From an uncultured virus (IMG/VR IMGVR_UViG_2880350357_000003) (lineage: Duplodnaviria; Heunggongvirae; Uroviricota; Caudoviricetes), in IMG/VR virus record IMGVR_UViG_2880350357_000003, positions 1-64,000 of that record: a stretch of DNA of 64,000 nucleotides. The stretch is one strand, 5' to 3'. A program made the translations under genes and the position numbers. The notes beneath the pieces were generated by a model that did not search any database, was not told the DNA's origin, and worked only from the letters and a program-made list of their open reading frames with translations. Below are positions 1 through 64,000 of the stretch, piece by piece; within the stretch, counting starts at the first letter, position 1, and each line of letters starts with the position of its first letter.

Positions 1-1170
1 TTAGCTTTTGCTTTCTTCTGAGCTGTACTCCACATCAGTGAGCTTAACCTCAAGCTCTAAGCCCGTCGTGAAGCCACTATTATTCAGGCTGTGAGTCACC
101 TTACTGATTAACCATGACTGCTCGTCTATGACGCGCTTAAAGCCCGACACGCGCACAGGTGTCTCAGGGAATAAATCAGCCCTGCCAAGCGCCAGCGTAA
201 TTGAAAACTCCGCAACGCCTCGCTGCAGCTTATCCCACTTAGCCTGAGCGGCGCGCATCGCCTGCGCCTTAGAAGCGTAGACCGTCGTCAGCGCCAGCAC
301 GTTATCGGCCTCACCAGCCATATACTCACCCTCGCGCGCTTCCGGTTCTTTTTTGGCCTTTGTCTTTTTGCTGACCGGCTTTGCTTTCGGGTGCTCCAGT
401 GCGCGCAGGTGCTTCTCTTTTGGCTTACGTTTCAGCGTCACTTTTTGCTTTTGCGGCTTCGGGTCTTTGGTGTGCAACCATTTTGCCGTTACTCCGGTAT
501 AAGCTCCACGGTCGGCAATGGCAAACTGATGACGGTCGCCATCGCTGCGGGTCAGGGTCATTTGCGGGACGGGTTTACCGCTGGCTGTCATCGCACTACC
601 GGCTTTCAGAAACAGCAGTTTCCCCGCCTTGACTGATACTGTCGCCCCGTTGCGGTCAGCCAGCCGGGTCAGAAATACGGCGTCAGACTCCTGTGACTGG
701 TCGATATGCGGTACCGGGACTTTTTTCAGTGAATCCGCGACGCTGGCCGTCAGTTTATTGCGCTTTGCGATGGTACTGACTAACTCACCGAGGGTGGTGT
801 CGTGCCATGATTCTTCACGCCGTGAATTGAGCGTTCCGCGAAAGTCTGCACTACGCGCCCGGATGGTCAGGGTATCAGGCGCACCCCGGTGCTCAATCTC
901 ATCGACCGTGAAATCGCCCTTATTCAGAAGCGCGGAACCCTGCCACCCAAGCCACAGCGTCAGCACCGCCCCGCGCAGGGGTAACTCGACTTTGCCGTCG
1001 GTGTCGTCGAGCTCAATGTCGAGCTGGTCAGCCTCAAACCCCCGGTTGTCGGTCATGGTGAGAGAAATCAGCCGGTCACTAAAATTGCTGGTAATGTCCT
1101 GGCTGTTCAGCGTTAGCATAAATGCCGGTGCAAGACTGGCACCGGCGTCAATGGTCATGCCCGTAATCAT
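1..1170 (-). CDS. D: P2 gpD-like late control/baseplate hub protein
   Basis: MTDNRGFEADQLDIELDD and HIDQSQESDAVFLTRLA motifs; follows U. Confidence 0.92.
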   Translation of the reverse strand: MITGMTIDAGASLAPAFMLTLNSQDITSNFSDRLISLTMTDNRGFEADQLDIELDDTDGKVELPLRGAVLTLWLGWQGSALLNKGDFTVDEIEHRGAPDTLTIRARSADFRGTLNSRREESWHDTTLGELVSTIAKRNKLTASVADSLKKVPVPHIDQSQESDAVFLTRLADRNGATVSVKAGKLLFLKAGSAMTASGKPVPQMTLTRSDGDRHQFAIADRGAYTGVTAKWLHTKDPKPQKQKVTLKRKPKEKHLRALEHPKAKPVSKKTKAKKEPEAREGEYMAGEADNVLALTTVYASKAQAMRAAQAKWDKLQRGVAEFSITLALGRADLFPETPVRVSGFKRVIDEQSWLISKVTHSLNNSGFTTGLELEVKLTDVEYSSEESKS

Positions 1171-1652
1171 GTGGTCAGCCCTCCGGGCGCACCCTGCAGC
1201 TTATCGGTCAGATTACCGGCAGAGCCGAGAAGCTCGCTCGCCTGTTTATTCAGGTCGCCAAACATTGCCGTCAGTGATTCATCGACCCGTTTTAGCGAAA
1301 GCGTGAAATCAATCTTTCTTGCCGCGCCATCGCTGAAAAACTCGGCGTGCGTGGTCGACACCTTATCGATGATATACATCCCGAGGATTTTGCCGGTCCC
1401 CTCAATCAGCGGCCACGCCCTGCCCTCATCGGCCATCAGTTCCACAGCCAGCAGGGATATATGTCCGCCGGTAATGGCAGGGTAAAGCGTACCGGCAAGC
1501 TGTATTGAGGTTTCCCCCTCGCCGAGAAACTGATATGCAGGCGGTTTACCGACCCGGTCATTAGACGCCCAGCGGTAATCTTTCGAATGCTGCATTGACT
1601 GATAAGGCAGAGTACGGAGTTCAAAAACAAACATTCCCAGCGCAAGCATCAT
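1167..1652 (-). CDS. U: P2 gpU tail protein
   Basis: MMLALGMFVF..TLPYQ N-terminus; between T and D. Confidence 0.92.
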   Translation of the reverse strand: MMLALGMFVFELRTLPYQSMQHSKDYRWASNDRVGKPPAYQFLGEGETSIQLAGTLYPAITGGHISLLAVELMADEGRAWPLIEGTGKILGMYIIDKVSTTHAEFFSDGAARKIDFTLSLKRVDESLTAMFGDLNKQASELLGSAGNLTDKLQGAPGGLTT

Positions 1653-1666
1653 CGTTTTATCCTTCC

Positions 1667-4111
1667 TCAGAAATCGTGGGTCATACTGGCACGCTGGCGC
1701 GCACGTTTATCGCGTTCAATCTGTTCTAGCGTGTCGCGTAACTGGCGGTCAAGCTGATGCCCCGGCGCAACACCTCCCGGCAGAGTGATGTTGTATTCGC
1801 TTTTACTCTGGTCAATGTAAGAGCGTCCCGCCGGTGCGGTAACTGGCTGGTAAGCCTGATAGCCGCCATATGTGCTGGTTGCCGGGATGTAGGAATTACC
1901 CTGCGTGGCGGCGTTGGTTTTAGCGGCAGTCTGGTCGAGGCTGTCCGATTCTTTGTTGATGATGCCGAGTTTTTCGAGAAGCCAGTCGACACCGCTGCGC
2001 AGCTTGTTAAAAACATTGAGCGGAGCCATCAAGGCAGAGGCCAGTGCCTGACCAAATATGACGCCGACATTCTTGCAGCTATCGAGCGTCTCCTGCGTGG
2101 CCTTGACCGGTGCAATCAGGTCTTTAAACCATTGCCAGACTCCGCGCAGCTTCTCACCGAGCCCGTCAAAGATTGGTGCCAATGGAGCGAACATTTCCCC
2201 GACCGGTGCAAAGGCGCTCATGATGCCCTCAACCACCCCCGAGAAAAATGCGCTGATGGGCTCCCAATATTTTCGGATGAGTAGAGCCCCGGCCACAATC
2301 GCCGCACCGACGGCCACTATCGGCCAGGTAATCGCACCGAGCGCTGTCACAATGGCACTACCGGCGACGGTAAAGGCCGTACCCAGCACGCCAGCCGCGG
2401 CGATAATGGCATTAATCCCCATGACAACCGGCCATGCAACGAGACCAATACCGCCGATGATGCCAATCAGAGCAAGTGCGCCCCCGGCAATAATGCCGAT
2501 AGTTGTCGCCAGACCTTTGTTTTTCTGGATCCAGCCGTCGAGCTTTAACACGTATTGTGTGGCGGTTTGGGTGAGCTTACGCAGCGAACTCTCTTGCTGG
2601 TCAAAAAGGTCGGTACCTACAGCCTCATAAGCCGACTGGAACTCTTTAAAGTCGCCGCCGAGGTTATCCTGCATAACCTTAACCAGTTCCTCGGTTTTAC
2701 CGTCCGAGGCTTTAAACGCTGCGGTGAGCCGGTCAAGTTTGCCGCTTGAGGCTGCTTCCATCAGTACCGCCGCCGCCGAGCTAGCCTCCTCGCCGAAAAT
2801 GGTTTTCATGTACTCGCCGCGCTGGCTTGTCCCGAGGTTGTTTTTCTCAAAGCTGCGCTGCATTTCTTTCAGGATGGAGAATATCGGGCGCGTGTTCCCC
2901 TTGCTGTCTGACGTTTTGACGCCGAGTTCCTTAATGGCCTCAAACGCTTTTCCGGTGGGAGCCTGCAGGCGGCTGAGAATGGCGCGGCTACCCGTACCCG
3001 CCATTGACCCGGTGATTTTGGCGTCGTGCAGTGCACCGACCATTGCGGCGGTTTGCTCGATGCTCACCCCGGCATTTTTCGCCACTGGCGCGGCATAGGT
3101 CAGCGCGTCGCTCAGTCCGTCAAAATCGGCGGCGGTTTTGTTCATCGTCATCGAGAGAACGTCGCCAATGTGAGCAATCTTGTCGTTTGAAAGTTGAAAC
3201 GCTGATTTCATCCCGGTCAGCAGCGCAGCGTTTTCCTCCATTGATCGCCGGTTTGACAGCGCCATATTCAGCGTGACTGGCGTCGCCGCCTGAATGGCAG
3301 CAGCGTCACCGCCGCTTTTCGCAATGATGATTTGCGCGCTCGCTGCGTCATCTGCAGAGGCTGCAGTATTGTCGCCGAGCTGGCGAGCCTGTTTGCGTAG
3401 CGCCTGCATTTCTGGCGACTGTTTATCAACCCCGAGCACAGCCTGCAGCTCGGAATTTTTCTGTGCAAAGTCATAACCGGGCATTAGTAATTTGACCCCG
3501 GCCATCGTTCCCGCCGTCGCAATACCTACCCCGGCAGCGCCTGCTGCGGCCATGTTACCGGCAAGCTCTTTACCTGATTTATATCGTTCTTTCACCCGGC
3601 TTAATTTCGCCTGCTGCACACTGACGCGCGCCAGTGCCTCGCGTTGTCGATTAAGCTGCGCCGTCGTTTCGCTGATGGAGGTTTTGAGCCGACGCTCATC
3701 AGCAGACAGGGTGCGGGTATTGATACCGGCCTGCATCAGCTCGGAGCGCTGGCGCTGTACCGATGTTCTCAGGCTGTTATATTTCGTCTGCAGCTCAGAG
3801 GCGGCACGTTTTGCCGCTTCGAGCGCCTGCGCCTGCGCGCGGGTCGGACTGGTGGTGTTTTTAAACTGCACAGCCAGCTCACCGGCTTCGCGCTTTGCCT
3901 TGTCAAGCGCCTGACCAGTCACGGCCAGTTGCGCGCTTGCCTTACGAAAGCCGTCGATTTTCGACGCCTGACCGTTCAGGTCGCGCAGACCCTTTTGTGT
4001 GTTGCGAATATCACCCGACAGGGTTTTACTCGCGGTCTGGATAGATTTAAGCGGTCGGGTCGCCTGGTCGACCGCTTTCAGCAATACCTCAAGCCTCAGG
4101 TTATTACTCAT
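1667..4111 (-). CDS. T: Tail tape measure protein (gpT)
   Basis: 814 aa, Ala-rich helical, TP901-type core (GSMAGTGSRAILSRL); position. Confidence 0.95.
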   Translation of the reverse strand: MSNNLRLEVLLKAVDQATRPLKSIQTASKTLSGDIRNTQKGLRDLNGQASKIDGFRKASAQLAVTGQALDKAKREAGELAVQFKNTTSPTRAQAQALEAAKRAASELQTKYNSLRTSVQRQRSELMQAGINTRTLSADERRLKTSISETTAQLNRQREALARVSVQQAKLSRVKERYKSGKELAGNMAAAGAAGVGIATAGTMAGVKLLMPGYDFAQKNSELQAVLGVDKQSPEMQALRKQARQLGDNTAASADDAASAQIIIAKSGGDAAAIQAATPVTLNMALSNRRSMEENAALLTGMKSAFQLSNDKIAHIGDVLSMTMNKTAADFDGLSDALTYAAPVAKNAGVSIEQTAAMVGALHDAKITGSMAGTGSRAILSRLQAPTGKAFEAIKELGVKTSDSKGNTRPIFSILKEMQRSFEKNNLGTSQRGEYMKTIFGEEASSAAAVLMEAASSGKLDRLTAAFKASDGKTEELVKVMQDNLGGDFKEFQSAYEAVGTDLFDQQESSLRKLTQTATQYVLKLDGWIQKNKGLATTIGIIAGGALALIGIIGGIGLVAWPVVMGINAIIAAAGVLGTAFTVAGSAIVTALGAITWPIVAVGAAIVAGALLIRKYWEPISAFFSGVVEGIMSAFAPVGEMFAPLAPIFDGLGEKLRGVWQWFKDLIAPVKATQETLDSCKNVGVIFGQALASALMAPLNVFNKLRSGVDWLLEKLGIINKESDSLDQTAAKTNAATQGNSYIPATSTYGGYQAYQPVTAPAGRSYIDQSKSEYNITLPGGVAPGHQLDRQLRDTLEQIERDKRARQRASMTHDF

Positions 4112-4283
4112 TGTGGTTTCCGCTACGCTGCAGCGCCTTTTCGCGCCATGTGATGAGCTCGGTCAGGCTCAGGGAACAGAGTTCTGATGGCGGCCAGTGG
4201 AATATCACTGCAATATCCGCCATCAGGTCATCAGTCGACAGGTCTGGCGGGAAGTCTATTCCGCCGAAGCCGGTGACAAAAAA
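4104..4283 (-). CDS. E': gpE' extension of tail chaperone via -1 frameshift (E+E')
   Basis: TTTTTTG slippery run at 4277-4283 (minus strand); -1 frame reads MADIAVIFHWPPSEL...WREKALQRSGNHNE* ending at 4104. Confidence 0.85.
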   Translation of the reverse strand, partial: FFVTGFGGIDFPPDLSTDDLMADIAVIFHWPPSELCSLSLTELITWREKALQRSGNHNE

Positions 4284-4591
4284 CCAATCACCTTAGCGGC
4301 CAGCGACAACATATCGGGCAGGTTCATCGCGGTAAGCTCCTGCGCGGTGAGCGCGGGGTAGGTCATGCGGGGCAGTACCTTAATCAGGGCATCGACTTCG
4401 GACTGCGCCACCGCCGCCAGACTGACGCCGCGCAGGGTACCGGCGTTCGGCTCAATCAGGGTGACTTTATCAATCGTCTGACCGGCGCGCTTAATCGGTT
4501 TGTCCAGGGTCACGACGTTCGGGTTTACGGTGTCAGTTTCATTGCCAGCCGTATCAATAAATTCAGCGGTTTTACGTGGTGCTTTTGCCAT
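4256..4591 (-). CDS. E: Tail assembly chaperone gpE
   Basis: VTLDKPIKRAGQTI..P.AGTLRGVSL motif; between FII and T. Confidence 0.9.
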   Translation of the reverse strand: MAKAPRKTAEFIDTAGNETDTVNPNVVTLDKPIKRAGQTIDKVTLIEPNAGTLRGVSLAAVAQSEVDALIKVLPRMTYPALTAQELTAMNLPDMLSLAAKVIGFLSPASAE

Positions 4592-4653
4592 GATGTTTTT
4601 CTCTGTTCTGAATGGGGTTAATAACCGGCCAGCAGTGCTGACCGGTCAGGGAA

Positions 4654-5172
4654 TTACAGCCCGATTGCGCGGCGGTGCTGCTCCAGACGGTCGACGCCGT
4701 TCACCTTTTCGACCATGTTGACGGTGTCGATTTCGATGACGTCGCTGCCATCAATCGTGAGGCGGTAGTAGGTGCAGACAGTCGACAGTTTGGTCGAGGT
4801 GTTTTCACCCTGCTTATTCTCGCCGCCGTCGATTTCTTTATGACGGCCACGCATGACCACCTCGACCGCCACGATTTCGCCGGTGTCGTCGCGCTGGTAA
4901 GAACCAGCAAAACGCAGTGGCACAGCATCAGCACCCGGGTCGGCGTACTGCGCCCACAGCGCCACATCAGGCAGGCCACCGACAGACCATTCGACGGTGA
5001 GCGCATCATCGTCGAGGCCGAGGTCAATCGCTGCCGCGCCATTCATACCGCCGCCGCGATAGTTTTCGAGCTTGCGGGTCAGTTTCGGCAGCGTCACGGA
5101 TTCAACAACGCCCATGTAGCTGAGGCCATCGTTGAACATATTCAGGTATTTGAGTTTACGGGGTAGTGCCAT
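4654..5172 (-). CDS. FII: Major tail tube protein FII
   Basis: MALPRKLKYLNMFNDG N-terminus typical of P2 FII. Confidence 0.95.
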   Translation of the reverse strand: MALPRKLKYLNMFNDGLSYMGVVESVTLPKLTRKLENYRGGGMNGAAAIDLGLDDDALTVEWSVGGLPDVALWAQYADPGADAVPLRFAGSYQRDDTGEIVAVEVVMRGRHKEIDGGENKQGENTSTKLSTVCTYYRLTIDGSDVIEIDTVNMVEKVNGVDRLEQHRRAIGL

Positions 5173-5187
5173 GTTGTTTCAGGCTCC

Positions 5188-6375
5188 TTAGCTGTTGACC
5201 GATTCGGCCAGATTCACCAGATATTTATCGGTGATACGCTGGCGCAGGGTCAGGCTTTCCAGTGGCGGAACCGGTGTATAGTCGTAGTCGATATACAGTT
5301 TCCCGGCCTTGAGGGTTTCCTTGTCGTTCGATTCCTCATCGAACCAGCATTTACCCTCCACGATGTAGCCGTTTGATTTCAGCTCGCGGAATTTGGCGTT
5401 AATGCCGTCAACAATGTCACGAATGAGCGTGGCGGTAATGGGCTTGTCGACCGCCCACATGTGCGCCTCGGCCATCGTGTCGGCCAGTACCTGCGCGGTG
5501 CGGGTGTAGTTCTCAAACAGAAAAAGCGGGTCATCCGAGCAGGTGCGGTTACCCCAGAAGCGGAAACCGTCCTTGCGTACCAGCGTTGTAACCCCGGCCT
5601 CGTTGAGCAGGTCAGCATCGGTGCCGGATGCCTGCAAATCCCAGAACACTGAGGCGCTGATGCCGGTAACGCCCTGTACACCAACGTTAGACAGGGTTTT
5701 GTGCCAGCCGACAGTCTGGTCGATGTAAGCACGCAGGCCGAGTGCACGCGCAGTGGCGTAAGCCGTTGCGGTGGTATTTTTGACGGTGTCCCACGCGAGG
5801 AAATCAGGCCAGATAACCATCAGCTCGCGCTGGCTGAAATTTTTACGATATTCCATCGCTTCGGAAATAGTCTTACATCCCCACGCGCTGACGTAAGCAA
5901 ATGCACGTAACTTAATGGCAGCCGACGCAAGCGCGACCGCGACCTCTTTAGTATCCAGCCCCGGCACCCCAAGAATACGCGGCTTGACGCCGGTGACGGC
6001 CTGAGCAGTCAGGAGAGCCTTGATACCGGTGTATTTACCGTTCTCATCCGTACCTCCGATAATGTTGGAAACAGTCTGTGCGAGCGCAGCTTCCTCGTCA
6101 TCGCCGGTTCCATCCTCAACACGTACAACAACAGTGACGGGTTTTGACTGGTCTGCGATGGCCTGCAGTGATGCAGCCAGCGTGCCTTTTTTACCGGCTT
6201 TCGCAATGGCGCTTTGCACATTGGTAATCAGTACCGGTTCATTGAGGGGAAATAGCGTGGCATCTGCATCGCTGGCTGTACAAACCATGCCGACGACCGC
6301 AGTCGCTACTGTGGAAATAACACGCGTACCGTCATTAATTTCGATGACCTGCGTGCCGTGGTGAAAATCACTCAT
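5188..6375 (-). CDS. FI: Tail sheath protein FI
   Basis: Start at MSDFHHG (ATG 6375, GGAG RBS); GFRFWGNRT sheath motif. Confidence 0.95.
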   Translation of the reverse strand: MSDFHHGTQVIEINDGTRVISTVATAVVGMVCTASDADATLFPLNEPVLITNVQSAIAKAGKKGTLAASLQAIADQSKPVTVVVRVEDGTGDDEEAALAQTVSNIIGGTDENGKYTGIKALLTAQAVTGVKPRILGVPGLDTKEVAVALASAAIKLRAFAYVSAWGCKTISEAMEYRKNFSQRELMVIWPDFLAWDTVKNTTATAYATARALGLRAYIDQTVGWHKTLSNVGVQGVTGISASVFWDLQASGTDADLLNEAGVTTLVRKDGFRFWGNRTCSDDPLFLFENYTRTAQVLADTMAEAHMWAVDKPITATLIRDIVDGINAKFRELKSNGYIVEGKCWFDEESNDKETLKAGKLYIDYDYTPVPPLESLTLRQRITDKYLVNLAESVNS

Positions 6376-6447
6376 CCGGTTAACTCCGTGGTTAAGGGGT
6401 GAGTATATTTTCAGGTCAGTACACAAGAGGGGGCTATTTGTACCGGC

Positions 6448-6465
6448 TGTCAGGTTGATGGCACA
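6448..6465 (-). promoter_or_regulatory. Ogr/B activator box of late F promoter
   Basis: Exact TGT-N12-ACA upstream of FI. Confidence 0.7.
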
Positions 6466-6476
6466 ACGACAGGAAA

Positions 6477-6504
6477 AAGAAAAGGCGGGTAATAAACCCA
6501 CCTG
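6477..6504 (-). terminator. Rho-independent terminator after tail fibre assembly gene
   Basis: aggtgggt-ttatt-acccgcct hairpin followed by T-run on minus strand. Confidence 0.7.
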
Positions 6505-6509
6505 AATAT

Positions 6510-7058
6510 TTAGCGTGGTATATCCGGCCAGTCAGGCGCAGATGTATCCACCCTGTTTACCATTACGCTGTAGAGTTCCCATGCTTCCAGCCGTTTAATC
6601 TCCTCATCTGTGGCAATTTTTAGTTTTACTGCCCGTGCCAGTGGTGCAATGGCTGATTCAGCTTCAGAAAGGCGGCGAACTTTTTCAGCCTCCGCCTTTT
6701 TACGCAGCTCTTCCGGCGAATAAACCCGTTGAACGACTTTACCGCCTTTAAACTGCCAGCCGCCTGAAATATCAGCTCGACGGTTTTCATCCGTATCAGG
6801 CAACTCTGCAACGCTCTGGCCCGCAGGCCACAAACCAGAAATATCGCGCGTGATACATGTAATGACGTCATTATCGTCGTAGGTAATTTTCAGTGTGTCT
6901 TCTGAAAATAATTTCTGGCACCTATACCAGTCCTGACCATCCTCTGATTTAAGATGCGCCGCACCGGGGAATAGTGCCTCTTCTGGTTCCGGTGTATAAG
7001 GGATGAAATTTTTAATATTTAAAAACTGTTCGCTCTTTTTATTTTTTGCCACTTTCAT
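6510..7058 (-). CDS. G: Tail fibre assembly protein (Tfa/gpG-like)
   Basis: SEDGQDWY N-domain and IAPLARAVKLKIATDEE..W..Y...VNRVD...PDWP C-domain. Confidence 0.92.
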   Translation of the reverse strand: MKVAKNKKSEQFLNIKNFIPYTPEPEEALFPGAAHLKSEDGQDWYRCQKLFSEDTLKITYDDNDVITCITRDISGLWPAGQSVAELPDTDENRRADISGGWQFKGGKVVQRVYSPEELRKKAEAEKVRRLSEAESAIAPLARAVKLKIATDEEIKRLEAWELYSVMVNRVDTSAPDWPDIPR

Positions 7059-7070
7059 AATTACTCCTTC

Positions 7071-9053
7071 TTATACACTCGGCGCTGTTACCCATGTTCC
7101 GCCAACAAGATACTGGATGGGACGGTAATAGACCTTGTCATCTCCACCTTCCATTTCCCAGCTACCGTCAGTATGGAACCCCGTCACCACCTGTCCGCCG
7201 CCAAGCTGATAATCACGCCACAGACCGCCAGAAAGAGCTACAGGCCCAAGCCTGACCGCTCTTACAAAATTATTATTAATCCAGTCATTCAGCCAGCCGC
7301 CCCATTGCGAACCGTAAATATTTCCATCAGTGGAGATAGTATTGGCACCTGCATGAATAGAACCGGTAGTGAAAATCTCACCATTGACCATAAAACGAAT
7401 TGAACCATCATGATTTCGCTGGCTGTATAAATGCCATCCCTGATCGTCGTCCAGTTCAATCACTGTTGGCCTGTTTGCGTCGCCCCATAAATTAAAGTGA
7501 GCACTCAGTGCCGAATTATTATCGGACCGAACAGCAAGCTTTTTGCTACCACCTGCACGGACAGCTAATGGTGCATAAAAACTGCCGTCTTTGTGGAAAA
7601 CGTAATCCCCGCCGCCATCATTACCATTGTTGATATGAATACCATCTCCGCCTTTATCCTTGAAGAGCCACATACGGGGCGTTCCGTCTTCATTCATAAT
7701 GCAGAAATTCATGCGGCCATCATTTTTAAGACAGAGGTTGCCGGTCATCTCGTCGCCAGTACGGCTAAACTCTCGTCGCCAGCCCGGGGCGTAACCTTCG
7801 CCGTGATTGATATAAGTGAATTGTGCGCTGGGTACACCGCCTCCTGTTGTGGTGGTGGGTGTGGTTACTCGTATCGTCATTGCACCACGGGTTCCCATCA
7901 CCTCAATCACTGCGCCAGCGAGACAGATATTACCGCACCCTGTATCTGTGATGACTTTGTTACCGGCATAATCCCATGACCCTTTACACATCCAGTACGG
8001 GTGATTAAATGCGCCCTGAGACTCCAGCCAGACGATAAATTCCGCCGTCGTCCACGGATTAGCATCACCGCCGATAGTCACCGCGCCATCAAACGCTCGC
8101 GCGGCACCGATACGACGCACAAACAAATCCTTGTCAGGAATGTCGCCGCCATTACTGTTTTTCGCCAGCCGCCCGTTCGCATTATCCATAGCCGCTTTAA
8201 CCGCTTTCGGCGTTGCGGCCAGCGTCTCAGACGTGCTGTCAGTGGCATTGCTGAGCTGGATAATCCCTTTACGCGCTGTAGTGGCGTCCTGAGCTGTATA
8301 TTTCGCGTTAGCAAGGTCATATGCCACCTTGACCGCTTTCGGTGTCGCGGCAAGCGTCTCAGACACACTGTCAGTGGCATTGCTGAGTTGCACAATGCCT
8401 TTACGCGTTGTGGTGGCGTCCTGAGCTGTATATTTCGCATTAGCAAGGTCATACGCTGTCTTGACAGCTTTCGGCGTCGCTGCGAGCGTTTCAGACTCGC
8501 TGTCTGTCGCGTTACTGAGCTGAGTAAACCCTTTTTCTTTAAGAGTGGCATCAGGATGACGACGGGATTTTTCATGTTCGGCGAGCCTGTCGTCGACATA
8601 ATCCTGCGTCGCCATCACCATCGTTGAGTCAATGGACAGCGCCACAGACTCGACACTGCTGACAATAATGACCATGCGGCATGTCTGCGCACGCCCTGAG
8701 CCCTCAGCCAGTTCTGGCTTGTAGCTTTCGGCCATATTGGCAACAGCAATCAGCGTCCCTTCATCGTCGTAAAGGCCAAGCTCACGCATCCAGAAGCCGC
8801 CCACCTCCGGCGGAATAACCAGCTCGGCCACAATGTAATTACTGTACCGGTTGTCCTGGCTGATTTTATTCAGAGTGTGACGCCAGACCTCATTAACAAG
8901 CTGTGTCTGACCGACATCAGGATCCGGCAGCTTTCCGCCGCCGTCACCAACAGCCATAACGTTAAGATTTATTTTCTTACCGCCCGGCATGGTGGCCGCA
9001 GCAAGCTTAGCGGCTCCGGCAGTGGTGATAACGGTTTTAAATTTCGTGCTCAT
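7071..9053 (-). CDS. H: Tail fibre protein gpH
   Basis: P2 gpH N-terminus (VGDGGG, IPPEVGGFWMRELGLYD), fibre repeats, YYRPIQY tip. Confidence 0.95.
   Translation of the reverse strand: MSTKFKTVITTAGAAKLAAATMPGGKKINLNVMAVGDGGGKLPDPDVGQTQLVNEVWRHTLNKISQDNRYSNYIVAELVIPPEVGGFWMRELGLYDDEGTLIAVANMAESYKPELAEGSGRAQTCRMVIIVSSVESVALSIDSTMVMATQDYVDDRLAEHEKSRRHPDATLKEKGFTQLSNATDSESETLAATPKAVKTAYDLANAKYTAQDATTTRKGIVQLSNATDSVSETLAATPKAVKVAYDLANAKYTAQDATTARKGIIQLSNATDSTSETLAATPKAVKAAMDNANGRLAKNSNGGDIPDKDLFVRRIGAARAFDGAVTIGGDANPWTTAEFIVWLESQGAFNHPYWMCKGSWDYAGNKVITDTGCGNICLAGAVIEVMGTRGAMTIRVTTPTTTTGGGVPSAQFTYINHGEGYAPGWRREFSRTGDEMTGNLCLKNDGRMNFCIMNEDGTPRMWLFKDKGGDGIHINNGNDGGGDYVFHKDGSFYAPLAVRAGGSKKLAVRSDNNSALSAHFNLWGDANRPTVIELDDDQGWHLYSQRNHDGSIRFMVNGEIFTTGSIHAGANTISTDGNIYGSQWGGWLNDWINNNFVRAVRLGPVALSGGLWRDYQLGGGQVVTGFHTDGSWEMEGGDDKVYYRPIQYLVGGTWVTAPSV
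8170..8555 (-). repeat. Three tandem ~132-bp (44-aa) tail-fibre repeats
   Basis: DAT..KG..QLSNATDS.SETLAATPKAVK repeated three times. Confidence 0.9.
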
Positions 9054-9063
9054 TATTCCTCAC

Positions 9064-9594
9064 TTATCCCGGGTAAACCGTAATAATATCGCCATCGCAG
9101 GACACGCCGCCGGTATACAAATAACCGGGAATGTCCTGGACAATATTCAGGCCAGTCAGATGACGACTGGCTGGTTTTGCATCCGCAATCAGTCGTTCCA
9201 TTTCGAAATACATTTCTTCGGTAATGCCACTTTCAAGCACTCCGATATCAAGCCGGAATGTGCCTGGCGGGTCGCCGCTTTCCCACCATTCCGTTACATT
9301 GATGACATAGCCGAGTGGCTCCACTACCCGGCGGATTGCGCCGATAGTCCCCTTGTGGCAGTGAATGAAATATGCATCACGGATAACGGCACGTTTTGTT
9401 CCCTCCGGCCAGTTCTCATCCCACCGGTCGACAGAAAACGCCCACGCCAGCCACGGCAGCAAATTTTCCGGGCAGGTGTCAGGATCCCACAGCGCGCGAA
9501 TTTTGACCGGCGTCCTTTCAATCTCGGCACACGCCCTTGCGGCGGCAACCTCCAGTGGCGATGAGCCTGCCGGCAGCAATCGTGAGTCATTCAT
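9064..9594 (-). CDS. I: Baseplate/tail protein gpI
   Basis: LWDPDTCPENLLPWLAWAFSVDRW, HKGTIGAIRRVVEPLG. Confidence 0.95.
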   Translation of the reverse strand: MNDSRLLPAGSSPLEVAAARACAEIERTPVKIRALWDPDTCPENLLPWLAWAFSVDRWDENWPEGTKRAVIRDAYFIHCHKGTIGAIRRVVEPLGYVINVTEWWESGDPPGTFRLDIGVLESGITEEMYFEMERLIADAKPASRHLTGLNIVQDIPGYLYTGGVSCDGDIITVYPG

Positions 9595-10495
9595 CAGAGC
9601 CCCCGATTACAAGGCTGTAGTCAGTACAAAAGGACGCCTGTGTGTTATCGAGAACAATATCCGCGACCGGTGCTGCCAGTTCCACCCGCTGAACACCCTC
9701 AACATGCAGGGCGGCATAAATCGCTGATTTACGGATATCGCGCCCGAGGCGGTGCTGGGCGCTGATATAGGCTTTCAGCTTTTCCTCAGCCGCCGCCCTG
9801 ATGGGTTCACTTTCCGGGCCGGGATAAAGATAAAGCGTGGCGTTAATCTGGTAGTTAACAATTTCGGCTGACTGTACCGTCACCCGGTCAGCGACCGGCC
9901 TGACATCTTCTGCGTTCAGGGCATTGCGCACAATTGCAAGTAGTTCCTCAGATGCGACGCCGTTGTTTTCACGAGACAACACGGAAATCGTCACACAGGC
10001 TGGCGACGGGCTGATAACTGAAATATCGCCGACGCGCCCGTCAGCACTACGACCATGATACTGGTACGACCCGACAGACCCCGCCACGCTCAGCCCCTCA
10101 AAAGCCTGCTGTATACGCAGACGATAATCGGCGTCGAGTTCCATTTCTGCCGGGGTGGGGGGAATGGTGGTGTCATCAGCAGGCGTGACAACAAGACGCT
10201 CAACACTGAAATTCGCCCCGATATTATCGAGGTCACTGTCTATGGCATAAGCCAGCATCACTGCGCGTGCAGCTTCATTGACACGCTGGCGCCAGATAAC
10301 CTCACGGTAGGCGTTTTCCTGCAGCAATTTAACAATTGGCTCAGACTCAAGTGCGAGCGTCCGGGCGACGGCTTCCTGCTGGTCTTCCGGATAGAGCGAA
10401 ATCAGCGTTGCAATGCGCTCCGCAAGGATAGTTTCATAGTCCAGTTCCTCGACCACATCAGGAACAGGTAGCAGACTCAGGTCAACAGTTGCCAT
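9587..10495 (-). CDS. J: Baseplate assembly protein gpJ
   Basis: VDLSLLPVPDVVEELDYETIL, FEGLSVAG, VRPVADRVTVQSA. Confidence 0.95.
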   Translation of the reverse strand: MATVDLSLLPVPDVVEELDYETILAERIATLISLYPEDQQEAVARTLALESEPIVKLLQENAYREVIWRQRVNEAARAVMLAYAIDSDLDNIGANFSVERLVVTPADDTTIPPTPAEMELDADYRLRIQQAFEGLSVAGSVGSYQYHGRSADGRVGDISVISPSPACVTISVLSRENNGVASEELLAIVRNALNAEDVRPVADRVTVQSAEIVNYQINATLYLYPGPESEPIRAAAEEKLKAYISAQHRLGRDIRKSAIYAALHVEGVQRVELAAPVADIVLDNTQASFCTDYSLVIGGSDE

Positions 10496-10501
10496 AGTGG
10501 T

Positions 10502-10849
10502 TTAACTCAGTGAAACAGTGGTTGAAACTGACGCACCGGTATCGGTACGCATCCCGGTAATATCGACATACATTTCGCCTGCGTCGCCGCGCTCAAAGTT
10601 GATGGAGGTAAGCCTGATGCGTGGCTCCCATTTCTGGATCGCGGAATAGCACGCCACCATGATTTGCAGCCTGAGCGCCGGGTTTTGCGGCATGTCAATC
10701 AGCGCAGACAGGAGCGAGCCATATTCACGACGCATTACCCGCGAGCCGACCGGCGTCAGCAGAATGTCGCGCATGCTCTGGCTGATATGCTCACTGTCAC
10801 TGATACCTATGCCGGTATTGCGGTTCATCCCCAGATAACGCGCTGTCAT
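10502..10849 (-). CDS. W: Baseplate protein gpW (gp25-like)
   Basis: DILLTPVGSRVMRREYGS, WEPRI. Confidence 0.95.
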   Translation of the reverse strand: MTARYLGMNRNTGIGISDSEHISQSMRDILLTPVGSRVMRREYGSLLSALIDMPQNPALRLQIMVACYSAIQKWEPRIRLTSINFERGDAGEMYVDITGMRTDTGASVSTTVSLS

Positions 10850-11487
10850 TTTGTGCCCTCCGTCCAGTTCCCGCCCCGTTGTACGCCGCCGTGACCGTGG
10901 TTATCGACCTGCACGCCGTTTGATTTCAACGTGCCACCGGTATGTTCGATGTTTCCCCGCATGGTGCCGCCTTTCTGCACTTCAAGCGTCGCCGTCGTCA
11001 GTTTGTTGGTGCATACCACCTCCGGGGTGTCGAGGGTGATACGTTCTGCCGCTTTTACCAGTACCACCGGCACGGTGGCGGTAATGGACTCCGATGCCGT
11101 CACATCGGCAGTCTTGATGCCGCTGACCGTCAGCGCACCGGTTTCCGGCTCATACTCCATAACAGCGCCGTCGGGGAACACCACATGCCACGCATCCTCC
11201 GAGGCTGACGGGGCAGGGTTATCGTCGGAGAAAATCCCCGGCAGCACGAAAGCAGTATCAAGCTCGCCACCAATTGCCAGCAGCAGCACCTGCTCACCGA
11301 CCGAGGGAGCCCACCATGTCCGCGAACGACCGGCGCGGGTGGTCAGCCAGTTCAGCCATGCAGTCTGGATCCCGCCGCTTTGTACGCGGCACAGCCCCTG
11401 CGCGGTATCGACCTCAGTCACCACACCTGAGCGGATGAGGTTACGAATCGCGCGCGCGAGCTCCTGTATTGTGGATAACGTATTCAT
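10846..11487 (-). CDS. V: Baseplate spike gpV
   Basis: WWAPSVGEQV, C-terminal HGHGGV. Confidence 0.95.
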   Translation of the reverse strand: MNTLSTIQELARAIRNLIRSGVVTEVDTAQGLCRVQSGGIQTAWLNWLTTRAGRSRTWWAPSVGEQVLLLAIGGELDTAFVLPGIFSDDNPAPSASEDAWHVVFPDGAVMEYEPETGALTVSGIKTADVTASESITATVPVVLVKAAERITLDTPEVVCTNKLTTATLEVQKGGTMRGNIEHTGGTLKSNGVQVDNHGHGGVQRGGNWTEGTK

Positions 11488-11555
11488 AGTGCAAGGATGC
11501 CTCTGGTCTGGAGTCGCGCCAATTCGCGCGGCTCCGGTGGTGGTTCACACAATAT

Positions 11556-12005
11556 TTATTTACCGAGATGCCTGATAATGATGTCTTCAATCATCTGCTC
11601 ATCGTCGCGGGTGAAACCGAGCAACGGGCGCGCCGCGTACTGCACATCCCGGCTGTGACGATTTGGCCGGTCTTTGAGGCCATACTGATGCACCCGCGCC
11701 ATGCGCTGTACCCTGCCGGTAAATTCCACCACCGCCGCACTGTCGCTGCCTTTGGCTTTCATAAAGCGGTTAGTGCGCAGTCTGGCGAACATTTCGCGCC
11801 TGATACGGCCTTTCTTGCTTCGCACCGACTGGCGCTTTCGGGCGGCATACGGGGTGCCGTCGGGTGCCTGCTGTCGCCTGATGCGCTGCTGCTGACTGGC
11901 GCGCAGTTTTTTTGCAATGTCAGCCGCCATTTGCCGACGCGCCGCCGGTGACAGGCTGGCAATCAGACCGGCGAGACGTTCCTGCAGCGCGGTTAACTCA
12001 CTCAT
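11556..12005 (-). CDS. S: Tail completion protein gpS
   Basis: QQAPDGTPYAARK, ARVHQYG, RPLLG. Confidence 0.93.
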   Translation of the reverse strand: MSELTALQERLAGLIASLSPAARRQMAADIAKKLRASQQQRIRRQQAPDGTPYAARKRQSVRSKKGRIRREMFARLRTNRFMKAKGSDSAAVVEFTGRVQRMARVHQYGLKDRPNRHSRDVQYAARPLLGFTRDDEQMIEDIIIRHLGK

Positions 12006-12465
12006 CCCACTTACTCACCAGCTCGCCGTTAACGTACAGCTCAACCGGGCGCGTCACTGGCTCAGGCAGCGGTGGCTCAGGGGCATATCTGACATGCAGT
12101 GCGCCGTCGACCTCTTTGACGAGCGTGCGCTCGGTGAGTCTCAGGCTGATACTGATATCGAGCGAATCGTCGTTATTGATATCAATCATCCATGTGAATC
12201 CTTTCTCCCGCCCGTCGTCGGTGGTCATAATGTCCGGCTGATGCTCACGCAGCCATGCCTGCACCGGCACAAATATCAAATCGAGGTCGCCGGTAAAGTC
12301 AGTCACCACCACGTTAAGCACGTACACCTTTTCAAACGACAGCGAGCTCTCCAGTCGGGAATCCGTATGCCCGTTATCAGCAAAAAGACGCAGCATATCG
12401 GGGTTATTTCTGAGCTGCGGCACGGCGTTAATCAACGCCTTGCGCAGGCTTTTGTGCTTCTGCAT
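11998..12465 (-). CDS. R: Tail completion protein gpR
   Basis: SLRKAL..AVP.L..NPDML, WLREHQPD, LTERTLV; start taken at MQKHK. Confidence 0.92.
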   Translation of the reverse strand: MQKHKSLRKALINAVPQLRNNPDMLRLFADNGHTDSRLESSLSFEKVYVLNVVVTDFTGDLDLIFVPVQAWLREHQPDIMTTDDGREKGFTWMIDINNDDSLDISISLRLTERTLVKEVDGALHVRYAPEPPLPEPVTRPVELYVNGELVSKWDE

Positions 12466-12721
12466 CGAGCTCATCCTGACAGTGTTTGACGGTTTTGACC
12501 TGCAGCGCGCAGGCGGTCAGCGCGCCCTCAAGACGGCGGATATCGGCGCTCAGGTCGCCATTGGTTTTCGGATCACTTCCCGGCATCGGGCAAAGGCTCA
12601 CCCTCGGGCATCCGTTGACCACAATCACCGGCGCTGGCGCAGGCGGGGCGGATGTGCAGCCTGCGCACAGCATCAGGGAGAGGAGCGTTATACCAGCGGC
12701 GAAAGGCTTCATTTTCATCAA
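12428..12721 (-). CDS. lysC: o-spanin lipoprotein LysC (Rz1-like)
   Basis: Lipobox LCAGC, Pro-rich, overlaps lysB. Confidence 0.85.
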   Translation of the reverse strand: MMKMKPFAAGITLLSLMLCAGCTSAPPAPAPVIVVNGCPRVSLCPMPGSDPKTNGDLSADIRRLEGALTACALQVKTVKHCQDELDAEAQKPAQGVD

Positions 12722-12986
12722 GTAACCTCGTTATCGTCTGCTCGCGGCGGTTCGCTTCTGCGCCTGCCTTTGCGAGTTGTTCGCGCAGTGCCACCTGCGC
12801 GGATTCATTACGTCTGGCAAGCTGGCCTGCAACACTGAGCTGATTTGTCAGCATGCCAATTGTCGTTTTCTGCTTACTGGCGACCCGGTTAGCCTTTTCA
12901 AATGACGTGCGCAGATTGCCGTTTTCGTGGCGCAACCAGAAAAGGCCAAGCACGGCAAGCACAAGCAGAGTTATCAGTGCTTTCAT
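12573..12986 (-). CDS. lysB: i-spanin LysB (Rz-like)
   Basis: N-terminal TM (MKALITLLVLAVLGLFWL), coiled coil, W...PLPDAVRRL. Confidence 0.88.
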   Translation of the reverse strand: MKALITLLVLAVLGLFWLRHENGNLRTSFEKANRVASKQKTTIGMLTNQLSVAGQLARRNESAQVALREQLAKAGAEANRREQTITRLLDENEAFRRWYNAPLPDAVRRLHIRPACASAGDCGQRMPEGEPLPDAGK

Positions 12987-13480
12987 GCCATCACCCCGCC
13001 AGCCGTGCACCAGACAGTGACCAGCTTTTCGAGACTGTGCTCGCGCTGGCCGTAACCGGCGCCCGGCAATGACGCCCAGATATTCCGGCAACGGGAAACA
13101 GCACGCTCAATACGCCCCGCCCGGATATCGTCAATAGCACCGCGCTCCCGGATTAACTGGATCGCGAGCTTGTCCTGCGACAGTGGGCTGAAATCAGGCA
13201 ATGCGAGCTGTTTTTTATAGTGCGGCCAGAACATATAAAGCTGCTGGTAACGTCCCGATGCCGTGGATTTCTCGCCACGGCGATTAAACACTTTCGGTGG
13301 TCGGCCATGTGCGAAAGGGTGGTCGCTGTAATCGGTGAAAATCTCTGGCCTGCCATCAAGGCCGGTAACAATGACGTCGTAGCCACGGTTTTTCGTCAGC
13401 GGATGGTTCGCCGTTCCTTCGGAATACGCCAGCATGTCCAGAAAGGCGGCGATATTCTGGTGAGTATTAATGACCGGCAT
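12983..13480 (-). CDS. Endolysin, lambda-R-like transglycosylase
   Basis: AFLDMLAYSEG, STASGRYQ, DFSPLSQD, WASLPGAGYGQ. Confidence 0.93.
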   Translation of the reverse strand: MPVINTHQNIAAFLDMLAYSEGTANHPLTKNRGYDVIVTGLDGRPEIFTDYSDHPFAHGRPPKVFNRRGEKSTASGRYQQLYMFWPHYKKQLALPDFSPLSQDKLAIQLIRERGAIDDIRAGRIERAVSRCRNIWASLPGAGYGQREHSLEKLVTVWCTAGGVMA

Positions 13481-13763
13481 CGCCTTCCCCCTTCTGTGAC
13501 TTAAAGCGGCGCTGAATGGCGATTTCCACCACCTGATAACCGGCAATACCGAGCATGGATCCAATACCGCACACGGCGGGCAGTGACATATCAGGAAACT
13601 GCACCAGAACAACACCGGCGACCATTGAGACAAAACCGCCGAGCAGCATGCGCCCGACAAACAGGCGCGGGGTGATGGGCTCACCACCTGCCAGCACTTT
13701 TCCGACAACAATCATCACGCCAATCACAAACAGTGACAGGACGCCTTTTTCCCCTTCTGTCAT
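13467..13763 (-). CDS. Holin
   Basis: 98 aa, three hydrophobic segments, EPITPRL; directly upstream of endolysin. Confidence 0.88.
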   Translation of the reverse strand: MTEGEKGVLSLFVIGVMIVVGKVLAGGEPITPRLFVGRMLLGGFVSMVAGVVLVQFPDMSLPAVCGIGSMLGIAGYQVVEIAIQRRFKSQKGEGDAGH

Positions 13764-13766
13764 GGT

Positions 13767-13970
13767 TTACTCCCAAAGATTGATAGTTTCAGTTACGGGT
13801 GAAGACGGCACATCCGGCAGCTCAATTGCCGTGCCATGCGGCAGAATGACGCCCAGCTCAGACAGGCCGGGATTAGCCTGCAGTACCGTTTCAACAACGC
13901 CCTCAGTGCGCCCGTAATACCGGGCGCAAATCGCATCGAGGGTGTCGCCCTGCATCGACCTGACCTTCAT
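13767..13970 (-). CDS. X: Tail protein gpX (LysM-like)
   Basis: QGDTLDAICARYYGRT..V..ANPGL; start MKVRS. Confidence 0.92.
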   Translation of the reverse strand: MKVRSMQGDTLDAICARYYGRTEGVVETVLQANPGLSELGVILPHGTAIELPDVPSSPVTETINLWE

Positions 13971-14476
13971 CAGAGCTGGCCCACTATGCAGCGCGGTTTG
14001 TCCTGCAGACGCGCGACCGACCAGCGCATATCCCGCCACAGGTCATCAATGGTGGTTTCCACACTGTCGGCTTTTTTGTCACCCTTGCCGGTGGCTTCAA
14101 CACCGCGATAGCGCTCATACAGGGTGGCGGTTGCCATCGCCGTTACGGCGCTCAGATAGTGGAAAATACGCACATTCTCGCCGTCGATTTCCTCAGCAGG
14201 CACGTCGGCCAGATGCTTAAACCCGGCGGCAGTCTGGCGCAGCCGGTAGTCGTAAAGCTCCGCATTGGTTTCCGCCATGCCGGTTCTGATGGCATGGCGC
14301 AGGCGCGCATCGGAAACCGTCTGCTCAAGCCGCATCAGCTCGCGCACGCGCTTCGGATCCACATCAGGGAAAAAGAACGTGTTTTTAATTACTGCGTCGC
14401 CCGTCTCCGGTACGGGAATCACCACGCCCGGTACGTCCTGCGGTTCGTCGGGCTGGTTCAGAATCACTGTCGTCAT
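13970..14476 (-). CDS. L: Head completion protein gpL
   Basis: IKNTFFFPD, RLRHAI, LWRDMRWSV. Confidence 0.9.
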   Translation of the reverse strand: MTTVILNQPDEPQDVPGVVIPVPETGDAVIKNTFFFPDVDPKRVRELMRLEQTVSDARLRHAIRTGMAETNAELYDYRLRQTAAGFKHLADVPAEEIDGENVRIFHYLSAVTAMATATLYERYRGVEATGKGDKKADSVETTIDDLWRDMRWSVARLQDKPRCIVGQL

Positions 14477-14569
14477 GACAACCTCATCAGGTTGGGCGGT
14501 GGACGCCGGTCGCCGTCAGGGTCAAAACCCGCTTTGACCGGCGTGCCGCCCGGCTCGGGGAGCGTTCAG

Positions 14570-15319
14570 TTAACCGGCGGTTTTTACCGCCTTTGGTGGA
14601 CGCCCGCGCTTTGCTGCCGGTCTGGCGGCAGGTTTGCGCGTGCGCGGTTTAGTCGTTTTACGGGGTGCGGCCTCTGGCTTTGGCTTCAATGCCCGTTCCA
14701 GTCGCTCAATCTCCTTGCGCACACCGGCATTGCGGTCGAGCTGCATCGCGCGCTGAAACTGCGCCAGCGCCTCTGCATTCATACCGGCATCACGCAGGGT
14801 CAGGCCTGTCACCTTATGCAGACGGGCGCGCACCATATCGGGGACGTCAGCGCCGTCGGTCAGGTCGATAGTGGTCTGCAGCCAGGAAAGGTCGACAGAA
14901 TCACCGGCATCGCGCAGGCGCTGAGCAGCAAGCGCCACTTCCTCAACCAGCATGTAAGGTGTTGTGCGGCGATGGTCAGAGGTGAGGCCGTATTTCAGCG
15001 CGTAGGGGGCAATTTCCAGCGCGCCAGCGATATCACCGGCATCGAGACGCCACAGCATGACGGTCATAACAATGTCATCCTGCGCACCACGACCATCAGC
15101 CAGCACACCGGCGACCCACGGCGCATAGAACGGCAGCAGTTCGCGCTTTTTCTCAGCTTTACGTTCGTTTGAACGGATGTTTTTTAACGTGCGGCGGTCA
15201 TCGGCCAGCTTAACCAGCATCTGCTCATAGGCGGTTGCATTGCGCAGCGGGGCTTGCTCCCGCTGCGCGGCTTGAGAGGCCGAGACCCGCATCATGTGAC
15301 GCTGTGCGGGGCTCGTCAT
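14570..15319 (-). CDS. M: Terminase small subunit gpM
   Basis: MTSPAQRH, QDDIVMTVMLWRLDAGD, GVRKEIERLER. Confidence 0.93.
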   Translation of the reverse strand: MTSPAQRHMMRVSASQAAQREQAPLRNATAYEQMLVKLADDRRTLKNIRSNERKAEKKRELLPFYAPWVAGVLADGRGAQDDIVMTVMLWRLDAGDIAGALEIAPYALKYGLTSDHRRTTPYMLVEEVALAAQRLRDAGDSVDLSWLQTTIDLTDGADVPDMVRARLHKVTGLTLRDAGMNAEALAQFQRAMQLDRNAGVRKEIERLERALKPKPEAAPRKTTKPRTRKPAARPAAKRGRPPKAVKTAG

Positions 15320-15322
15320 GGT

Positions 15323-16390
15323 TTAGGCTCCGCTTTCCGGTGCTGCAGGTGCGGTGAAATCGCCCAAGGTGATATTTTCCAGCAGGCACCCGGCAGCATA
15401 CGCCTCGACCACATAGTCGATATTCATCGACTCATAGTTTTCCACGCGGTCTTTTTTCGGGTTTTCATCAATGCTGCGGCGGTGGCTCTCATCCATGAAA
15501 TAGATAGAGAGGTTTTCCAGCGTGGTCACTAACACGGCATTCGCCGGGAAGTACGGTACACGCACAGCAGGCAGGTTGCCGATTCGCTTCTGGCTGATGA
15601 TGATATCTGCCGCAAGCGCCTCGCTGTTTTCCTGCGGCTTGTTCACCAGCGGGAAATATTTGTCGGCCAGCAGCTTACGACCAACGATGGCAACGAGTTT
15701 CGGGTCATCCTGATAAACCTCGTCAATCAGGTTGTTGGTCGCATCCATCACCAGCGCGTCGAGGTTCTCATAGTCGCCGTTTCGACCGACGCGAATCACT
15801 GCCGAAACGACCTTACCGTCAGCATCGGTGATATTGCTCATCACACGCGTCGGGGCTTCATTGCGGTATTTCTGCAGCCAGCCGACGGCCACATCCTGCA
15901 GCATCGGATTTTTGGTGCGGTCAGAGGTGGCGGCGCGGGTGGTACCGTTAAAACCGGCCATGATGAAATCGAGCGCCTGACGCTTGACAATGGCGTCGCG
16001 GATGCGGCGCTGGAAGTCCTGAAAGCGCGCCCACAGGTCGAGGGTTTTATATTTCAGGTGGAAGTCAAAATTAATCTGGTCGCACTCGTACTTGTTGGAC
16101 TCAAGCGCGGTGAAATCCGCGGTCTTACGCTCATCATCGCCCGAGGTGTCGGTCGTACTGGCGATAGTACCGGTCACACCGACGCCGATTTTCTCACCCT
16201 TCATTTCTGCGACCGGCAGAATGTTAATCGTTTTCAGAAACGCGGATGACGCCTGCACGGTGTTCATCAGCGTCTGTGTGACCGACGGTTCGACGGTAAA
16301 TTTTTTGCTGACGTCATCAGTACTGATGTTGTTCAGTTCAGCGACGCGGGTCAGATAGGCATTGAACTTAAAACGGGTTTCCGGGCGCAT
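15323..16390 (-). CDS. N: Major capsid protein gpN
   Basis: MRPETRFKFNAYL, KFTVEPSVTQTL, NPMLQDVAVGWLQK. Confidence 0.96.
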   Translation of the reverse strand: MRPETRFKFNAYLTRVAELNNISTDDVSKKFTVEPSVTQTLMNTVQASSAFLKTINILPVAEMKGEKIGVGVTGTIASTTDTSGDDERKTADFTALESNKYECDQINFDFHLKYKTLDLWARFQDFQRRIRDAIVKRQALDFIMAGFNGTTRAATSDRTKNPMLQDVAVGWLQKYRNEAPTRVMSNITDADGKVVSAVIRVGRNGDYENLDALVMDATNNLIDEVYQDDPKLVAIVGRKLLADKYFPLVNKPQENSEALAADIIISQKRIGNLPAVRVPYFPANAVLVTTLENLSIYFMDESHRRSIDENPKKDRVENYESMNIDYVVEAYAAGCLLENITLGDFTAPAAPESGA

Positions 16391-16466
16391 AGTCTTTCCT
16401 GTTTGAATTAATCGGTTAGTCACTACTTCGGGCGGCGTTACCGCCCGGTTTCTGGTCTGCGACTTA

Positions 16467-17321
16467 TCAGCAGTCGGTCAGCAGCTCATCGCCACCACCG
16501 CCGCTGGCTTTCGTGCGTCGTGGCTGGCTGAAACTTTCGGTTTTGTCGAGGGTGGTTTTCAGGGCGGAAAATGCCTGGCTGGTTTCTTCAACCTTGCCGG
16601 TCAGCTCCTGTTTAAAGGTGGCTAGCGCGGTTTCCATATCGGAAAGACGCTTATCCTGCGCAGTGAGGCTGGTCTGCACATGTTCGCTGACGGTGGTCAC
16701 CGCCTCATGCACATCATTCAGGCGCGCATCGTCGCTGACCTGTTTACGGCTGAAAATGGCTTTCACCTTGTCGGCCAGGCTGTTGAGCACCGTGTCGGGA
16801 ACGTCTTCAAATTCCAGTTCGGCCAGCGTGGCGACTGAAAAGACATTTTCAGGACTGGCCTTAAAGCGCTGTAGCGGGTTGTGCTTCGCCTTGCGGCAGA
16901 ATTCGAGGTATTCAGTACCGAGGCTCGCAGGGTCATCAGTGACCGCAAGGCCGACAAGATAGCATTTGCCGCTGTTACCAAAATTCGGCTGAATTTCCAT
17001 AGAGGTATAGACCTTCTGCGCGGCTTTATTCATCGCGATAAGGTCATCGGTCGGGGTGATTCTGGCGAACAACGCCCATTTGCCATTCAGCGCAGAATCG
17101 TCGTCAATCTTTTCGGCTTTCAGCTCAACCACATCGCCATAACGTTTAAACATGCCGTCGGGCAAAAGGCCGCGAATGTGTTCAAGGTTGATACGGCAAC
17201 CGTAGACGCGCGGGTCATAGGTTTCGGCCATTTCCTGAATATCGCTGGCGCTGATAATGCGCCCGTCGCAGGTATCACCCTCGACGCCGATACGAAAGAA
17301 TTTTGAGACTTTTTTTGCCAT
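16467..17321 (-). CDS. O: Capsid scaffolding/protease gpO
   Basis: FFRIGVEGDTCDGR, YLVGLAVTDDPASLGTE. Confidence 0.95.
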   Translation of the reverse strand: MAKKVSKFFRIGVEGDTCDGRIISASDIQEMAETYDPRVYGCRINLEHIRGLLPDGMFKRYGDVVELKAEKIDDDSALNGKWALFARITPTDDLIAMNKAAQKVYTSMEIQPNFGNSGKCYLVGLAVTDDPASLGTEYLEFCRKAKHNPLQRFKASPENVFSVATLAELEFEDVPDTVLNSLADKVKAIFSRKQVSDDARLNDVHEAVTTVSEHVQTSLTAQDKRLSDMETALATFKQELTGKVEETSQAFSALKTTLDKTESFSQPRRTKASGGGGDELLTDC

Positions 17322-17486
17322 TGTCAGGAGTCCTGAGGTTGGGGTTACGGGTCAACGCCAGTTTCCAGTCTCAGGACGCGCCAGACCACCAATGACGACT
17401 GGATAACCTCCCACACAACAGCACATTAGCGAATCACTGACGGCCATTAAGTAGCCTTGCACTGAATCCACTACGGCGAGGCATCA
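17322..17486. promoter_or_regulatory. Divergent late promoters pO/pP
   Basis: Divergent O/P intergenic region; TGG-N12-ACA Ogr-like box near 17400-17417. Confidence 0.55.
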
Positions 17487-19259
17487 ATGACCATTTCCAC
17501 CGATACAACCTTATTGCATGACCCGCGACGACAGGCATCGCTGCTTTACTGGCAGGGCTTTTCCGTGCCACAGATTGCCGAAATGCTGCAGGTCAAGCGC
17601 CCGACCGTGCAGAGCTGGAAACAGCGCGACGGCTGGGACGGCATCGCGCCGATTTCCCGTGTCGAAAGCAGCCTTGAGGCCAGGCTGATTCAGCTCATCG
17701 CCAAGCCGCAAAAGTCAGGCGGCGACTTCAAAGAGATTGACCTGCTCGGGCGGCAGATTGAGCGACTGGCGCGCGTCAACCGCTACAGCCAGACCGGCAA
17801 CGAGGCCGACCTTAACCCCAACGTTGCCAACCGTAACAAGGGGGAGCGTAAGAGGCCGAAAAAGAACTTTTTCAGCGATGAGGCTGTCGCAAAGCTGGAA
17901 GAAATTTTCTTCGACCAGTCTTTCGAATACCAGTTGCAGTGGTACCGGGCAGGACTGGCGCACCGTATTCGCAACATTCTCAAATCCCGCCAGATTGGCG
18001 CGACATTCTACTTTGCGCGTGAGGCGCTGCTACGTGCGCTCAAGACCGGCCACAATCAGATATTTTTATCAGCCAGTAAAACGCAGGCTTACGTGTTCCG
18101 CGAATACATCATCCAGTTTGCGCGACTGGTTGACGTCGACCTGACTGGCGACCCGATTGTCATCGGCAACAACGGCGCAAAGCTGATTTTTCTCGGCACC
18201 AATTCCAACACCGCGCAGAGCCATAACGGCGACCTGTATGTCGATGAAATATTCTGGATCCCGAATTTTCAGAAGCTGCGCAAAGTCGCATCGGGCATGG
18301 CCTCGCAAAAGCATCTGCGCTCAACTTACTTTTCGACACCTTCCACGCTGGCGCACGGCGCTTACCCCTTCTGGTCTGGCGAGCTGTTCAACAAGGGGCG
18401 CGCCAGTGCCGCTGACCGCATCGAAATCGACATCAGTCACAGCGCGCTCGCCGGTGGGCTTCTTTGCGCTGACGGACAGTGGCGGCAGATTGTCACTATT
18501 GAGGACGCCCTTGCCGGTGGCTGCACCCTGTTCGACCTCGACCAGCTCAGACGCGAAAACAGTGATGAGGACTTTAATAACCTGTTTATGTGCGAGTTTG
18601 TCGACGATAAGGCATCGGTATTCCCGTTCGAGGAGCTGCAGCGCTGCATGGTCGACGTGATGGAAACATGGGAGGACTTCGCCCCGTTCGCCGACCACCC
18701 GTTCGGCTCGCGCCCGGTCTGGATTGGCTACGACCCGTCCCACACCGGCGACAGTGCCGGATGTGTCGTACTCGCGCCGCCGGTGGTTTCGGGTGGCAAG
18801 TTTCGCATGCTGGAGCGTCACCAGTGGAAAGGCATGGACTTTGCCGCGCAGGCAGAAGGCATCCGCAGGCTCACTGAGAAATACAACGTCGAATACATCG
18901 GCATTGACGCGACCGGCCTCGGTCTCGGCGTATTCCAGTTGGTGCGCTCATTCTACCCGGCGGCTCGCGGTATCCGTTACACGCCAGAAATGAAAACCGC
19001 AATGGTGCTCAAGGCGAAAGACACGATTCGCCGTGGCTGTCTGGAGTACGACGCCGGTGCAACTGATGTCACACAGTCGTTTATGTCCATCCGCAAAACC
19101 ATGACCAGCAGCGGGCGCAGCGCCACCTATGAGGCCAGCCGCACCGAGGAAGCCAGTCACGCTGATATCGCATGGGCCACCATGCACGCTCTGTTAAACG
19201 AACCGCTTTCTGCCGGTAGCGGCATGCAGCCTAAATCCATTCTGGAGATTAACCAATGA
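17487..19259 (+). CDS. P: Terminase large (ATPase/nuclease) subunit gpP
   Basis: N-terminal HTH, LKSRQIGAT Walker A, LYVDE Walker B, IGYDP and HADIAWA nuclease motifs. Confidence 0.96.
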   Translation: MTISTDTTLLHDPRRQASLLYWQGFSVPQIAEMLQVKRPTVQSWKQRDGWDGIAPISRVESSLEARLIQLIAKPQKSGGDFKEIDLLGRQIERLARVNRYSQTGNEADLNPNVANRNKGERKRPKKNFFSDEAVAKLEEIFFDQSFEYQLQWYRAGLAHRIRNILKSRQIGATFYFAREALLRALKTGHNQIFLSASKTQAYVFREYIIQFARLVDVDLTGDPIVIGNNGAKLIFLGTNSNTAQSHNGDLYVDEIFWIPNFQKLRKVASGMASQKHLRSTYFSTPSTLAHGAYPFWSGELFNKGRASAADRIEIDISHSALAGGLLCADGQWRQIVTIEDALAGGCTLFDLDQLRRENSDEDFNNLFMCEFVDDKASVFPFEELQRCMVDVMETWEDFAPFADHPFGSRPVWIGYDPSHTGDSAGCVVLAPPVVSGGKFRMLERHQWKGMDFAAQAEGIRRLTEKYNVEYIGIDATGLGLGVFQLVRSFYPAARGIRYTPEMKTAMVLKAKDTIRRGCLEYDAGATDVTQSFMSIRKTMTSSGRSATYEASRTEEASHADIAWATMHALLNEPLSAGSGMQPKSILEINQ

Positions 19260-20002
19260 AAAATAACGCTTTCTCACAAAGCCAGATTCAGGCAATGGCC
19301 GATATTCTGCACAATGACAGTTTTGACTATCAGGCAACATGGTTGCGGGTCGGAAAACTCAATATCGACCGTAGCATTACTAAATCGCGCCAGATTGGCG
19401 CAACGCTGCTATTTAGTCGTGAGGCACTGCTCGATGCGCTGACAACGGGCGATAATCAAATCTGGTTTGCTCATACAGTTGAGTATGCGCGCGTGGCGCT
19501 GATGTACATGAATAACCTTTCAACACGCGTCGGTGTCCGTCTGGCGAGCAACGGTTACAGCGTACAGCTTGACAGCGGTGCGACCATCAGCCTTGTCGGC
19601 GAGGAATCCCATTGCGCCGCGCTGGCGGGTAATGTCTACCTTGATGAGTTCGGATGGTTCAATAACCCGCTAAGAGCGGCAAAAGTCGCAGCGGCTATAG
19701 CCTGCCATAAACGCCACAGCCTGACGATGTTCACCTCTCCCTCTGATAATTATGACGCTTTCCGGGTGTGGAACGGCACGTTCCGCAGGCATCGACCGAC
19801 ACCGCTAATCAATACCGGCGACAGCGTATTCTGTACAGATGGCGTCTGGCGCCAGTCGGTCACACTGGATGCAGCATGCCAGCGCGGGTGCAATCTCTTT
19901 GCGCCCGAGGAAATTAAACACGAATACAGCGACGATGATTATCGCATGTTATTTGGTTGCGACTGGTCTTTCGCTGTTGCAGCGGGCGAGGTGGCAGCAT
20001 GA
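19256..20002 (+). CDS. Stand-alone terminase-ATPase-domain paralogue
   Basis: TKSRQIGAT, VYLDEFGW, CTDGVWRQ align with the gpP ATPase domain; no HTH or nuclease domain. Confidence 0.88.
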   Translation: MKNNAFSQSQIQAMADILHNDSFDYQATWLRVGKLNIDRSITKSRQIGATLLFSREALLDALTTGDNQIWFAHTVEYARVALMYMNNLSTRVGVRLASNGYSVQLDSGATISLVGEESHCAALAGNVYLDEFGWFNNPLRAAKVAAAIACHKRHSLTMFTSPSDNYDAFRVWNGTFRRHRPTPLINTGDSVFCTDGVWRQSVTLDAACQRGCNLFAPEEIKHEYSDDDYRMLFGCDWSFAVAAGEVAA

Positions 20003-21021
20003 GCAAGCGCAAGCCACGCAAAGCAGTCGCCATGACCGCCAGTGCACCGCAAAAAATGGAGGCGTTCACCTTCGGTGAGCCGGTGCCGGTGCTCGATAAG
20101 CGCGATATTCTGGATTACGTCGAGTGCATCAGTAACGGCAAATGGTACGAGCCGCCGGTCAGCTTCTCCGGGCTGGCAAAAAGCCTGCGCTCTGCAGTGC
20201 ATCACAGCTCACCGATTTACGTTAAACGCAACGTGCTCGCGAGCACCTACATTCCGCACCCTCTGCTGTCCCGTCAGGATTTCAGCCGCTTTACGCTCGA
20301 CTATCTGGTATTCGGTAACGCCTTTCTTGAGCAGCGCCACAGCGTCACCGGACAGTTAATCAAACTGCTGACTTCACCGGCAAAATACACCCGGCGCGGG
20401 GTCGATGACTCGGTTTTCTGGTTTGTGGAAAACTTCACTCAGCCGCATGAGTTCGCACCCGATACCGTGTTCCACCTGCTGGAGCCTGATATTAATCAGG
20501 AGATTTACGGCCTGCCTGAATATCTCAGCGCGCTTAATTCCGCATGGCTGAATGAATCCGCGACGCTGTTCCGCCGCAAGTATTACCAGAACGGCGCGCA
20601 CGCAGGTTACATCATGTATGTGACTGACCCGGCGCAAAGCGCGACTGACGTCGAATCGCTGCGCGATGCAATGCGTAACTCTAAAGGGCTCGGCAACTTT
20701 AAAAACCTGTTTTTCTACTCACCGAACGGGAAACCGGACGGCATAAAAATCGTGCCATTGAGCGAAGTCGCCACAAAGGATGACTTTTTTAACATCAAGA
20801 AAGCCAGCGCTGCCGACCTGATGGATGCGCACCGCGTACCGTTCCAGCTCATGGGCGGCAAGCCTGAGAATATTGGCTTAATGGGTGACGTTGAGAAGGT
20901 GGCAAAGGTCTTTGTGCGTAACGAGTTATCGCCGCTACAGGACAGGTTCAGGGAGGTAAACGACTGGCTCGGCATGGAGGTCATCAGGTTCAAAGAGTAC
21001 ACCCTCGACAACCCGGAATAA
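19999..21021 (+). CDS. Q: Portal protein gpQ
   Basis: EAFTFGEP, HHSSPIYVKRN, YGLPEY, FRRKYYQNGAHAG; start MSKRK. Confidence 0.96.
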   Translation: MSKRKPRKAVAMTASAPQKMEAFTFGEPVPVLDKRDILDYVECISNGKWYEPPVSFSGLAKSLRSAVHHSSPIYVKRNVLASTYIPHPLLSRQDFSRFTLDYLVFGNAFLEQRHSVTGQLIKLLTSPAKYTRRGVDDSVFWFVENFTQPHEFAPDTVFHLLEPDINQEIYGLPEYLSALNSAWLNESATLFRRKYYQNGAHAGYIMYVTDPAQSATDVESLRDAMRNSKGLGNFKNLFFYSPNGKPDGIKIVPLSEVATKDDFFNIKKASAADLMDAHRVPFQLMGGKPENIGLMGDVEKVAKVFVRNELSPLQDRFREVNDWLGMEVIRFKEYTLDNPE

Positions 21022-21032
21022 TCCCCCCTCAA

Positions 21033-21056
21033 GCCGCCAGTATTGGCGGCTTTTTC
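21033..21056 (+). terminator. Terminator after portal
   Basis: gccgcca-gtat-tggcggc + ttttt. Confidence 0.85.
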
Positions 21057-21199
21057 ATACCCCGCCACCATCACGCCTCAGACGCGCCACACGCGCACAA
21101 CCACACCCGACCACCAACGAACTGACAGCGACCACGAAAGCGCCATCACGACGCGCTCAGACGATAATTTTTAATATTACGCACCACCGCTGGCGCGCA

Positions 21200-21218
21200 A
21201 TGCTTTCCCCGCCACGCC
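21200..21218 (-). other. cos: cos site (19-nt cohesive end, 186/P2 type)
   Basis: Minus strand GGCGTGGCGGGGAAAGCAT closely resembles the P2/186 cohesive end; located next to portal. Confidence 0.9.
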
Positions 21219-21378
21219 TGTCCGCTTTATGGGTCGGTTTTAATGCAGTTGCATGACCACTCTGGATCCGCGCCAGCTCTGGCGACACACGGCCAGAACT
21301 GGCAAGCCTGACGCATGCAAAACCATGCACCTGTTGCATGCATGGCTAAAAAACGGGAAATTCGCGGAAAAATTGCAT

Positions 21379-21406
21379 AAAAAACCGGCATTTTTGGTGC
21401 CGGTTT
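21379..21406 (-). terminator. Terminator closing the tum/accessory operon
   Basis: accggca-ccaaaaa-tgccggt + T-run on minus strand. Confidence 0.8.
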
Positions 21407-21424
21407 GAATCAGGTTTATAGAGG

Positions 21425-21526
21425 TCACTTGTTGCGCAATGCGCCAATAATACTGTTGAGACAACAACTGGCAACAATCAGCAGAAAAACCGTCGTCCAC
21501 GGATTTTCATAAACGAGAGATAACAT
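21425..21526 (-). CDS. 33-aa hydrophobic small protein (not in ORF track)
   Basis: MLSLVYENPWTTVFLLIVASCCLNSIIGALRNK*; GAGGAG RBS 9 nt upstream; followed by terminator. Confidence 0.65.
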   Translation of the reverse strand: MLSLVYENPWTTVFLLIVASCCLNSIIGALRNK

Positions 21527-21541
21527 ATTATATAGCTCCTC

Positions 21542-21736
21542 TTATTTGCGCATTCTGATGTGATTTAACAGGTGTTTGATAACGACTGAAAGCTCATCTT
21601 TACTGGCCTGCTCGACCATTTTTGCGGTGTAGCTTTCCACCTCGCGAGAGCTCAGGTCGTTATTTAAAGCCATTAAAGTCAGATTCTTTGCCCAATCGGC
21701 AAACGGGTCTTTTTTCGATGAAAGGGGATTATGCAT
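21542..21736 (-). CDS. 64-aa hypothetical protein
   Basis: MHNPLSSKKDPFADW...; GAGG RBS; lies in the operon. Confidence 0.65.
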   Translation of the reverse strand: MHNPLSSKKDPFADWAKNLTLMALNNDLSSREVESYTAKMVEQASKDELSVVIKHLLNHIRMRK

Positions 21737-21798
21737 GTCCAAAAACCTCGAATTATTTAACCAGCAGACGGTTAAAGTATTTGCGACGCTATGACCGG

Positions 21799-21869
21799 CT
21801 AACGCCTCGCGTAGCTCGTTGTTCAACCCCGCCTGCACTGAAAGCGAGTTTCAGCGCTGACGGCGTTTG
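21799..21869 (-). repeat. 71-bp structured direct repeat, copy B
   Basis: 60/71 identical, ungapped, to 22204-22274; begins right after the stop of the 69-aa ORF. Confidence 0.9.
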
Positions 21870-22079
21870 CTATGGTTGACGTGGTGGCGGTGCGTATTGT
21901 GTCGGCCTGCTGATACTATCCAGCTTGCCGTAATTATCCCTGACTATTTCTGCACACCCAACCAGTTCTGCTGGCGTCAGGTTCTCATTGACCATTATCG
22001 TCTGCAGACGATGAACGATAGCCATAAGTTTTATGCTTTTAGTTTTGTGCTGCGGAATTTCGCCCGGTAGTCGATGCAT
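21870..22079 (-). CDS. 69-aa hypothetical protein
   Basis: ORF with GAGG RBS between the two repeats. Confidence 0.7.
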   Translation of the reverse strand: MHRLPGEIPQHKTKSIKLMAIVHRLQTIMVNENLTPAELVGCAEIVRDNYGKLDSISRPTQYAPPPRQP

Positions 22080-22203
22080 ATTATCGCCCTCAATGAATTT
22101 TATTTAGTGTCCTCAAGACGCCACTATAAAATCCGATAAGGTAACGTCCCATTCATCACGGGTGTGTAACCAATAACACATCGAGAAACTTTGAAAGGTA
22201 GAA

Positions 22204-22274
22204 CTAACGCCTCGCGGTGCGAGTTATTCAACCCCGCCAGCACTGGAAGCAAGTTTCGGCGCCGGCGGCGTTTG
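22204..22274 (-). repeat. 71-bp structured direct repeat, copy A
   Basis: Begins right after the stop of the DinI-like gene. Confidence 0.9.
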
Positions 22275-22508
22275 TCAATGCAGCCAGCTATCGTCCTCCC
22301 ATACCTGCTGCATGATTTCCATTACTCGTTTTTTATCTTCGTCCAGTTTCAAACCGCTTAGCTCAACGCCATTCGCGGAACCTTTGCGAATGCGGATAGC
22401 AGTCTTTGGGTAAATAGGTTGAAGGTTGCGGTACAGCTCAGCTTCAAGTGCATCCAATGTTGCCTGACTAATTTTTTGTTCTTTATCCAACGTGATATTG
22501 ATTCTCAT
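22275..22508 (-). CDS. DinI-like protein (TumB-like)
   Basis: MRINITLDK..ALEAEL....QVWEDDSW DinI-family pattern; in SOS operon. Confidence 0.85.
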   Translation of the reverse strand: MRINITLDKEQKISQATLDALEAELYRNLQPIYPKTAIRIRKGSANGVELSGLKLDEDKKRVMEIMQQVWEDDSWLH

Positions 22509-22511
22509 AAT

Positions 22512-22694
22512 CTAATCAGCCTTATAAAAAATATCATCTTCGGTTTCGTTATTTTCGCTGTTTGCTAGGTCTGCAATGAGAGTGAGCGCGAGCTTTAAGT
22601 CTGATGGCTTGCAGTTTGCAATCAGAGATACCTCGGCAATAAATTGCACACAAGCCCACTTTTGCTGCGTTCGGCTGAAATGTTCGCCAACCAT
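22512..22694 (-). CDS. tum: Tum antirepressor N-terminal part (TumA-like)
   Basis: First ORF after a LexA box, downstream of A, as in phage 186; VQFIAEVSL..LKLALTLIADL. Confidence 0.7.
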   Translation of the reverse strand: MVGEHFSRTQQKWACVQFIAEVSLIANCKPSDLKLALTLIADLANSENNETEDDIFYKAD

Positions 22695-22714
22695 GAAATC
22701 CCTCCCATAGGGTG

Positions 22715-22734
22715 TACTGTGTATTCATACAGTA
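22715..22734. promoter_or_regulatory. LexA (SOS) box
   Basis: TACTGTGTATTCATACAGTA = CTGT-N8-ACAG. Confidence 0.92.
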
Positions 22735-22807
22735 GCACGTATTGGTAAAAGATGGGAAGAAAAAAATGAATAGGGCAATTACTGTATGTTCATGATATGG
22801 ATATGAA

Positions 22808-25036
22808 TTACTCAGGTATTTTTTTTGATGCTTCAGCCATCGCAGCAACACGATTAAGGATTTTTCTAGCCTTAGCATGATGCGATGGTGCTGCTGAGAA
22901 TATTTCTCCTTTGGCTGTTCCGCGTAGCCATTTGCCATCAAAACAACTTTTACCACCGGCCATCAGATGCAGGGCTTCGCCCCGGCTGATTGTGATGCCG
23001 GTAGTCAGATGTATCTCGTCGATAGTTTTCGCTATAGCTGCGTTTTTCTTATCCGCTCCGTGGATGAATTTTCGTCGCATTGCTGGTTTTGGCTTCCTGA
23101 GTCGGTTCGTCAATTCTCGTCTTTCACGCCGACTCAGCGGTTTTGTTAAATCCAGTGTCGGTGGATCGCTTTCGCTTACCGTACAGTTATTGACAGAACT
23201 CCGAGAGGGCGCAGGAGCGCCCTTAACGTCAACGGCCAAATCAACGGCACGCTTCGGCACAATTTTCCACTGCGTTAGCCGGGTCAAAATCGGAGTGCCA
23301 GAACCAATAGCGGAATCGTATACGCCACGAATGCAGACGGTTTCCTCACCATACTGATTAAACTCGGCGCGCGGTTCATACAGCGTGCGCACCTGCAAAT
23401 CATCGCGACGGACAAACGGGCCACCCTGCGCATTAACGTAACCAGCCCAGTCACCGGCGTCAGCGGCATCATGGACGGCGGCAAATTCAACGCTCAGACC
23501 GTGCGCGGTCTCGGTATCGGCGAGACGACGCAATTCACGGTAGACCGTCACCGGCGCACCGCCGATAAACTGGAATTGACGGATGTGCCAGCGCGCCGCC
23601 CATGCTGATACAGCGGGGGCTGTATCTTTCAGCAGCTCACCGCTTTCGTCATCGGTTTCACCATCAAGAGCATAGCCGTCGATATTTTTCGAAATGTATT
23701 TAGCAATATAGCCGGTAGCGCCGCCTTTTTCCGGGTCAATGGCCTCGGCATGAAAGCGTGCTTTTTTGGCTTTATCGCTTCTCAGTTCGTGGCGGTCTTC
23801 CTCCCACGCATAATCACGGATGATGAGGCGCACGCGCTCGACATCTTCCGGCAACATGAACATAAGCATGTGCCAGTGTGGCGTTCCGTCGTGATGAGGT
23901 TCGGCAACACGGATGCCGAAAATGCGGATTTCTTCCCGATGTAACTTGGCACGAATGCGCGCCCAAAGGCCGGTGAGATAACTCTGCGTGTCCGACGGGC
24001 TGGCTCCTTTCCATTTGGTGTTACGGTAACCCGCTTTAGTTGTGGCGTGATATTTTGACGGCGCGGTCAGGGTATAAAACTCACCGACATAACCGAGCTC
24101 ATTGCAGATATTTTCAAACCCACGGATGCGGGTCATCAGCTCGCAGCGGCGTATCGCAGGGTTAGCGACCGAGCCGTCAAATTTTTCAATCAGACTGATA
24201 CGGTTGCCGTCTTCGTCTTCGAGATCCAGACCTTTGAGAAATTCACGAGTGCGGCGCTTTTGTTCACGCCAGTCAGTCACGCAGTTTTTACTCGCATAGG
24301 CATGCTTTTTCTTACTGACGTTACCGACAGTAATTTGCAGATGTTCGCGCCATGCAGCCGCAATGCGACGCAGACGACCACGCCACCACACATCGTTAAA
24401 CATGCGAGCGATAGCCGGGGCGATTTCATCCTCACCGACATATTTCTTTGTTACCCGCTCCCAATGCGGTGGGGTAACGTTGAATTGCAGGGAAATAATA
24501 CCGGCGCGCATGTACCACGTGTACAGCGTTTTAAGCTCACTAAATCCGGTGTCATCAATGTCAGCCAGTTCAGCGCGAATGAAATTTGCGATATCAGCGG
24601 CCAGCAGGTCAATATCGGCGCGCGACATATCAGGGAGGCGGTTATATCTGGCGACCATATTCACCATGCGTGACGCCAGATATTGCATAAGCTGGGTATC
24701 AAAATGACCATCAAAAACAGCGGCTGATACGTTGCTATTAATACCCGTGCACTCGTATTTTTTTGCGACCAGTTCAAGACGCGGCAATGCTTTTTTGCAG
24801 AAGCTGATTAAAAAAGCATTGGCTCGTTGACTGCCCTGATTTTGCTCCAGCACCGCAGCGGTTCGATAAACATCAAAACGCACGCACTCAGGCTGGAGAG
24901 AAAGCACCTTTCTCGCATGCAGCAAAGCCGCGAACATACGGTCGCGGCGATACTGTTGGTCATAGGTAAGGTATGGGCTGGCTATTGCCGACCGTGGAGC
25001 ATTCCACGGGTAAGCATAGTTAACGCTTACCCGCAT
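22808..25036 (-). CDS. A: Rolling-circle replication endonuclease gpA
   Basis: TLTAPSKYH, EPHHDGTPHWH (HUH), GYIAKYISKNIDG. Confidence 0.96.
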   Translation of the reverse strand: MRVSVNYAYPWNAPRSAIASPYLTYDQQYRRDRMFAALLHARKVLSLQPECVRFDVYRTAAVLEQNQGSQRANAFLISFCKKALPRLELVAKKYECTGINSNVSAAVFDGHFDTQLMQYLASRMVNMVARYNRLPDMSRADIDLLAADIANFIRAELADIDDTGFSELKTLYTWYMRAGIISLQFNVTPPHWERVTKKYVGEDEIAPAIARMFNDVWWRGRLRRIAAAWREHLQITVGNVSKKKHAYASKNCVTDWREQKRRTREFLKGLDLEDEDGNRISLIEKFDGSVANPAIRRCELMTRIRGFENICNELGYVGEFYTLTAPSKYHATTKAGYRNTKWKGASPSDTQSYLTGLWARIRAKLHREEIRIFGIRVAEPHHDGTPHWHMLMFMLPEDVERVRLIIRDYAWEEDRHELRSDKAKKARFHAEAIDPEKGGATGYIAKYISKNIDGYALDGETDDESGELLKDTAPAVSAWAARWHIRQFQFIGGAPVTVYRELRRLADTETAHGLSVEFAAVHDAADAGDWAGYVNAQGGPFVRRDDLQVRTLYEPRAEFNQYGEETVCIRGVYDSAIGSGTPILTRLTQWKIVPKRAVDLAVDVKGAPAPSRSSVNNCTVSESDPPTLDLTKPLSRRERRELTNRLRKPKPAMRRKFIHGADKKNAAIAKTIDEIHLTTGITISRGEALHLMAGGKSCFDGKWLRGTAKGEIFSAAPSHHAKARKILNRVAAMAEASKKIPE
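23180..23220 (-). other. ori: Replication origin (gpA nick region) inside A
   Basis: Minus strand GCGCCCTCTCGGAGTTCTGTCAATAACTGTAC resembles the P2/186 ori, which lies within A. Confidence 0.8.
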
Positions 25037-25308
25037 AGTACCCCCATTTGCATGCGCTGTATGCTTAACATCACATATCCGGGAGCCCACTCGTTAAGGT
25101 CAGTTACATGAGTCACTATCACATAGACAAAAGCACCGGTAAAACCGACCCTTTGCGGGGCATATTCGCAGGGCCCATACTCGTTTAAGCAAAGTAAATC
25201 CCCTGCAGCAAAATCACGGTCAGAAAGACGAAACTCGGCTTTTTTCGTTCCATTGAGGACAGCCTGAAAAAATTCAGGCCGGATTTTGAGTTGATGTGTT
25301 TTTCTCAT
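25027..25308 (-). CDS. ASCH/PUA-like (DUF3850-type) protein
   Basis: HQLKIRPEFFQAVLNGTKKAEFR..DRDF..GDLL.L.EY. Confidence 0.8.
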   Translation of the reverse strand: MRKTHQLKIRPEFFQAVLNGTKKAEFRLSDRDFAAGDLLCLNEYGPCEYAPQRVGFTGAFVYVIVTHVTDLNEWAPGYVMLSIQRMQMGVLCG

Positions 25309-25577
25309 GTCGCCGCCTTGATTGAGGAGGCGCACATTTCTCCGATACGCTCGATTTCAGCGGCCATTGCATCAAGTGTGGTAATTGATGACAGCCGAAT
25401 ATGGTGATGGATCAGCCCGGAAATAAGCTGATTAATTTTCGGGTAATAACCGATAGTGTCGAGCCATTCCTCGCCAATTTTTTTACCGGACTTAACGACT
25501 TTCTTTTCATTCAGGATGAATTGATATTGGTCGCTGGTAATAACCCATTTGTCACCTATTACAATGCGGAGGCTCAT
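25305..25577 (-). CDS. Conserved P2-family early protein (DUF5405-like)
   Basis: IGDKWVITSDQYQFILNEKK..GYYPK. Confidence 0.7.
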   Translation of the reverse strand: MSLRIVIGDKWVITSDQYQFILNEKKVVKSGKKIGEEWLDTIGYYPKINQLISGLIHHHIRLSSITTLDAMAAEIERIGEMCASSIKAAT

Positions 25578-26290
25578 TTTTTACCCCCGGCAATAGAACG
25601 GATTACACCCAACGTCAGATAGCAATCATAAAGCGCACGGTGCGGATTCTCGTCAATTTCTTCCGGCCACGCATCCAACGATGTAGCGGCGTCGGTTAGT
25701 TTCTTCCATTTGTATTTGCGGCGTTTTTTATCCCACTCCCCGTTATATTCAGCATAGAGTTGCATAGCACACTCAGGCACACCAAAATAATCAGGGTCAA
25801 CGCGAGAGCCTGACGCTTGCTCTAACATTCTCGCGTCAAATTTCGCATTATAAGCAACCCAGCCGTGCGATATTAGCTCTAAGACTTGAGGTAACATTTC
25901 TTTCCAGCTTGGCGCATCCTCAACCATTTCATCAGTGATGCCATGAATCTCGGTAGCTTCTGCCGGAATATCTTTGGATGGTTTAATAAGGGTGTTAAGC
26001 AGAATAGCACCGGTACAGTCGATGATTGATATTTCAATTATTTCGGCTTCTCTGTCCAGCCCCGTAGTTTCGGTATCAACAATAACGATATTTTTATTAA
26101 TCCATCTGTTAGCAATCTCGCGTGGTGATTCCACTCGGTCAGAATGGTAAATAATACGGTCAGCCATTGCCCAGCATGTGCGGATAGCCTCATCAGGATT
26201 AGCATCATTAAACTGGTCTTTATGAGATAAAAAACCGTTAAATATCGCCGCGAAAAATGCCTCTCTTTTATTCAGTTCCATATTAAACAC
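25574..26290 (-). CDS. DEDDh 3'-5' exonuclease with N-terminal extension
   Basis: VDTETTG, AYNAKFD, HRALYD all intact. Confidence 0.9.
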   Translation of the reverse strand: MFNMELNKREAFFAAIFNGFLSHKDQFNDANPDEAIRTCWAMADRIIYHSDRVESPREIANRWINKNIVIVDTETTGLDREAEIIEISIIDCTGAILLNTLIKPSKDIPAEATEIHGITDEMVEDAPSWKEMLPQVLELISHGWVAYNAKFDARMLEQASGSRVDPDYFGVPECAMQLYAEYNGEWDKKRRKYKWKKLTDAATSLDAWPEEIDENPHRALYDCYLTLGVIRSIAGGKK

Positions 26291-26504
26291 CTCTGTAATG
26301 TTTTGATTTGAGTTCTTCGATTTGCTGGCAGGTCACGCAAAAGGCCACGCCCGGAATCGCAATGCGGCGAGCTTCCGGGATTGGTGCGTCACACTCTTCG
26401 CATAGAAAACGGGAAGGCGCAGCGATACGGCTGCGCGCGTTGCTTATGTGGCGTTCTCGGTCTTCCTGCTCGCGCAGTTGTGCTAAATCCATTGCGTCGG
26501 CCAT
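26283..26504 (-). CDS. TraR/DksA C4 zinc-finger protein
   Basis: CEECDAPIPEARR.A.PG..FCVTCQ. Confidence 0.93.
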   Translation of the reverse strand: MADAMDLAQLREQEDRERHISNARSRIAAPSRFLCEECDAPIPEARRIAIPGVAFCVTCQQIEELKSKHYRGV

Positions 26505-26731
26505 TAGTGCAGCTCCTGTGATTCATTCTCAAAGCGGGTTGCTTCACGGCGCAGCAGTTCGGCAGCTTCGGTGCCGCTCATGCCCTCTTTGGTGATATGG
26601 ATAGCCAGCGCCTCAAGACGGATTGAAACAGCGAGCGCGCGGTCTTTACGCTCCTCTTTTTTTGCATCGGTCAGCAATACGGCCAGCGCATCACTATCAG
26701 TGTTAAAACTACGGATTTCGGTATTACGCAT
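26504..26731 (-). CDS. Conserved early protein (DUF2732-like)
   Basis: LL.DAK.EERK..A..RLEALA..EAAELLR.EA. Confidence 0.75.
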   Translation of the reverse strand: MRNTEIRSFNTDSDALAVLLTDAKKEERKDRALAVSIRLEALAIHITKEGMSGTEAAELLRREATRFENESQELH

Positions 26732-26798
26732 AATTAACTCTCCTGATTTCGGGCAATAAGAAGCCCGGCGGGTTTACGCCATTAAATTTCTGTTTTGA

Positions 26799-27137
26799 TT
26801 AATTCGGCATGGTTAGCCGTTTGGGAAATAAACTCACCACTGCACGAAAATGATTCATCGCTGTAATAAGCGCCTTTTTCTCGCCAGTAGTCAGCTCACT
26901 TAATTCGAGCTCATGACGAGCCGCCGGTATTTTTGCCAAAAAGAAAATAGCGGCCAGCGCCCGATTATTTTCTTCAAATTGTGAGTCACGTTTATCGCGC
27001 ATATCATCGACAAAGCGCTCAACCTCTTTCCAGCTATCGCCCCAATATCTCGCGCGCAATTCAGCCACATGATTGAGACCAGCCAGACGTTCACCCGCCT
27101 TTAGCGAAACAGTCGCGGAAACAGCTTCGATAGCCAT
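26799..27137 (-). CDS. Early protein (186 Dhr-like position)
   Basis: Gene order after fil; AIFFLAKIP..RH..LI.AMN. Confidence 0.6.
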   Translation of the reverse strand: MAIEAVSATVSLKAGERLAGLNHVAELRARYWGDSWKEVERFVDDMRDKRDSQFEENNRALAAIFFLAKIPAARHELELSELTTGEKKALITAMNHFRAVVSLFPKRLTMPN

Positions 27138-27301
27138 GATTCCCCCTGCTTTTGAGTAGAGAGGCCAGCCAGTAAATCAGCCTGTGAGCGGTTCGGGTGC
27201 CAGCGCTTGCCGTCCTTACCTGCGATCCAGCCGTGGCCGTAGTGCATGCCAGGGCTTTGCTTTACGAGCAGAGACGCGAATGACGGTTCACTTTTCAGCA
27301 T
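27101..27301 (-). CDS. fil: Fil-like filamentation protein
   Basis: SFASLLVKQSP.MHYGHGWI.G.DGKRWHP. Confidence 0.75.
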   Translation of the reverse strand: MLKSEPSFASLLVKQSPGMHYGHGWIAGKDGKRWHPNRSQADLLAGLSTQKQGESWLSKLFPRLFR

Positions 27302-27308
27302 ACGCACC

Positions 27309-27818
27309 TCAAATCAGACCAAACGATGCGCCAATACCGCTCATGGTATCGACCACGCTCGACATAGCGGGATTAGTCTGCAGACGTGCATGCAGCGCCA
27401 TTGCCGATAATGACAACATGCGAATCCCCGCATTTACGCTAGCAATCATGTTTTGTTTTTTGGCTGTCGTGAGGCGGTCGCCGGAAACTGCACCGCTTGC
27501 CAGTTCGCCAAGTTCACTCATTGCGTGCATGACGTAGGATTGCAGTTTCTCTTTTGCCAGCTCGTTGACCGGTACGCATGGCAGGCAATGGATCTGCGCC
27601 AGAAAACCATCGACGAGGGTCGAGTCTTCGGTCAGGTCTGTCAGCGTCCAGATTTCACGCGGCGTTAACTGGTGCGGCTGTTCTGGGTTGAGTTTGTTGT
27701 AAAGCGTATGCGGCTTGATTCCGGCTTTATTCGCTAGTTCTTTCACGTTATGAGTAGCTGCGAATTTTCTGCAGGCCTCGTCAAAGTGCGCATGTGACGA
27801 AACACGAAAATCTAACAT
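27309..27818 (-). CDS. cII: CII establishment regulator (186 CP76 family)
   Basis: HFDEACRKFA, TLYNKLNPEQPHQLT. Confidence 0.9.
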   Translation of the reverse strand: MLDFRVSSHAHFDEACRKFAATHNVKELANKAGIKPHTLYNKLNPEQPHQLTPREIWTLTDLTEDSTLVDGFLAQIHCLPCVPVNELAKEKLQSYVMHAMSELGELASGAVSGDRLTTAKKQNMIASVNAGIRMLSLSAMALHARLQTNPAMSSVVDTMSGIGASFGLI

Positions 27819-27868
27819 GCTGTAACTCCCTTTAACTTGCAAAATCAAGTTCAGTTAAGCGATGACTG

Positions 27869-28222
27869 TTAGTTGATATAACGGCAATTGATAGCTTGCT
27901 GGGTCAGTTTGTCACGCCATGCTTTGACGTTGATAAGGGTGCGGCTACGCTTAGCGGCTTTTTCTTTGCTGGTAACATCTTTGGTGGGAGCTTTGAGAAG
28001 GACGCCCTCATCAATCCATTGCCAGACCAGACGCTCGCTAACGCCACGGGCGGCGGCGAAGTCTTTTACTGACATGGTGTCTAACATCGCTGTACGAATC
28101 ATGTTTTGCATGGATAGCTGCATCATGGTTACAAGCGCGTTGAACTGACCAGCGTCTAGCAATACAGTTTGATTTTGTAAGTTTTGTGCGTCATGCAGCG
28201 GGATTGATTTTGCATCTGACAT
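27869..28222 (-). CDS. Apl/Cox-like excisionase-repressor
   Basis: MSVKDFAAARGVSERLVWQWIDEG wHTH; divergent from cI. Confidence 0.8.
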   Translation of the reverse strand: MSDAKSIPLHDAQNLQNQTVLLDAGQFNALVTMMQLSMQNMIRTAMLDTMSVKDFAAARGVSERLVWQWIDEGVLLKAPTKDVTSKEKAAKRSRTLINVKAWRDKLTQQAINCRYIN

Positions 28223-28335
28223 ATCGCATTATCTCCTGTTGTTTGAAATGTAGTGCAGTGGTGTGCATCTTGGTCGATGAATGCCACTTTAAATCGAAAA
28301 TGAGTTTATGTAAATCGATTTTGGGTGATTAACGA
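28223..28335. promoter_or_regulatory. Lysis-lysogeny switch region
   Basis: Divergent cI/apl intergenic region; TGCA at 28254 and 28264; AAATCGA at 28291 and 28312. Confidence 0.6.
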
Positions 28336-29178
28336 ATGAATGATGAAGATTTGAATACGCAAGATGTGATTGAACGGATAAGTTCAGCGTATGGTGTCAG
28401 CACGCAAAGGGCTTTGGCGGAAGTGCTTGGTGTCCCGTCAAACAGCGTCAGCACTTGGGTTCAGCGAAATAGTTTTCCAGGCAAAGCTATCATTCAGTGC
28501 TCATTAGATACTGGTGCCGATTTAAACTGGCTGCTAACTGGTCAAGTTTCAAGTTTGCATTTGCAAGATTTATCTCCGCTGAAAGGAAAGTCTCTTTATG
28601 ACGAGATTTTAGCGAGTGGTGGAAAACCTGTTTTAAGGCGCATCCTTGATGCGTATGGTTTTACAATGCAAAAGGAGCTTGGGGATTTGTTGGATATCTC
28701 CTCTGGCACTATCAGCACTTGGGTAAGACGAAATTTCTTTCCCGGTGATGTGGTCGTGACATGCGCACTTGATACTGGTGTATCGCTGGAATGGTTAGCG
28801 ACCGGAAAGGGAAACATGCGAGAAAGTAAGGAGGCTGGCATTTCGGACGTTTTAACGATAAAAAAATCCCGCCTTGAATCGGGTGAACTAAAAGACGTTG
28901 GACGTTGGCACCCTGACCCCTCAATGATTCCGGCAAGCGCTGAGGATTTAGTCTTTGTTGAAGGGGTAAATTCATCTTGGCTTGTTGATTGCTCTGCCTC
29001 AAACATTGCCAATGGCCGCTGGTTAATTAGCATTGACGGCGCGCTCGATGTTTTTGATGTAGTCAGGTTGCCGGGTGGAAAGGCAAGGCTATCGAATAAG
29101 TTTGCGGAGTTTGAATGTAACTTGTCTGACATTACTCCTTCTGGGGTGATAATTTTTACTTTGGAGAAGCATGTATAA
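28336..29178 (+). CDS. cI: CI repressor, 186-type, with two tandem HTH domains
   Basis: Two copies of AYG..Q..L...L.......STWV.RN.FPG......LDTG..L.WL.TG, then a CI C-terminal domain. Confidence 0.9.
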   Translation: MNDEDLNTQDVIERISSAYGVSTQRALAEVLGVPSNSVSTWVQRNSFPGKAIIQCSLDTGADLNWLLTGQVSSLHLQDLSPLKGKSLYDEILASGGKPVLRRILDAYGFTMQKELGDLLDISSGTISTWVRRNFFPGDVVVTCALDTGVSLEWLATGKGNMRESKEAGISDVLTIKKSRLESGELKDVGRWHPDPSMIPASAEDLVFVEGVNSSWLVDCSASNIANGRWLISIDGALDVFDVVRLPGGKARLSNKFAEFECNLSDITPSGVIIFTLEKHV

Positions 29179-29741
29179 TGGATGTACTAATCAGCATACT
29201 TTCAATAGCGCTTGCTATCTACGCCGTTATCAGAATTTGCTCTAAGGCACAAAGCACTAAAACAAAGTTTTTAAAATCTATATGCGCGCTTTGGTATTTT
29301 CTGTATGCGGGTGGGATTATTGTATCTTCAGACTATGAGGAGATAGGTGTAGTACTGCTTATTGTTGGTACGGTAGTCCTTTTCTATCCTAAAAAACATA
29401 ATACGGCTACATCTACAAAGTTTTGCTCAGATAATAATAAAACCGAAAGCGCGAGCCATGATGGCTCCGAGGATGTGGTTTTTAGAAATCAGGTTGATTT
29501 GAGTAAACATAAGCATTTGCTAAAGATAGCTTTTACATATGAGAACACTAACGGCACGGTTAAATATAGAGAGGTCGATGTTAAAAAATTTGACGGTTTA
29601 TATATTGAAGGGTATTGCCACAGCAGAAAACAATATCGAACGTTTAGAATAGATAGGGTTGTTGATGGAATTACACTTCGTGATACTGGTGAGTTATTTA
29701 CTACGGAAGAATGGGACGAACAATTTTATTTGACGGTTTAG
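29178..29741 (+). CDS. Membrane protein with C-terminal WYL-like domain
   Basis: About three N-terminal hydrophobic helices; FTYENTNG..REV..YIEGYCHSRKQYRTFRIDRV. Confidence 0.8.
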   Translation: MDVLISILSIALAIYAVIRICSKAQSTKTKFLKSICALWYFLYAGGIIVSSDYEEIGVVLLIVGTVVLFYPKKHNTATSTKFCSDNNKTESASHDGSEDVVFRNQVDLSKHKHLLKIAFTYENTNGTVKYREVDVKKFDGLYIEGYCHSRKQYRTFRIDRVVDGITLRDTGELFTTEEWDEQFYLTV

Positions 29742-29762
29742 TTATATGCTCATGGGTACTTT

Positions 29763-30812
29763 ATGACTGTTAGCAAGCAGAAAAACGGTAAATGGCTATG
29801 TGAGCTTTATCCAAACGGTCGGGAAGGGCGGCGTATACGTCGGCAATTCAATACCAAAGGTGAGGCCGAGGCATTCGAAGCATTTACGAAAAGTGAGAGT
29901 GAGGATAAGCCGTGGCTTGGCAAGAAAGAAGACCGGCGGCGCTTAAGTGAGATAATCCAGCTTTGGCATAATCTGCATGGACAGGCTTTAGTTGCAAGTA
30001 AGTCACGATTGGCTAAATTGCAGATTGTATGTAATGGTCTTGGTGACCCTATCGCATCCCGCCTTACTGCTAAAGATTGGGCTCACTATCGTGATAAACG
30101 GCTTCGTGGCGAAATAGATAATGGATATCACAAAGACCCTGCAAAATGGATCGCCAAACCGATAACCGTTAACCGTGAGCAGCAGTATTTAGAAGCTGTT
30201 TTCAATGAGCTAAAGCGGTTAGGGGAATGGAGTCTACCTAATCCGCTTGATGGCATTCGTGTCTTTAAAGAAGCTGAGAAGGAAATGTCATGGCTGACTT
30301 TGTCTCAACTCCCTGAGCTGTTTCGAGCCTGCGAGCAATACGGCAAAGAAGACCTCACCATGATTGTTAAGGTGTGCCTTGCAACCGGCGCTCGATGGGG
30401 GGAAGCGGAGAGATTGACCCGCCCGCAACTTTCTCCATATAAACTGACGTTCACCAAAACCAAAGGTAAGAAGAATCGCACAGTTCCTATCCCTAAATGG
30501 CTGTACGACGAGTTGTCCGAACGTCAAGGCAGAATGTTTAAACCCTGCTATCAGGAGTTTAAAAAGATGCTCAAACTAACGAATATTGAATTGACGGAAG
30601 GGCAGAAGACGCACGTTTTGCGTCATACTTTTGGTGCGCATTTTATGATGAACGGCGGGAATATACTGGTGCTGCAGAAAATTCTCGGGCATGCCAATAT
30701 TCGAGAAACAATGAAGTATGCACACTTTGCTCCTGACCACCTTGAACAAGCTGTCACCCTCAATCCGTTATCGCTGTATGTTGGCGACAATGTGGCGGCA
30801 GAGGTTGCATAA
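29763..30812 (+). CDS. int: Tyrosine integrase (186/HP1 type)
   Basis: TGARWGE, HVLRHTF, LGH, Y(AH) catalytic residues. Confidence 0.96.
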   Translation: MTVSKQKNGKWLCELYPNGREGRRIRRQFNTKGEAEAFEAFTKSESEDKPWLGKKEDRRRLSEIIQLWHNLHGQALVASKSRLAKLQIVCNGLGDPIASRLTAKDWAHYRDKRLRGEIDNGYHKDPAKWIAKPITVNREQQYLEAVFNELKRLGEWSLPNPLDGIRVFKEAEKEMSWLTLSQLPELFRACEQYGKEDLTMIVKVCLATGARWGEAERLTRPQLSPYKLTFTKTKGKKNRTVPIPKWLYDELSERQGRMFKPCYQEFKKMLKLTNIELTEGQKTHVLRHTFGAHFMMNGGNILVLQKILGHANIRETMKYAHFAPDHLEQAVTLNPLSLYVGDNVAAEVA

Positions 30813-30860
30813 CACTGCAATTCATTGCATTAAAAATTACTTTAACTAGTTGTTTTATAT
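30782..30860. promoter_or_regulatory. att arm: Int arm-type, Apl-type and IHF-like sites
   Basis: TGGCGACA/TGGCGGCA repeats; TGCA at 30806/30816/30826; IHF-like TAACTAGTTGTTT. Confidence 0.55.
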
Positions 30861-30893
30861 GGTGGGTGCTTGTTTGCTGTGGGGTGTTAATAG

Positions 30894-30908
30894 GAGCGTC
30901 TTAACTAA
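30894..30908 (+). other. Putative att core = duplicated 3' end of rplS
   Basis: GAG CGT CTT AAC TAA = ERLN*, the C-terminus of L19; rplS normally converges on yfiN. Confidence 0.75.
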
Positions 30909-30946
30909 GAACGCGCTTTCGCAACATCCGAAAGCTTGTAGAAAAG

Positions 30947-30977
30947 AAGGGGCTGGCATTACGCTGGCCCCTTTTTT
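30947..30977 (+). terminator. Host rplS-operon terminator (probably bidirectional)
   Basis: aaggggctggc-attac-gctggcccc-tttttt. Confidence 0.8.
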
Positions 30978-31063
30978 ATGGGTTGCTCCACGCCATAGAC
31001 GGTTACATGATTAGGCCGGGTCAGTGGTATCAACGCTGAATCAGAAACGGCCAGGCCCGTTCC

Positions 31064-32284
31064 TTAGTTTAGCGAGCGTTCCGCACGCCGGTGTTTAGCC
31101 TGATACATATTTCGATCGGCCAGTTCTTGTAGTTTTTCGGCAGTGGCATGTTCCCATGTCAGCGCAAAGCCAATACTCATGGTCATCGTTATCCGCTGGC
31201 CGTTATGCAGTTCAAAAGGTCGATTAAACGCCTGGGATAGCGCTGCGCAAATACGTTGTACTTCATATTCCGAATGTACATCGTAAAGCACCATCGCAAA
31301 TTCATCGCCGCCGAGTCGGTAAGTCTGATAACGGCTACCACCGAATTCCGCTAATCTTTTGGCAACCTCTATAAGTACGCGGTCGCCTGCCGCATGTCCC
31401 CAGGTATCATTAATATATTTAAAGTTATCGCCATCCAGAAATAACAATGCCGAACTGCTACGAGCGGAATTGTCCTTCATCAGCGCGTTAATACAGCTGC
31501 GAAATGCTGCGCGATTGGCAAGCCCCGTCAGCGGATCGTGCAGCGCGGTACGTAGTAACTGGGCATTTTTAGCCTGAAGCCGTAGCTGCCATTCTTCCAT
31601 CTCATCCAGAAGGCTATTGAAATCCTGCGCAAACAGGTGAAATTCCGCAATACGCTCATCAGGTACCCGGCGTGAAAAATTTCGGTTAGTGCGAACGTCG
31701 TGTACAACTTCAGTAATATTTTGCAGCGCATCCACAACGCCATTGTGTAAATAACGCGTGAGCAGCAGGGCAATGCCGGATGCCAGCAGAATACATCCTG
31801 TCAGCACTGCCAGCGATAGCCAGATAAAATGACCAATAAGGCTGTCGCGGGCGACAAGCCGTACTTCGCCGATGGCCCTGCCGTTGTGCCAGACGGGTTG
31901 CGATACCGGCAATGGAAAAAGCCAGTGGCTAATTAAGCCAATGAGCTTATCGTCTGCGGCTCGCGCATCATAGCGCCATGAGGCGATAATACGGCCATTT
32001 TTATCGCGGACCTCCGCCGCTGAAAATTGTCCCTGGCGTCCCAGTGTGGCGAGCGTTTCCGCTGCGGCCGTGTTATCGGAAAATACCAGTGCCGCTTCAA
32101 GGCTATGGGCCATTGTGGCGGCGGTCAAATCGAGATTCTTTTGCGCATACTGTTTGAGCGTAAGGACAGACGCAACGCAAATTAATAGCCAGATCAATGT
32201 CATCGTAAGCAGCACGCTGATTATACTAATCCGCCGTAGTGTGCGTTTAAATGTTGGTCTGGACAGAGAAAATTCCTTATTCAT
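31064..32284 (-). CDS. yfiN: Diguanylate cyclase DgcN/YfiN
   Basis: 2 TM + HAMP + [17 protein letters not shown]. Confidence 0.95.
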
Positions 32285-32795
32285 GCTTTTGATTCCGTGC
32301 AAGCATTAATACTTCTGGATTCACTCTCACGCCGCTATGCGCGAGGGAGTCCAGGTTGACGGAAAATTTGACTTCATCATTGTTAATGATCAGACAAAAT
32401 GCGCTGCCAATAATACATTCGGTATTTTGCTCGGCAATTAATAACAAGGCATTAACTGGATAATGACGCGTTAACTCCACCTGATAAGCTGGCGATTCAT
32501 TGCCAAAGTAAAAACCATCACAGTGGGCGCTCAGGGCTTCTTGTGTGGTACGGATGACAAGCGGTTGATAAGGGAAAGCCCAGTCAGCCTCTTCGCTAAG
32601 TACCCTGACAAAACGCGCAGATGAAAATATGCATAGCCTTGGCGGCCCGGATAACGCCGGCCAGTGTGTATAACTGACGATACCGGAGACGATAGCGCGT
32701 ACGGATTTCTCTTCTTCCGTGACGCGTTGAGCATACAGAGGCAAGCTTGCTAATAATAGCGATAACAGAAGGATAAATCGGTGAGAAAAACGCAT
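32277..32795 (-). CDS. yfiR: Periplasmic regulator YfiR
   Basis: Signal peptide, [26 protein letters not shown]. Confidence 0.93.
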
Positions 32796-33071
32796 TAACA
32801 AGTCCCCACCATCTTCAGTCGTAAAGCATTAAAATACATCCGTGATTGTTTGTAGCAAAATAACATTATTTTGCCATATCGTCATTATGTCTTATTGATA
32901 ATATGAATAATTTAAGTGGCGTCCCTGATATTAAATTCTTGTGATAATGGTATTAATCACCCTATATCAGAAAGTAAAAATATGTGTGCGGAGAAAAAAT
33001 AATCAAAAAATAGCGAGCATCGCTCATTTTACCGTTTTTCTGAGGCTGGGAATAAAATAATTCACTTGTTG

Positions 33072-33177
33072 TGTAAAGTTTTTGATACGAAACGAAGGGG
33101 GTTAATCGACGATTGCGTGTGGTGTAAAGTTTATTTTACGTAATATGGATTGAAATCTTTACTTTTTGTGGTATGGT
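33072..33177 (+). promoter_or_regulatory. aroF promoter with TyrR boxes
   Basis: TGTAAA-N6-GATACG (33072) and TGTAAA-N6-TTTACG (33123); TTGAAA -35 at 33150, TATGGT -10. Confidence 0.8.
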
Positions 33178-33234
33178 TTAAACATCCTCGTGGAGGATCA
33201 ACTATCGCAAACAAGAAAAGACAGGATCGCCATC

Positions 33235-34305
33235 ATGCAAAAAGACGCGCTGAATAACGTACGTATCACCGATGAACAGGTATTAATGACACCGGAGCAG
33301 CTTAAAGCGGCCTTTCCGTTGAGCCTGGCGCAGGAAGCGCAGATAGCGCAGTCCCGGGGAATCATTTCTGACATTATTGCCGGGCGCGATCCGCGTCTGT
33401 TGGTGGTATGCGGTCCTTGTTCTATTCACGATCCTGAAACCGCTCTGGAATATGCCCGTCGATTTAAAGCCCTTGCCGCAGAGGTCAGCGATAGCCTCTA
33501 TCTGGTAATGCGCGTCTATTTTGAAAAGCCGCGGACTACCGTCGGCTGGAAAGGGCTGATTAACGATCCTCACATGGATGGCTCATTTGATGTGGAAGCC
33601 GGGTTGAAAATAGCGCGTCAGCTACTGGTGGAACTGGTGAATATGGGGTTGCCATTGGCGACCGAAGCGTTGGATCCGAACAGCCCGCAATACCTGGGCG
33701 ATCTGTTTAGCTGGTCGGCGATAGGCGCGCGCACAACCGAATCGCAAACCCACCGCGAAATGGCGTCTGGTCTTTCTATGCCGGTCGGCTTTAAAAACGG
33801 CACGGATGGCAGCCTGGCGACAGCGATTAACGCCATGCGCGCCGCTGCGCAACCTCATCGTTTTGTTGGCATTAACCAGGCCGGTCAGGTTGCGTTATTG
33901 CAAACCCAGGGAAATCCGCATGGCCATGTAATTCTGCGTGGCGGCAAAGCGCCAAACTATAGCCCGGCAGATGTCGCTCAGTGTGAAAAAGAGATGGAAC
34001 AGGCGGGACTACGTCCTTCGCTGATGGTAGATTGCAGTCATGGTAACTCCAATAAAGATTATCGCCGCCAGCCAGCCGTTGCCGAATCTGTGGTTGCGCA
34101 GATTAAAGATGGCAATCGTTCAATCATTGGCTTAATGATTGAAAGTAATATTCATGAGGGTAATCAGTCTTCCGAACAGCCGCGCAGCGAAATGAAGTAT
34201 GGCGTTTCCGTCACCGATGCTTGTATTAGCTGGGAGATGACCGATGCCCTGTTACGTGAAATTCATAAAGATTTGAGCGGCCAGCTGGCGGTGCGCGTCG
34301 CATAA
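33235..34305 (+). CDS. aroF: Tyr-sensitive DAHP synthase
   Basis: MQKDALNNV start; GPCSIHD, KPRTTVGWKG, DCSHGNS. Confidence 0.98.
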   Translation: MQKDALNNVRITDEQVLMTPEQLKAAFPLSLAQEAQIAQSRGIISDIIAGRDPRLLVVCGPCSIHDPETALEYARRFKALAAEVSDSLYLVMRVYFEKPRTTVGWKGLINDPHMDGSFDVEAGLKIARQLLVELVNMGLPLATEALDPNSPQYLGDLFSWSAIGARTTESQTHREMASGLSMPVGFKNGTDGSLATAINAMRAAAQPHRFVGINQAGQVALLQTQGNPHGHVILRGGKAPNYSPADVAQCEKEMEQAGLRPSLMVDCSHGNSNKDYRRQPAVAESVVAQIKDGNRSIIGLMIESNIHEGNQSSEQPRSEMKYGVSVTDACISWEMTDALLREIHKDLSGQLAVRVA

Positions 34306-34314
34306 GAGGTTGTT

Positions 34315-35436
34315 ATGGTTGCTGAATTGACCGCATTACGCGATCAAATAGATGATGTCGATAAAGCGTTGTTGAATTTACTGGCTAAGCGCCTGGAACT
34401 GGTAGCCAAAGTCGGCGAGGTGAAAAGCCGTTTTGGCCTGCCTATTTACGTGCCGGAGCGTGAGGCCTCTATGCTGGCTTCACGACGGGCGGAAGCAGAA
34501 GCGATCGGTGTCCCGCCCGATCTCATTGAAGATGTCCTGCGCCGGGTAATGCGTGAATCTTACTCCAGCGAAAATGATAAGGGGTTCAAAACGCTTTGTC
34601 CTTCTCTGCGTCCGGTCGTCATTGTGGGTGGCGGCGGACAGATGGGGCGTCTGTTTGAAAAAATGCTCACGCTGTCGGGCTATCAGGTCCGTATTCTGGA
34701 ACAACAGGACTGGCCGCGCGCCGGGGACATTGTCGCCGATGCCGGAATGGTGATCGTCAGCGTGCCGATTCATGTTACTGAACAGGTCATAGCGCAACTG
34801 CCGCCCCTGCCGTCCGACTGTATTCTGGTCGATCTGGCATCGGTGAAAAGCGCTCCGTTGCAGGCAATGTTGGCGGCCCATGATGGCCCCGTGTTGGGCT
34901 TGCATCCGATGTTTGGTCCGGACAGCGGGAGCCTGGCGAAGCAGGTGGTGGTCTGGTGTGACGGGCGTCAACCGGAAGCGTATCAGTGGTTCCTTGAGCA
35001 AATCCAGGTGTGGGGCGCGCGGTTGCACCGAATTAGCGCTGTCGAGCACGATCAGAACATGGCTTTTATCCAGGCGTTGCGCCACTTTGCTACCTTCGCT
35101 TATGGGCTGCATCTGGCGGAAGAGAACGTCCAGCTTGAGCAGCTTCTGGCGCTATCATCGCCGATTTATCGACTGGAGCTGGCGATGGTCGGGCGTCTGT
35201 TCGCCCAGGACCCGCAACTGTATGCGGACATTATTATGTCGTCGGAGCGCAATCTGGCGCTTATCAAGCGTTACTATAAACGTTTTGGCGATGCGATCGG
35301 GTTACTGGAACAGGGCGATAAGCAGGCTTTTATCGACAGTTTTCGCAAAGTTGAACACTGGTTTGGCGATTATGCCAGACGCTTCCAGAATGAAAGCCGT
35401 GTGTTATTGCGTCAGGCGAATGACAGCCGACCATAA
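34315..35436 (+). CDS. tyrA: Chorismate mutase/prephenate dehydrogenase
   Basis: [27 protein letters not shown]. Confidence 0.98.
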
Positions 35437-35452
35437 TGATGACATCTATACT

Positions 35453-35477
35453 AAAAGCCAGCTTTGCTGGCTTTTTT
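35453..35477 (+). terminator. tyrA terminator
   Basis: aaaagccagc-ttt-gctggctttttt. Confidence 0.85.
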
Positions 35478-35493
35478 CGTTTAAGGAACCGTT

Positions 35494-36402
35494 ATGACTA
35501 CGCCGCACGTTTTATTTGATTATGTCGGACATCTACCAGAATGCCCCACATGGAGCGAGGATGAAAGCGCGCTGTATTGGACCGATATCCTGGAACAGGA
35601 GATCCATCGTTACCATCCGGCGAGCGGGACGCATAGCGTGCTGGCGTTTCCGGAAGAAGTGGGCTGTTTTGCCTTGCGTGAGCAGGGCGGATTTATTGTG
35701 GCCATGCGTCATGCTATCTGGCTGGCCGATAAAAATGGATTATTGCAGCGTAAGGTTTGCGACAATCCCTCTAATACGAAACTGGCGCGTTTCAACGATG
35801 GCGGCACTGATGGCGATGGACGTTTTTATGCCGGAACGTTCTGGGCGCCAGGTGACTATAATGGCGCGTTGCTGATGCGGATCGATCATGACCTGACGGC
35901 AAAAGTGATCCAGTGCGATATCCTGGGACACAACGGCCTGGCGTTCAGCCCGGATAACCAGTGGATGTATACCTCCGATACGCCGAATGGCGTGATATAC
36001 CGCACGTTACTTGATAAGCATGGCGAACCGGGCAAGCGTGAACTTTTTCGCCATTTTGGCGAAGGAGAAGGACTTCCCGACGGCGCGGCGATGGATAGTG
36101 AAGGGTGCTACTGGAGCGCGATGTTTGACGGCTGGCGCGTGGCGCGTTTCTCACCGCAAGGAGAGCAGCTGGAAGAGTACCGGTTGCCGGTACGTTGTCC
36201 GACGATGGTTTGCTTTGGCGGCGCAGATATGAAAACGCTGTTTATTACAACTACCAGAGAAAATATGTCTGCTCAGGAAGTGGCGGATTATCCGCTCTCC
36301 GGCGCCATCTTCACCCTGCAGGTAGCCGTCGCAGGGATGAAGAAAAGCCGTTTTATTGAACGTCAGGCAGGTTCTACCGGCACGACGTTTTCGCTGGGAT
36401 AG
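35494..36402 (+). CDS. SMP-30/gluconolactonase family protein
   Basis: [37 protein letters not shown]. Confidence 0.92.
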
Positions 36403-37523
36403 CAGCCAAGCACTTTCATTGAGCGCGTGATCTCGCCCAGCTCTTTTAGCGCGCTTTGCATTACCTGCGACTCCAGGTTCGCCTGAATATCGAGATAAAA
36501 CATCTCTTCCCACGGATTGCCGTGAATGGGGCGCGACTCCAGTTTCGTCATGATGAGATTGTGGTTACGCAGCACCAGCAGCGCTTCGACCAGCGCGCCA
36601 GCCTGCTGCCCGGTGGCTATTAACAGAGTGGTTTTTGCCGGAACCTGATCGGAAACGTTGATGGCTTTGCGCGCCAGTACCAGAAAGCGGGTGATATTCT
36701 GCGTCTGGTTTGCGGCGATGCGTTCCAGCACCTGTAAACCGTGCAACATGCCGCCTGCCTCGCTGCCGAGCGCCGCGACGCGCGGAGAGTTCGCCTGCGC
36801 GACTTTTTCCATCGCGGCCGACGTACTCTCGGTATAGTTGATTTTCCAGTGCGGATAGCGGCTCAAAAATTTACTGCACTGCTGGAACGGCTGCGGATGG
36901 CTGTACACCGTTTCGATGGTATTCAGATCCGTAGCGCCGGAAACCAGCACGCAGTGATCGATAGTGACGGTCATCTCACCGACAATCGACAGACTGGTGT
37001 GTTGCAATAAGTCGTACACATCGTTGATAGCGCCGGAGCTGGTGTTCTCTATCGGAACCACGGCGTAATCGGCCTGGCCGGTTTCGACCTGATGAAAAAT
37101 ATCGGTGAATTTTGCGCAACCGCTCTCAATAAATTGCTCAAAATGGCGTGCGGCATACTGGCGCGCCGCGAGATGAGAATAGGAGCCTTTCGGCCCAAGA
37201 AACGCAATACGTGCCGAATGAGGGTGAGTATTATTCAGATGTTGTTGCAGCAGCGCCTGCTGAGTAAGCACGGAGTCTTCAATGATAAGCTGGAACAGAC
37301 GGGTAATGTAGTGTGCGTCGAGATGGTGGGCTTTACCGAAATGGATGAGCCTGTCCAGCAGCGCGCGTTCACGATCGATATCCCGAACCGGACGATGCGA
37401 CAGTAGTTTTGCTTGTCCCACTTCAATCGCCAGCGCGCGTCGTTTTGCCAGTAAGGCCAGTAACTCTTCGTCTAAGGCGCTGATTTTATCTCGCAGCGCC
37501 AGTAATGGGTTTTCCGATGTCAT
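36363..37523 (-). CDS. pheA: Chorismate mutase/prephenate dehydratase
   Basis: [29 protein letters not shown]. Confidence 0.98.
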
Positions 37524-37547
37524 AGTGTTGCCTTTTTTGTTATCAAT

Positions 37548-37576
37548 AAAAAAGGCCTCCCGGTGGGGGAGGCCTT
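37548..37576 (-). terminator. phe attenuator terminator
   Basis: aaggcctcc..ggaggcc + T-run between pheL and pheA. Confidence 0.88.
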
Positions 37577-37622
37577 CTTGTTCGTCTTCGCATTCTTTAT
37601 CACATGACGAAACGCCTCCCGG

Positions 37623-37670
37623 TCAGGGGAAGATAAAAAAGAATGCGAAGAAAAACCGGGTTAGCTTCAT
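37623..37670 (-). CDS. pheL: phe operon leader peptide MKLTRFFFAFFFIFP
   Basis: 15 codons, 7 of them Phe, upstream of the attenuator. Confidence 0.95.
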   Translation of the reverse strand: MKLTRFFFAFFFIFP

Positions 37671-37695
37671 AACTGTTTCCTTTGTGTACGTAAGT

Positions 37696-37725
37696 ACAGT
37701 ACTCGTACTGTTTTAATCCTGTCAA
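37696..37725 (-). promoter_or_regulatory. pheLA promoter
   Basis: TTGACA (37725-37720) and TACTGT -10-like hexamer. Confidence 0.7.
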
Positions 37726-37726
37726 C

Positions 37727-37752
37727 AAAAAACGCGCCCGAAGGCGCATTTT
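37727..37752 (-). terminator. Terminator (raiA-type) / probable att core of prophage 2
   Basis: gcgcc-TTCG-ggcgc + T6 on minus strand; AT-rich phage DNA and int end follow. Confidence 0.65.
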
Positions 37753-37834
37753 TATATATTTTTGGGGTGTGTAAATTGCATAAATTTCAGTTGGTTATGG
37801 TATTTAAGCCACTTTAAAACACCCCAAAAAAACC

Positions 37835-38827
37835 TTATTTGGTGGACATTATATGGACACTCCCTTTCATCGGGTTAAAGCGAATAGCATCGGTGAGATA
37901 ATCCGGTGCGAAATGGGCATACGTCATTGTTTGCTCAATGGTGGTATGTCCCAAGATCCGTTGCAGGGTGATGATATTGCCGCCGTTAATCATGAAATGA
38001 GTGGCGAACGTATGACGGAGTACGTGCAGTGCCTGTCCTTTTGGTAAGTCGGGTTTTACTCTTCGAAGGATGTCGCGCACACGCGTATAGTTCGTCTCGA
38101 ATAATCGGCCTGATTTGCAGGTCAGTATGTAGCTGGCCACTTCCTCGGAAATTGGGACTGTCCGAGCTGGTCCGGTCTTCGTTTTAACAAATGTCACTTT
38201 GTTGCTGATCACATGTTCTGCTTTCAGGTTCCTGGCTTCACCCCAGCGGGCACCGGTGTTCAGGCAGAGTACAACAATGCGCCTGTCATCCCCTGTGAGT
38301 TCATCCAGCAATGCCGTGACCTCATCTGAGGAAAGAAAGGACATCTCTGTATTCTCAAGCTTCAGTTTGCGCACGCTTTGGAAGGGGTTGTCCGTGTGAA
38401 ACTCGTCAACTTCTGCCAACAGAGTAAACATGCTGGACATGGCACAGAAATCACGGTTGACTGTTCCAGCAGATACCCCGCTTTGCAATCTGTCTGCCCG
38501 GTACCTCATCAGGCGGTTGCGTGTCAGCATATGCACCCTTGGGTAATCCAGTTCCCGGTCAATTTTCTCCAGCCGCTTACGGTATGAGTCGCCATAGTTG
38601 TGATTTTTCCCGTGATAGCTCCACCATAATGTGATCATGGTAGAAAGCAGCCTTTGGTCTGAAGGTTTATCCTGCCACTCTTTATTGTGGCAATTAGCAA
38701 GAACATATCGTTCAAAGGCTAGCGCATCTGCCTTCTTGTCAAATTTACGCCGGACTCTGCGTCCTGAGATTCCGCGCGGTCTGATATCCACTTCATAACG
38801 ACCACCATCAAGCTTTTTAATCGCCAT
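37835..38827 (-). CDS. int: Tyrosine integrase (P2 Int type)
   Basis: MAIKKLDGGRYEVDIRPRG, TGARWGE, HVLRHTFA, LGH, YAH; TGGACA arm-like repeats at 37842-37859. Confidence 0.96.
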   Translation of the reverse strand: MAIKKLDGGRYEVDIRPRGISGRRVRRKFDKKADALAFERYVLANCHNKEWQDKPSDQRLLSTMITLWWSYHGKNHNYGDSYRKRLEKIDRELDYPRVHMLTRNRLMRYRADRLQSGVSAGTVNRDFCAMSSMFTLLAEVDEFHTDNPFQSVRKLKLENTEMSFLSSDEVTALLDELTGDDRRIVVLCLNTGARWGEARNLKAEHVISNKVTFVKTKTGPARTVPISEEVASYILTCKSGRLFETNYTRVRDILRRVKPDLPKGQALHVLRHTFATHFMINGGNIITLQRILGHTTIEQTMTYAHFAPDYLTDAIRFNPMKGSVHIMSTK

Positions 38828-38926
38828 TGCGAAGCCCTCCGGTGTAGTTACTTATTGTAAAAATTGAATTTAAGTTGTTAGCGTATGAATGGCATGCATG
38901 CGCCCGTAAATATGCCAGGTGAATGT

Positions 38927-39229
38927 TTAACCAATTTTTTGGCCTGATTGCTGTGAGTTTGTTTCTTCTTGCCCATAGTGTGCGAGCGCCGGCGCTATTT
39001 GGCCGGATTCAGGGGCGATTTTATCTGCCATAAACCAAAGGGTGTACTTTTCAAACATGGGGTGTTTAAGAATAGCCATGACCACTTCTACGTTCGGAAT
39101 GGTCTTTCCAGTCTCGTATCGCCATAACGCATCTCTATTCAAACCAAGCATTTTAGCTGCTTCAGGAAGACTAGTAATACGCTCACTTTCGCGCATGATT
39201 TTTAATTTATCCGCAATACTCATACTCAT
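38927..39229 (-). CDS. XRE-family immunity repressor (P2 C-like)
   Basis: HTH, YETGKTIP, FEKYTLWFM..PESGQIAPAL. Confidence 0.88.
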   Translation of the reverse strand: MSMSIADKLKIMRESERITSLPEAAKMLGLNRDALWRYETGKTIPNVEVVMAILKHPMFEKYTLWFMADKIAPESGQIAPALAHYGQEETNSQQSGQKIG

Positions 39230-39265
39230 GTTGCAATTCTCATACATGTGAAGTAATCTTCATAC
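39213..39265. promoter_or_regulatory. Three 13-bp direct repeats at 20-bp period (putative operators)
   Basis: GCAATACTCATAC, GCAATTCTCATAC, GTAATCTTCATAC at 39213/39233/39253. Confidence 0.7.
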
Positions 39266-39324
39266 ATTGGTTGGATTTGTGGTGTGTTTGATTGTTAACA
39301 CACACCAATGATGGAGGATATCAC

Positions 39325-39651
39325 ATGACGAACGCGCAGTTGAAAATGCTGTGGAAAATTCCAGAACCCATTAATTTTGAAGAGTTTGCAAGGCGTACTG
39401 GTAAGACTGAAATCGCCGTACGCCGTATGATAGACCGCCGCCAGTTGCCGCTGGTAACTGAACGCGAAGTCTTGGGGGAATCGGGCAGTTCCCGGCGTTT
39501 CCTTATCCTGTGGAACGAGTGGTGCGAAATGGTGTATGAGGCGACAAGAGATTTACCTCCTGAGCGCTACGACTGGAAAATTAAGTGGCTGAAAAAATCA
39601 AAGAAATTAGGAAAAATATTTAAAAGAAGTGGCGAATCAGATTTGCACTAA
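39325..39651 (+). CDS. cox: Cox-like regulator/excisionase
   Basis: FEEFARRTGKTEIAVRRMIDRRQLP; divergent from repressor; GGAGG RBS. Confidence 0.85.
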   Translation: MTNAQLKMLWKIPEPINFEEFARRTGKTEIAVRRMIDRRQLPLVTEREVLGESGSSRRFLILWNEWCEMVYEATRDLPPERYDWKIKWLKKSKKLGKIFKRSGESDLH

Positions 39652-39681
39652 CAAGTCATTCACTTAATTTTGAGGATAATC

Positions 39682-40014
39682 ATGAAAATCAAATACGCCA
39701 CGCTTATTCGTAGCCTGTTAAGAACCTACCGTGAACAGGCAAGCGCTATAGAAAAAGAGTCATTTTCAATTCATAGCGATGGTATCCAGTTAATGGAGCT
39801 TAATTTAAAGCTGGCTAAGTGCCTCGAAGGGATGACGTTAATGGCCAGATTTAATAATGAGTTTGATGATTATTGTGAACTGCATGAAATTACCATGATG
39901 GCTTTTAACGGGACTATTCCCCCGGAAGATAATATTCCTGGGCTTATCTCACTTGCATCATGCTCTGTTAAAGAAAATAAAACTGCCGTGCAACTTACCG
40001 CCGTTCAACGTTAA
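39682..40014 (+). CDS. Hypothetical early protein
   Basis: ORF with GAGG RBS before MKIKY. Confidence 0.65.
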   Translation: MKIKYATLIRSLLRTYREQASAIEKESFSIHSDGIQLMELNLKLAKCLEGMTLMARFNNEFDDYCELHEITMMAFNGTIPPEDNIPGLISLASCSVKENKTAVQLTAVQR

Positions 40015-40023
40015 GGGAATGCT

Positions 40024-40584
40024 ATGAAACATTTAATGATTGATATTGAAGCAATGGATGATAAGCCTACCGCAGCAATTACGGCTATTGCTGCAATTTT
40101 CTTTAACCCTGAAACTGGTGAAGTTGGTGAGTCATTTTTTCGTCGAATCAGTCTGGAAGACTCGATGAGCAAAGGAGGAACGGTGAGCGCTGAAGTAATT
40201 CTGCATTGTTTACGCCAGCCAGTAGGTGTTCGACGTCTGATGTTCGATGATTTTTTATATGATATAGAGGATGCCATCTGCGACTTATACGATTTTGTTA
40301 ATTCAAACATGCCACCACTGGGAATCAGGGTTTGGTATGGCTGTCCCTCTTTACGTAGTGCTGTGTTACGTACTGCAATGCGAAAATTTGTTGGCGATAG
40401 TTTTGATTACGGCAATGAACAATCGGTAGTAACAGTAAATGAACTTGCAAAATCTCTCGGGCTGAATATGGAATCAATCATCCCAAACTCCGGAATAAAC
40501 AATGCATACGACCAGGTTGTTTATAATATTAAGCTTGTATCTTACGTCTGGATGTATCTCGTCAAAATAGCCAGTGTGAAATAA
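40024..40584 (+). CDS. DEDD exonuclease-fold protein, degenerate active site
   Basis: HLMIDIE, I.AIFFNPETGEVG typical of the family; ExoII/III residues altered. Confidence 0.75.
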   Translation: MKHLMIDIEAMDDKPTAAITAIAAIFFNPETGEVGESFFRRISLEDSMSKGGTVSAEVILHCLRQPVGVRRLMFDDFLYDIEDAICDLYDFVNSNMPPLGIRVWYGCPSLRSAVLRTAMRKFVGDSFDYGNEQSVVTVNELAKSLGLNMESIIPNSGINNAYDQVVYNIKLVSYVWMYLVKIASVK

Positions 40585-40586
40585 TT

Positions 40587-40805
40587 ATGCTGACAGTGAC
40601 CTCTCATGCGAGTGAAAGTGTCATTAACAAGGCATTTTCAGTACTGACAGAATATTACAACGGCAAAAAGGTTTATCAGGTTATTAAGCCGAATCATTAT
40701 TTTTCTGTTCATGTCTCCTATCGCTGGCGTCTGCTTAGTAAGGATAAGGGCAGGAACTGGGAATTAATGACGCACGAGCGATATAACAAACAGTATAAAA
40801 TATAA
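40587..40805 (+). CDS. Small basic protein, ParE/RelE-like pattern
   Basis: SVHVSYRWRLLSKD.GRNWELMTHERYN. Confidence 0.55.
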   Translation: MLTVTSHASESVINKAFSVLTEYYNGKKVYQVIKPNHYFSVHVSYRWRLLSKDKGRNWELMTHERYNKQYKI

Positions 40806-40843
40806 TTTTTGCCTTTCTTCCACTATTCATATCTGGATTATAT

Positions 40844-43501
40844 ATGAACGCTACGATACAACGGGACGTTGTGCGCCGCCTTGTCCGTGACTTTGAATTT
40901 AAAGAAAAAGATAAATATTTGCAGCAGGGCATATGCCCTGCCTGTCATAAACGTGAGTTATTTACCAGTATTGAGAAACCCTGGATTCTGAAATGTGGCC
41001 GCGAAAATAACTGCGGTCATCAGGTCGTTGTTAAAGAGCTGTATTCGGATATTTTTGAAGACTGGTCTAAGCGTTATCAGGACACGCCCGAAACCCCACA
41101 TGCGGCGGCAGAAGCCTATCTGCGTGAGGCCAGAGGGCTGAATACGGAACCACTGAAAGGCAGTTTTACCCAGGGCGCATTTGTGAAGGATGGTATGGGA
41201 TCTGCCACTGTCCGGTTTAAGTTGTCATGTGGTGCCATGTGGGAGCGTATCATTGACCAGCCGCAGCGCTTCGGAAAACAAAAAGCGAATATCAAAGGAA
41301 GCTATGTTGGTCACTGGTGGGTACCGCCTTTTATTAACCTGCTGGAAGTGAACGAAATCTGGATCACCGAGGGCATTTTCAATGCACTGAGTCTTTGTCA
41401 GGCTGGCTTACCTGCGGTGGCAACACTGAGCAGCAATAATTATCCGCTGGCCGCGCTGGATACACTGGCCAAAGAATTGGGTGAAAAACCACGCCCGCGC
41501 CTTGTATGGGCGTTTGATGGTGATAAGGCCGGTACAAAACACACACTGGCTTTTGCTGCGCGCAGTGATGTCGCCGGCTGGAAAACGCGCGCCGCGCAGC
41601 CGGTGAAATCATCGTCTTGCCTGGACTGGAATGATTTGCTGCTACGTGACCGTTTCAGTAAATCAGACATAAAAAATTACCGCTATTATGGCGATCTCCT
41701 GCTGGCGAAAAGCCCGACTGAAAAAGCCCTTCTTATGCATCAACATAATGAATGGCATTCGTTTTATTTTGAGTATGGCTCACGTATGTACTGGTTTGAG
41801 CTGGATCTTGACCGGTACACACGCGCACTGGATCGTATTACCAATACCGGAACCGAAGTCATACAGGAATGGGAGGCCAGAGAAAAAGCTGTTAAAGAGT
41901 CCGGATGTGTCACGGAAATTGCCAACTGCTGGCTGACTCCCCTGTATTTCCAGCGTTCTGAACCTACGGATGAGTCCTGGTATTATGTGAAGGTGAATAT
42001 GCCAGACAGACCGGCTGTGAAAGACACCTTCACAGCAAATCAGCTTACCAGCTCCGCCGAGTTTAAAAAGCGGTTGCTGCATATTGCCAAAGGGGCTGTG
42101 TATACCGGGAGTACCAAACAGCTGGATAAGTTTATTCAGATGCGTCTTCCCGAAATCAAAGAGGTTAAAACGCAGAATTTTATTGGTTACAACAAGGACT
42201 ATTCAGCGTGGTTGTTTAATCGTGTGGCCGTTTGCGATGGCCGGCTGTATGAAATGAATGACGAGGATTATTTCGAAATTAACCATGCAAGCGTAAAAAG
42301 CCTGAGTCTTACGCCTGTACTGGATCTGAATCCAAAGCTGAATGAATTTACCACAGGCTGGATTGACGATATCTGGACGGCGTTCGGTGAAAAAGGATAT
42401 GTGGCGCTGGCGTTCTGGCTGGGGTCACTCTTTGCTGAACAAATCCGCGAACGTGACAAGTCATTTCCGTTTCTGGAGATTGTCGGCGAACCCGGAACGG
42501 GTAAATCAACGCTTATTGAGTTCCTTTGGAAACTCGCTGGCCGTGAAGAATATGAAGGTTTTGATCCATCTAAATCGACGGCCGCAGCGCGCGGGCGTAA
42601 CTTTGCTCAGGTAAGTAACCTGCCGGTGGTGCTAATTGAAGGTGATCGCACCACGGACAACGCGAAACAGCGTGCTTTTGACTGGGATGAACTGAAATCA
42701 CTGTATAATGGTCGGGCATCCCGCGCAGTAGGCATCAAATCCAACAATAACGAGACATATGAACCGCCATTCAGGGGAAGTATTGTTATCGCACAGAACG
42801 CAGATACAGACGGCAGTAAGGCGTTTCTGGAGCGTATTATCCATATCTACACTGACAAACGTGGCCAGTCCATTCAGACGCGACATGCCGCAGAGCGGCT
42901 TGAACAAATCCCTGTCAGTCGGGTGTCCGGATTCACGTTACTGGCGGCCATGCGTGAAAAAGAAATTATGGATACGTTCAGCAGGAGTTACGAACGCGCC
43001 CGTAATGAACTGGAGTCAGATGCGGATATTCGCCATATTCGTATTGCAAAAAATCACGCGCAGCTGGCTGGTCTGCTGGATGCGCTCGCGATTGTTGTAC
43101 CGTTGCCGGTTGAGCGCATAGAAAAAACCCGTGCGGCTATCACTGCACTGGCCGTGGAACGCTGCCAGGCACTTAAAAAGGATCATCCTATGGTTCAGGA
43201 GTTCTGGGAGTTGTTTGATTACCTGGATGAACTGGCACCTTATGGCATCAATCATTCGTCTGATGAGAATGAAATAGCGGTTAATTTTAACCACATGGAG
43301 GAAGTCGCCGCTGCACACCGGCAGCGCATACCTTTTACCTTAACGGAAATCAAAAAGCTGCTTAAAAACGGTAATGAACGCCGTTTCATCAGGCAGGGAA
43401 CCACACGCAGCGCAGTAAGTGAGCGTCATAATCGCGGTAAAGGGGATATGTCCAGAATGCCTGAGACCTTCCGGTGCTGGATATTTGGTCGAGAGAAATA
43501 A
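40844..43501 (+). CDS. Zn-finger/toprim primase-helicase replication protein
   Basis: CPAC..CGRENNC, ITEG..A, FDGD.AG, DWND, GEPGTGKS. Confidence 0.9.
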   Translation: MNATIQRDVVRRLVRDFEFKEKDKYLQQGICPACHKRELFTSIEKPWILKCGRENNCGHQVVVKELYSDIFEDWSKRYQDTPETPHAAAEAYLREARGLNTEPLKGSFTQGAFVKDGMGSATVRFKLSCGAMWERIIDQPQRFGKQKANIKGSYVGHWWVPPFINLLEVNEIWITEGIFNALSLCQAGLPAVATLSSNNYPLAALDTLAKELGEKPRPRLVWAFDGDKAGTKHTLAFAARSDVAGWKTRAAQPVKSSSCLDWNDLLLRDRFSKSDIKNYRYYGDLLLAKSPTEKALLMHQHNEWHSFYFEYGSRMYWFELDLDRYTRALDRITNTGTEVIQEWEAREKAVKESGCVTEIANCWLTPLYFQRSEPTDESWYYVKVNMPDRPAVKDTFTANQLTSSAEFKKRLLHIAKGAVYTGSTKQLDKFIQMRLPEIKEVKTQNFIGYNKDYSAWLFNRVAVCDGRLYEMNDEDYFEINHASVKSLSLTPVLDLNPKLNEFTTGWIDDIWTAFGEKGYVALAFWLGSLFAEQIRERDKSFPFLEIVGEPGTGKSTLIEFLWKLAGREEYEGFDPSKSTAAARGRNFAQVSNLPVVLIEGDRTTDNAKQRAFDWDELKSLYNGRASRAVGIKSNNNETYEPPFRGSIVIAQNADTDGSKAFLERIIHIYTDKRGQSIQTRHAAERLEQIPVSRVSGFTLLAAMREKEIMDTFSRSYERARNELESDADIRHIRIAKNHAQLAGLLDALAIVVPLPVERIEKTRAAITALAVERCQALKKDHPMVQEFWELFDYLDELAPYGINHSSDENEIAVNFNHMEEVAAAHRQRIPFTLTEIKKLLKNGNERRFIRQGTTRSAVSERHNRGKGDMSRMPETFRCWIFGREK

Positions 43502-43524
43502 AAAAGGCACCGTGTGCGGTGCCA
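43501..43524. terminator. Hairpin between convergent primase and ogr
   Basis: aaaaa-ggcaccg-tgtg-cggtgcc. Confidence 0.7.
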
Positions 43525-43528
43525 TGTG

Positions 43529-43798
43529 TTATGCGGCCAGACTGGCTTTTAATAAATCCAGCGTCATTTGCTTCTGTTCTGGTGAGAATGAATTAATGAT
43601 GGTCTGTAACATCATATCGCCTGTCTTCGCACTGGGGCTGAGTGTGTGGGAGAATGTCAGATTGAGTACAAATGTATGTCCGCACTCCACATCCGTACAG
43701 GCGCAGTAAATATCTGAAATATGGGGGTGTTTGGGATTGGTTTTTCTGATAACCGCTTTTGCCCCGCACTCCGGACATTTTACTTTCAGTACCCGCAT
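43529..43798 (-). CDS. ogr: Ogr/Delta-like zinc-finger late activator
   Basis: CPECG.KA.IR..YCAC.DVECGHTF..LSPS. Confidence 0.9.
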   Translation of the reverse strand: MRVLKVKCPECGAKAVIRKTNPKHPHISDIYCACTDVECGHTFVLNLTFSHTLSPSAKTGDMMLQTIINSFSPEQKQMTLDLLKASLAA

Positions 43799-43851
43799 AT
43801 CCCTCGCTCCGTTAATCTGAAAACGCTGATATTTTAGCCTTTTTCTGGACA

Positions 43852-44871
43852 TTAATCACCTTCCAGCTCACTGTCTTTCAGGAAATTAAGATACAGGTGG
43901 GGCGGTACATCACTTTCCTGCGCCACTGCGGCGCTGAACATACGCTGAATGGGTAAAATCTCCGCTTTACGGTATGTTTTAGCCGCTTTCTCAATATCGC
44001 CCATTATAGCTCCGTTGGTGGGGATAATCCCTGCCAGACCTGCCGGAAAACGATGCGCGGTCAGCACGTCCTGGGCGCTGATGCTTTTGATGTTCTGAAA
44101 CTCATCTTTGGCGCTGATATCGCCAATCGGGATAAATTTAATGCCATCCGGATCGCCTTTGGGGATGTTCACAAACATGGTGCTGAAGTTCCCGATCCCC
44201 TTCGACTGCTCCAGCTTCTGAATGATTTCTTCTTCCACTTCGTCGGTCATATTCGGGTCGTTGCAATAAATCATGCCGCCCGTGTGACCACCGTTATGGT
44301 AGTAACGCCGGCGAAAAATCGTGGCTTCACCGTTGAGCATGGCGGAGTGGATGCCGCTGATGTAATCCGGAAGACCATAAATGGCCTGTTGCGGGTCGTA
44401 CTGCCTGAGAAAAATAATATCTTCAGGCGGATAAATTACCGGTTCACCCTGCTGTAGTACAACAAATTCCCCGGTCTTACGCTGGCGGGTATAGAGTGCC
44501 GGCAGCGGGTAAAGTGCGATTACATCCCCCCAGCCGTTACGTACCTTGAGAATGGCCACATCACCGAACGTCAGCCAGTCAAACACGGCCGCGCCCAGTT
44601 GCTCATGCGTCAGGCCACCGCCATCATAATTTGCTGTCACCATATTGCGGCGGGCATACAGCACGCCACCGTGCTGCGCGTTCAGGTTTACCAGTTGCGC
44701 CAGCGCCAGCCGGTCAATCGGGAGCGTCCAGTGTTCCGCCTCATTGTCATACCAGACGTCTGTATAGTTCGTGCCGGTTGTCAGAATGGGTTCTGGCTTA
44801 CCCAGCGTGATAAGGCTCATATGGCGCTGTCTGGTAACGGTGCGGCGTTCCCTGTATTTCCGTTTTTTCAT
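43852..44871 (-). CDS. Portal protein
   Basis: YDPQQAIYGLPDY, FRRRYYHNGGH, AHRFPAGLAG. Confidence 0.95.
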   Translation of the reverse strand: MKKRKYRERRTVTRQRHMSLITLGKPEPILTTGTNYTDVWYDNEAEHWTLPIDRLALAQLVNLNAQHGGVLYARRNMVTANYDGGGLTHEQLGAAVFDWLTFGDVAILKVRNGWGDVIALYPLPALYTRQRKTGEFVVLQQGEPVIYPPEDIIFLRQYDPQQAIYGLPDYISGIHSAMLNGEATIFRRRYYHNGGHTGGMIYCNDPNMTDEVEEEIIQKLEQSKGIGNFSTMFVNIPKGDPDGIKFIPIGDISAKDEFQNIKSISAQDVLTAHRFPAGLAGIIPTNGAIMGDIEKAAKTYRKAEILPIQRMFSAAVAQESDVPPHLYLNFLKDSELEGD

Positions 44872-46652
44872 GCTGCTTTCCCTAAGTTGCCCCAGCGTGA
44901 TTTTCGCTGGTTTTCAAAGTTTAATGGTTCGTTGTCAATGGCATGGGCGATAGCCCAGAAGCTGTCAGCGTGGCCGGTTTCAGTTGTACGGTCGGCAACA
45001 AACGTCATGGCGTTACCGCTGGCCGTGGATGTTCTGCGGATGGTCATAAAGCTGGCGGCGATTTCCGTCTTCTCCTTATCCCATTCCACGCGGTTGTCTT
45101 CGATAACGTCAATCATCTTCATCACCAGGCGGTTTTTCGTTTCCACGCCGTAGCGGATAGCCACCGCCTGACGCATGGCAAAATGCTGCACATCCTCAAA
45201 GACACCACTCCCCAGACCGGTAATATCAATGCCGATGTAGGTCATGTTGTACTGACCAGACAGCTTCTTAATTTGTGCCGCCTGCCATTTCCAGTTCATT
45301 CCCTGCCAGTGGAATACGCGCAGCACGCGAAATTTTTCGCCAGCCACGATCGGCGGCGCGATAATCACGAAGGTGGATGTGTCCCCGCTGCGTGCAGGGT
45401 CATAGCCTGCCCACACTTCACGATTGCCGAATGGTCGTGGCAGGTTTTCGTCATGATCCTCCCAGATATCCGGATCAACACAGCAACGTTCGACGTGGGA
45501 GAACGAAAATACGCTGTCCTTGCTGTCCACGAACACGCACATGTACAGCATGTTGAAGGTGTCGCGGTTGTAGCGGTTGCGCAGCTTATCGATGCTGGCC
45601 AGGTTAAACCCGCCTGCGATCGCGTCTTCCAGCGTGATGATGTAGCGCCACTGGCCATCAGGACATAACCGCCCGCCGTCACGCAGCTCCTTCTCTGTTG
45701 GGAACGCCACGCGTGCGCGTTTTTTGTCGCCGCGCTTCCACTCTTCGCCTGTCCAGAACGGGTACGCCTGGTGTGTTTTGCTGCTGGGTGTGGAAAAGTA
45801 AGTGGTGCGCCATTTGTCGTGTGTGGCCATTGCGCTGGCCACTTCGTTTAATTTTGCAAAGTTGGGTACCCAGAAATATTCATCACAGTACAGATGGCCA
45901 CTGTATGACTGGGCGGTGTTCTTGTTGGTTGACAGGAAGCGCAGCTCCGCGCCGTTGGACAAACGGATGGTGTTGCCGGTCAGCTCCACGCCGAAATACT
46001 GCTCCGCAATGTTGACGATATAGCTGCGGAATACTTCAGCCTGGGCTTTTGAGGCGGACAGGAAGATTTGTGGATCACCTGTCATAACCGCATTCTCAAA
46101 CGCTTCTATTGAGAAATACCAGGTTGCGCCAATCTGGCGGCTTTTCAGGATGTTCCTGATTTGCTGATGAAGATTGTCGCGAAGGTGTTTCTGGTAGCCG
46201 AAAAGGTGCTCCAGCGCGAAACGGTCAAAATCCTCCTGGGTTAGATGGCTGATATCGTTCTTTTTGTATTTGCCGCGTTTCCGGGGCTTTTCGTCGCCAC
46301 AGGACTGGCGGGACGCCGGCGCATCACTTTCACTGTGTTTAATTTCTGCCAGCTTTTCCTGATGCTTATTATGCTGTGCACGGAGTTTCACCAGGTGAGA
46401 CACGAGGCTGTCCAGCTCCCGCAGCTCCAGTTCCGATTTCCCTTCACGTAATGTCAGTGACTGAATACGGCGGTTTAATGCGTCTTCTGTTGATTCATGA
46501 CTGAGTAATTCCGCCCAGCAATATTTCTCCGCCCAGTAATAGACGATACGTCTGTTAGGCAGATTAAGTTCACCGGCAATTTCCTGCGGAGTATATCGTT
46601 TTAAATAGAGTGCCCGTGCAACGCCTTTTAATTCTTCACTGTATTTCGCCAT
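44868..46652 (-). CDS. Terminase large subunit
   Basis: LKSRQIGAT, LYCDE, GYDPAR, HADSFWA. Confidence 0.96.
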   Translation of the reverse strand: MAKYSEELKGVARALYLKRYTPQEIAGELNLPNRRIVYYWAEKYCWAELLSHESTEDALNRRIQSLTLREGKSELELRELDSLVSHLVKLRAQHNKHQEKLAEIKHSESDAPASRQSCGDEKPRKRGKYKKNDISHLTQEDFDRFALEHLFGYQKHLRDNLHQQIRNILKSRQIGATWYFSIEAFENAVMTGDPQIFLSASKAQAEVFRSYIVNIAEQYFGVELTGNTIRLSNGAELRFLSTNKNTAQSYSGHLYCDEYFWVPNFAKLNEVASAMATHDKWRTTYFSTPSSKTHQAYPFWTGEEWKRGDKKRARVAFPTEKELRDGGRLCPDGQWRYIITLEDAIAGGFNLASIDKLRNRYNRDTFNMLYMCVFVDSKDSVFSFSHVERCCVDPDIWEDHDENLPRPFGNREVWAGYDPARSGDTSTFVIIAPPIVAGEKFRVLRVFHWQGMNWKWQAAQIKKLSGQYNMTYIGIDITGLGSGVFEDVQHFAMRQAVAIRYGVETKNRLVMKMIDVIEDNRVEWDKEKTEIAASFMTIRRTSTASGNAMTFVADRTTETGHADSFWAIAHAIDNEPLNFENQRKSRWGNLGKAA

Positions 46653-46862
46653 TGGCTTCCTTGCCTTTATGTCAGTACTGTCTTTTCGGTTAAATCCGGA
46701 AGCAGTGGTATGTATGAATTATTCAGCAATTTGGTTTTCTTTTTTGAAAATAATTTCGTGGATATACGGATAAGCGACATAACCGAATTTCTCCGAAAAA
46801 ATTGGAATGCGTAAGTGCCTTTTATTGTTAATACTGAAATTCGCAGAATGAACGGAGGCAAT

Positions 46863-47699
46863 ATGTCAGGTTCACAACTGGCAACAAACTGGATTTGTAT
46901 CGCCACTGCGGGTGAAACGGTGGATAAGCGAACCATTGAGGAACAATGGTTACTTGATGCCGCAGAATTATATGACCCCAATTTATATACCGCGCTGTTA
47001 TGGCCGGAGCATTCCCGTAATTTCGGGAATATGGGGGAGGTGCTGGAATTAAAAGCTGAACGTGATGATGAAGGTATTTTGCGTTTATATGCTCGTTTAT
47101 GTCCTGGTATTTCGTTACTTCAGGCGAACGCCAACGGGCAACTTTTATTTTTGTCGCCGGAATTCACACCGGACGGTAATTTCCGGAACACCGGTAAAAC
47201 CTATCTGGAAGGGCTGGCAGTCACTGACAGCCCGGCAGGAGTGAGCACCACACGGCTACGTTTCAGCCGCACCAAAGGAAAACGCATCGGCCCGTATAAG
47301 CCGCTGGCGTTTGATGAAGTCAGGGAATTTAAAAAGGAAAAGGGAATGTCTAAAGCGAAAAAAGGCTGGCGCCATTTTTTCAGTATTGAAGAACCAGAAG
47401 CGACCGCGGAGCAGGAAACATCACAGCCTGATGCTTTACAGGCGCTCGCTGAAGCGCTGGATGCGATTGATAAGCGTGTATCTGCCATTGAAACCCGTTT
47501 GGGTGAGGCGGAAGAAGCGGTATCTGATGTCCAGGAAGATGTGGACACCGTTAAGGAAGTGGTGGATACCGAAGATTTTGCGCGCCTGGTGGGCAATCTG
47601 CCGGAACTGGTGAAAAACTTCAGCAAGCTGAACAGCAAAGTTACCCAGTTGCCGGATAAAAAATTCAGCAAGGGCAAAAAAGGCTTTAATTTCCTGTAA
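46863..47699 (+). CDS. Capsid scaffolding/protease (gpO-like)
   Basis: WICIATAGETVD.R, YLEGLAVTDSPA. Confidence 0.92.
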   Translation: MSGSQLATNWICIATAGETVDKRTIEEQWLLDAAELYDPNLYTALLWPEHSRNFGNMGEVLELKAERDDEGILRLYARLCPGISLLQANANGQLLFLSPEFTPDGNFRNTGKTYLEGLAVTDSPAGVSTTRLRFSRTKGKRIGPYKPLAFDEVREFKKEKGMSKAKKGWRHFFSIEEPEATAEQETSQPDALQALAEALDAIDKRVSAIETRLGEAEEAVSDVQEDVDTVKEVVDTEDFARLVGNLPELVKNFSKLNSKVTQLPDKKFSKGKKGFNFL

Positions 47700-47733
47700 G
47701 GGATAACACAACTTTTCTTTAAGGAAAAAGAAT

Positions 47734-48762
47734 ATGCAATTAAATGCGAAAGCCCGTGAGTTTCTGCGCCAGTACCACAATGGTCTGCGTGAATCCTACG
47801 GTGCGACCGATGGCGACCGCTGGTTTGCGCTGTCAGATCCGAAAGAAACCCAGATGCGTAATGCGCTGCTGGAGGAGTCATCTTTCCTGAATCTGTTGAC
47901 GGTTGCTGATGTGGATCAGTTACAGGGGCAGGTGGTTCCGGTTGGCAGTTCTGGCCTGTATACCGGGCGTGTGCTGGATGGCCGTTTCCGTAAAAAAGTG
48001 GGCGTCAGCGGGAATGATTACAGGCTGGTCGAAACCGATTCGTGTGCCGCACTGACCTGGCAGTTGCTTTCTGTCTGGGCGAATGCCGGCGATGAAAACG
48101 AGTTTTTCCAGCGTGTCCAGGAGTTCACCAATCAGGCGTTTGCGCTGGATATGCTGCGTATCGGGTTTAATGGTACCAAAGTGGCAGAAACCACAAATGC
48201 GGAAACCAACCCGAACGGCGAGGATGTGAACAAGGGCTGGCATCAAATTGTTAAAGAGTGGAAGGACGGCCAGCAGATCATCACTGATAAGGTTGTGCTG
48301 GACGGTGACGGTAAAGGTGATTACGTGTCGCTGGATGCGATGGCATCCGATCTTATCAATGCCAAAATTCCGGCACAGTACCGTAATGATCCGCGTCTGG
48401 TGGTTCTGGTAGGTGCTGACCTGGTGGCGGCGGAGTCGTTCCGTCTGTATCAGAAAGCTGATAAACCCACTGAAAAGATTGCGGCACAGCTGCTGTCTGA
48501 CAGTATCGCCGGCCGTACGGCTTATGTTCCGCCGTTTATGCCGGGCAAGCGCATGATTGTTACCACACTGCCTAACCTGCATATCTACACCCAGCGCGGT
48601 ACGCGTCAGCGTAAAGCGGAGTTTGTGGAAGATCGCAAGCAGTATGAAAACAAATACCTGCGTAATGAAGGCTATGCCGTGGAATATCCGGAACTGTATG
48701 CCGCATTTGACGAAAGCGCGGTAACGATTGGGGCAACGGCTGCACCGTCAGCAGGCGCATAA
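47734..48762 (+). CDS. Major capsid protein
   Basis: LDMLRIGFNG, NPNGEDVNKGW, NLHIYTQ. Confidence 0.95.
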   Translation: MQLNAKAREFLRQYHNGLRESYGATDGDRWFALSDPKETQMRNALLEESSFLNLLTVADVDQLQGQVVPVGSSGLYTGRVLDGRFRKKVGVSGNDYRLVETDSCAALTWQLLSVWANAGDENEFFQRVQEFTNQAFALDMLRIGFNGTKVAETTNAETNPNGEDVNKGWHQIVKEWKDGQQIITDKVVLDGDGKGDYVSLDAMASDLINAKIPAQYRNDPRLVVLVGADLVAAESFRLYQKADKPTEKIAAQLLSDSIAGRTAYVPPFMPGKRMIVTTLPNLHIYTQRGTRQRKAEFVEDRKQYENKYLRNEGYAVEYPELYAAFDESAVTIGATAAPSAGA

Positions 48763-48773
48763 CGGGGGAAATA

Positions 48774-49472
48774 ATGCAGTTGTCACCGGCACAGCGACAC
48801 AGCGCGCGTATTGCAGCAGAACGGCTGCTGCGTCAGCAACAATCTCTCGACAGTGAAACCAGTCTGCACGTCCAGATTGCGGCACTGGAAAAGGATGTGG
48901 CAGCGGCCGCAGCGATTAGCAACCGTGCGGAGCGCATGGAGTTCAAGCGTGATGTGCTGTTGCCCCGCTGGATGCCGACCGCACAAACCTGGCTGGAAAG
49001 TGACAGCATGCATCAGAATCCCGTTTTTGCCTGGTGTGTCATCTGGCTGTTTGATACCGGCCAGTTCGATCAGGCGCTGGACTGGGCGGATGTGGCCATC
49101 GAACGGGGGCAGGAAACCCCGGCCGCGTTCGGCAGTGCGTTCCCGGTGTTTGTGGCCGATACGGTACTGGCCTGGGCGGAGACGGAAGCCGCACAGGGGC
49201 AGGATGTGGAGCCGTATTTCAGCCGCACGCTGGGAAACGTTATGCAGCACTGGAATGTGTATGAGGTCATCAAGGCCAAATATGTGAAATTTGCCGGTCT
49301 GCACCTGCTACGCGATGAGAACGGAGAGCCACGCGCAGCGGCAACGGAAGACAGGGATGTATTGCTCCGGGCGAAGGATTTGCTGGAGCAGGCGAAGGGA
49401 TTCGACCCTAAATGTGGTGTCGGCACGATGTTGCAGCGCATTGCTGCACGTCTGCGGGCGCTGGATAAGTAA
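48774..49472 (+). CDS. Terminase small subunit (gpM-like)
   Basis: LSPAQRH, IWLFDTG, GVGT...I..R; position after capsid. Confidence 0.88.
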   Translation: MQLSPAQRHSARIAAERLLRQQQSLDSETSLHVQIAALEKDVAAAAAISNRAERMEFKRDVLLPRWMPTAQTWLESDSMHQNPVFAWCVIWLFDTGQFDQALDWADVAIERGQETPAAFGSAFPVFVADTVLAWAETEAAQGQDVEPYFSRTLGNVMQHWNVYEVIKAKYVKFAGLHLLRDENGEPRAAATEDRDVLLRAKDLLEQAKGFDPKCGVGTMLQRIAARLRALDK

Positions 49473-49570
49473 TCACAGGCTACCGACCCGAAAGCGGGCG
49501 CGGTGGAGGGGAGCGCATCAGCGTATCGCCCGTGGAAACCGGCCAGCCCGCTTTTTTCCGGAGGAACAGG

Positions 49571-50023
49571 ATGTTCAGCGGAACTGCAATTGATTTTGAT
49601 GATGCCATTCTGACGAATGATGGCTTCTGGCCAGACCTGAGCGTGAAGGATTTTCAGTCCCAGCGTGCTATTCCTGCCGATATCGACGCAGCCACCATCC
49701 GTCAGGCGCTGCTGACCGCAGCCGGTGAAATCAATGATGATCTGGTCAGGGTAGTGGCGGATTGTCGCCTCAGTGGCCATGCAAGCGCGGCGGACGTTCC
49801 GGGCGTTGAGATTGACGGTGAAAATCTGTTGTGCGCCCGTTACCGCAAGGCTGTTTTTGCCCGCGCCAAAGCTGACCTGATGGGCGAATTTGCGTCTGTT
49901 GGGCGCCGTGAAAGCCATCCCGGGCAGGAAAGCGATGAAACCCGCTCCAGTCTGATAGCGGAATCCACGCTGGCGGTACGGCGTATCAAAGGGCTGAAAC
50001 GCATCACGGTGGCCATGATATGA
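49571..50023 (+). CDS. Head completion protein (gpL-like)
   Basis: NDGFWPDL, Y.KAVFARAKA. Confidence 0.88.
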   Translation: MFSGTAIDFDDAILTNDGFWPDLSVKDFQSQRAIPADIDAATIRQALLTAAGEINDDLVRVVADCRLSGHASAADVPGVEIDGENLLCARYRKAVFARAKADLMGEFASVGRRESHPGQESDETRSSLIAESTLAVRRIKGLKRITVAMI

Positions 50024-50502
50024 GCCAGCTTACCGAATTAACGGATTTTCTCATTGCGAACATGCCCAGACGGGCAATGCAGGGATTTGACAGCCAGATG
50101 GATGAAATCGCATTCATCCCGGCACAGCGTGACACCGGGCTGGGGCAGTATCGCATTGCCATCATTCGTTATAACGCCGTGCTGACGTGGGAGCGTTATC
50201 CCTACCGTGAGTACGATCCCAAAATTCTGATGGCGTTATTTATGTCGTGGCTTTGTCAGGATGAGCGGGCGCTCTTTGAGGAAACCGGCATTGATGCCGA
50301 ATTACCGGAATTTGATATCGAAACCATCGACCAGGAAACCGCCATTATGGTGGTGACGCTGCCAATGGTGGAGGAACTGAATCTGATCCCCGATCCCAAA
50401 GGTCAGATCCCGTTTGATGGCCAGCGCTGGAAGCTGGCAAACCCCGAAGTCTGGACGGCGGATGAGGTGACGGTGATCCCCGTCAATGAGGGGGAGGGAT
50501 GA
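50020..50502 (+). CDS. Tail completion protein (gpR-like)
   Basis: Position; ERYPYR, IPFDGQRWKL. Confidence 0.75.
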   Translation: MSQLTELTDFLIANMPRRAMQGFDSQMDEIAFIPAQRDTGLGQYRIAIIRYNAVLTWERYPYREYDPKILMALFMSWLCQDERALFEETGIDAELPEFDIETIDQETAIMVVTLPMVEELNLIPDPKGQIPFDGQRWKLANPEVWTADEVTVIPVNEGEG

Positions 50503-51203
50503 TAAATGGCGAACTGAACCAGGAACAGTTCCGCCAGCTACAGGAGGCGCTGAAAAAGCTGGATTTGCCTCCTGCCAGACGTCGCCGGCTGTTGTGGCGC
50601 ATGGCGAAATACGGCGTGGAAGCCGCAGCAAAGCGCAATGTGCGCAACCAGCAGTCACCGGAGGGGGATAAGTGGCAGGGGAGACAGACCCGGCGTAAAG
50701 GCAAGATGTTGCGCAATATGCCGAAACTTATCCGCATCCGTGAAATGCCGGAAACGGATTCCGTCAGGTTGTATCTGGCCGGTGGCCATTACCGGAATGC
50801 GAAGGGAAATCTGCCTGCCGGCGTGGTGGGTTATGTCCAGCAGAATGGCATGAGCGTAACCGTCAACCGCAGGCAGGTGGAAGGCCGTGAGCAGGGGGAT
50901 AAACCTGCATCACTGCGACAGGCGAAACGTCTGCGTAAGGCCGGGTATAAAGTCAGGCGCGGCAAGCGCTGGCGTAAGCCCGGTTATAAGGAAATACAGG
51001 AAAAAATGACCGCCAGACAGGCAGGTTTGCTTATCCGGATACTGGAGGATAAACCGGTCAAAACATCCTGGCAGATTGATTTACCTGCCAGGGCGTTTCT
51101 GGGGATAGGTCAGGATGATTTTAACAGAGCGCTGGCACGACAGCTTCAGGCTATCGGGTTCGGCTGGGATGTTAACGCGCAGGATATCAGGGGGAGAGCA
51201 TGA
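50499..51203 (+). CDS. Virion morphogenesis protein (gpS-like)
   Basis: NVRNQQSPEG.KW..R, PARAFLG. Confidence 0.85.
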   Translation: MINGELNQEQFRQLQEALKKLDLPPARRRRLLWRMAKYGVEAAAKRNVRNQQSPEGDKWQGRQTRRKGKMLRNMPKLIRIREMPETDSVRLYLAGGHYRNAKGNLPAGVVGYVQQNGMSVTVNRRQVEGREQGDKPASLRQAKRLRKAGYKVRRGKRWRKPGYKEIQEKMTARQAGLLIRILEDKPVKTSWQIDLPARAFLGIGQDDFNRALARQLQAIGFGWDVNAQDIRGRA

Positions 51204-52327
51204 CCTGGCCAATCGTAACCGTTAACCAGGTAAACCAGTTACTGGGTGAAACCAAAGAGGTGGAACGCACGTTGCTGTTTATCGGTACGGGTACCAAAAA
51301 TGTGGGAAAAACTCTGGCTGTTAATGCACAGAGTGACTTTAACGCGCTACTGGGTGAGGGAAACAGTCCGTTAAAAAGTGATGTACTGGCTGCACTGGCG
51401 AACGCCGGCCAGAACTGGTGGGGATTTGTTCATGTACTGGCCGCAGACAGTGAGCCGGGCGCGTGGGTGGATGCCGTCAAAGCTGCACAGGTTTCCTGCT
51501 CGGTGGAAGGCGTGGTGCTGTCGGATGATGTGGCGGCAAAAGAACAGATTAACCAGGCGGCAACGCTGCGATCTGAACTGATTGCGCAATACGGGCGCTG
51601 GGTGTGGTTCATCCTGGCGGTTCAGGGAATGCAGGAGGATGAAGCCCAGGCGGATTATCTGAAACGTCTGTCCACCCTTCAGCAGGGTATTGCAGAGAAA
51701 GCGGTTCAGCTGGTTCCGCGTCTGTGGGGGAATGAACCGGGCGTGCTGGCCGGTCGCCTGTGTAACCGGGCGGTGACGGTTGCTGACAGTCCGGCGAGGG
51801 TGAAAACCGGGCCGTTACTGAATCTGGGCAGCGATGAACTGCCGGAAGATGGCACCGGGAAAACACTGGAGCTGGCCACCCTTAAAGCGCTGGAAGCGCA
51901 GCGCTACAGCGTGCCGATGTGGTATCCGGATTATGACGGCTTTTACTGGGCTGACGGACGTACGCTGGATGTGGAAGGGGGGGATTATCAGTCCATTGAG
52001 ACGCTACGTATTGTGGACAAGGCCGCCCGTCGTGTCCGTCTGCTGGCTATCGGTAAAATTGCCGATCGTTCGCTGAACAGTACGCCAGGCAGCATCGCGG
52101 CACACCAGACGCTGTTTGCCCGCCCACTGCGCGAAATGTCCACGGCGGCCAGCATTAACGGTGTGTCATTTCCGGGCGAAGTGAAGCCACCGCAGGACGG
52201 TGACGTGACCATTGTCTGGAAGAACAAAAAGGCGGTGGATATCTACATTGTGGTGCGTACGTATGAAGTACCACTGCAAATCACCATCAGTCTGTTACTG
52301 GATGCGAGTCTGGAGGCCAGCGCATGA
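51200..52327 (+). CDS. Tail sheath protein (HP1-type)
   Basis: MTWP.V.VNQ.N, GRLC..V.VADSPARVKTG, WYPDYDG.YW. Confidence 0.85.
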   Translation: MTWPIVTVNQVNQLLGETKEVERTLLFIGTGTKNVGKTLAVNAQSDFNALLGEGNSPLKSDVLAALANAGQNWWGFVHVLAADSEPGAWVDAVKAAQVSCSVEGVVLSDDVAAKEQINQAATLRSELIAQYGRWVWFILAVQGMQEDEAQADYLKRLSTLQQGIAEKAVQLVPRLWGNEPGVLAGRLCNRAVTVADSPARVKTGPLLNLGSDELPEDGTGKTLELATLKALEAQRYSVPMWYPDYDGFYWADGRTLDVEGGDYQSIETLRIVDKAARRVRLLAIGKIADRSLNSTPGSIAAHQTLFARPLREMSTAASINGVSFPGEVKPPQDGDVTIVWKNKKAVDIYIVVRTYEVPLQITISLLLDASLEASA

Positions 52328-52779
52328 CCAAACGTATTTCAGGGATGTCCTTTGACGTCTACGTGGACGGCGACCTGATCCATATTGAAAAGATTTCGCT
52401 GGATATCACCGACAACAGCGCCGCAGCTCAGACACGCGGTGTACCTGACGGCTATGTCGACGGCGATGTGGCCGCAGAGGGTGAAATTGAAGTCAGTTCA
52501 AAAGTGCTTCAGGTACTGACGGCCAAAGCCCGTTCAGCCGGTTCATGGCGGGGCATTCCCCCTGTGGACTTCCTTTTTTACGCCAAAGCCGGCAGCGAAG
52601 AAATGAAGGTGGAAACCTTCGGTAATAAGCTCCAGCTCAATAGTGTACTGGATGTTGATCCGAAGGGCAGCAGCGTGTCCACGCATAAAATTAAATACTT
52701 CGTGACCAGTCCGAAGTTCGTCAACATCAACGGCGTTCCGTATCTGGAAGCGGAGGCCACGGAAAACCTGGTTGGATAA
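52324..52779 (+). CDS. Tail tube protein (HP1-type)
   Basis: RISGMSFD, TRGVPDGYVDGDVAAEGE, VTSP.FV.INGVPYL. Confidence 0.85.
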   Translation: MTKRISGMSFDVYVDGDLIHIEKISLDITDNSAAAQTRGVPDGYVDGDVAAEGEIEVSSKVLQVLTAKARSAGSWRGIPPVDFLFYAKAGSEEMKVETFGNKLQLNSVLDVDPKGSSVSTHKIKYFVTSPKFVNINGVPYLEAEATENLVG

Positions 52780-52791
52780 GGGGCAGCAGGG

Positions 52792-53088
52792 ATGCAGGAC
52801 TATGAAAAGGGATTTATTGCCCTTGTGGTTATGGGGGGGCTGATTGCACTGGGGAAACTACTTAACAGTGACGAGCCGATTACCCTTCGTCTGGTGGCCG
52901 GCCGTGTCATTGTCGGAGCCGGGTTATCTGTTATTGCCGGCGTTGCTCTTTACTTTGTACCAAATATTCATCCGCTGGCATTGCTGGGATTTGGTTCTGG
53001 TCTGGGGATTCTGGGACAAAACGTGGTGGAAGCATGGTTACGTAAACGTGGATTTGCCGGAATTTTGGGCAAGGGGGTGACAAAGTGA
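52792..53088 (+). CDS. Holin
   Basis: Three hydrophobic segments, EPITLRL; same family as the prophage 1 holin. Confidence 0.85.
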   Translation: MQDYEKGFIALVVMGGLIALGKLLNSDEPITLRLVAGRVIVGAGLSVIAGVALYFVPNIHPLALLGFGSGLGILGQNVVEAWLRKRGFAGILGKGVTK

Positions 53089-53426
53089 CACTGAGTGAAA
53101 AACAGCAGTTGTTTACCATTATGGTGGCAAATCTGATCCACTGGGCAGAAGAACACGGCTACCGGCTGACGTTCGGGGAGGCTTACCGCACGCCGGAACA
53201 GGCGGCGCTGAACGCTAAAAAGGGTAGCGGTATTACCAACAGTCTGCATACCCGGCGTCTGGCGGTGGATTTTAACCTGTTTATTAACGGCCAGTACCAG
53301 ACCCGCACAGAGGATTACCTGCCGCTGGGCGAATACTGGGAGTCACTGGGCGGCAGCTGGGGCGGGCGCTTCAAATCCAGGCCGGACGGCAATCATTTCA
53401 GTCTGGAACATGACGGGGTTCGCTGA
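53085..53426 (+). CDS. Endolysin, M15-type peptidase
   Basis: GEAYRTPEQ, SLH..RLAVD, WGG.F..D.NHF. Confidence 0.88.
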   Translation: MTLSEKQQLFTIMVANLIHWAEEHGYRLTFGEAYRTPEQAALNAKKGSGITNSLHTRRLAVDFNLFINGQYQTRTEDYLPLGEYWESLGGSWGGRFKSRPDGNHFSLEHDGVR

Positions 53427-53758
53427 TGGAGCGTGTGGTGGCGGGCTGGCTTGTGACGGTTGTTCTGGCCTTCTGGGCAGGCTGGAAGGCGGCTAACTGG
53501 CAGCGTGACAGTATCGATCTGGCCATCAGCCGGTCAGCCAGCGCTACCGGGGAAACGCTGGCGAGCGTGGCCGGTGAATCCGGGCGAAAACTGGAAGAAC
53601 AACTGGAGGCTTTGAAAAATGCGCCGCCGCGTGAAATTCGTACGGAGGTGGTTAAACCGGTGTTTACTAACGTGTGCCTGTCTGATGACTTTGTCCGCAT
53701 GTACAACGACGCCGTCACCAGTACCGAACGTACGTTATCAGGAAAACCTGAAAACTAA
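53426..53758 (+). CDS. Putative i-spanin
   Basis: N-terminal TM, C-terminal Cys; follows endolysin. Confidence 0.7.
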   Translation: MERVVAGWLVTVVLAFWAGWKAANWQRDSIDLAISRSASATGETLASVAGESGRKLEEQLEALKNAPPREIRTEVVKPVFTNVCLSDDFVRMYNDAVTSTERTLSGKPEN

Positions 53759-53918
53759 ATGTGCCACGCAGCTGCCGCGCCTGAATGGCACGCAGGGAAA
53801 AGATGCGGCGGAATTACTGACACTTTATCTGGAGTTATACGGGCAGTGTGCTGCACGTCATAACACGCTGGTTGATGAAATTAATTTAAGAGAGAATATT
53901 ATTTATGGAAAAAATTAA
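53619..53918 (+). CDS. Putative o-spanin lipoprotein
   Basis: Lipobox LSAC, overlaps i-spanin, Y..CAARH. Confidence 0.72.
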   Translation: MRRRVKFVRRWLNRCLLTCACLMTLSACTTTPSPVPNVRYQENLKTKCATQLPRLNGTQGKDAAELLTLYLELYGQCAARHNTLVDEINLRENIIYGKN

Positions 53919-54162
53919 TCTGGTTGTATGTAAGAAAGAAATTACGTTTGAACCAAATCAGACGGCTTATAATAAATTCATCAATGAAATGGCGATGGAT
54001 AATAAAGTGGCTCCAGCCCATAGTTATCTTATGCGTATTGTTGTACCAGAGTGTAAAGAAGCGCTGGAAGATATTCTGAAGCGTCCGGGGGCAGCGCTTC
54101 AACTTGCAGGGAAAATCAATGAGCTTTATGCGCCAGAACTGGAAATTGAAGTAAAAAACTGA
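53905..54162 (+). CDS. Tail assembly chaperone
   Basis: AYNKFINEM..DNKVAPA..YL; directly before the TMP region. Confidence 0.8.
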   Translation: MEKINLVVCKKEITFEPNQTAYNKFINEMAMDNKVAPAHSYLMRIVVPECKEALEDILKRPGAALQLAGKINELYAPELEIEVKN

Positions 54163-54353
54163 CAAAGCGAGTCCGGTCAATTGAACAGAACGGACTCGAA
54201 CAATATCTGATTTTACGGCGTCATTATTTACCGCACGGTCAGGATTCCGTGGATGATATTTCCGCCGCTATCTGGCTGGATAATCGCCACTGGGAAAATA
54301 CGCGCATAGCGGTTGCTAACGGAATAAGCACCGCATTTAAAGGTTCAGGATGA
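54153..54353 (+). CDS. -1 frameshift extension of tail chaperone (not in ORF track)
   Basis: A AAA AAC heptamer before the stop; -1 frame LTKRVRSIEQNGLEQYLILRRHYLP..AIWLD..AFKGSG* overlaps the TMP ATG. Confidence 0.75.
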   Translation, partial: KKLTKRVRSIEQNGLEQYLILRRHYLPHGQDSVDDISAAIWLDNRHWENTRIAVANGISTAFKGSG

Positions 54354-56317
54354 AACAGTTAGATTTTACATTAAGCCTGATTGATAAACTGACGCGCCCG
54401 TTAAAGCAGGTGCAGAGCAGTGTCACAGGCTTTGCGGAAAAATCGAAAGCGGCCTTTACGCAGATTGGGGGCGGTGCGCTGGCTTTAGCCGGCACAGGGA
54501 TGGCCATCAAAGGGGCGTTATCGCCGGCTATTGAGATGTATGACGCACTGAATGACGCTGCGGCAAAAGGGATTGATGATCAGGCTTTAAAGGCTGTCCA
54601 GCGTGATGCGCTGCGGTTCAGTATGACCTACGGTGCCAGCGCGGTGGAGTTTGTTAAGTCCACAGAAAATATTAATGCCTCCATTGCCGGCCTCGCCGGT
54701 AATGAGCTGCCGAAAGTGACAAAAGTTGCTAATACCCTGGCATTTGCCCTGAGATCCACATCTGCCGAAACGGCGGAATTTATGGGGCAGATGTTCGGTA
54801 ACTTTTCCGCTGATGCGGAGCGTCTGGGCAAGGTTCAGTTCGCTGAGCAGCTGGCCGGAAAAATGGTGTATATGCGCAAGGTCTTCGGTACTGAAATGGG
54901 CACTATCAAAGACCTGATGGAAGGGGCGCGGGGCGTTGGTACCAACTACGGCGTCGGACTGGATGAACAGCTGGCCGTACTGGGGCAGCTTAACCGCACG
55001 CTGGGAACGGAAGCCAGCAGCGCTTACGAAGGCTTCATGACCGGAGCCATTGAGGGCGGTAAAAAGCTGGGGCTGTCCTTTACGGATGCCACCGGCAAAA
55101 TGCTGTCCATGCCTGAAATGCTGATCAAGTTACAGGGCAAGTATGGCAAAAGTCTGGAAGGGAACCTGAAAGCACAGGCGGAGCTGGATGCGGCATTTGG
55201 TGACAGTTCGGCGGTGGTGAAACACCTGTACGGCAATGTGGCCTTACTGCAACGTAACATCACTGAGCTGGGCGGTTCTGACGGGCTGAAGCGTACACAG
55301 GAGATGGCCGGCAAACTGGTGAAACCGTGGGATCGCTTTGTACAGATCCTTAAGTCTGTTCAGACCGTCATTGGACTGACGTTGATCCCCGTTCTGTATC
55401 CGGTGCTGAACCGCCTGGCTGATATGGGACAGACCTTTGCCCGCTGGATGCAGTTGTTTCCCAACATTGCGCGTGTTATCGGTTATGCGGCTATGGCGTT
55501 GTTGGGGTTTGCTGCTGCCGGCGCAATAGCTAACATCGTTCTGGGCGTCTCAAAACTTATTAAGCTGGGTGCGATTGCTTTCTGGAAGACACTGACTTCA
55601 GTCACGAAGATATACACCGCCACCGTCTGGATTGCCTCAAAAGCTGTAGCGGCATGGAATCTGACGCTTAAATTTCTGCGTGGTACGCTTCTTGCGGTTC
55701 GTATGGCGGCAATTATGGCCGGAATTGGCATAAATCTGATGAGCTGGCCGGTTCTGCTGGTTATTGGTGCGATTGGCCTGCTGGCAGCAGGGTGTTATCT
55801 GCTGATTAAACACTGGGACGATGTACAGGCGGCGGTGATGAATACGGCAGCGTTTACCGCTGTGGCTGGCGTTGTCGAATGGCTTGCCGGTGTGTTCTCG
55901 ACGGCATGGCAATGGATTAAGGACGGCTGGAACGGCTTTATTAATCTGCTGACGGGATTTTCACCTTCACAGGCATTAAGCGGGATGGCCGGTGGTATTG
56001 TATCCATGTTTGATAATATCTGGCAGTCCGTTAAAGGTAGCTTCCTGAAATCATGGAACTGGATTGTAGAAAAGCTGAATAAAATACCCGGTGTCAATAT
56101 TTCGCTGGCTAACGAGTCACCGTCGGCACTGACAACAAATACGCTTTCTACTGGTGGAGAATTAAAAGGTATTGATAAAGGTGGTATTAATAAATCTATA
56201 AGTAATAACTCAGGGGCTGTGACGGATAACAGCCGGAAAATTAATACTGTCAATATCTATCCAAAAGAAATGATAACGCCGGGGCAGTTAATGGAGTTTC
56301 AGGAGCTGGGCGTATGA
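54350..56317 (+). CDS. Tail tape measure protein
   Basis: LDFTLSLIDKLTRPLK; Ala/Gly-rich; C-terminal hydrophobic/Trp repeats. Confidence 0.92.
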   Translation: MKQLDFTLSLIDKLTRPLKQVQSSVTGFAEKSKAAFTQIGGGALALAGTGMAIKGALSPAIEMYDALNDAAAKGIDDQALKAVQRDALRFSMTYGASAVEFVKSTENINASIAGLAGNELPKVTKVANTLAFALRSTSAETAEFMGQMFGNFSADAERLGKVQFAEQLAGKMVYMRKVFGTEMGTIKDLMEGARGVGTNYGVGLDEQLAVLGQLNRTLGTEASSAYEGFMTGAIEGGKKLGLSFTDATGKMLSMPEMLIKLQGKYGKSLEGNLKAQAELDAAFGDSSAVVKHLYGNVALLQRNITELGGSDGLKRTQEMAGKLVKPWDRFVQILKSVQTVIGLTLIPVLYPVLNRLADMGQTFARWMQLFPNIARVIGYAAMALLGFAAAGAIANIVLGVSKLIKLGAIAFWKTLTSVTKIYTATVWIASKAVAAWNLTLKFLRGTLLAVRMAAIMAGIGINLMSWPVLLVIGAIGLLAAGCYLLIKHWDDVQAAVMNTAAFTAVAGVVEWLAGVFSTAWQWIKDGWNGFINLLTGFSPSQALSGMAGGIVSMFDNIWQSVKGSFLKSWNWIVEKLNKIPGVNISLANESPSALTTNTLSTGGELKGIDKGGINKSISNNSGAVTDNSRKINTVNIYPKEMITPGQLMEFQELGV

Positions 56318-56643
56318 ATGAAATTCTGTATGTTGATTTATTAATTCAGGGAAATGACTTTGTCCTGAATACCGGTAATGAACCTGAATTATGTAATAAC
56401 CGTAAAAGTATCGGGCAGGACATTATTCATTCCATTATTGAAAGCGGTCTGGCGACGGAATTAATTGCCGAGAGAAGCCCGACCATGCGGGCAGATATTT
56501 TTACCCGTATGGAATTACTGATTGAGGATGATGAACGTATCGTTCCGGGAACAGTGGAAATCGGTGAAGAAAGCCGGACACGGTTGTGGATCACGGCCAG
56601 CACTTATGACTTCGGCGGAATATCGGTACAGGTGGATTTATGA
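56314..56643 (+). CDS. Baseplate protein (HP1-type, gp25-like)
   Basis: SIGQDI.H.IIESGL, E.DERIVPGT. Confidence 0.75.
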   Translation: MNEILYVDLLIQGNDFVLNTGNEPELCNNRKSIGQDIIHSIIESGLATELIAERSPTMRADIFTRMELLIEDDERIVPGTVEIGEESRTRLWITASTYDFGGISVQVDL

Positions 56644-57824
56644 CGGAAAAGCCACAGGTTGACTTTGAAGAGGTGGTGAAAGCCAGCGGTATGCCGGTGA
56701 CGGAAGCAGAGATTCGCGATCGCTTTAATGCCATTGCGACGGAGGAGGGAATTATCACGAACACCTCCCGTATGTCTCCGTTCTGGCGACTGGTCACGGC
56801 CATTGTAACCGCGCCGGTGATGTGGCTGAAGGCGGTTCTGATCTCCACCGTACTGGCAAATATGTTTGTGGCCACGGCCAGTGGAAGCATGTTACGGCTG
56901 CTGGCATGGGCGGTGAATATCACGCCGAAGCCCGCCAGCGCTGCACAGGGCGTTATCCGTTTTTACAAGGAAGACGCCAGCGCCGTGGTGACGGTGAAGG
57001 CCGGAACGGTGATACAGACAGAACGTATTAACGGCAGGGTGTATGAACTGGCCATCACGGAAGATGTGGTGATTGCCTCCGGTACCGCCAGCGCACTGCT
57101 GCCGGTAAAGGCAACGGGAACGGGCGGCGCATATAACCTTGCGCCGGGATATTACCGCATTCTGCCGGTGGCCGTGGACGGCATCAGCCATGTGGCCAGT
57201 GAAGAGAACTGGCTGACCGTACCGGGCGCGGATGAGGAAAGCGATGATGAACTGCGTGAGCGTTGCCGTAACCAGTTTAACCTGGTGGGCAACTACCACA
57301 CGGACGCGGTGTACCGGTCGATGATTGCTGGTGTTGCCGGACTGAGCATTGACCGGATTTTCTTTGAGCACGAAGCACCGAGAGGACCGGGAACGGCCAA
57401 CGCCTATTTATTGCTGGACAGCGGCGTGGCTTCTGCGCCGTTTGTGGATGCCGTGAATGACTATATCAACACGCAGGGGCATCACGGCCACGGGGACGAT
57501 ATGCAGTGTTATGCCATGCCGGAAACCCTGCACGATCTGGCGGTCACTGTCTGGGTCAGGAACCTGAACAACATCAGTGATGATGAACAGAAGCGCCTGA
57601 AGGACGGTATTGAAAACCTGATCCGGTGCGCCTTCCGGGAGAATACGGACTATGACGTCAGAAGGACGTGGCCGTATTCGCGGTTCTCCTTCTCGCAGCT
57701 GGGGCGCGAAATCCATAAAAATTTTCCGGTGACGGAATCGCTGAATTTTTCGCTGGATGACATTGCCAGTGAGCTGAATGTGCCGCGCCTGAAATCGCTT
57801 GTGGTGAGTATTGAGAATGAATGA
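56640..57824 (+). CDS. Baseplate J-like protein
   Basis: SPFWRL, GADEESDDELRER, PRGPGTAN. Confidence 0.9.
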   Translation: MTEKPQVDFEEVVKASGMPVTEAEIRDRFNAIATEEGIITNTSRMSPFWRLVTAIVTAPVMWLKAVLISTVLANMFVATASGSMLRLLAWAVNITPKPASAAQGVIRFYKEDASAVVTVKAGTVIQTERINGRVYELAITEDVVIASGTASALLPVKATGTGGAYNLAPGYYRILPVAVDGISHVASEENWLTVPGADEESDDELRERCRNQFNLVGNYHTDAVYRSMIAGVAGLSIDRIFFEHEAPRGPGTANAYLLLDSGVASAPFVDAVNDYINTQGHHGHGDDMQCYAMPETLHDLAVTVWVRNLNNISDDEQKRLKDGIENLIRCAFRENTDYDVRRTWPYSRFSFSQLGREIHKNFPVTESLNFSLDDIASELNVPRLKSLVVSIENE

Positions 57825-58404
57825 GTTCATGAAAAAACTGGCCGGAATGGTACTTCCCTCCTGGATGGACAGGGGCGAGCCGCGAAAACTGCTGCAAACG
57901 GCGCGGCGATTCTGGGCGGAGGTGTACGGCTGGGTGACGTGGCCACTGAACCAGTTTGATCCGCTGACCTGTACACCGGCGTTACTTAACCTGCTGGCGT
58001 ATGACCGGGACATTTCCCGCTTTGACGGGGAGCCGCTGGAACTGTTCCGCAGGCGTGTGGCGTATGCCTTCGTGAATGCGCGTGACGCCGGTTCTGTTGA
58101 GGGATTTATCAGTATCTTTGAACGGCTGGGGATCGGGTACGTTGAACTGATGGAGCGTCAGCCGGGAATTGACTGGGATGTGATTCAGGTTCGCGTCACG
58201 GACAGCCAGATTGCGACTAACACGCAGCTGATGATCCAGATTATCCGGCAGTACGGGCGGACATGCCGCCGTTACCAGTTTGAAGTGATCACGTCCGAAC
58301 GGCTGACTATCCGGGCGGGATGGGATCAGGGGGAATATGTGGTTTATCCGGCAGCACTGAGCGGTACGGAAACCAGCAGCGCGACGTACAGCGCAGGGTT
58401 ATAA
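57817..58404 (+). CDS. Tail/baseplate protein (gpI-like)
   Basis: DPLTC..LLNLLAYDRDI.RF.GEP..LFR.RV.YA..NA.DAGS. Confidence 0.85.
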   Translation: MNEFMKKLAGMVLPSWMDRGEPRKLLQTARRFWAEVYGWVTWPLNQFDPLTCTPALLNLLAYDRDISRFDGEPLELFRRRVAYAFVNARDAGSVEGFISIFERLGIGYVELMERQPGIDWDVIQVRVTDSQIATNTQLMIQIIRQYGRTCRRYQFEVITSERLTIRAGWDQGEYVVYPAALSGTETSSATYSAGL

Positions 58405-58413
58405 GGGGATTAT

Positions 58414-60582
58414 ATGTCACAGACAACAATTACACTGGCATTTGAGCAGTGGAAAGCGCAACAGGGTGCCACGGGGGAGCCTGTCCTGCTGGATGAATTT
58501 GTGTTCGCTAACGTACCGGGACTTGATCCGGATCAGCCGGTTGACCGCAATGAAACCCTGCCACCGGCTGAACAGATTGTTCACCGGCAGGCCGTCAGCC
58601 GTAAGGGTGTGGTGAATGACAACGCCGTGGTACATTCCGTCGTACTGGGGGCGGACGTGGGGGATTTTTCCTTTAACTGGATTGGTCTGATTAATAAATC
58701 CAGCGGTACGCTGGCAATGATTGTTCATGCTCCCGTTCAGCAGAAGCTGAAAACGGCGGAGGGACAGCAGGGTAACGTGCTTACGCGCTCGTTTCTGATG
58801 GAATATAACGGCGCACAGGCTGAAACCGGAATTAATACGCCTGCTGAGACCTGGCAGATTGACTTTACCGCGCGTATGGCCGGAATGGACGAGCGCCAGC
58901 GCCTGGAAAATATCGACATCTTCGGGGCGGCGGCGTTTTTTGGTGACGGCTATCTGGTCGGGAAAAGCGGGAATCAGTTTTATGTGACCAAAGGTACCGG
59001 CTATGTGGCAGGACTGCGCACACCGCTTGCAGAAAACCTGAATATTACCGTGACAACCAGGCCGGTCAAAGTCTGGCTGGATGTATGCTGGACAGGAACG
59101 CTTACCAGCGTGTGGGGTGTGCAGTCCCGTATTACGGTTGCTGACAACCTGGCGGATTATGTGCAGAACGGCATACAGCATTATGTGTTTGCGGTGGCGG
59201 GTATTGATGAAAACGGCAATATTACGGATTTACGCCCGAAAGGGACGCTGAATGAGCAGCAGGCCAGCGATGCGCTGAGAAAACATGCGCAATCCCGTAA
59301 TCATCCGGACGCCACAACCCGCGAAAAAGGGTTTGTGCAGTTAAGCAGTGATACGAACAGCGATTCGGAGACGCTGGCCGCAACGCCGAAAGCGGTTAAA
59401 GCGACTATGGATAATGCGAACGGGCGGCTGGCGAAAAACAGTAATGGCGGCGATATCCCTGACAAGATTTTGTTTGCGCGTCGTATAGCTGCGGCGCTGG
59501 CCTACAGCTCAGAAATTGACATTGGTGGAGACAGTAATCCCTGGACGACAGCGGAGTTTATTACCTGGCTGGAGCACCAGGGGGCATTTAATCATCCCTA
59601 CTGGATGTGTAAGGGGTCATGGAGTTATTCCACTAACAAAGTTATAGCGGATACCGGCTGTGGCAATATCTGTCTTGCTGGTTCTGTTGTGGAGGTTATG
59701 GGGAAGCGTGGCGCGATGACTATTCGGGTGACAACGCCGACCACAACGTCAGGTGGCGGGGTTGCCAGCGCTCAGTTTACCTATATCAATCACGGTGATG
59801 GATATGCTCCGGGATGGCGACGTGATTACAACACCGTAAATAAACCTACTGCCGGTGATGTGGGTGCATTGCCGGTTACCGGTGGGCGACTAAATGGCCC
59901 GTTAGGCATTGGTACTGACAATGCGCTGGGTGGCAATTCGATTGTGCTCGGTGATAACGATACCGGGTTTAAACAGGATGGCGACGGCGTTCTGAGTATT
60001 TATGCCAATAATGCCCGGGTCGGTTATATCGACAATGCCGGGTTGCATATGCTGGCAGATATTTTCGCTGCGGGGGTAGTACGCGCAGGTAGCGAAAAAA
60101 AGATTTCACTGAAGAGCAATAACAACTCAGCACTGACTGCCACGTTCAATTTATGGGGCGACGGAGGAAACCGCCCAACGGTTATTGAACTGGACGACGA
60201 CCAGGGGTGGCACCTGTACAGCCAGCGAAATCCTGATGGTTCGATTGTCTTTACGGTCAATGGAGATATCACCGCCAACACACTTCGTGCAGGTGGAGCC
60301 ATCTACGCCAGTAACGGTGACGTATCAGGCACTGTGTGGGGTGGAGGTAATACCGCCTGGTTGAGCGGCTACCTCTACTCGAATATGGTCAAAGCGGTCA
60401 GACTTGGCCCGCAGGCGCTTTCCGGCGGTTTATGGCGCGATTATCAACTGGGAGGCGGTAATGTTGTCACAGGGTTCCATACTGACGGTGACTGGGAAAT
60501 GCAGGGAGGAGATGACCAGGTCTATTACCGCCCGGTTCAGTATCTTGTTGGCAGCACATGGATAACGGCGGCGAGCGTGTAA
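58414..60582 (+). CDS. Tail fibre protein
   Basis: HP1-type N-terminus, one fibre repeat, C-terminal tip similar to prophage 1 gpH. Confidence 0.93.
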   Translation: MSQTTITLAFEQWKAQQGATGEPVLLDEFVFANVPGLDPDQPVDRNETLPPAEQIVHRQAVSRKGVVNDNAVVHSVVLGADVGDFSFNWIGLINKSSGTLAMIVHAPVQQKLKTAEGQQGNVLTRSFLMEYNGAQAETGINTPAETWQIDFTARMAGMDERQRLENIDIFGAAAFFGDGYLVGKSGNQFYVTKGTGYVAGLRTPLAENLNITVTTRPVKVWLDVCWTGTLTSVWGVQSRITVADNLADYVQNGIQHYVFAVAGIDENGNITDLRPKGTLNEQQASDALRKHAQSRNHPDATTREKGFVQLSSDTNSDSETLAATPKAVKATMDNANGRLAKNSNGGDIPDKILFARRIAAALAYSSEIDIGGDSNPWTTAEFITWLEHQGAFNHPYWMCKGSWSYSTNKVIADTGCGNICLAGSVVEVMGKRGAMTIRVTTPTTTSGGGVASAQFTYINHGDGYAPGWRRDYNTVNKPTAGDVGALPVTGGRLNGPLGIGTDNALGGNSIVLGDNDTGFKQDGDGVLSIYANNARVGYIDNAGLHMLADIFAAGVVRAGSEKKISLKSNNNSALTATFNLWGDGGNRPTVIELDDDQGWHLYSQRNPDGSIVFTVNGDITANTLRAGGAIYASNGDVSGTVWGGGNTAWLSGYLYSNMVKAVRLGPQALSGGLWRDYQLGGGNVVTGFHTDGDWEMQGGDDQVYYRPVQYLVGSTWITAASV

Positions 60583-60593
60583 GGAGGACAACC

Positions 60594-61109
60594 ATGCAGA
60601 ATATAAAACACTTCACACCTTATAAACCGGAATCACCGGCATTTCCCGGTGCGGCATATCTGAAATCAGAGGATGGTCAGGACTGGTACGAATGCCAGAA
60701 ACAGTTTGCAGACGACACGCTGAAGTTTACTTACGACGACAACGGCGTCATCACCTGTATTACGCGGGATGTTTCGGGGTTATGGCCGTACCATCTCAGC
60801 GTGGCGGAAGTTCCTGACAGCGATGAAAACCGCCGGGCTGATATTTCAGGCGGCTGGCAGTTTAAAGACGGTAAAGTCGTTCAACGGGTTTATTCGCCGG
60901 AAGAGCTGCGTAAAAAGGCGGAGGCTGAAAAAGTTCGCCGCCTGGCTGAGGCTGAATCAGCCATTGCACCACTGGCGCGGGCAGTAAAACTAAAAATTGC
61001 CACAGATGAGGAGATTAAACGGCTGGAAAAATGGGAACTCTACAGCGTAATGGTTAACCGTGTGGATACAGCTTCCCCTGACTGGCCGGAGGTGCCGGAT
61101 GTGGCGTGA
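60594..61109 (+). CDS. Tail fibre assembly protein
   Basis: Near-identical C-half to 6510-7058; AGGAGG RBS. Confidence 0.92.
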   Translation: MQNIKHFTPYKPESPAFPGAAYLKSEDGQDWYECQKQFADDTLKFTYDDNGVITCITRDVSGLWPYHLSVAEVPDSDENRRADISGGWQFKDGKVVQRVYSPEELRKKAEAEKVRRLAEAESAIAPLARAVKLKIATDEEIKRLEKWELYSVMVNRVDTASPDWPEVPDVA

Positions 61110-61824
61110 AGCGCGTCTGGCTTTTACGGATTCACTGGCTGCGCTGGATTGTTCCGTCGTTCCGGCGCATCCGTGGATTCACGGTCTGGGGCAACAGACA
61201 GATAACGGGGCATACCTGAGTCCGGTCAACGCAATCCATTATCTGGCGGAAAGGCTGGCCGGAACGGGAGGCAATACCGATGTGGTGATCATGATGGTAA
61301 CGGGACAGACCCATGAAAACTTCATGAAGGGGCTTAACAGCCTGGTGGATGTTTTCCCCGCGCCCGCATTCACCCAGGTCAGACGTCTGGCTGAGTCTGC
61401 GGCGACACTGGCTACTGAGAAAATGCAGATCCCCGCGAAAGCCGGGGCAGGACTGCCGGTTGCCATTCCGCTGTCCGTTCCGACCAGCAGGGCAGCGTTA
61501 TCCGCTGCCGCTGTCAGTGAGGCGCAGAAAGCGGCTGGCGCCGGATTCAGCCTGGTCGGGATGAAACAACAGCTGGGGGAGTTTACGCAACTGCGTGACA
61601 GCCTGATTAACGATGTGGCCAGCGGCCTCGCTGATTTACAGGGGAAAAGCGCCAGGGCATGGGTATTTACGGCCAGTGGCGACACCGCCGCCACCCTGCT
61701 GGCGCTGGTACAGGACATTCCGCAGCCTTCAGCCGTTTATACTGCGGCAATCATGCTGGCCGGGAAAAATCTTGATGGAATAAGGAGCATGATTCATGAC
61801 GTCGATCCCGACACTGGCGCTTAA
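61099..61824 (+). CDS. Conserved HP1-type tail-region protein
   Basis: HPW..G.GQ....G.YLSP.NAI..LA; position after tfa. Confidence 0.65.
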   Translation: MWREARLAFTDSLAALDCSVVPAHPWIHGLGQQTDNGAYLSPVNAIHYLAERLAGTGGNTDVVIMMVTGQTHENFMKGLNSLVDVFPAPAFTQVRRLAESAATLATEKMQIPAKAGAGLPVAIPLSVPTSRAALSAAAVSEAQKAAGAGFSLVGMKQQLGEFTQLRDSLINDVASGLADLQGKSARAWVFTASGDTAATLLALVQDIPQPSAVYTAAIMLAGKNLDGIRSMIHDVDPDTGA

Positions 61825-62341
61825 TGGTGAGGCCATACTGCTGAAAAACATGCGCGTGACCGTTTCCCAGCAGTTTCAGGATAAAGACCAGTCCGGTCAG
61901 ACCAGCGCGACCACTAAATCAGAGCAGGGGGCAAAGGGCAAAGAGCTGCGTATCAGCGGCGAAATACCCTTTAAAAACCCGGAGATCCTGAAGCGTATTT
62001 TTGAACTGGCCAGCGCCACCGATGCAGACGGGAAACGCACGAAATACCGCGTTGCGCATGAGGTGGCCAGAGCGGTGAATTTTCGTGAGGCCACCTTCAG
62101 CGGAATGCTGGATGCACCGCAGCAGGACGGGAAAATGGCCTGGCTGGTCACGTTCACCCTGGCGGAACATGTCAGCGTACAGGAGAAGCGGGAAGCCAGG
62201 GCAACCGGTAAAACAACGGCAAAAAAACAGACGGCCAGCAGTACGGGACAATCCGGTGGCCAGAGTGCCGGAGAGGATGAAGAAAAACTGACGTGGTTTG
62301 AACGCAGGGTGCTGAAGCCCGTCAATGATGCTTTAGGTTAA
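61796..62341 (+). CDS. HP1-type baseplate-region protein
   Basis: DQSGQTSAT.KSEQG.K.KEL.ISG, W.V.FTL.E. Confidence 0.7.
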   Translation: MTSIPTLALNGEAILLKNMRVTVSQQFQDKDQSGQTSATTKSEQGAKGKELRISGEIPFKNPEILKRIFELASATDADGKRTKYRVAHEVARAVNFREATFSGMLDAPQQDGKMAWLVTFTLAEHVSVQEKREARATGKTTAKKQTASSTGQSGGQSAGEDEEKLTWFERRVLKPVNDALG

Positions 62342-64000
62342 TGATGAAACCAGTAAAACGCCTTTACCTTTCAACGGATGAAATACACCTGGCTGACGCC
62401 AGTCTGGTGCTGGAGCTGAACAGCTGTGGACGTGGCTTTATTACGGCACAGACGACCACAGACTACACAGGCAAACTGGTACGGCTGGATGTGGGGTATT
62501 CCGGTTTACTTCTGCGCTGGTTTACCGGCTATGTGGAGCGCTCACAGCCTGCCGAAAACGGTTATCAGCGTCTGTTCGTCCGCGAGCTGGCTGGCGTATT
62601 TGAGCGGATGTGGCCATGCTCATTCCAGCATCCAACACTGCGCGATGTGGCCGGATGGCTGGAGGAAAACAGCGGGATCAGCATTGCGGTACCGGATGTG
62701 CCGTACAGTGATAAACCGATCCCCCATTTCACCCATAACGGGACGGGATACCAGCTGCTGAATAATCTGGGCAGGGCATTCAGTATCACGGATTACATCT
62801 GGTATCCATTGCCGGATGGTTCGTTGTATGTCGGCGGCGCAGAAAAGGCGCTGTTTGCCGGACGCCCGGTGGAAATCCCGGCAGAGTTCAGCCAGGGAAC
62901 GGCGGGCGGTAATTCCATGACATTGCCGGTGATCCAGAGTCTTCGTCCGGGCGTGGACGTGAACGGGGAACGCGTGACCAAAGTTCATCTGACTAATGAC
63001 ACAATGACCATCACGTGGACACCACGGAACCGCGCCACAGGTCAGCCATTGCAGAAAACACCGGCGCAGCGCCAGATAGAAAGCCATTACCCGGAACTGG
63101 CTTCAGGTCTTCACCTGCCCAAACTGGCCAGGGTGGTGGCACCCAGCGAGGCCGTAAAAAGCGGTAATTTTGCCGACCCGTTCCGGCCACGGTACGCTGT
63201 TGACGTGCAGCTGCTTGACGCGGACGGCAACCCGGACAACCAGACGCCGGTATATTCCGCCGTACCGCTGCCGGTGCCAATGGCCGGTAACGATTCAGGA
63301 ATGTTCCAGTTTCCACCGGAAGGAACGCTGGTAGAAGTGGCGTTTACGGGCGGCAGACCGGACAAGCCCTTTATCAGGCAGACGCTGCCGGATGGCACCA
63401 GTCTGCCGGACATTAAGCCCGGCGAACAGCTGCAACAGCAGCGAGCGGAAGTCTCGCAACGCGTGACACAGGCAGGAGACTGGGTACGCCAGACGGATCA
63501 GACCATCAGTGAAACATCGATGGCGCGGACGGTGAAAGCCGACACGGAACGACGAGAACTGGTCAGCCGTGAAACCACGGTGAAAGCCACGGATAAAATC
63601 ACAGTACTGGGGACCGCCACGCTGATGGCCGGAGCCATACAGCAGGTCAGTGCTGGCGACTTCAGCCAGGCGGTAAAAGGAAACCGGCTGGCCAGTATTA
63701 CAGGAAATGAAGAAACCGAAATCGCCGGGCAGCTGTCCACGAAAGTGGCCGGCGCCATGAATGTTGATGTGGGGGGAACCCTGACAGAAAAGATTGCCGC
63801 ATTACGTAAATCTGTGGCGGCGGGCGGTCAGCAAATTATGGGGCCAACCGTGCATATCGGTAGCGAGGGCGTAAATACGCTAACCATGATGCTGGACACC
63901 ATTGATTTACTGGCAGAGCTGGCGCAGCAGTGCGCGAGCCATTCGCACCCCAGTGTTGGTACGCCGACCAATGCCGGAGCATTCAACCAGACGGCAGCGA
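62341..64000 (+). CDS. HP1-type baseplate hub/spike-like protein, truncated by window end
   Basis: Frame MMKPVKRLYL..LELNSCGRGFIT..FADPFRPRYAVDVQLL; absent from the ORF track, consistent with no stop inside the window. Confidence 0.75.
   Translation, partial: MMKPVKRLYLSTDEIHLADASLVLELNSCGRGFITAQTTTDYTGKLVRLDVGYSGLLLRWFTGYVERSQPAENGYQRLFVRELAGVFERMWPCSFQHPTLRDVAGWLEENSGISIAVPDVPYSDKPIPHFTHNGTGYQLLNNLGRAFSITDYIWYPLPDGSLYVGGAEKALFAGRPVEIPAEFSQGTAGGNSMTLPVIQSLRPGVDVNGERVTKVHLTNDTMTITWTPRNRATGQPLQKTPAQRQIESHYPELASGLHLPKLARVVAPSEAVKSGNFADPFRPRYAVDVQLLDADGNPDNQTPVYSAVPLPVPMAGNDSGMFQFPPEGTLVEVAFTGGRPDKPFIRQTLPDGTSLPDIKPGEQLQQQRAEVSQRVTQAGDWVRQTDQTISETSMARTVKADTERRELVSRETTVKATDKITVLGTATLMAGAIQQVSAGDFSQAVKGNRLASITGNEETEIAGQLSTKVAGAMNVDVGGTLTEKIAALRKSVAAGGQQIMGPTVHIGSEGVNTLTMMLDTIDLLAELAQQCASHSHPSVGTPTNAGAFNQTAA

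Follow-up and report, generated by a model that had tools for sequence, protein, structure and literature searches.

Why does a P2-like prophage carry a second terminase-like open reading frame (ORF) between its genes for the large terminase and the portal protein, and what might the product contribute to the phage? We considered these questions for a single locus in the window, by which we mean the whole 64,000-nt stretch of DNA that was analysed, and for the relatives of this ORF in other P2-like phages.

Architecture of the locus

On the plus strand of the window, the large terminase gene (P; 17487..19259), a homologue of P2 gpP and 186 Orf12, encodes a 590-aa protein with Terminase_5/HTH, Terminase_6N ATPase and Terminase_6C nuclease regions, which is 96.6% identical in amino acid sequence to 186 Orf12 and 99.3% identical to PSP3 gp3. 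The portal protein gene (Q; 19999..21021, plus strand), a homologue of P2 gpQ and 186 Orf2, encodes 340 aa. Between them lies the ORF of interest, here called W (19256..20002, plus strand), which encodes a 248-aa stand-alone terminase-type ATPase domain. The original prediction had described this ORF as coupled to both of its neighbours by ATGA overlaps, and both overlaps are present in the sequence: the first (19256-19259) joins the terminase stop codon to the start codon of W, and the second (19999-20002) joins the stop codon of W to the portal ATG. Each gene also has its own Shine-Dalgarno-like site, read from the sequence. That of W is a GGAG (19244..19247, plus strand), 8 nt 5′ of the start codon and within the terminal codons of the terminase gene. 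That of the portal gene is a GAGG (19988..19991, plus strand), 7 nt 5′ of the ATG, and it is supplied by the conserved codons for G-E-V at the C-terminus of W; the GEV sequence is retained in most C-termini of the W family. The P, W and Q genes combine a separate Shine-Dalgarno-like site for each gene with an ATGA overlap. W is an intact late gene whose translation is coupled on its upstream side to the terminase gene and on its downstream side to the portal gene.

The gene for the small terminase subunit, a homologue of P2 gpM and 186 R (14570..15319, minus strand; phrog_74, E 8.5e-95), lies in a divergent operon and belongs to the same packaging module. The second prophage in the window has, as had been pointed out before, P (44871-46652, minus strand) followed by Q (43855-44871, minus strand) with nothing between them. 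In two RNA-labelled runs from two studies, contigs of 2,277 and 1,980 nt span both the P/W and the W/Q junctions, which gives a weak hint of P-W-Q co-transcription, DNA carry-over being possible and the contigs giving no transcript level.

W is a known gene of phages 186 and PSP3

The ORF is almost certainly the orthologue of gene W of phage 186 and a gene maintained by selection. In tblastn comparisons, it was 97.2% identical to PSP3 gp2 (AAN08364.1) over residues 1-248 and 91.6% identical to 186 W (AAC34147.1; U32222 1215-1961, labelled ‘W protein; similar to Orf12’) over residues 1-239. Both of these proteins are 248 aa long with the same termini as the window protein, both genes are likewise situated between homologues of P and Q, which they overlap at the stop and start codons, and we found no material difference between them and the window copy, which is in a PSP3-like provirus record. 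The gene is thus already known and annotated. Meeting it once more is unremarkable, given that GenBank has listed it from the time when the genomes of 186 and PSP3 were submitted, and the records of both phages already remark on its likeness to the adjoining terminase. Our literature search of the searchable library retrieved no discussion of 186 W, nor of any further terminase-like gene carried by a P2-like phage.

Predicted fold and active site

W had been described as collinear with the neighbouring terminase, and BLASTP agrees with this description (88 of 248 residues identical, 35%; E 1e-41). The alignment pairs W residues 2-237 with terminase residues 125-371 and runs from KNNAFS/KKNFFS to LFGCDW/LFMCEF, so that W begins at the equivalent of P residue 125 and ends 11 residues past LFGCDW, the motif that closes the ATPase domain. 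The motifs KSRQIGAT, Y(L/V)DE and C.DG.WRQ are common to the two proteins, as originally noted. The reported absence from W of the N-terminal HTH and the nuclease domain also stands: there is no Pfam match to Terminase_5/HTH or to Terminase_6C, and the sole match is to Terminase_6N (PF03237; residues 41-237, 72.3 bits against a cut-off of 22). W thus lacks both the gpP-type N-domain and the RNaseH-like nuclease, domains of a functional large terminase (TerL).

Within the ATPase domain, sequence and family alignments place the Walker A codons, K43-S-R-Q-I-G-A-T50, at 19382..19405 and the codons for Walker B Asp130 and the catalytic Glu131 (GAT GAG) at 19643..19648, both on the plus strand. Walker B (D130-E131) is accompanied by a C (coupling) motif, T-S-P-S160-163, and K43, R45, Q46, I47, G48, A49, E131 and S163 are invariant in all 22 sequences of the W family. 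The AF2 model of W had a pLDDT of 94.0 and a pTM of 0.91; its best PDB matches in Foldseek were the T4 gp17 ATPase domain (2o0h; E 4.3e-9, TM 0.66), D6E and P74-26, and it also resembles the PhiV-1 terminase's Avs3-bound ATPase domain (8dgc_E, E 4.8e-6). W is therefore predicted to fold as a complete terminase-type ASCE ATPase domain that retains the nucleotide-binding and catalytic residues. The ATPase domain of P2 gpP and 186 Orf12 has the same fold and is collinear throughout, with 35-38% identity to W; in contrast to W, these terminases have an N-domain and a Terminase_6C region, and W falls in a clade separate from all P.

Two features set the W family apart in detail. First, constraint has been lost at W positions 73, 77, 81, 85 and 166, whereas the same sites are 90-100% conserved in full-length P, several of them being P-invariant surface positions; W thus does not perform all that the ATPase domain of P does. 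Second, in one divergent subclade the acidic Mg-site residue has left Walker B and now stands at the end of Walker A (GAD together with S/G/A/P-E). In the wider set, all 17 proteins with a Walker A T→D change had lost the Walker B Asp (to G, S, A or P), as against only one of the 43 others, and in a second alignment the two changes coincided in 12 of 12 proteins. This looks like a compensated change of the Mg site that would have kept the site in being.

Distribution, exchange and selection

W-type proteins form one old clade, encountered only in P2-like prophages and phages of Enterobacterales. The divergent members, found in Yersinia phages vB_YenM_201.16/56.17 and in prophages of Pectobacterium, Hafnia, Serratia and Limnobaculum, are 31-52% identical to W and share its clade, its length class and, where the context was read, its slot between P and Q. 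Indeed, a W-type ORF occupied the P-x-Q slot in all 15 loci with a readable context, namely 13 W-bearing loci among L001-L014 (L004 lacks W) and L180 and L181, which have divergent W-like ORFs. A recent duplication of the adjoining P was rejected as the origin of W, since a 100/100 branch lies between the W clade and all P sequences and W is 35-38% identical to every P tested.

The gene is sparsely distributed. It was carried by eight of 5,426 complete E. coli genomes, 1,669 of which matched a P-W-Q query, and it was found neither in 151 other P2-like loci (L015-L165) nor in 80 metagenome loci from a scan with the P0055 group, each of which holds a single full-length terminase. E. coli SA53-3 lacks W and has a P that is 96.9% identical, followed directly by a Q that is 92.5% identical. 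Given this relative with its near-identical P and Q and the few E. coli carriers, W is optional. Furthermore, the trees of W and P were incongruent (AU test, p = 0.001 and 2.9e-5, with groups that were named after the tree was seen), and at L180 the P and Q products are 81% and 80% identical while the W-like product is only 32% identical. W has thus passed from one phage to another separately from P.

Genomic context was read for the W clade only among the short ATPase-only forms. Other, distant short forms (P0054/55/64, P0074, P0144/158/160/184, P0123/146/167 and P0058/89) may be stand-alone genes or truncated gene calls. Scans of viral contigs with two distant ATPase-only proteins, P0048 and P0054, retrieved no relative. 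With P0089, all matches were of the ordinary P type, and the 80 loci concerned had one ATPase-domain ORF but not another. Aligned with one another, 19 distant short forms proved too diverse for such a scan. In G125, an open frame of 240 aa was rejected as a W because it is a piece of a frameshifted terminase.

Several observations indicate that W is under purifying selection. Calculated as a ratio of sums, dN/dS came to 0.150 over 15 pairs of W; P gave 0.042 over 15 pairs, its ATPase part 0.062, and Q 0.057 over 21 pairs. Non-synonymous evolution of W was about 2.7 times faster than that of the P ATPase segment. All eight E. coli copies are annotated as intact coding sequences, and the family keeps a length of 245-254 aa down to 42% identity. 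The original view that the gene is selected, and is not a decaying duplicate, is upheld by the dN/dS of 0.15, the constant length and the conserved catalytic residues.

Possible roles of W

What, then, might W do? We tentatively favour, at somewhat less than even confidence, an accessory ATPase that works with the packaging machine. Such a protein would bind ATP and probably hydrolyse it, and would serve DNA packaging as a dispensable accessory to the gpP/gpM terminase and the portal, perhaps as part of the motor ring or next to it, or as a modulator of the terminase, but not as a second terminase. Because W lacks the N-terminal DNA/TerS-recognition domain and the nuclease/portal-docking domain, it would reach the machine only through contacts of its ATPase domain or through DNA. 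The P-W-Q order at every W-bearing locus read, with an ATGA overlap and a Shine-Dalgarno-like site for each gene, links W to packaging and speaks for this proposal. The proposal is weakened by the incongruence of the W and P trees and by the pairing of an 81% identical P with a 32% identical W-like protein, which are unlike what a tightly fitting ring partner would be expected to give. Lost constraint at sites conserved in full-length P also counts against it. Fast evolution and a patchy distribution are, moreover, also the signature of conflict genes, and the amber mutants of 186, if truly located in this ORF, would imply a gene that is essential and not optional.

The roles that had earlier been proposed for this gene, namely an Avs decoy, a subunit directed against P4 and a poison of rival motors, gained no support from anything found here. 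Nevertheless, its patchy distribution, fast evolution and cassette-like exchange leave room for some role related to conflict. In one version, which we consider rather improbable, W would be a catalytically live mimic of the terminase ATPase domain, swapped in and out of the P-Q slot as a cassette by P2-like phages of Enterobacterales. It would shield or bias the motor against whatever targets the terminase ATPase, be it a sensor or inhibitor of host origin, a satellite or a rival phage, and would not aid packaging as such. If this were true, the relocation of the Mg-binding Asp would be an escape change that altered the surface read by the sensor while ATP binding was kept.

A second version, in which W, as a swappable mimic of the terminase ATPase, would poison the packaging motors of P2-like phages resident in the same host or restrain P4-like satellites from hijacking, is in our judgement unlikely. 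It would account for the patchy presence of the gene (carried by eight of 5,426 E. coli genomes, absent from all 151 loci L015-L165 and from all 80 metagenome loci), for a divergence far greater than that of the flanking genes, as at L180, for the incongruent trees and for a dN/dS above those of P and Q; two P2-family prophages, moreover, lie within the window itself. Against it, the slot holds the W family or nothing, unlike the P2 defence hotspots with their varied cargo. As a poison, a late protein that is co-translated with its own terminase would need to leave the motor of its own phage unharmed, but W and its own P show no co-evolution. Phage 186 is also able to act as a helper of P4.

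We attach a similarly low probability to W being an indispensable component in head morphogenesis or in packaging, in the phages that carry it. The letter genes of 186 were defined through conditional-lethal mutants, which favours this reading. GenBank U32222 likewise lists a ‘W protein’ under gene W, in a late operon that ends at the terminator tW. The same record, however, also assigns gene W to the portal coding sequence, so that the genetic W locus may be the portal gene, and, because of the ATGA coupling, a polar effect on the portal gene would be probable for any amber mutation in W. In addition, SA53-3 lacks W, and its P is about as similar (96.9%; Q 92.5%) as the 97.1% identical P of the W-bearing locus L005, a comparison that shows no W-specific adaptation in P.

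Could W instead be a decoy or sponge for terminase sensors (Avs1-3, Upx) that spares the real terminase? W keeps those features of the ATPase active site which are read by Avs sensors, its model resembles the Avs3-bound PhiV-1 domain (8dgc_E), and its distribution and rate of evolution would fit, but we regard this role as very unlikely. According to the accessible part of Evans et al. [quoted passage not shown] Since binding to the sensor is activation in that account, an extra folded ATPase domain would add a trigger and not remove one, and by analogy a well-folded, ATPase-only W is more likely to be a trigger than a sponge for EcAvs2 and Upx. No paper describing a terminase-like decoy was found in our literature search. 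As described in that paper, T4 vs.8 (NP_049732.1) resembles the ATPase domain of its own terminase and has Walker motifs, and is thus the same kind of object as W. Its gene lies among early and middle genes beside denV, whereas W lies between terminase and portal, and no homology between the two was detectable with hhalign and a 60-sequence W alignment (probability 0.25, E 0.24); presumably they are independent inventions.

Finally, that W is a partial copy of the terminase gene which is decaying or evolves neutrally is extremely improbable and, as far as sequence analysis goes, already refuted, because, although W is less constrained than P and absent from most of the P2-like phages examined, it has a dN/dS of 0.15, an intact frame, a constant length across genera down to 42% identity, invariant catalytic residues and a 100/100 branch between its clade and all P.

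Implications

As judged from Evans et al. (2026, PMC13601566), Avs2 and Upx recognize the ATPase domain of the terminase in isolation, so that a phage making an extra, free one would pay a visible cost. An old clade, a fixed slot, frequent loss and exchange, and one subclade with an apparently compensated active-site swap provide experimental handles on this gene in 186. What the phage gains from W would be informative about the assembly of the packaging motor or about phage-host conflict.

The W locus and its identity

W, a 248-codon ORF at 19256–20002 (+), overlaps both of its neighbours: its ATG overlaps the TGA of a 590-aa gene upstream (ATGA, 19256–19259, +), and its own TGA overlaps the ATG of a 340-aa gene downstream (ATGA, 19999–20002, +). 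By Pfam, the upstream protein (P; 17487–19259, +) is a full P2-type large terminase with Terminase_5/HTH, Terminase_6N and Terminase_6C domains, and the downstream protein (Q; 19999–21021, +) is a portal protein. As read from the sequence, a GGAG Shine-Dalgarno-like site for W lies at 19244–19247 (+), and a GAGG site for the portal gene (19988–19991, +) is encoded by the C-terminal G-E-V codons of W. W is translationally coupled to P and Q. Terminase_6N is its sole Pfam match (72.3 bits against a cut-off of 22), and BLASTP aligned it with the terminase at 35% identity over 248 columns (E = 1e-41), residues 2–237 being collinear with terminase residues 125–371, a similarity far above chance. 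The ATGA overlaps, the collinearity and the lack of the HTH and nuclease domains had all been described in the original prediction, and all of that description was borne out. Two RNA-labelled public runs, belonging to two studies, contain contigs that run unbroken from the 3′ part of the terminase gene through W into the portal gene (18278–20695), which fits one late transcript, with DNA carry-over possible.

The AlphaFold2 model of W, built from a 60-sequence alignment, had a pLDDT of 94.0 and a pTM of 0.91. Its best PDB match was the ATPase domain of T4 gp17 (2o0h; E = 4.3e-9, TM 0.66), and further best matches were the D6E and P74-26 terminase ATPase domains and the Avs3-bound PhiV-1 terminase.

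W is not a new gene, having been annotated before in a model phage. A tblastn search of 50,697 phage records found it in Salmonella phage PSP3 (97.2%), in coliphage 186 (91.6%) and, at 87–98%, in SW9, SI22, EtG, Midge and BIS20; 13 records matched at 80% or more, and two Yersinia phages matched at 44–45%, the three-gene order of the window recurring in the Yersinia phage read. The 186 record lists a "W protein; similar to Orf12" between Orf12 and Orf2, the homologues of P2 P and Q, and the PSP3 counterpart is gp2, "similar to 186 W; similar to orf3". Copies in E. coli are named "terminase large subunit domain-containing protein" by the NCBI pipeline. The genetic name in the 186 record hints at a past scoring of the gene as essential. 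That record, however, gives the label gene W to the portal CDS as well, and amber mutations in W are likely to act polarly on the portal gene that it overlaps.

The 64.6-kb provirus record from which the window derives holds two P2-family prophages, not one. A PSP3/186-like prophage (about 1–30809) ends with an integrase gene (29763–30809, +), about 7 kb of host-like genes follow (31067–37523, including a DAHP-synthase homologue at 33166–34302), and a more distant P2-family prophage, whose terminase is 43% identical, runs from about 37838 to 64000, starting with an integrase gene (37838–38827, −). In this second prophage, a 282-aa ORF (49073–49918, −) lies between the capsid and tail-terminator genes and had no match in PHROG; it may be a shadow ORF, because a small-terminase gene is expected there on the other strand.

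Selection, divergence and exchange

Is W a working gene or a remnant? Nei-Gojobori estimates from six close sequences (window, 186, PSP3, E. coli CX21, Citrobacter and Erwinia), taken as ratios of sums over non-independent pairs, gave a dN/dS of 0.150 for W (15 pairs), against 0.042 for P (15 pairs), 0.062 for the ATPase segment of P (15 pairs) and 0.057 for Q (21 pairs). W is therefore under purifying selection, about 2.5–3.5 times weaker than that on its neighbours, and it is a working gene rather than a remnant; the selection originally predicted was borne out. A search of 5.8 billion protein clusters returned 43 relatives at E ≤ 1e-5, of which the full-length ones measured 245–254 aa. Relatives at 75–91% came from Edwardsiella, Enterobacter and unnamed clusters, those from Hafnia and Pectobacterium were about 50% identical, and those from Yersinia 42–45%; other searches found copies at 90–97% in Salmonella phages, coliphage 186, E. 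coli, Citrobacter and Erwinia. Invariant in 22 relatives were K43, R45, Q46, I47, G48 and A49 of Walker A, the catalytic E131, S163 of the C-motif, and R199/Q200.

In a careful IQ-TREE run with 18 W-type and 10 terminase ATPase domains, the two types were split by a 100/100 branch of length 0.85, and each W clustered among the other Ws, none with the P that its phage encodes. W is therefore an old paralogue; a recent copy of the adjacent terminase is ruled out by this branch and grouping. In a wider tree, other ATPase-only proteins (short forms) were scattered among full-length terminases, well-supported branches forcing at least two origins, and some of those outside the W clade may be truncated gene calls.

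Judged by identity to the window proteins, the divergence of W far exceeds that of the flanking genes: P, W and Q are 74%, 52% and 74% identical in Pectobacterium, 72%, 45% and 68% in a Yersinia phage, and 81%, 32% and 80% in the prophage L180. This prophage and L181, both found by sampling 201 genomes of one bacterial family, have a W-like gene between P and Q. The P tree sets the window, 186 and L180 against the loci L008, L003 and L181, whereas the W tree sets the window, 186 and L008 against L003, L180 and L181; AU tests rejected either gene on the other's grouping (p = 0.001 and 2.9e-5, for groups picked after seeing the trees). Given this conflict and the greater divergence of W, the gene has moved between phages as a cassette that keeps to one slot.

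Distribution

The P-W-Q order was found in all 13 W-bearing loci of L001–L014, and W was absent from one, L004 (E. coli SA53-3). A second ATPase ORF was found in none of 151 other P2-like loci (L015–L165, many from Betaproteobacteria or viral contigs) and in none of 80 metagenome loci. In the 201-genome sample, four short frames lay beside a full-length terminase, in 3 of the 44 genomes that gave a match. Every W-clade protein of named source comes from Enterobacterales. Among 5,426 complete E. coli genomes, eight carried DNA matching 80% or more of the length of W; a P-W-Q query matched 1,669 E. coli genomes, with 68 records at 90–95% identity.

In SA53-3, no gene separates the portal gene from a terminase 96.9% identical to that of the window, the two overlapping at TAATG; SA53-3 and the window differ here by a clean indel of W and the first few portal codons. 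The terminase of the W-bearing E. coli CX21 is 97.1% identical to that of the window, and in this comparison no W-specific adaptation is seen in P. Downstream of the portal gene, SA53-3 carries a SIR2-family gene (4754–5653 of its locus) where CX21 has small hypothetical ORFs (5557–6094 of its locus), in keeping with the hotspot of variation already known close to the cos end of P2. In Erwinia tracheiphila, the terminase gene is in three tblastn pieces owing to frameshifts (1734–3498 of its locus), next to undamaged W and portal genes; in Candidatus Symbiopectobacterium, terminase and W are both damaged.

Active-site and surface changes

Comparison of 18 W-clade sequences with 52 non-redundant full-length terminases identified 25 positions conserved in both, including the Q-motif, Walker A, catalytic Glu and C-motif. 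Five positions that are 90–100% conserved in terminases vary freely in W: 73, 77, 81 and 85, spaced along one helix, and 166, just after the C-motif. By eye, in the pairwise alignment with the terminase and in that of the W family, the loop before Walker B reads ..TNSNTAQS.. in P and ..GE.SHCA.. in W. W retains the catalytic core, though not every surface that a terminase ATPase domain requires.

Run in full against 1.84 billion representatives, HMMER gave 281 relatives at E ≤ 0.001, among them dozens of ATPase-only proteins of 220–270 aa. In 17 of 60 aligned short forms (P0031, P0033, P0035, P0048, P0050, P0060, P0062, P0065, P0070, P0077, P0079, P0083, P0115, P0117, P0120, P0169 and P0181), Walker A ends in Asp, not Thr (..GAD). 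In all 17, S, G, A or P stands in place of the Asp of Walker B; of the 43 without GAD, one has lost that Asp. In a second alignment, 12 of 12 such short forms combined GAD with this loss, and 58 of 58 full-length terminases kept T/S plus D-E. Because the GAD proteins cluster on the tree, few evolutionary events lie behind the pattern. It looks as if the Mg-binding carboxylate moved between the Walker motifs in one short-form subclade; that this acidic residue was apparently moved rather than lost argues that nucleotide binding is needed. We know of no description of such a move in terminases. Another ATPase-only group of about 255 aa (P0123, P0146 and P0167), whose sister group on the tree is the terminase type found in the second prophage of the window, has a degenerate Walker A (e.g., ..HAPVIGLS) with D-E kept, and may consist of inactive pseudo-ATPases.

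Possible roles of W

How might W act? It would bind and hydrolyse ATP, and would be an accessory factor that works alongside the packaging machine. The C-terminal nuclease domain carries the portal contact in several other phages; because W lacks this domain and the HTH-carrying N-domain, it could reach the machine only via ATPase–ATPase contacts or DNA. A role in conflict, in any form, the proposed anti-satellite one included, seems unlikely, and what speaks for it, the conflict-like evolutionary pattern of W and its lack of co-evolution with P, also counts against a tight structural partnership. The proposed decoy, in which W would soak up terminase sensing by Avs, now seems less likely: in Evans et al. 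2026 (PMC13601566), the isolated ATPase domains of five terminases were strong activators of EcAvs2, and T4 vs.8, a stand-alone terminase-like ATPase, was toxic with EcAvs2. This protein is the closest analogue in kind to W, with no homology detectable between the two.

The fold, motifs and selection of W are established, and the gene is restricted to the packaging operon, dispensable and exchanged as a cassette. Our tentative reading, held at somewhat short of an even chance, is that W may be an accessory ATPase acting with the packaging machine through such contacts.
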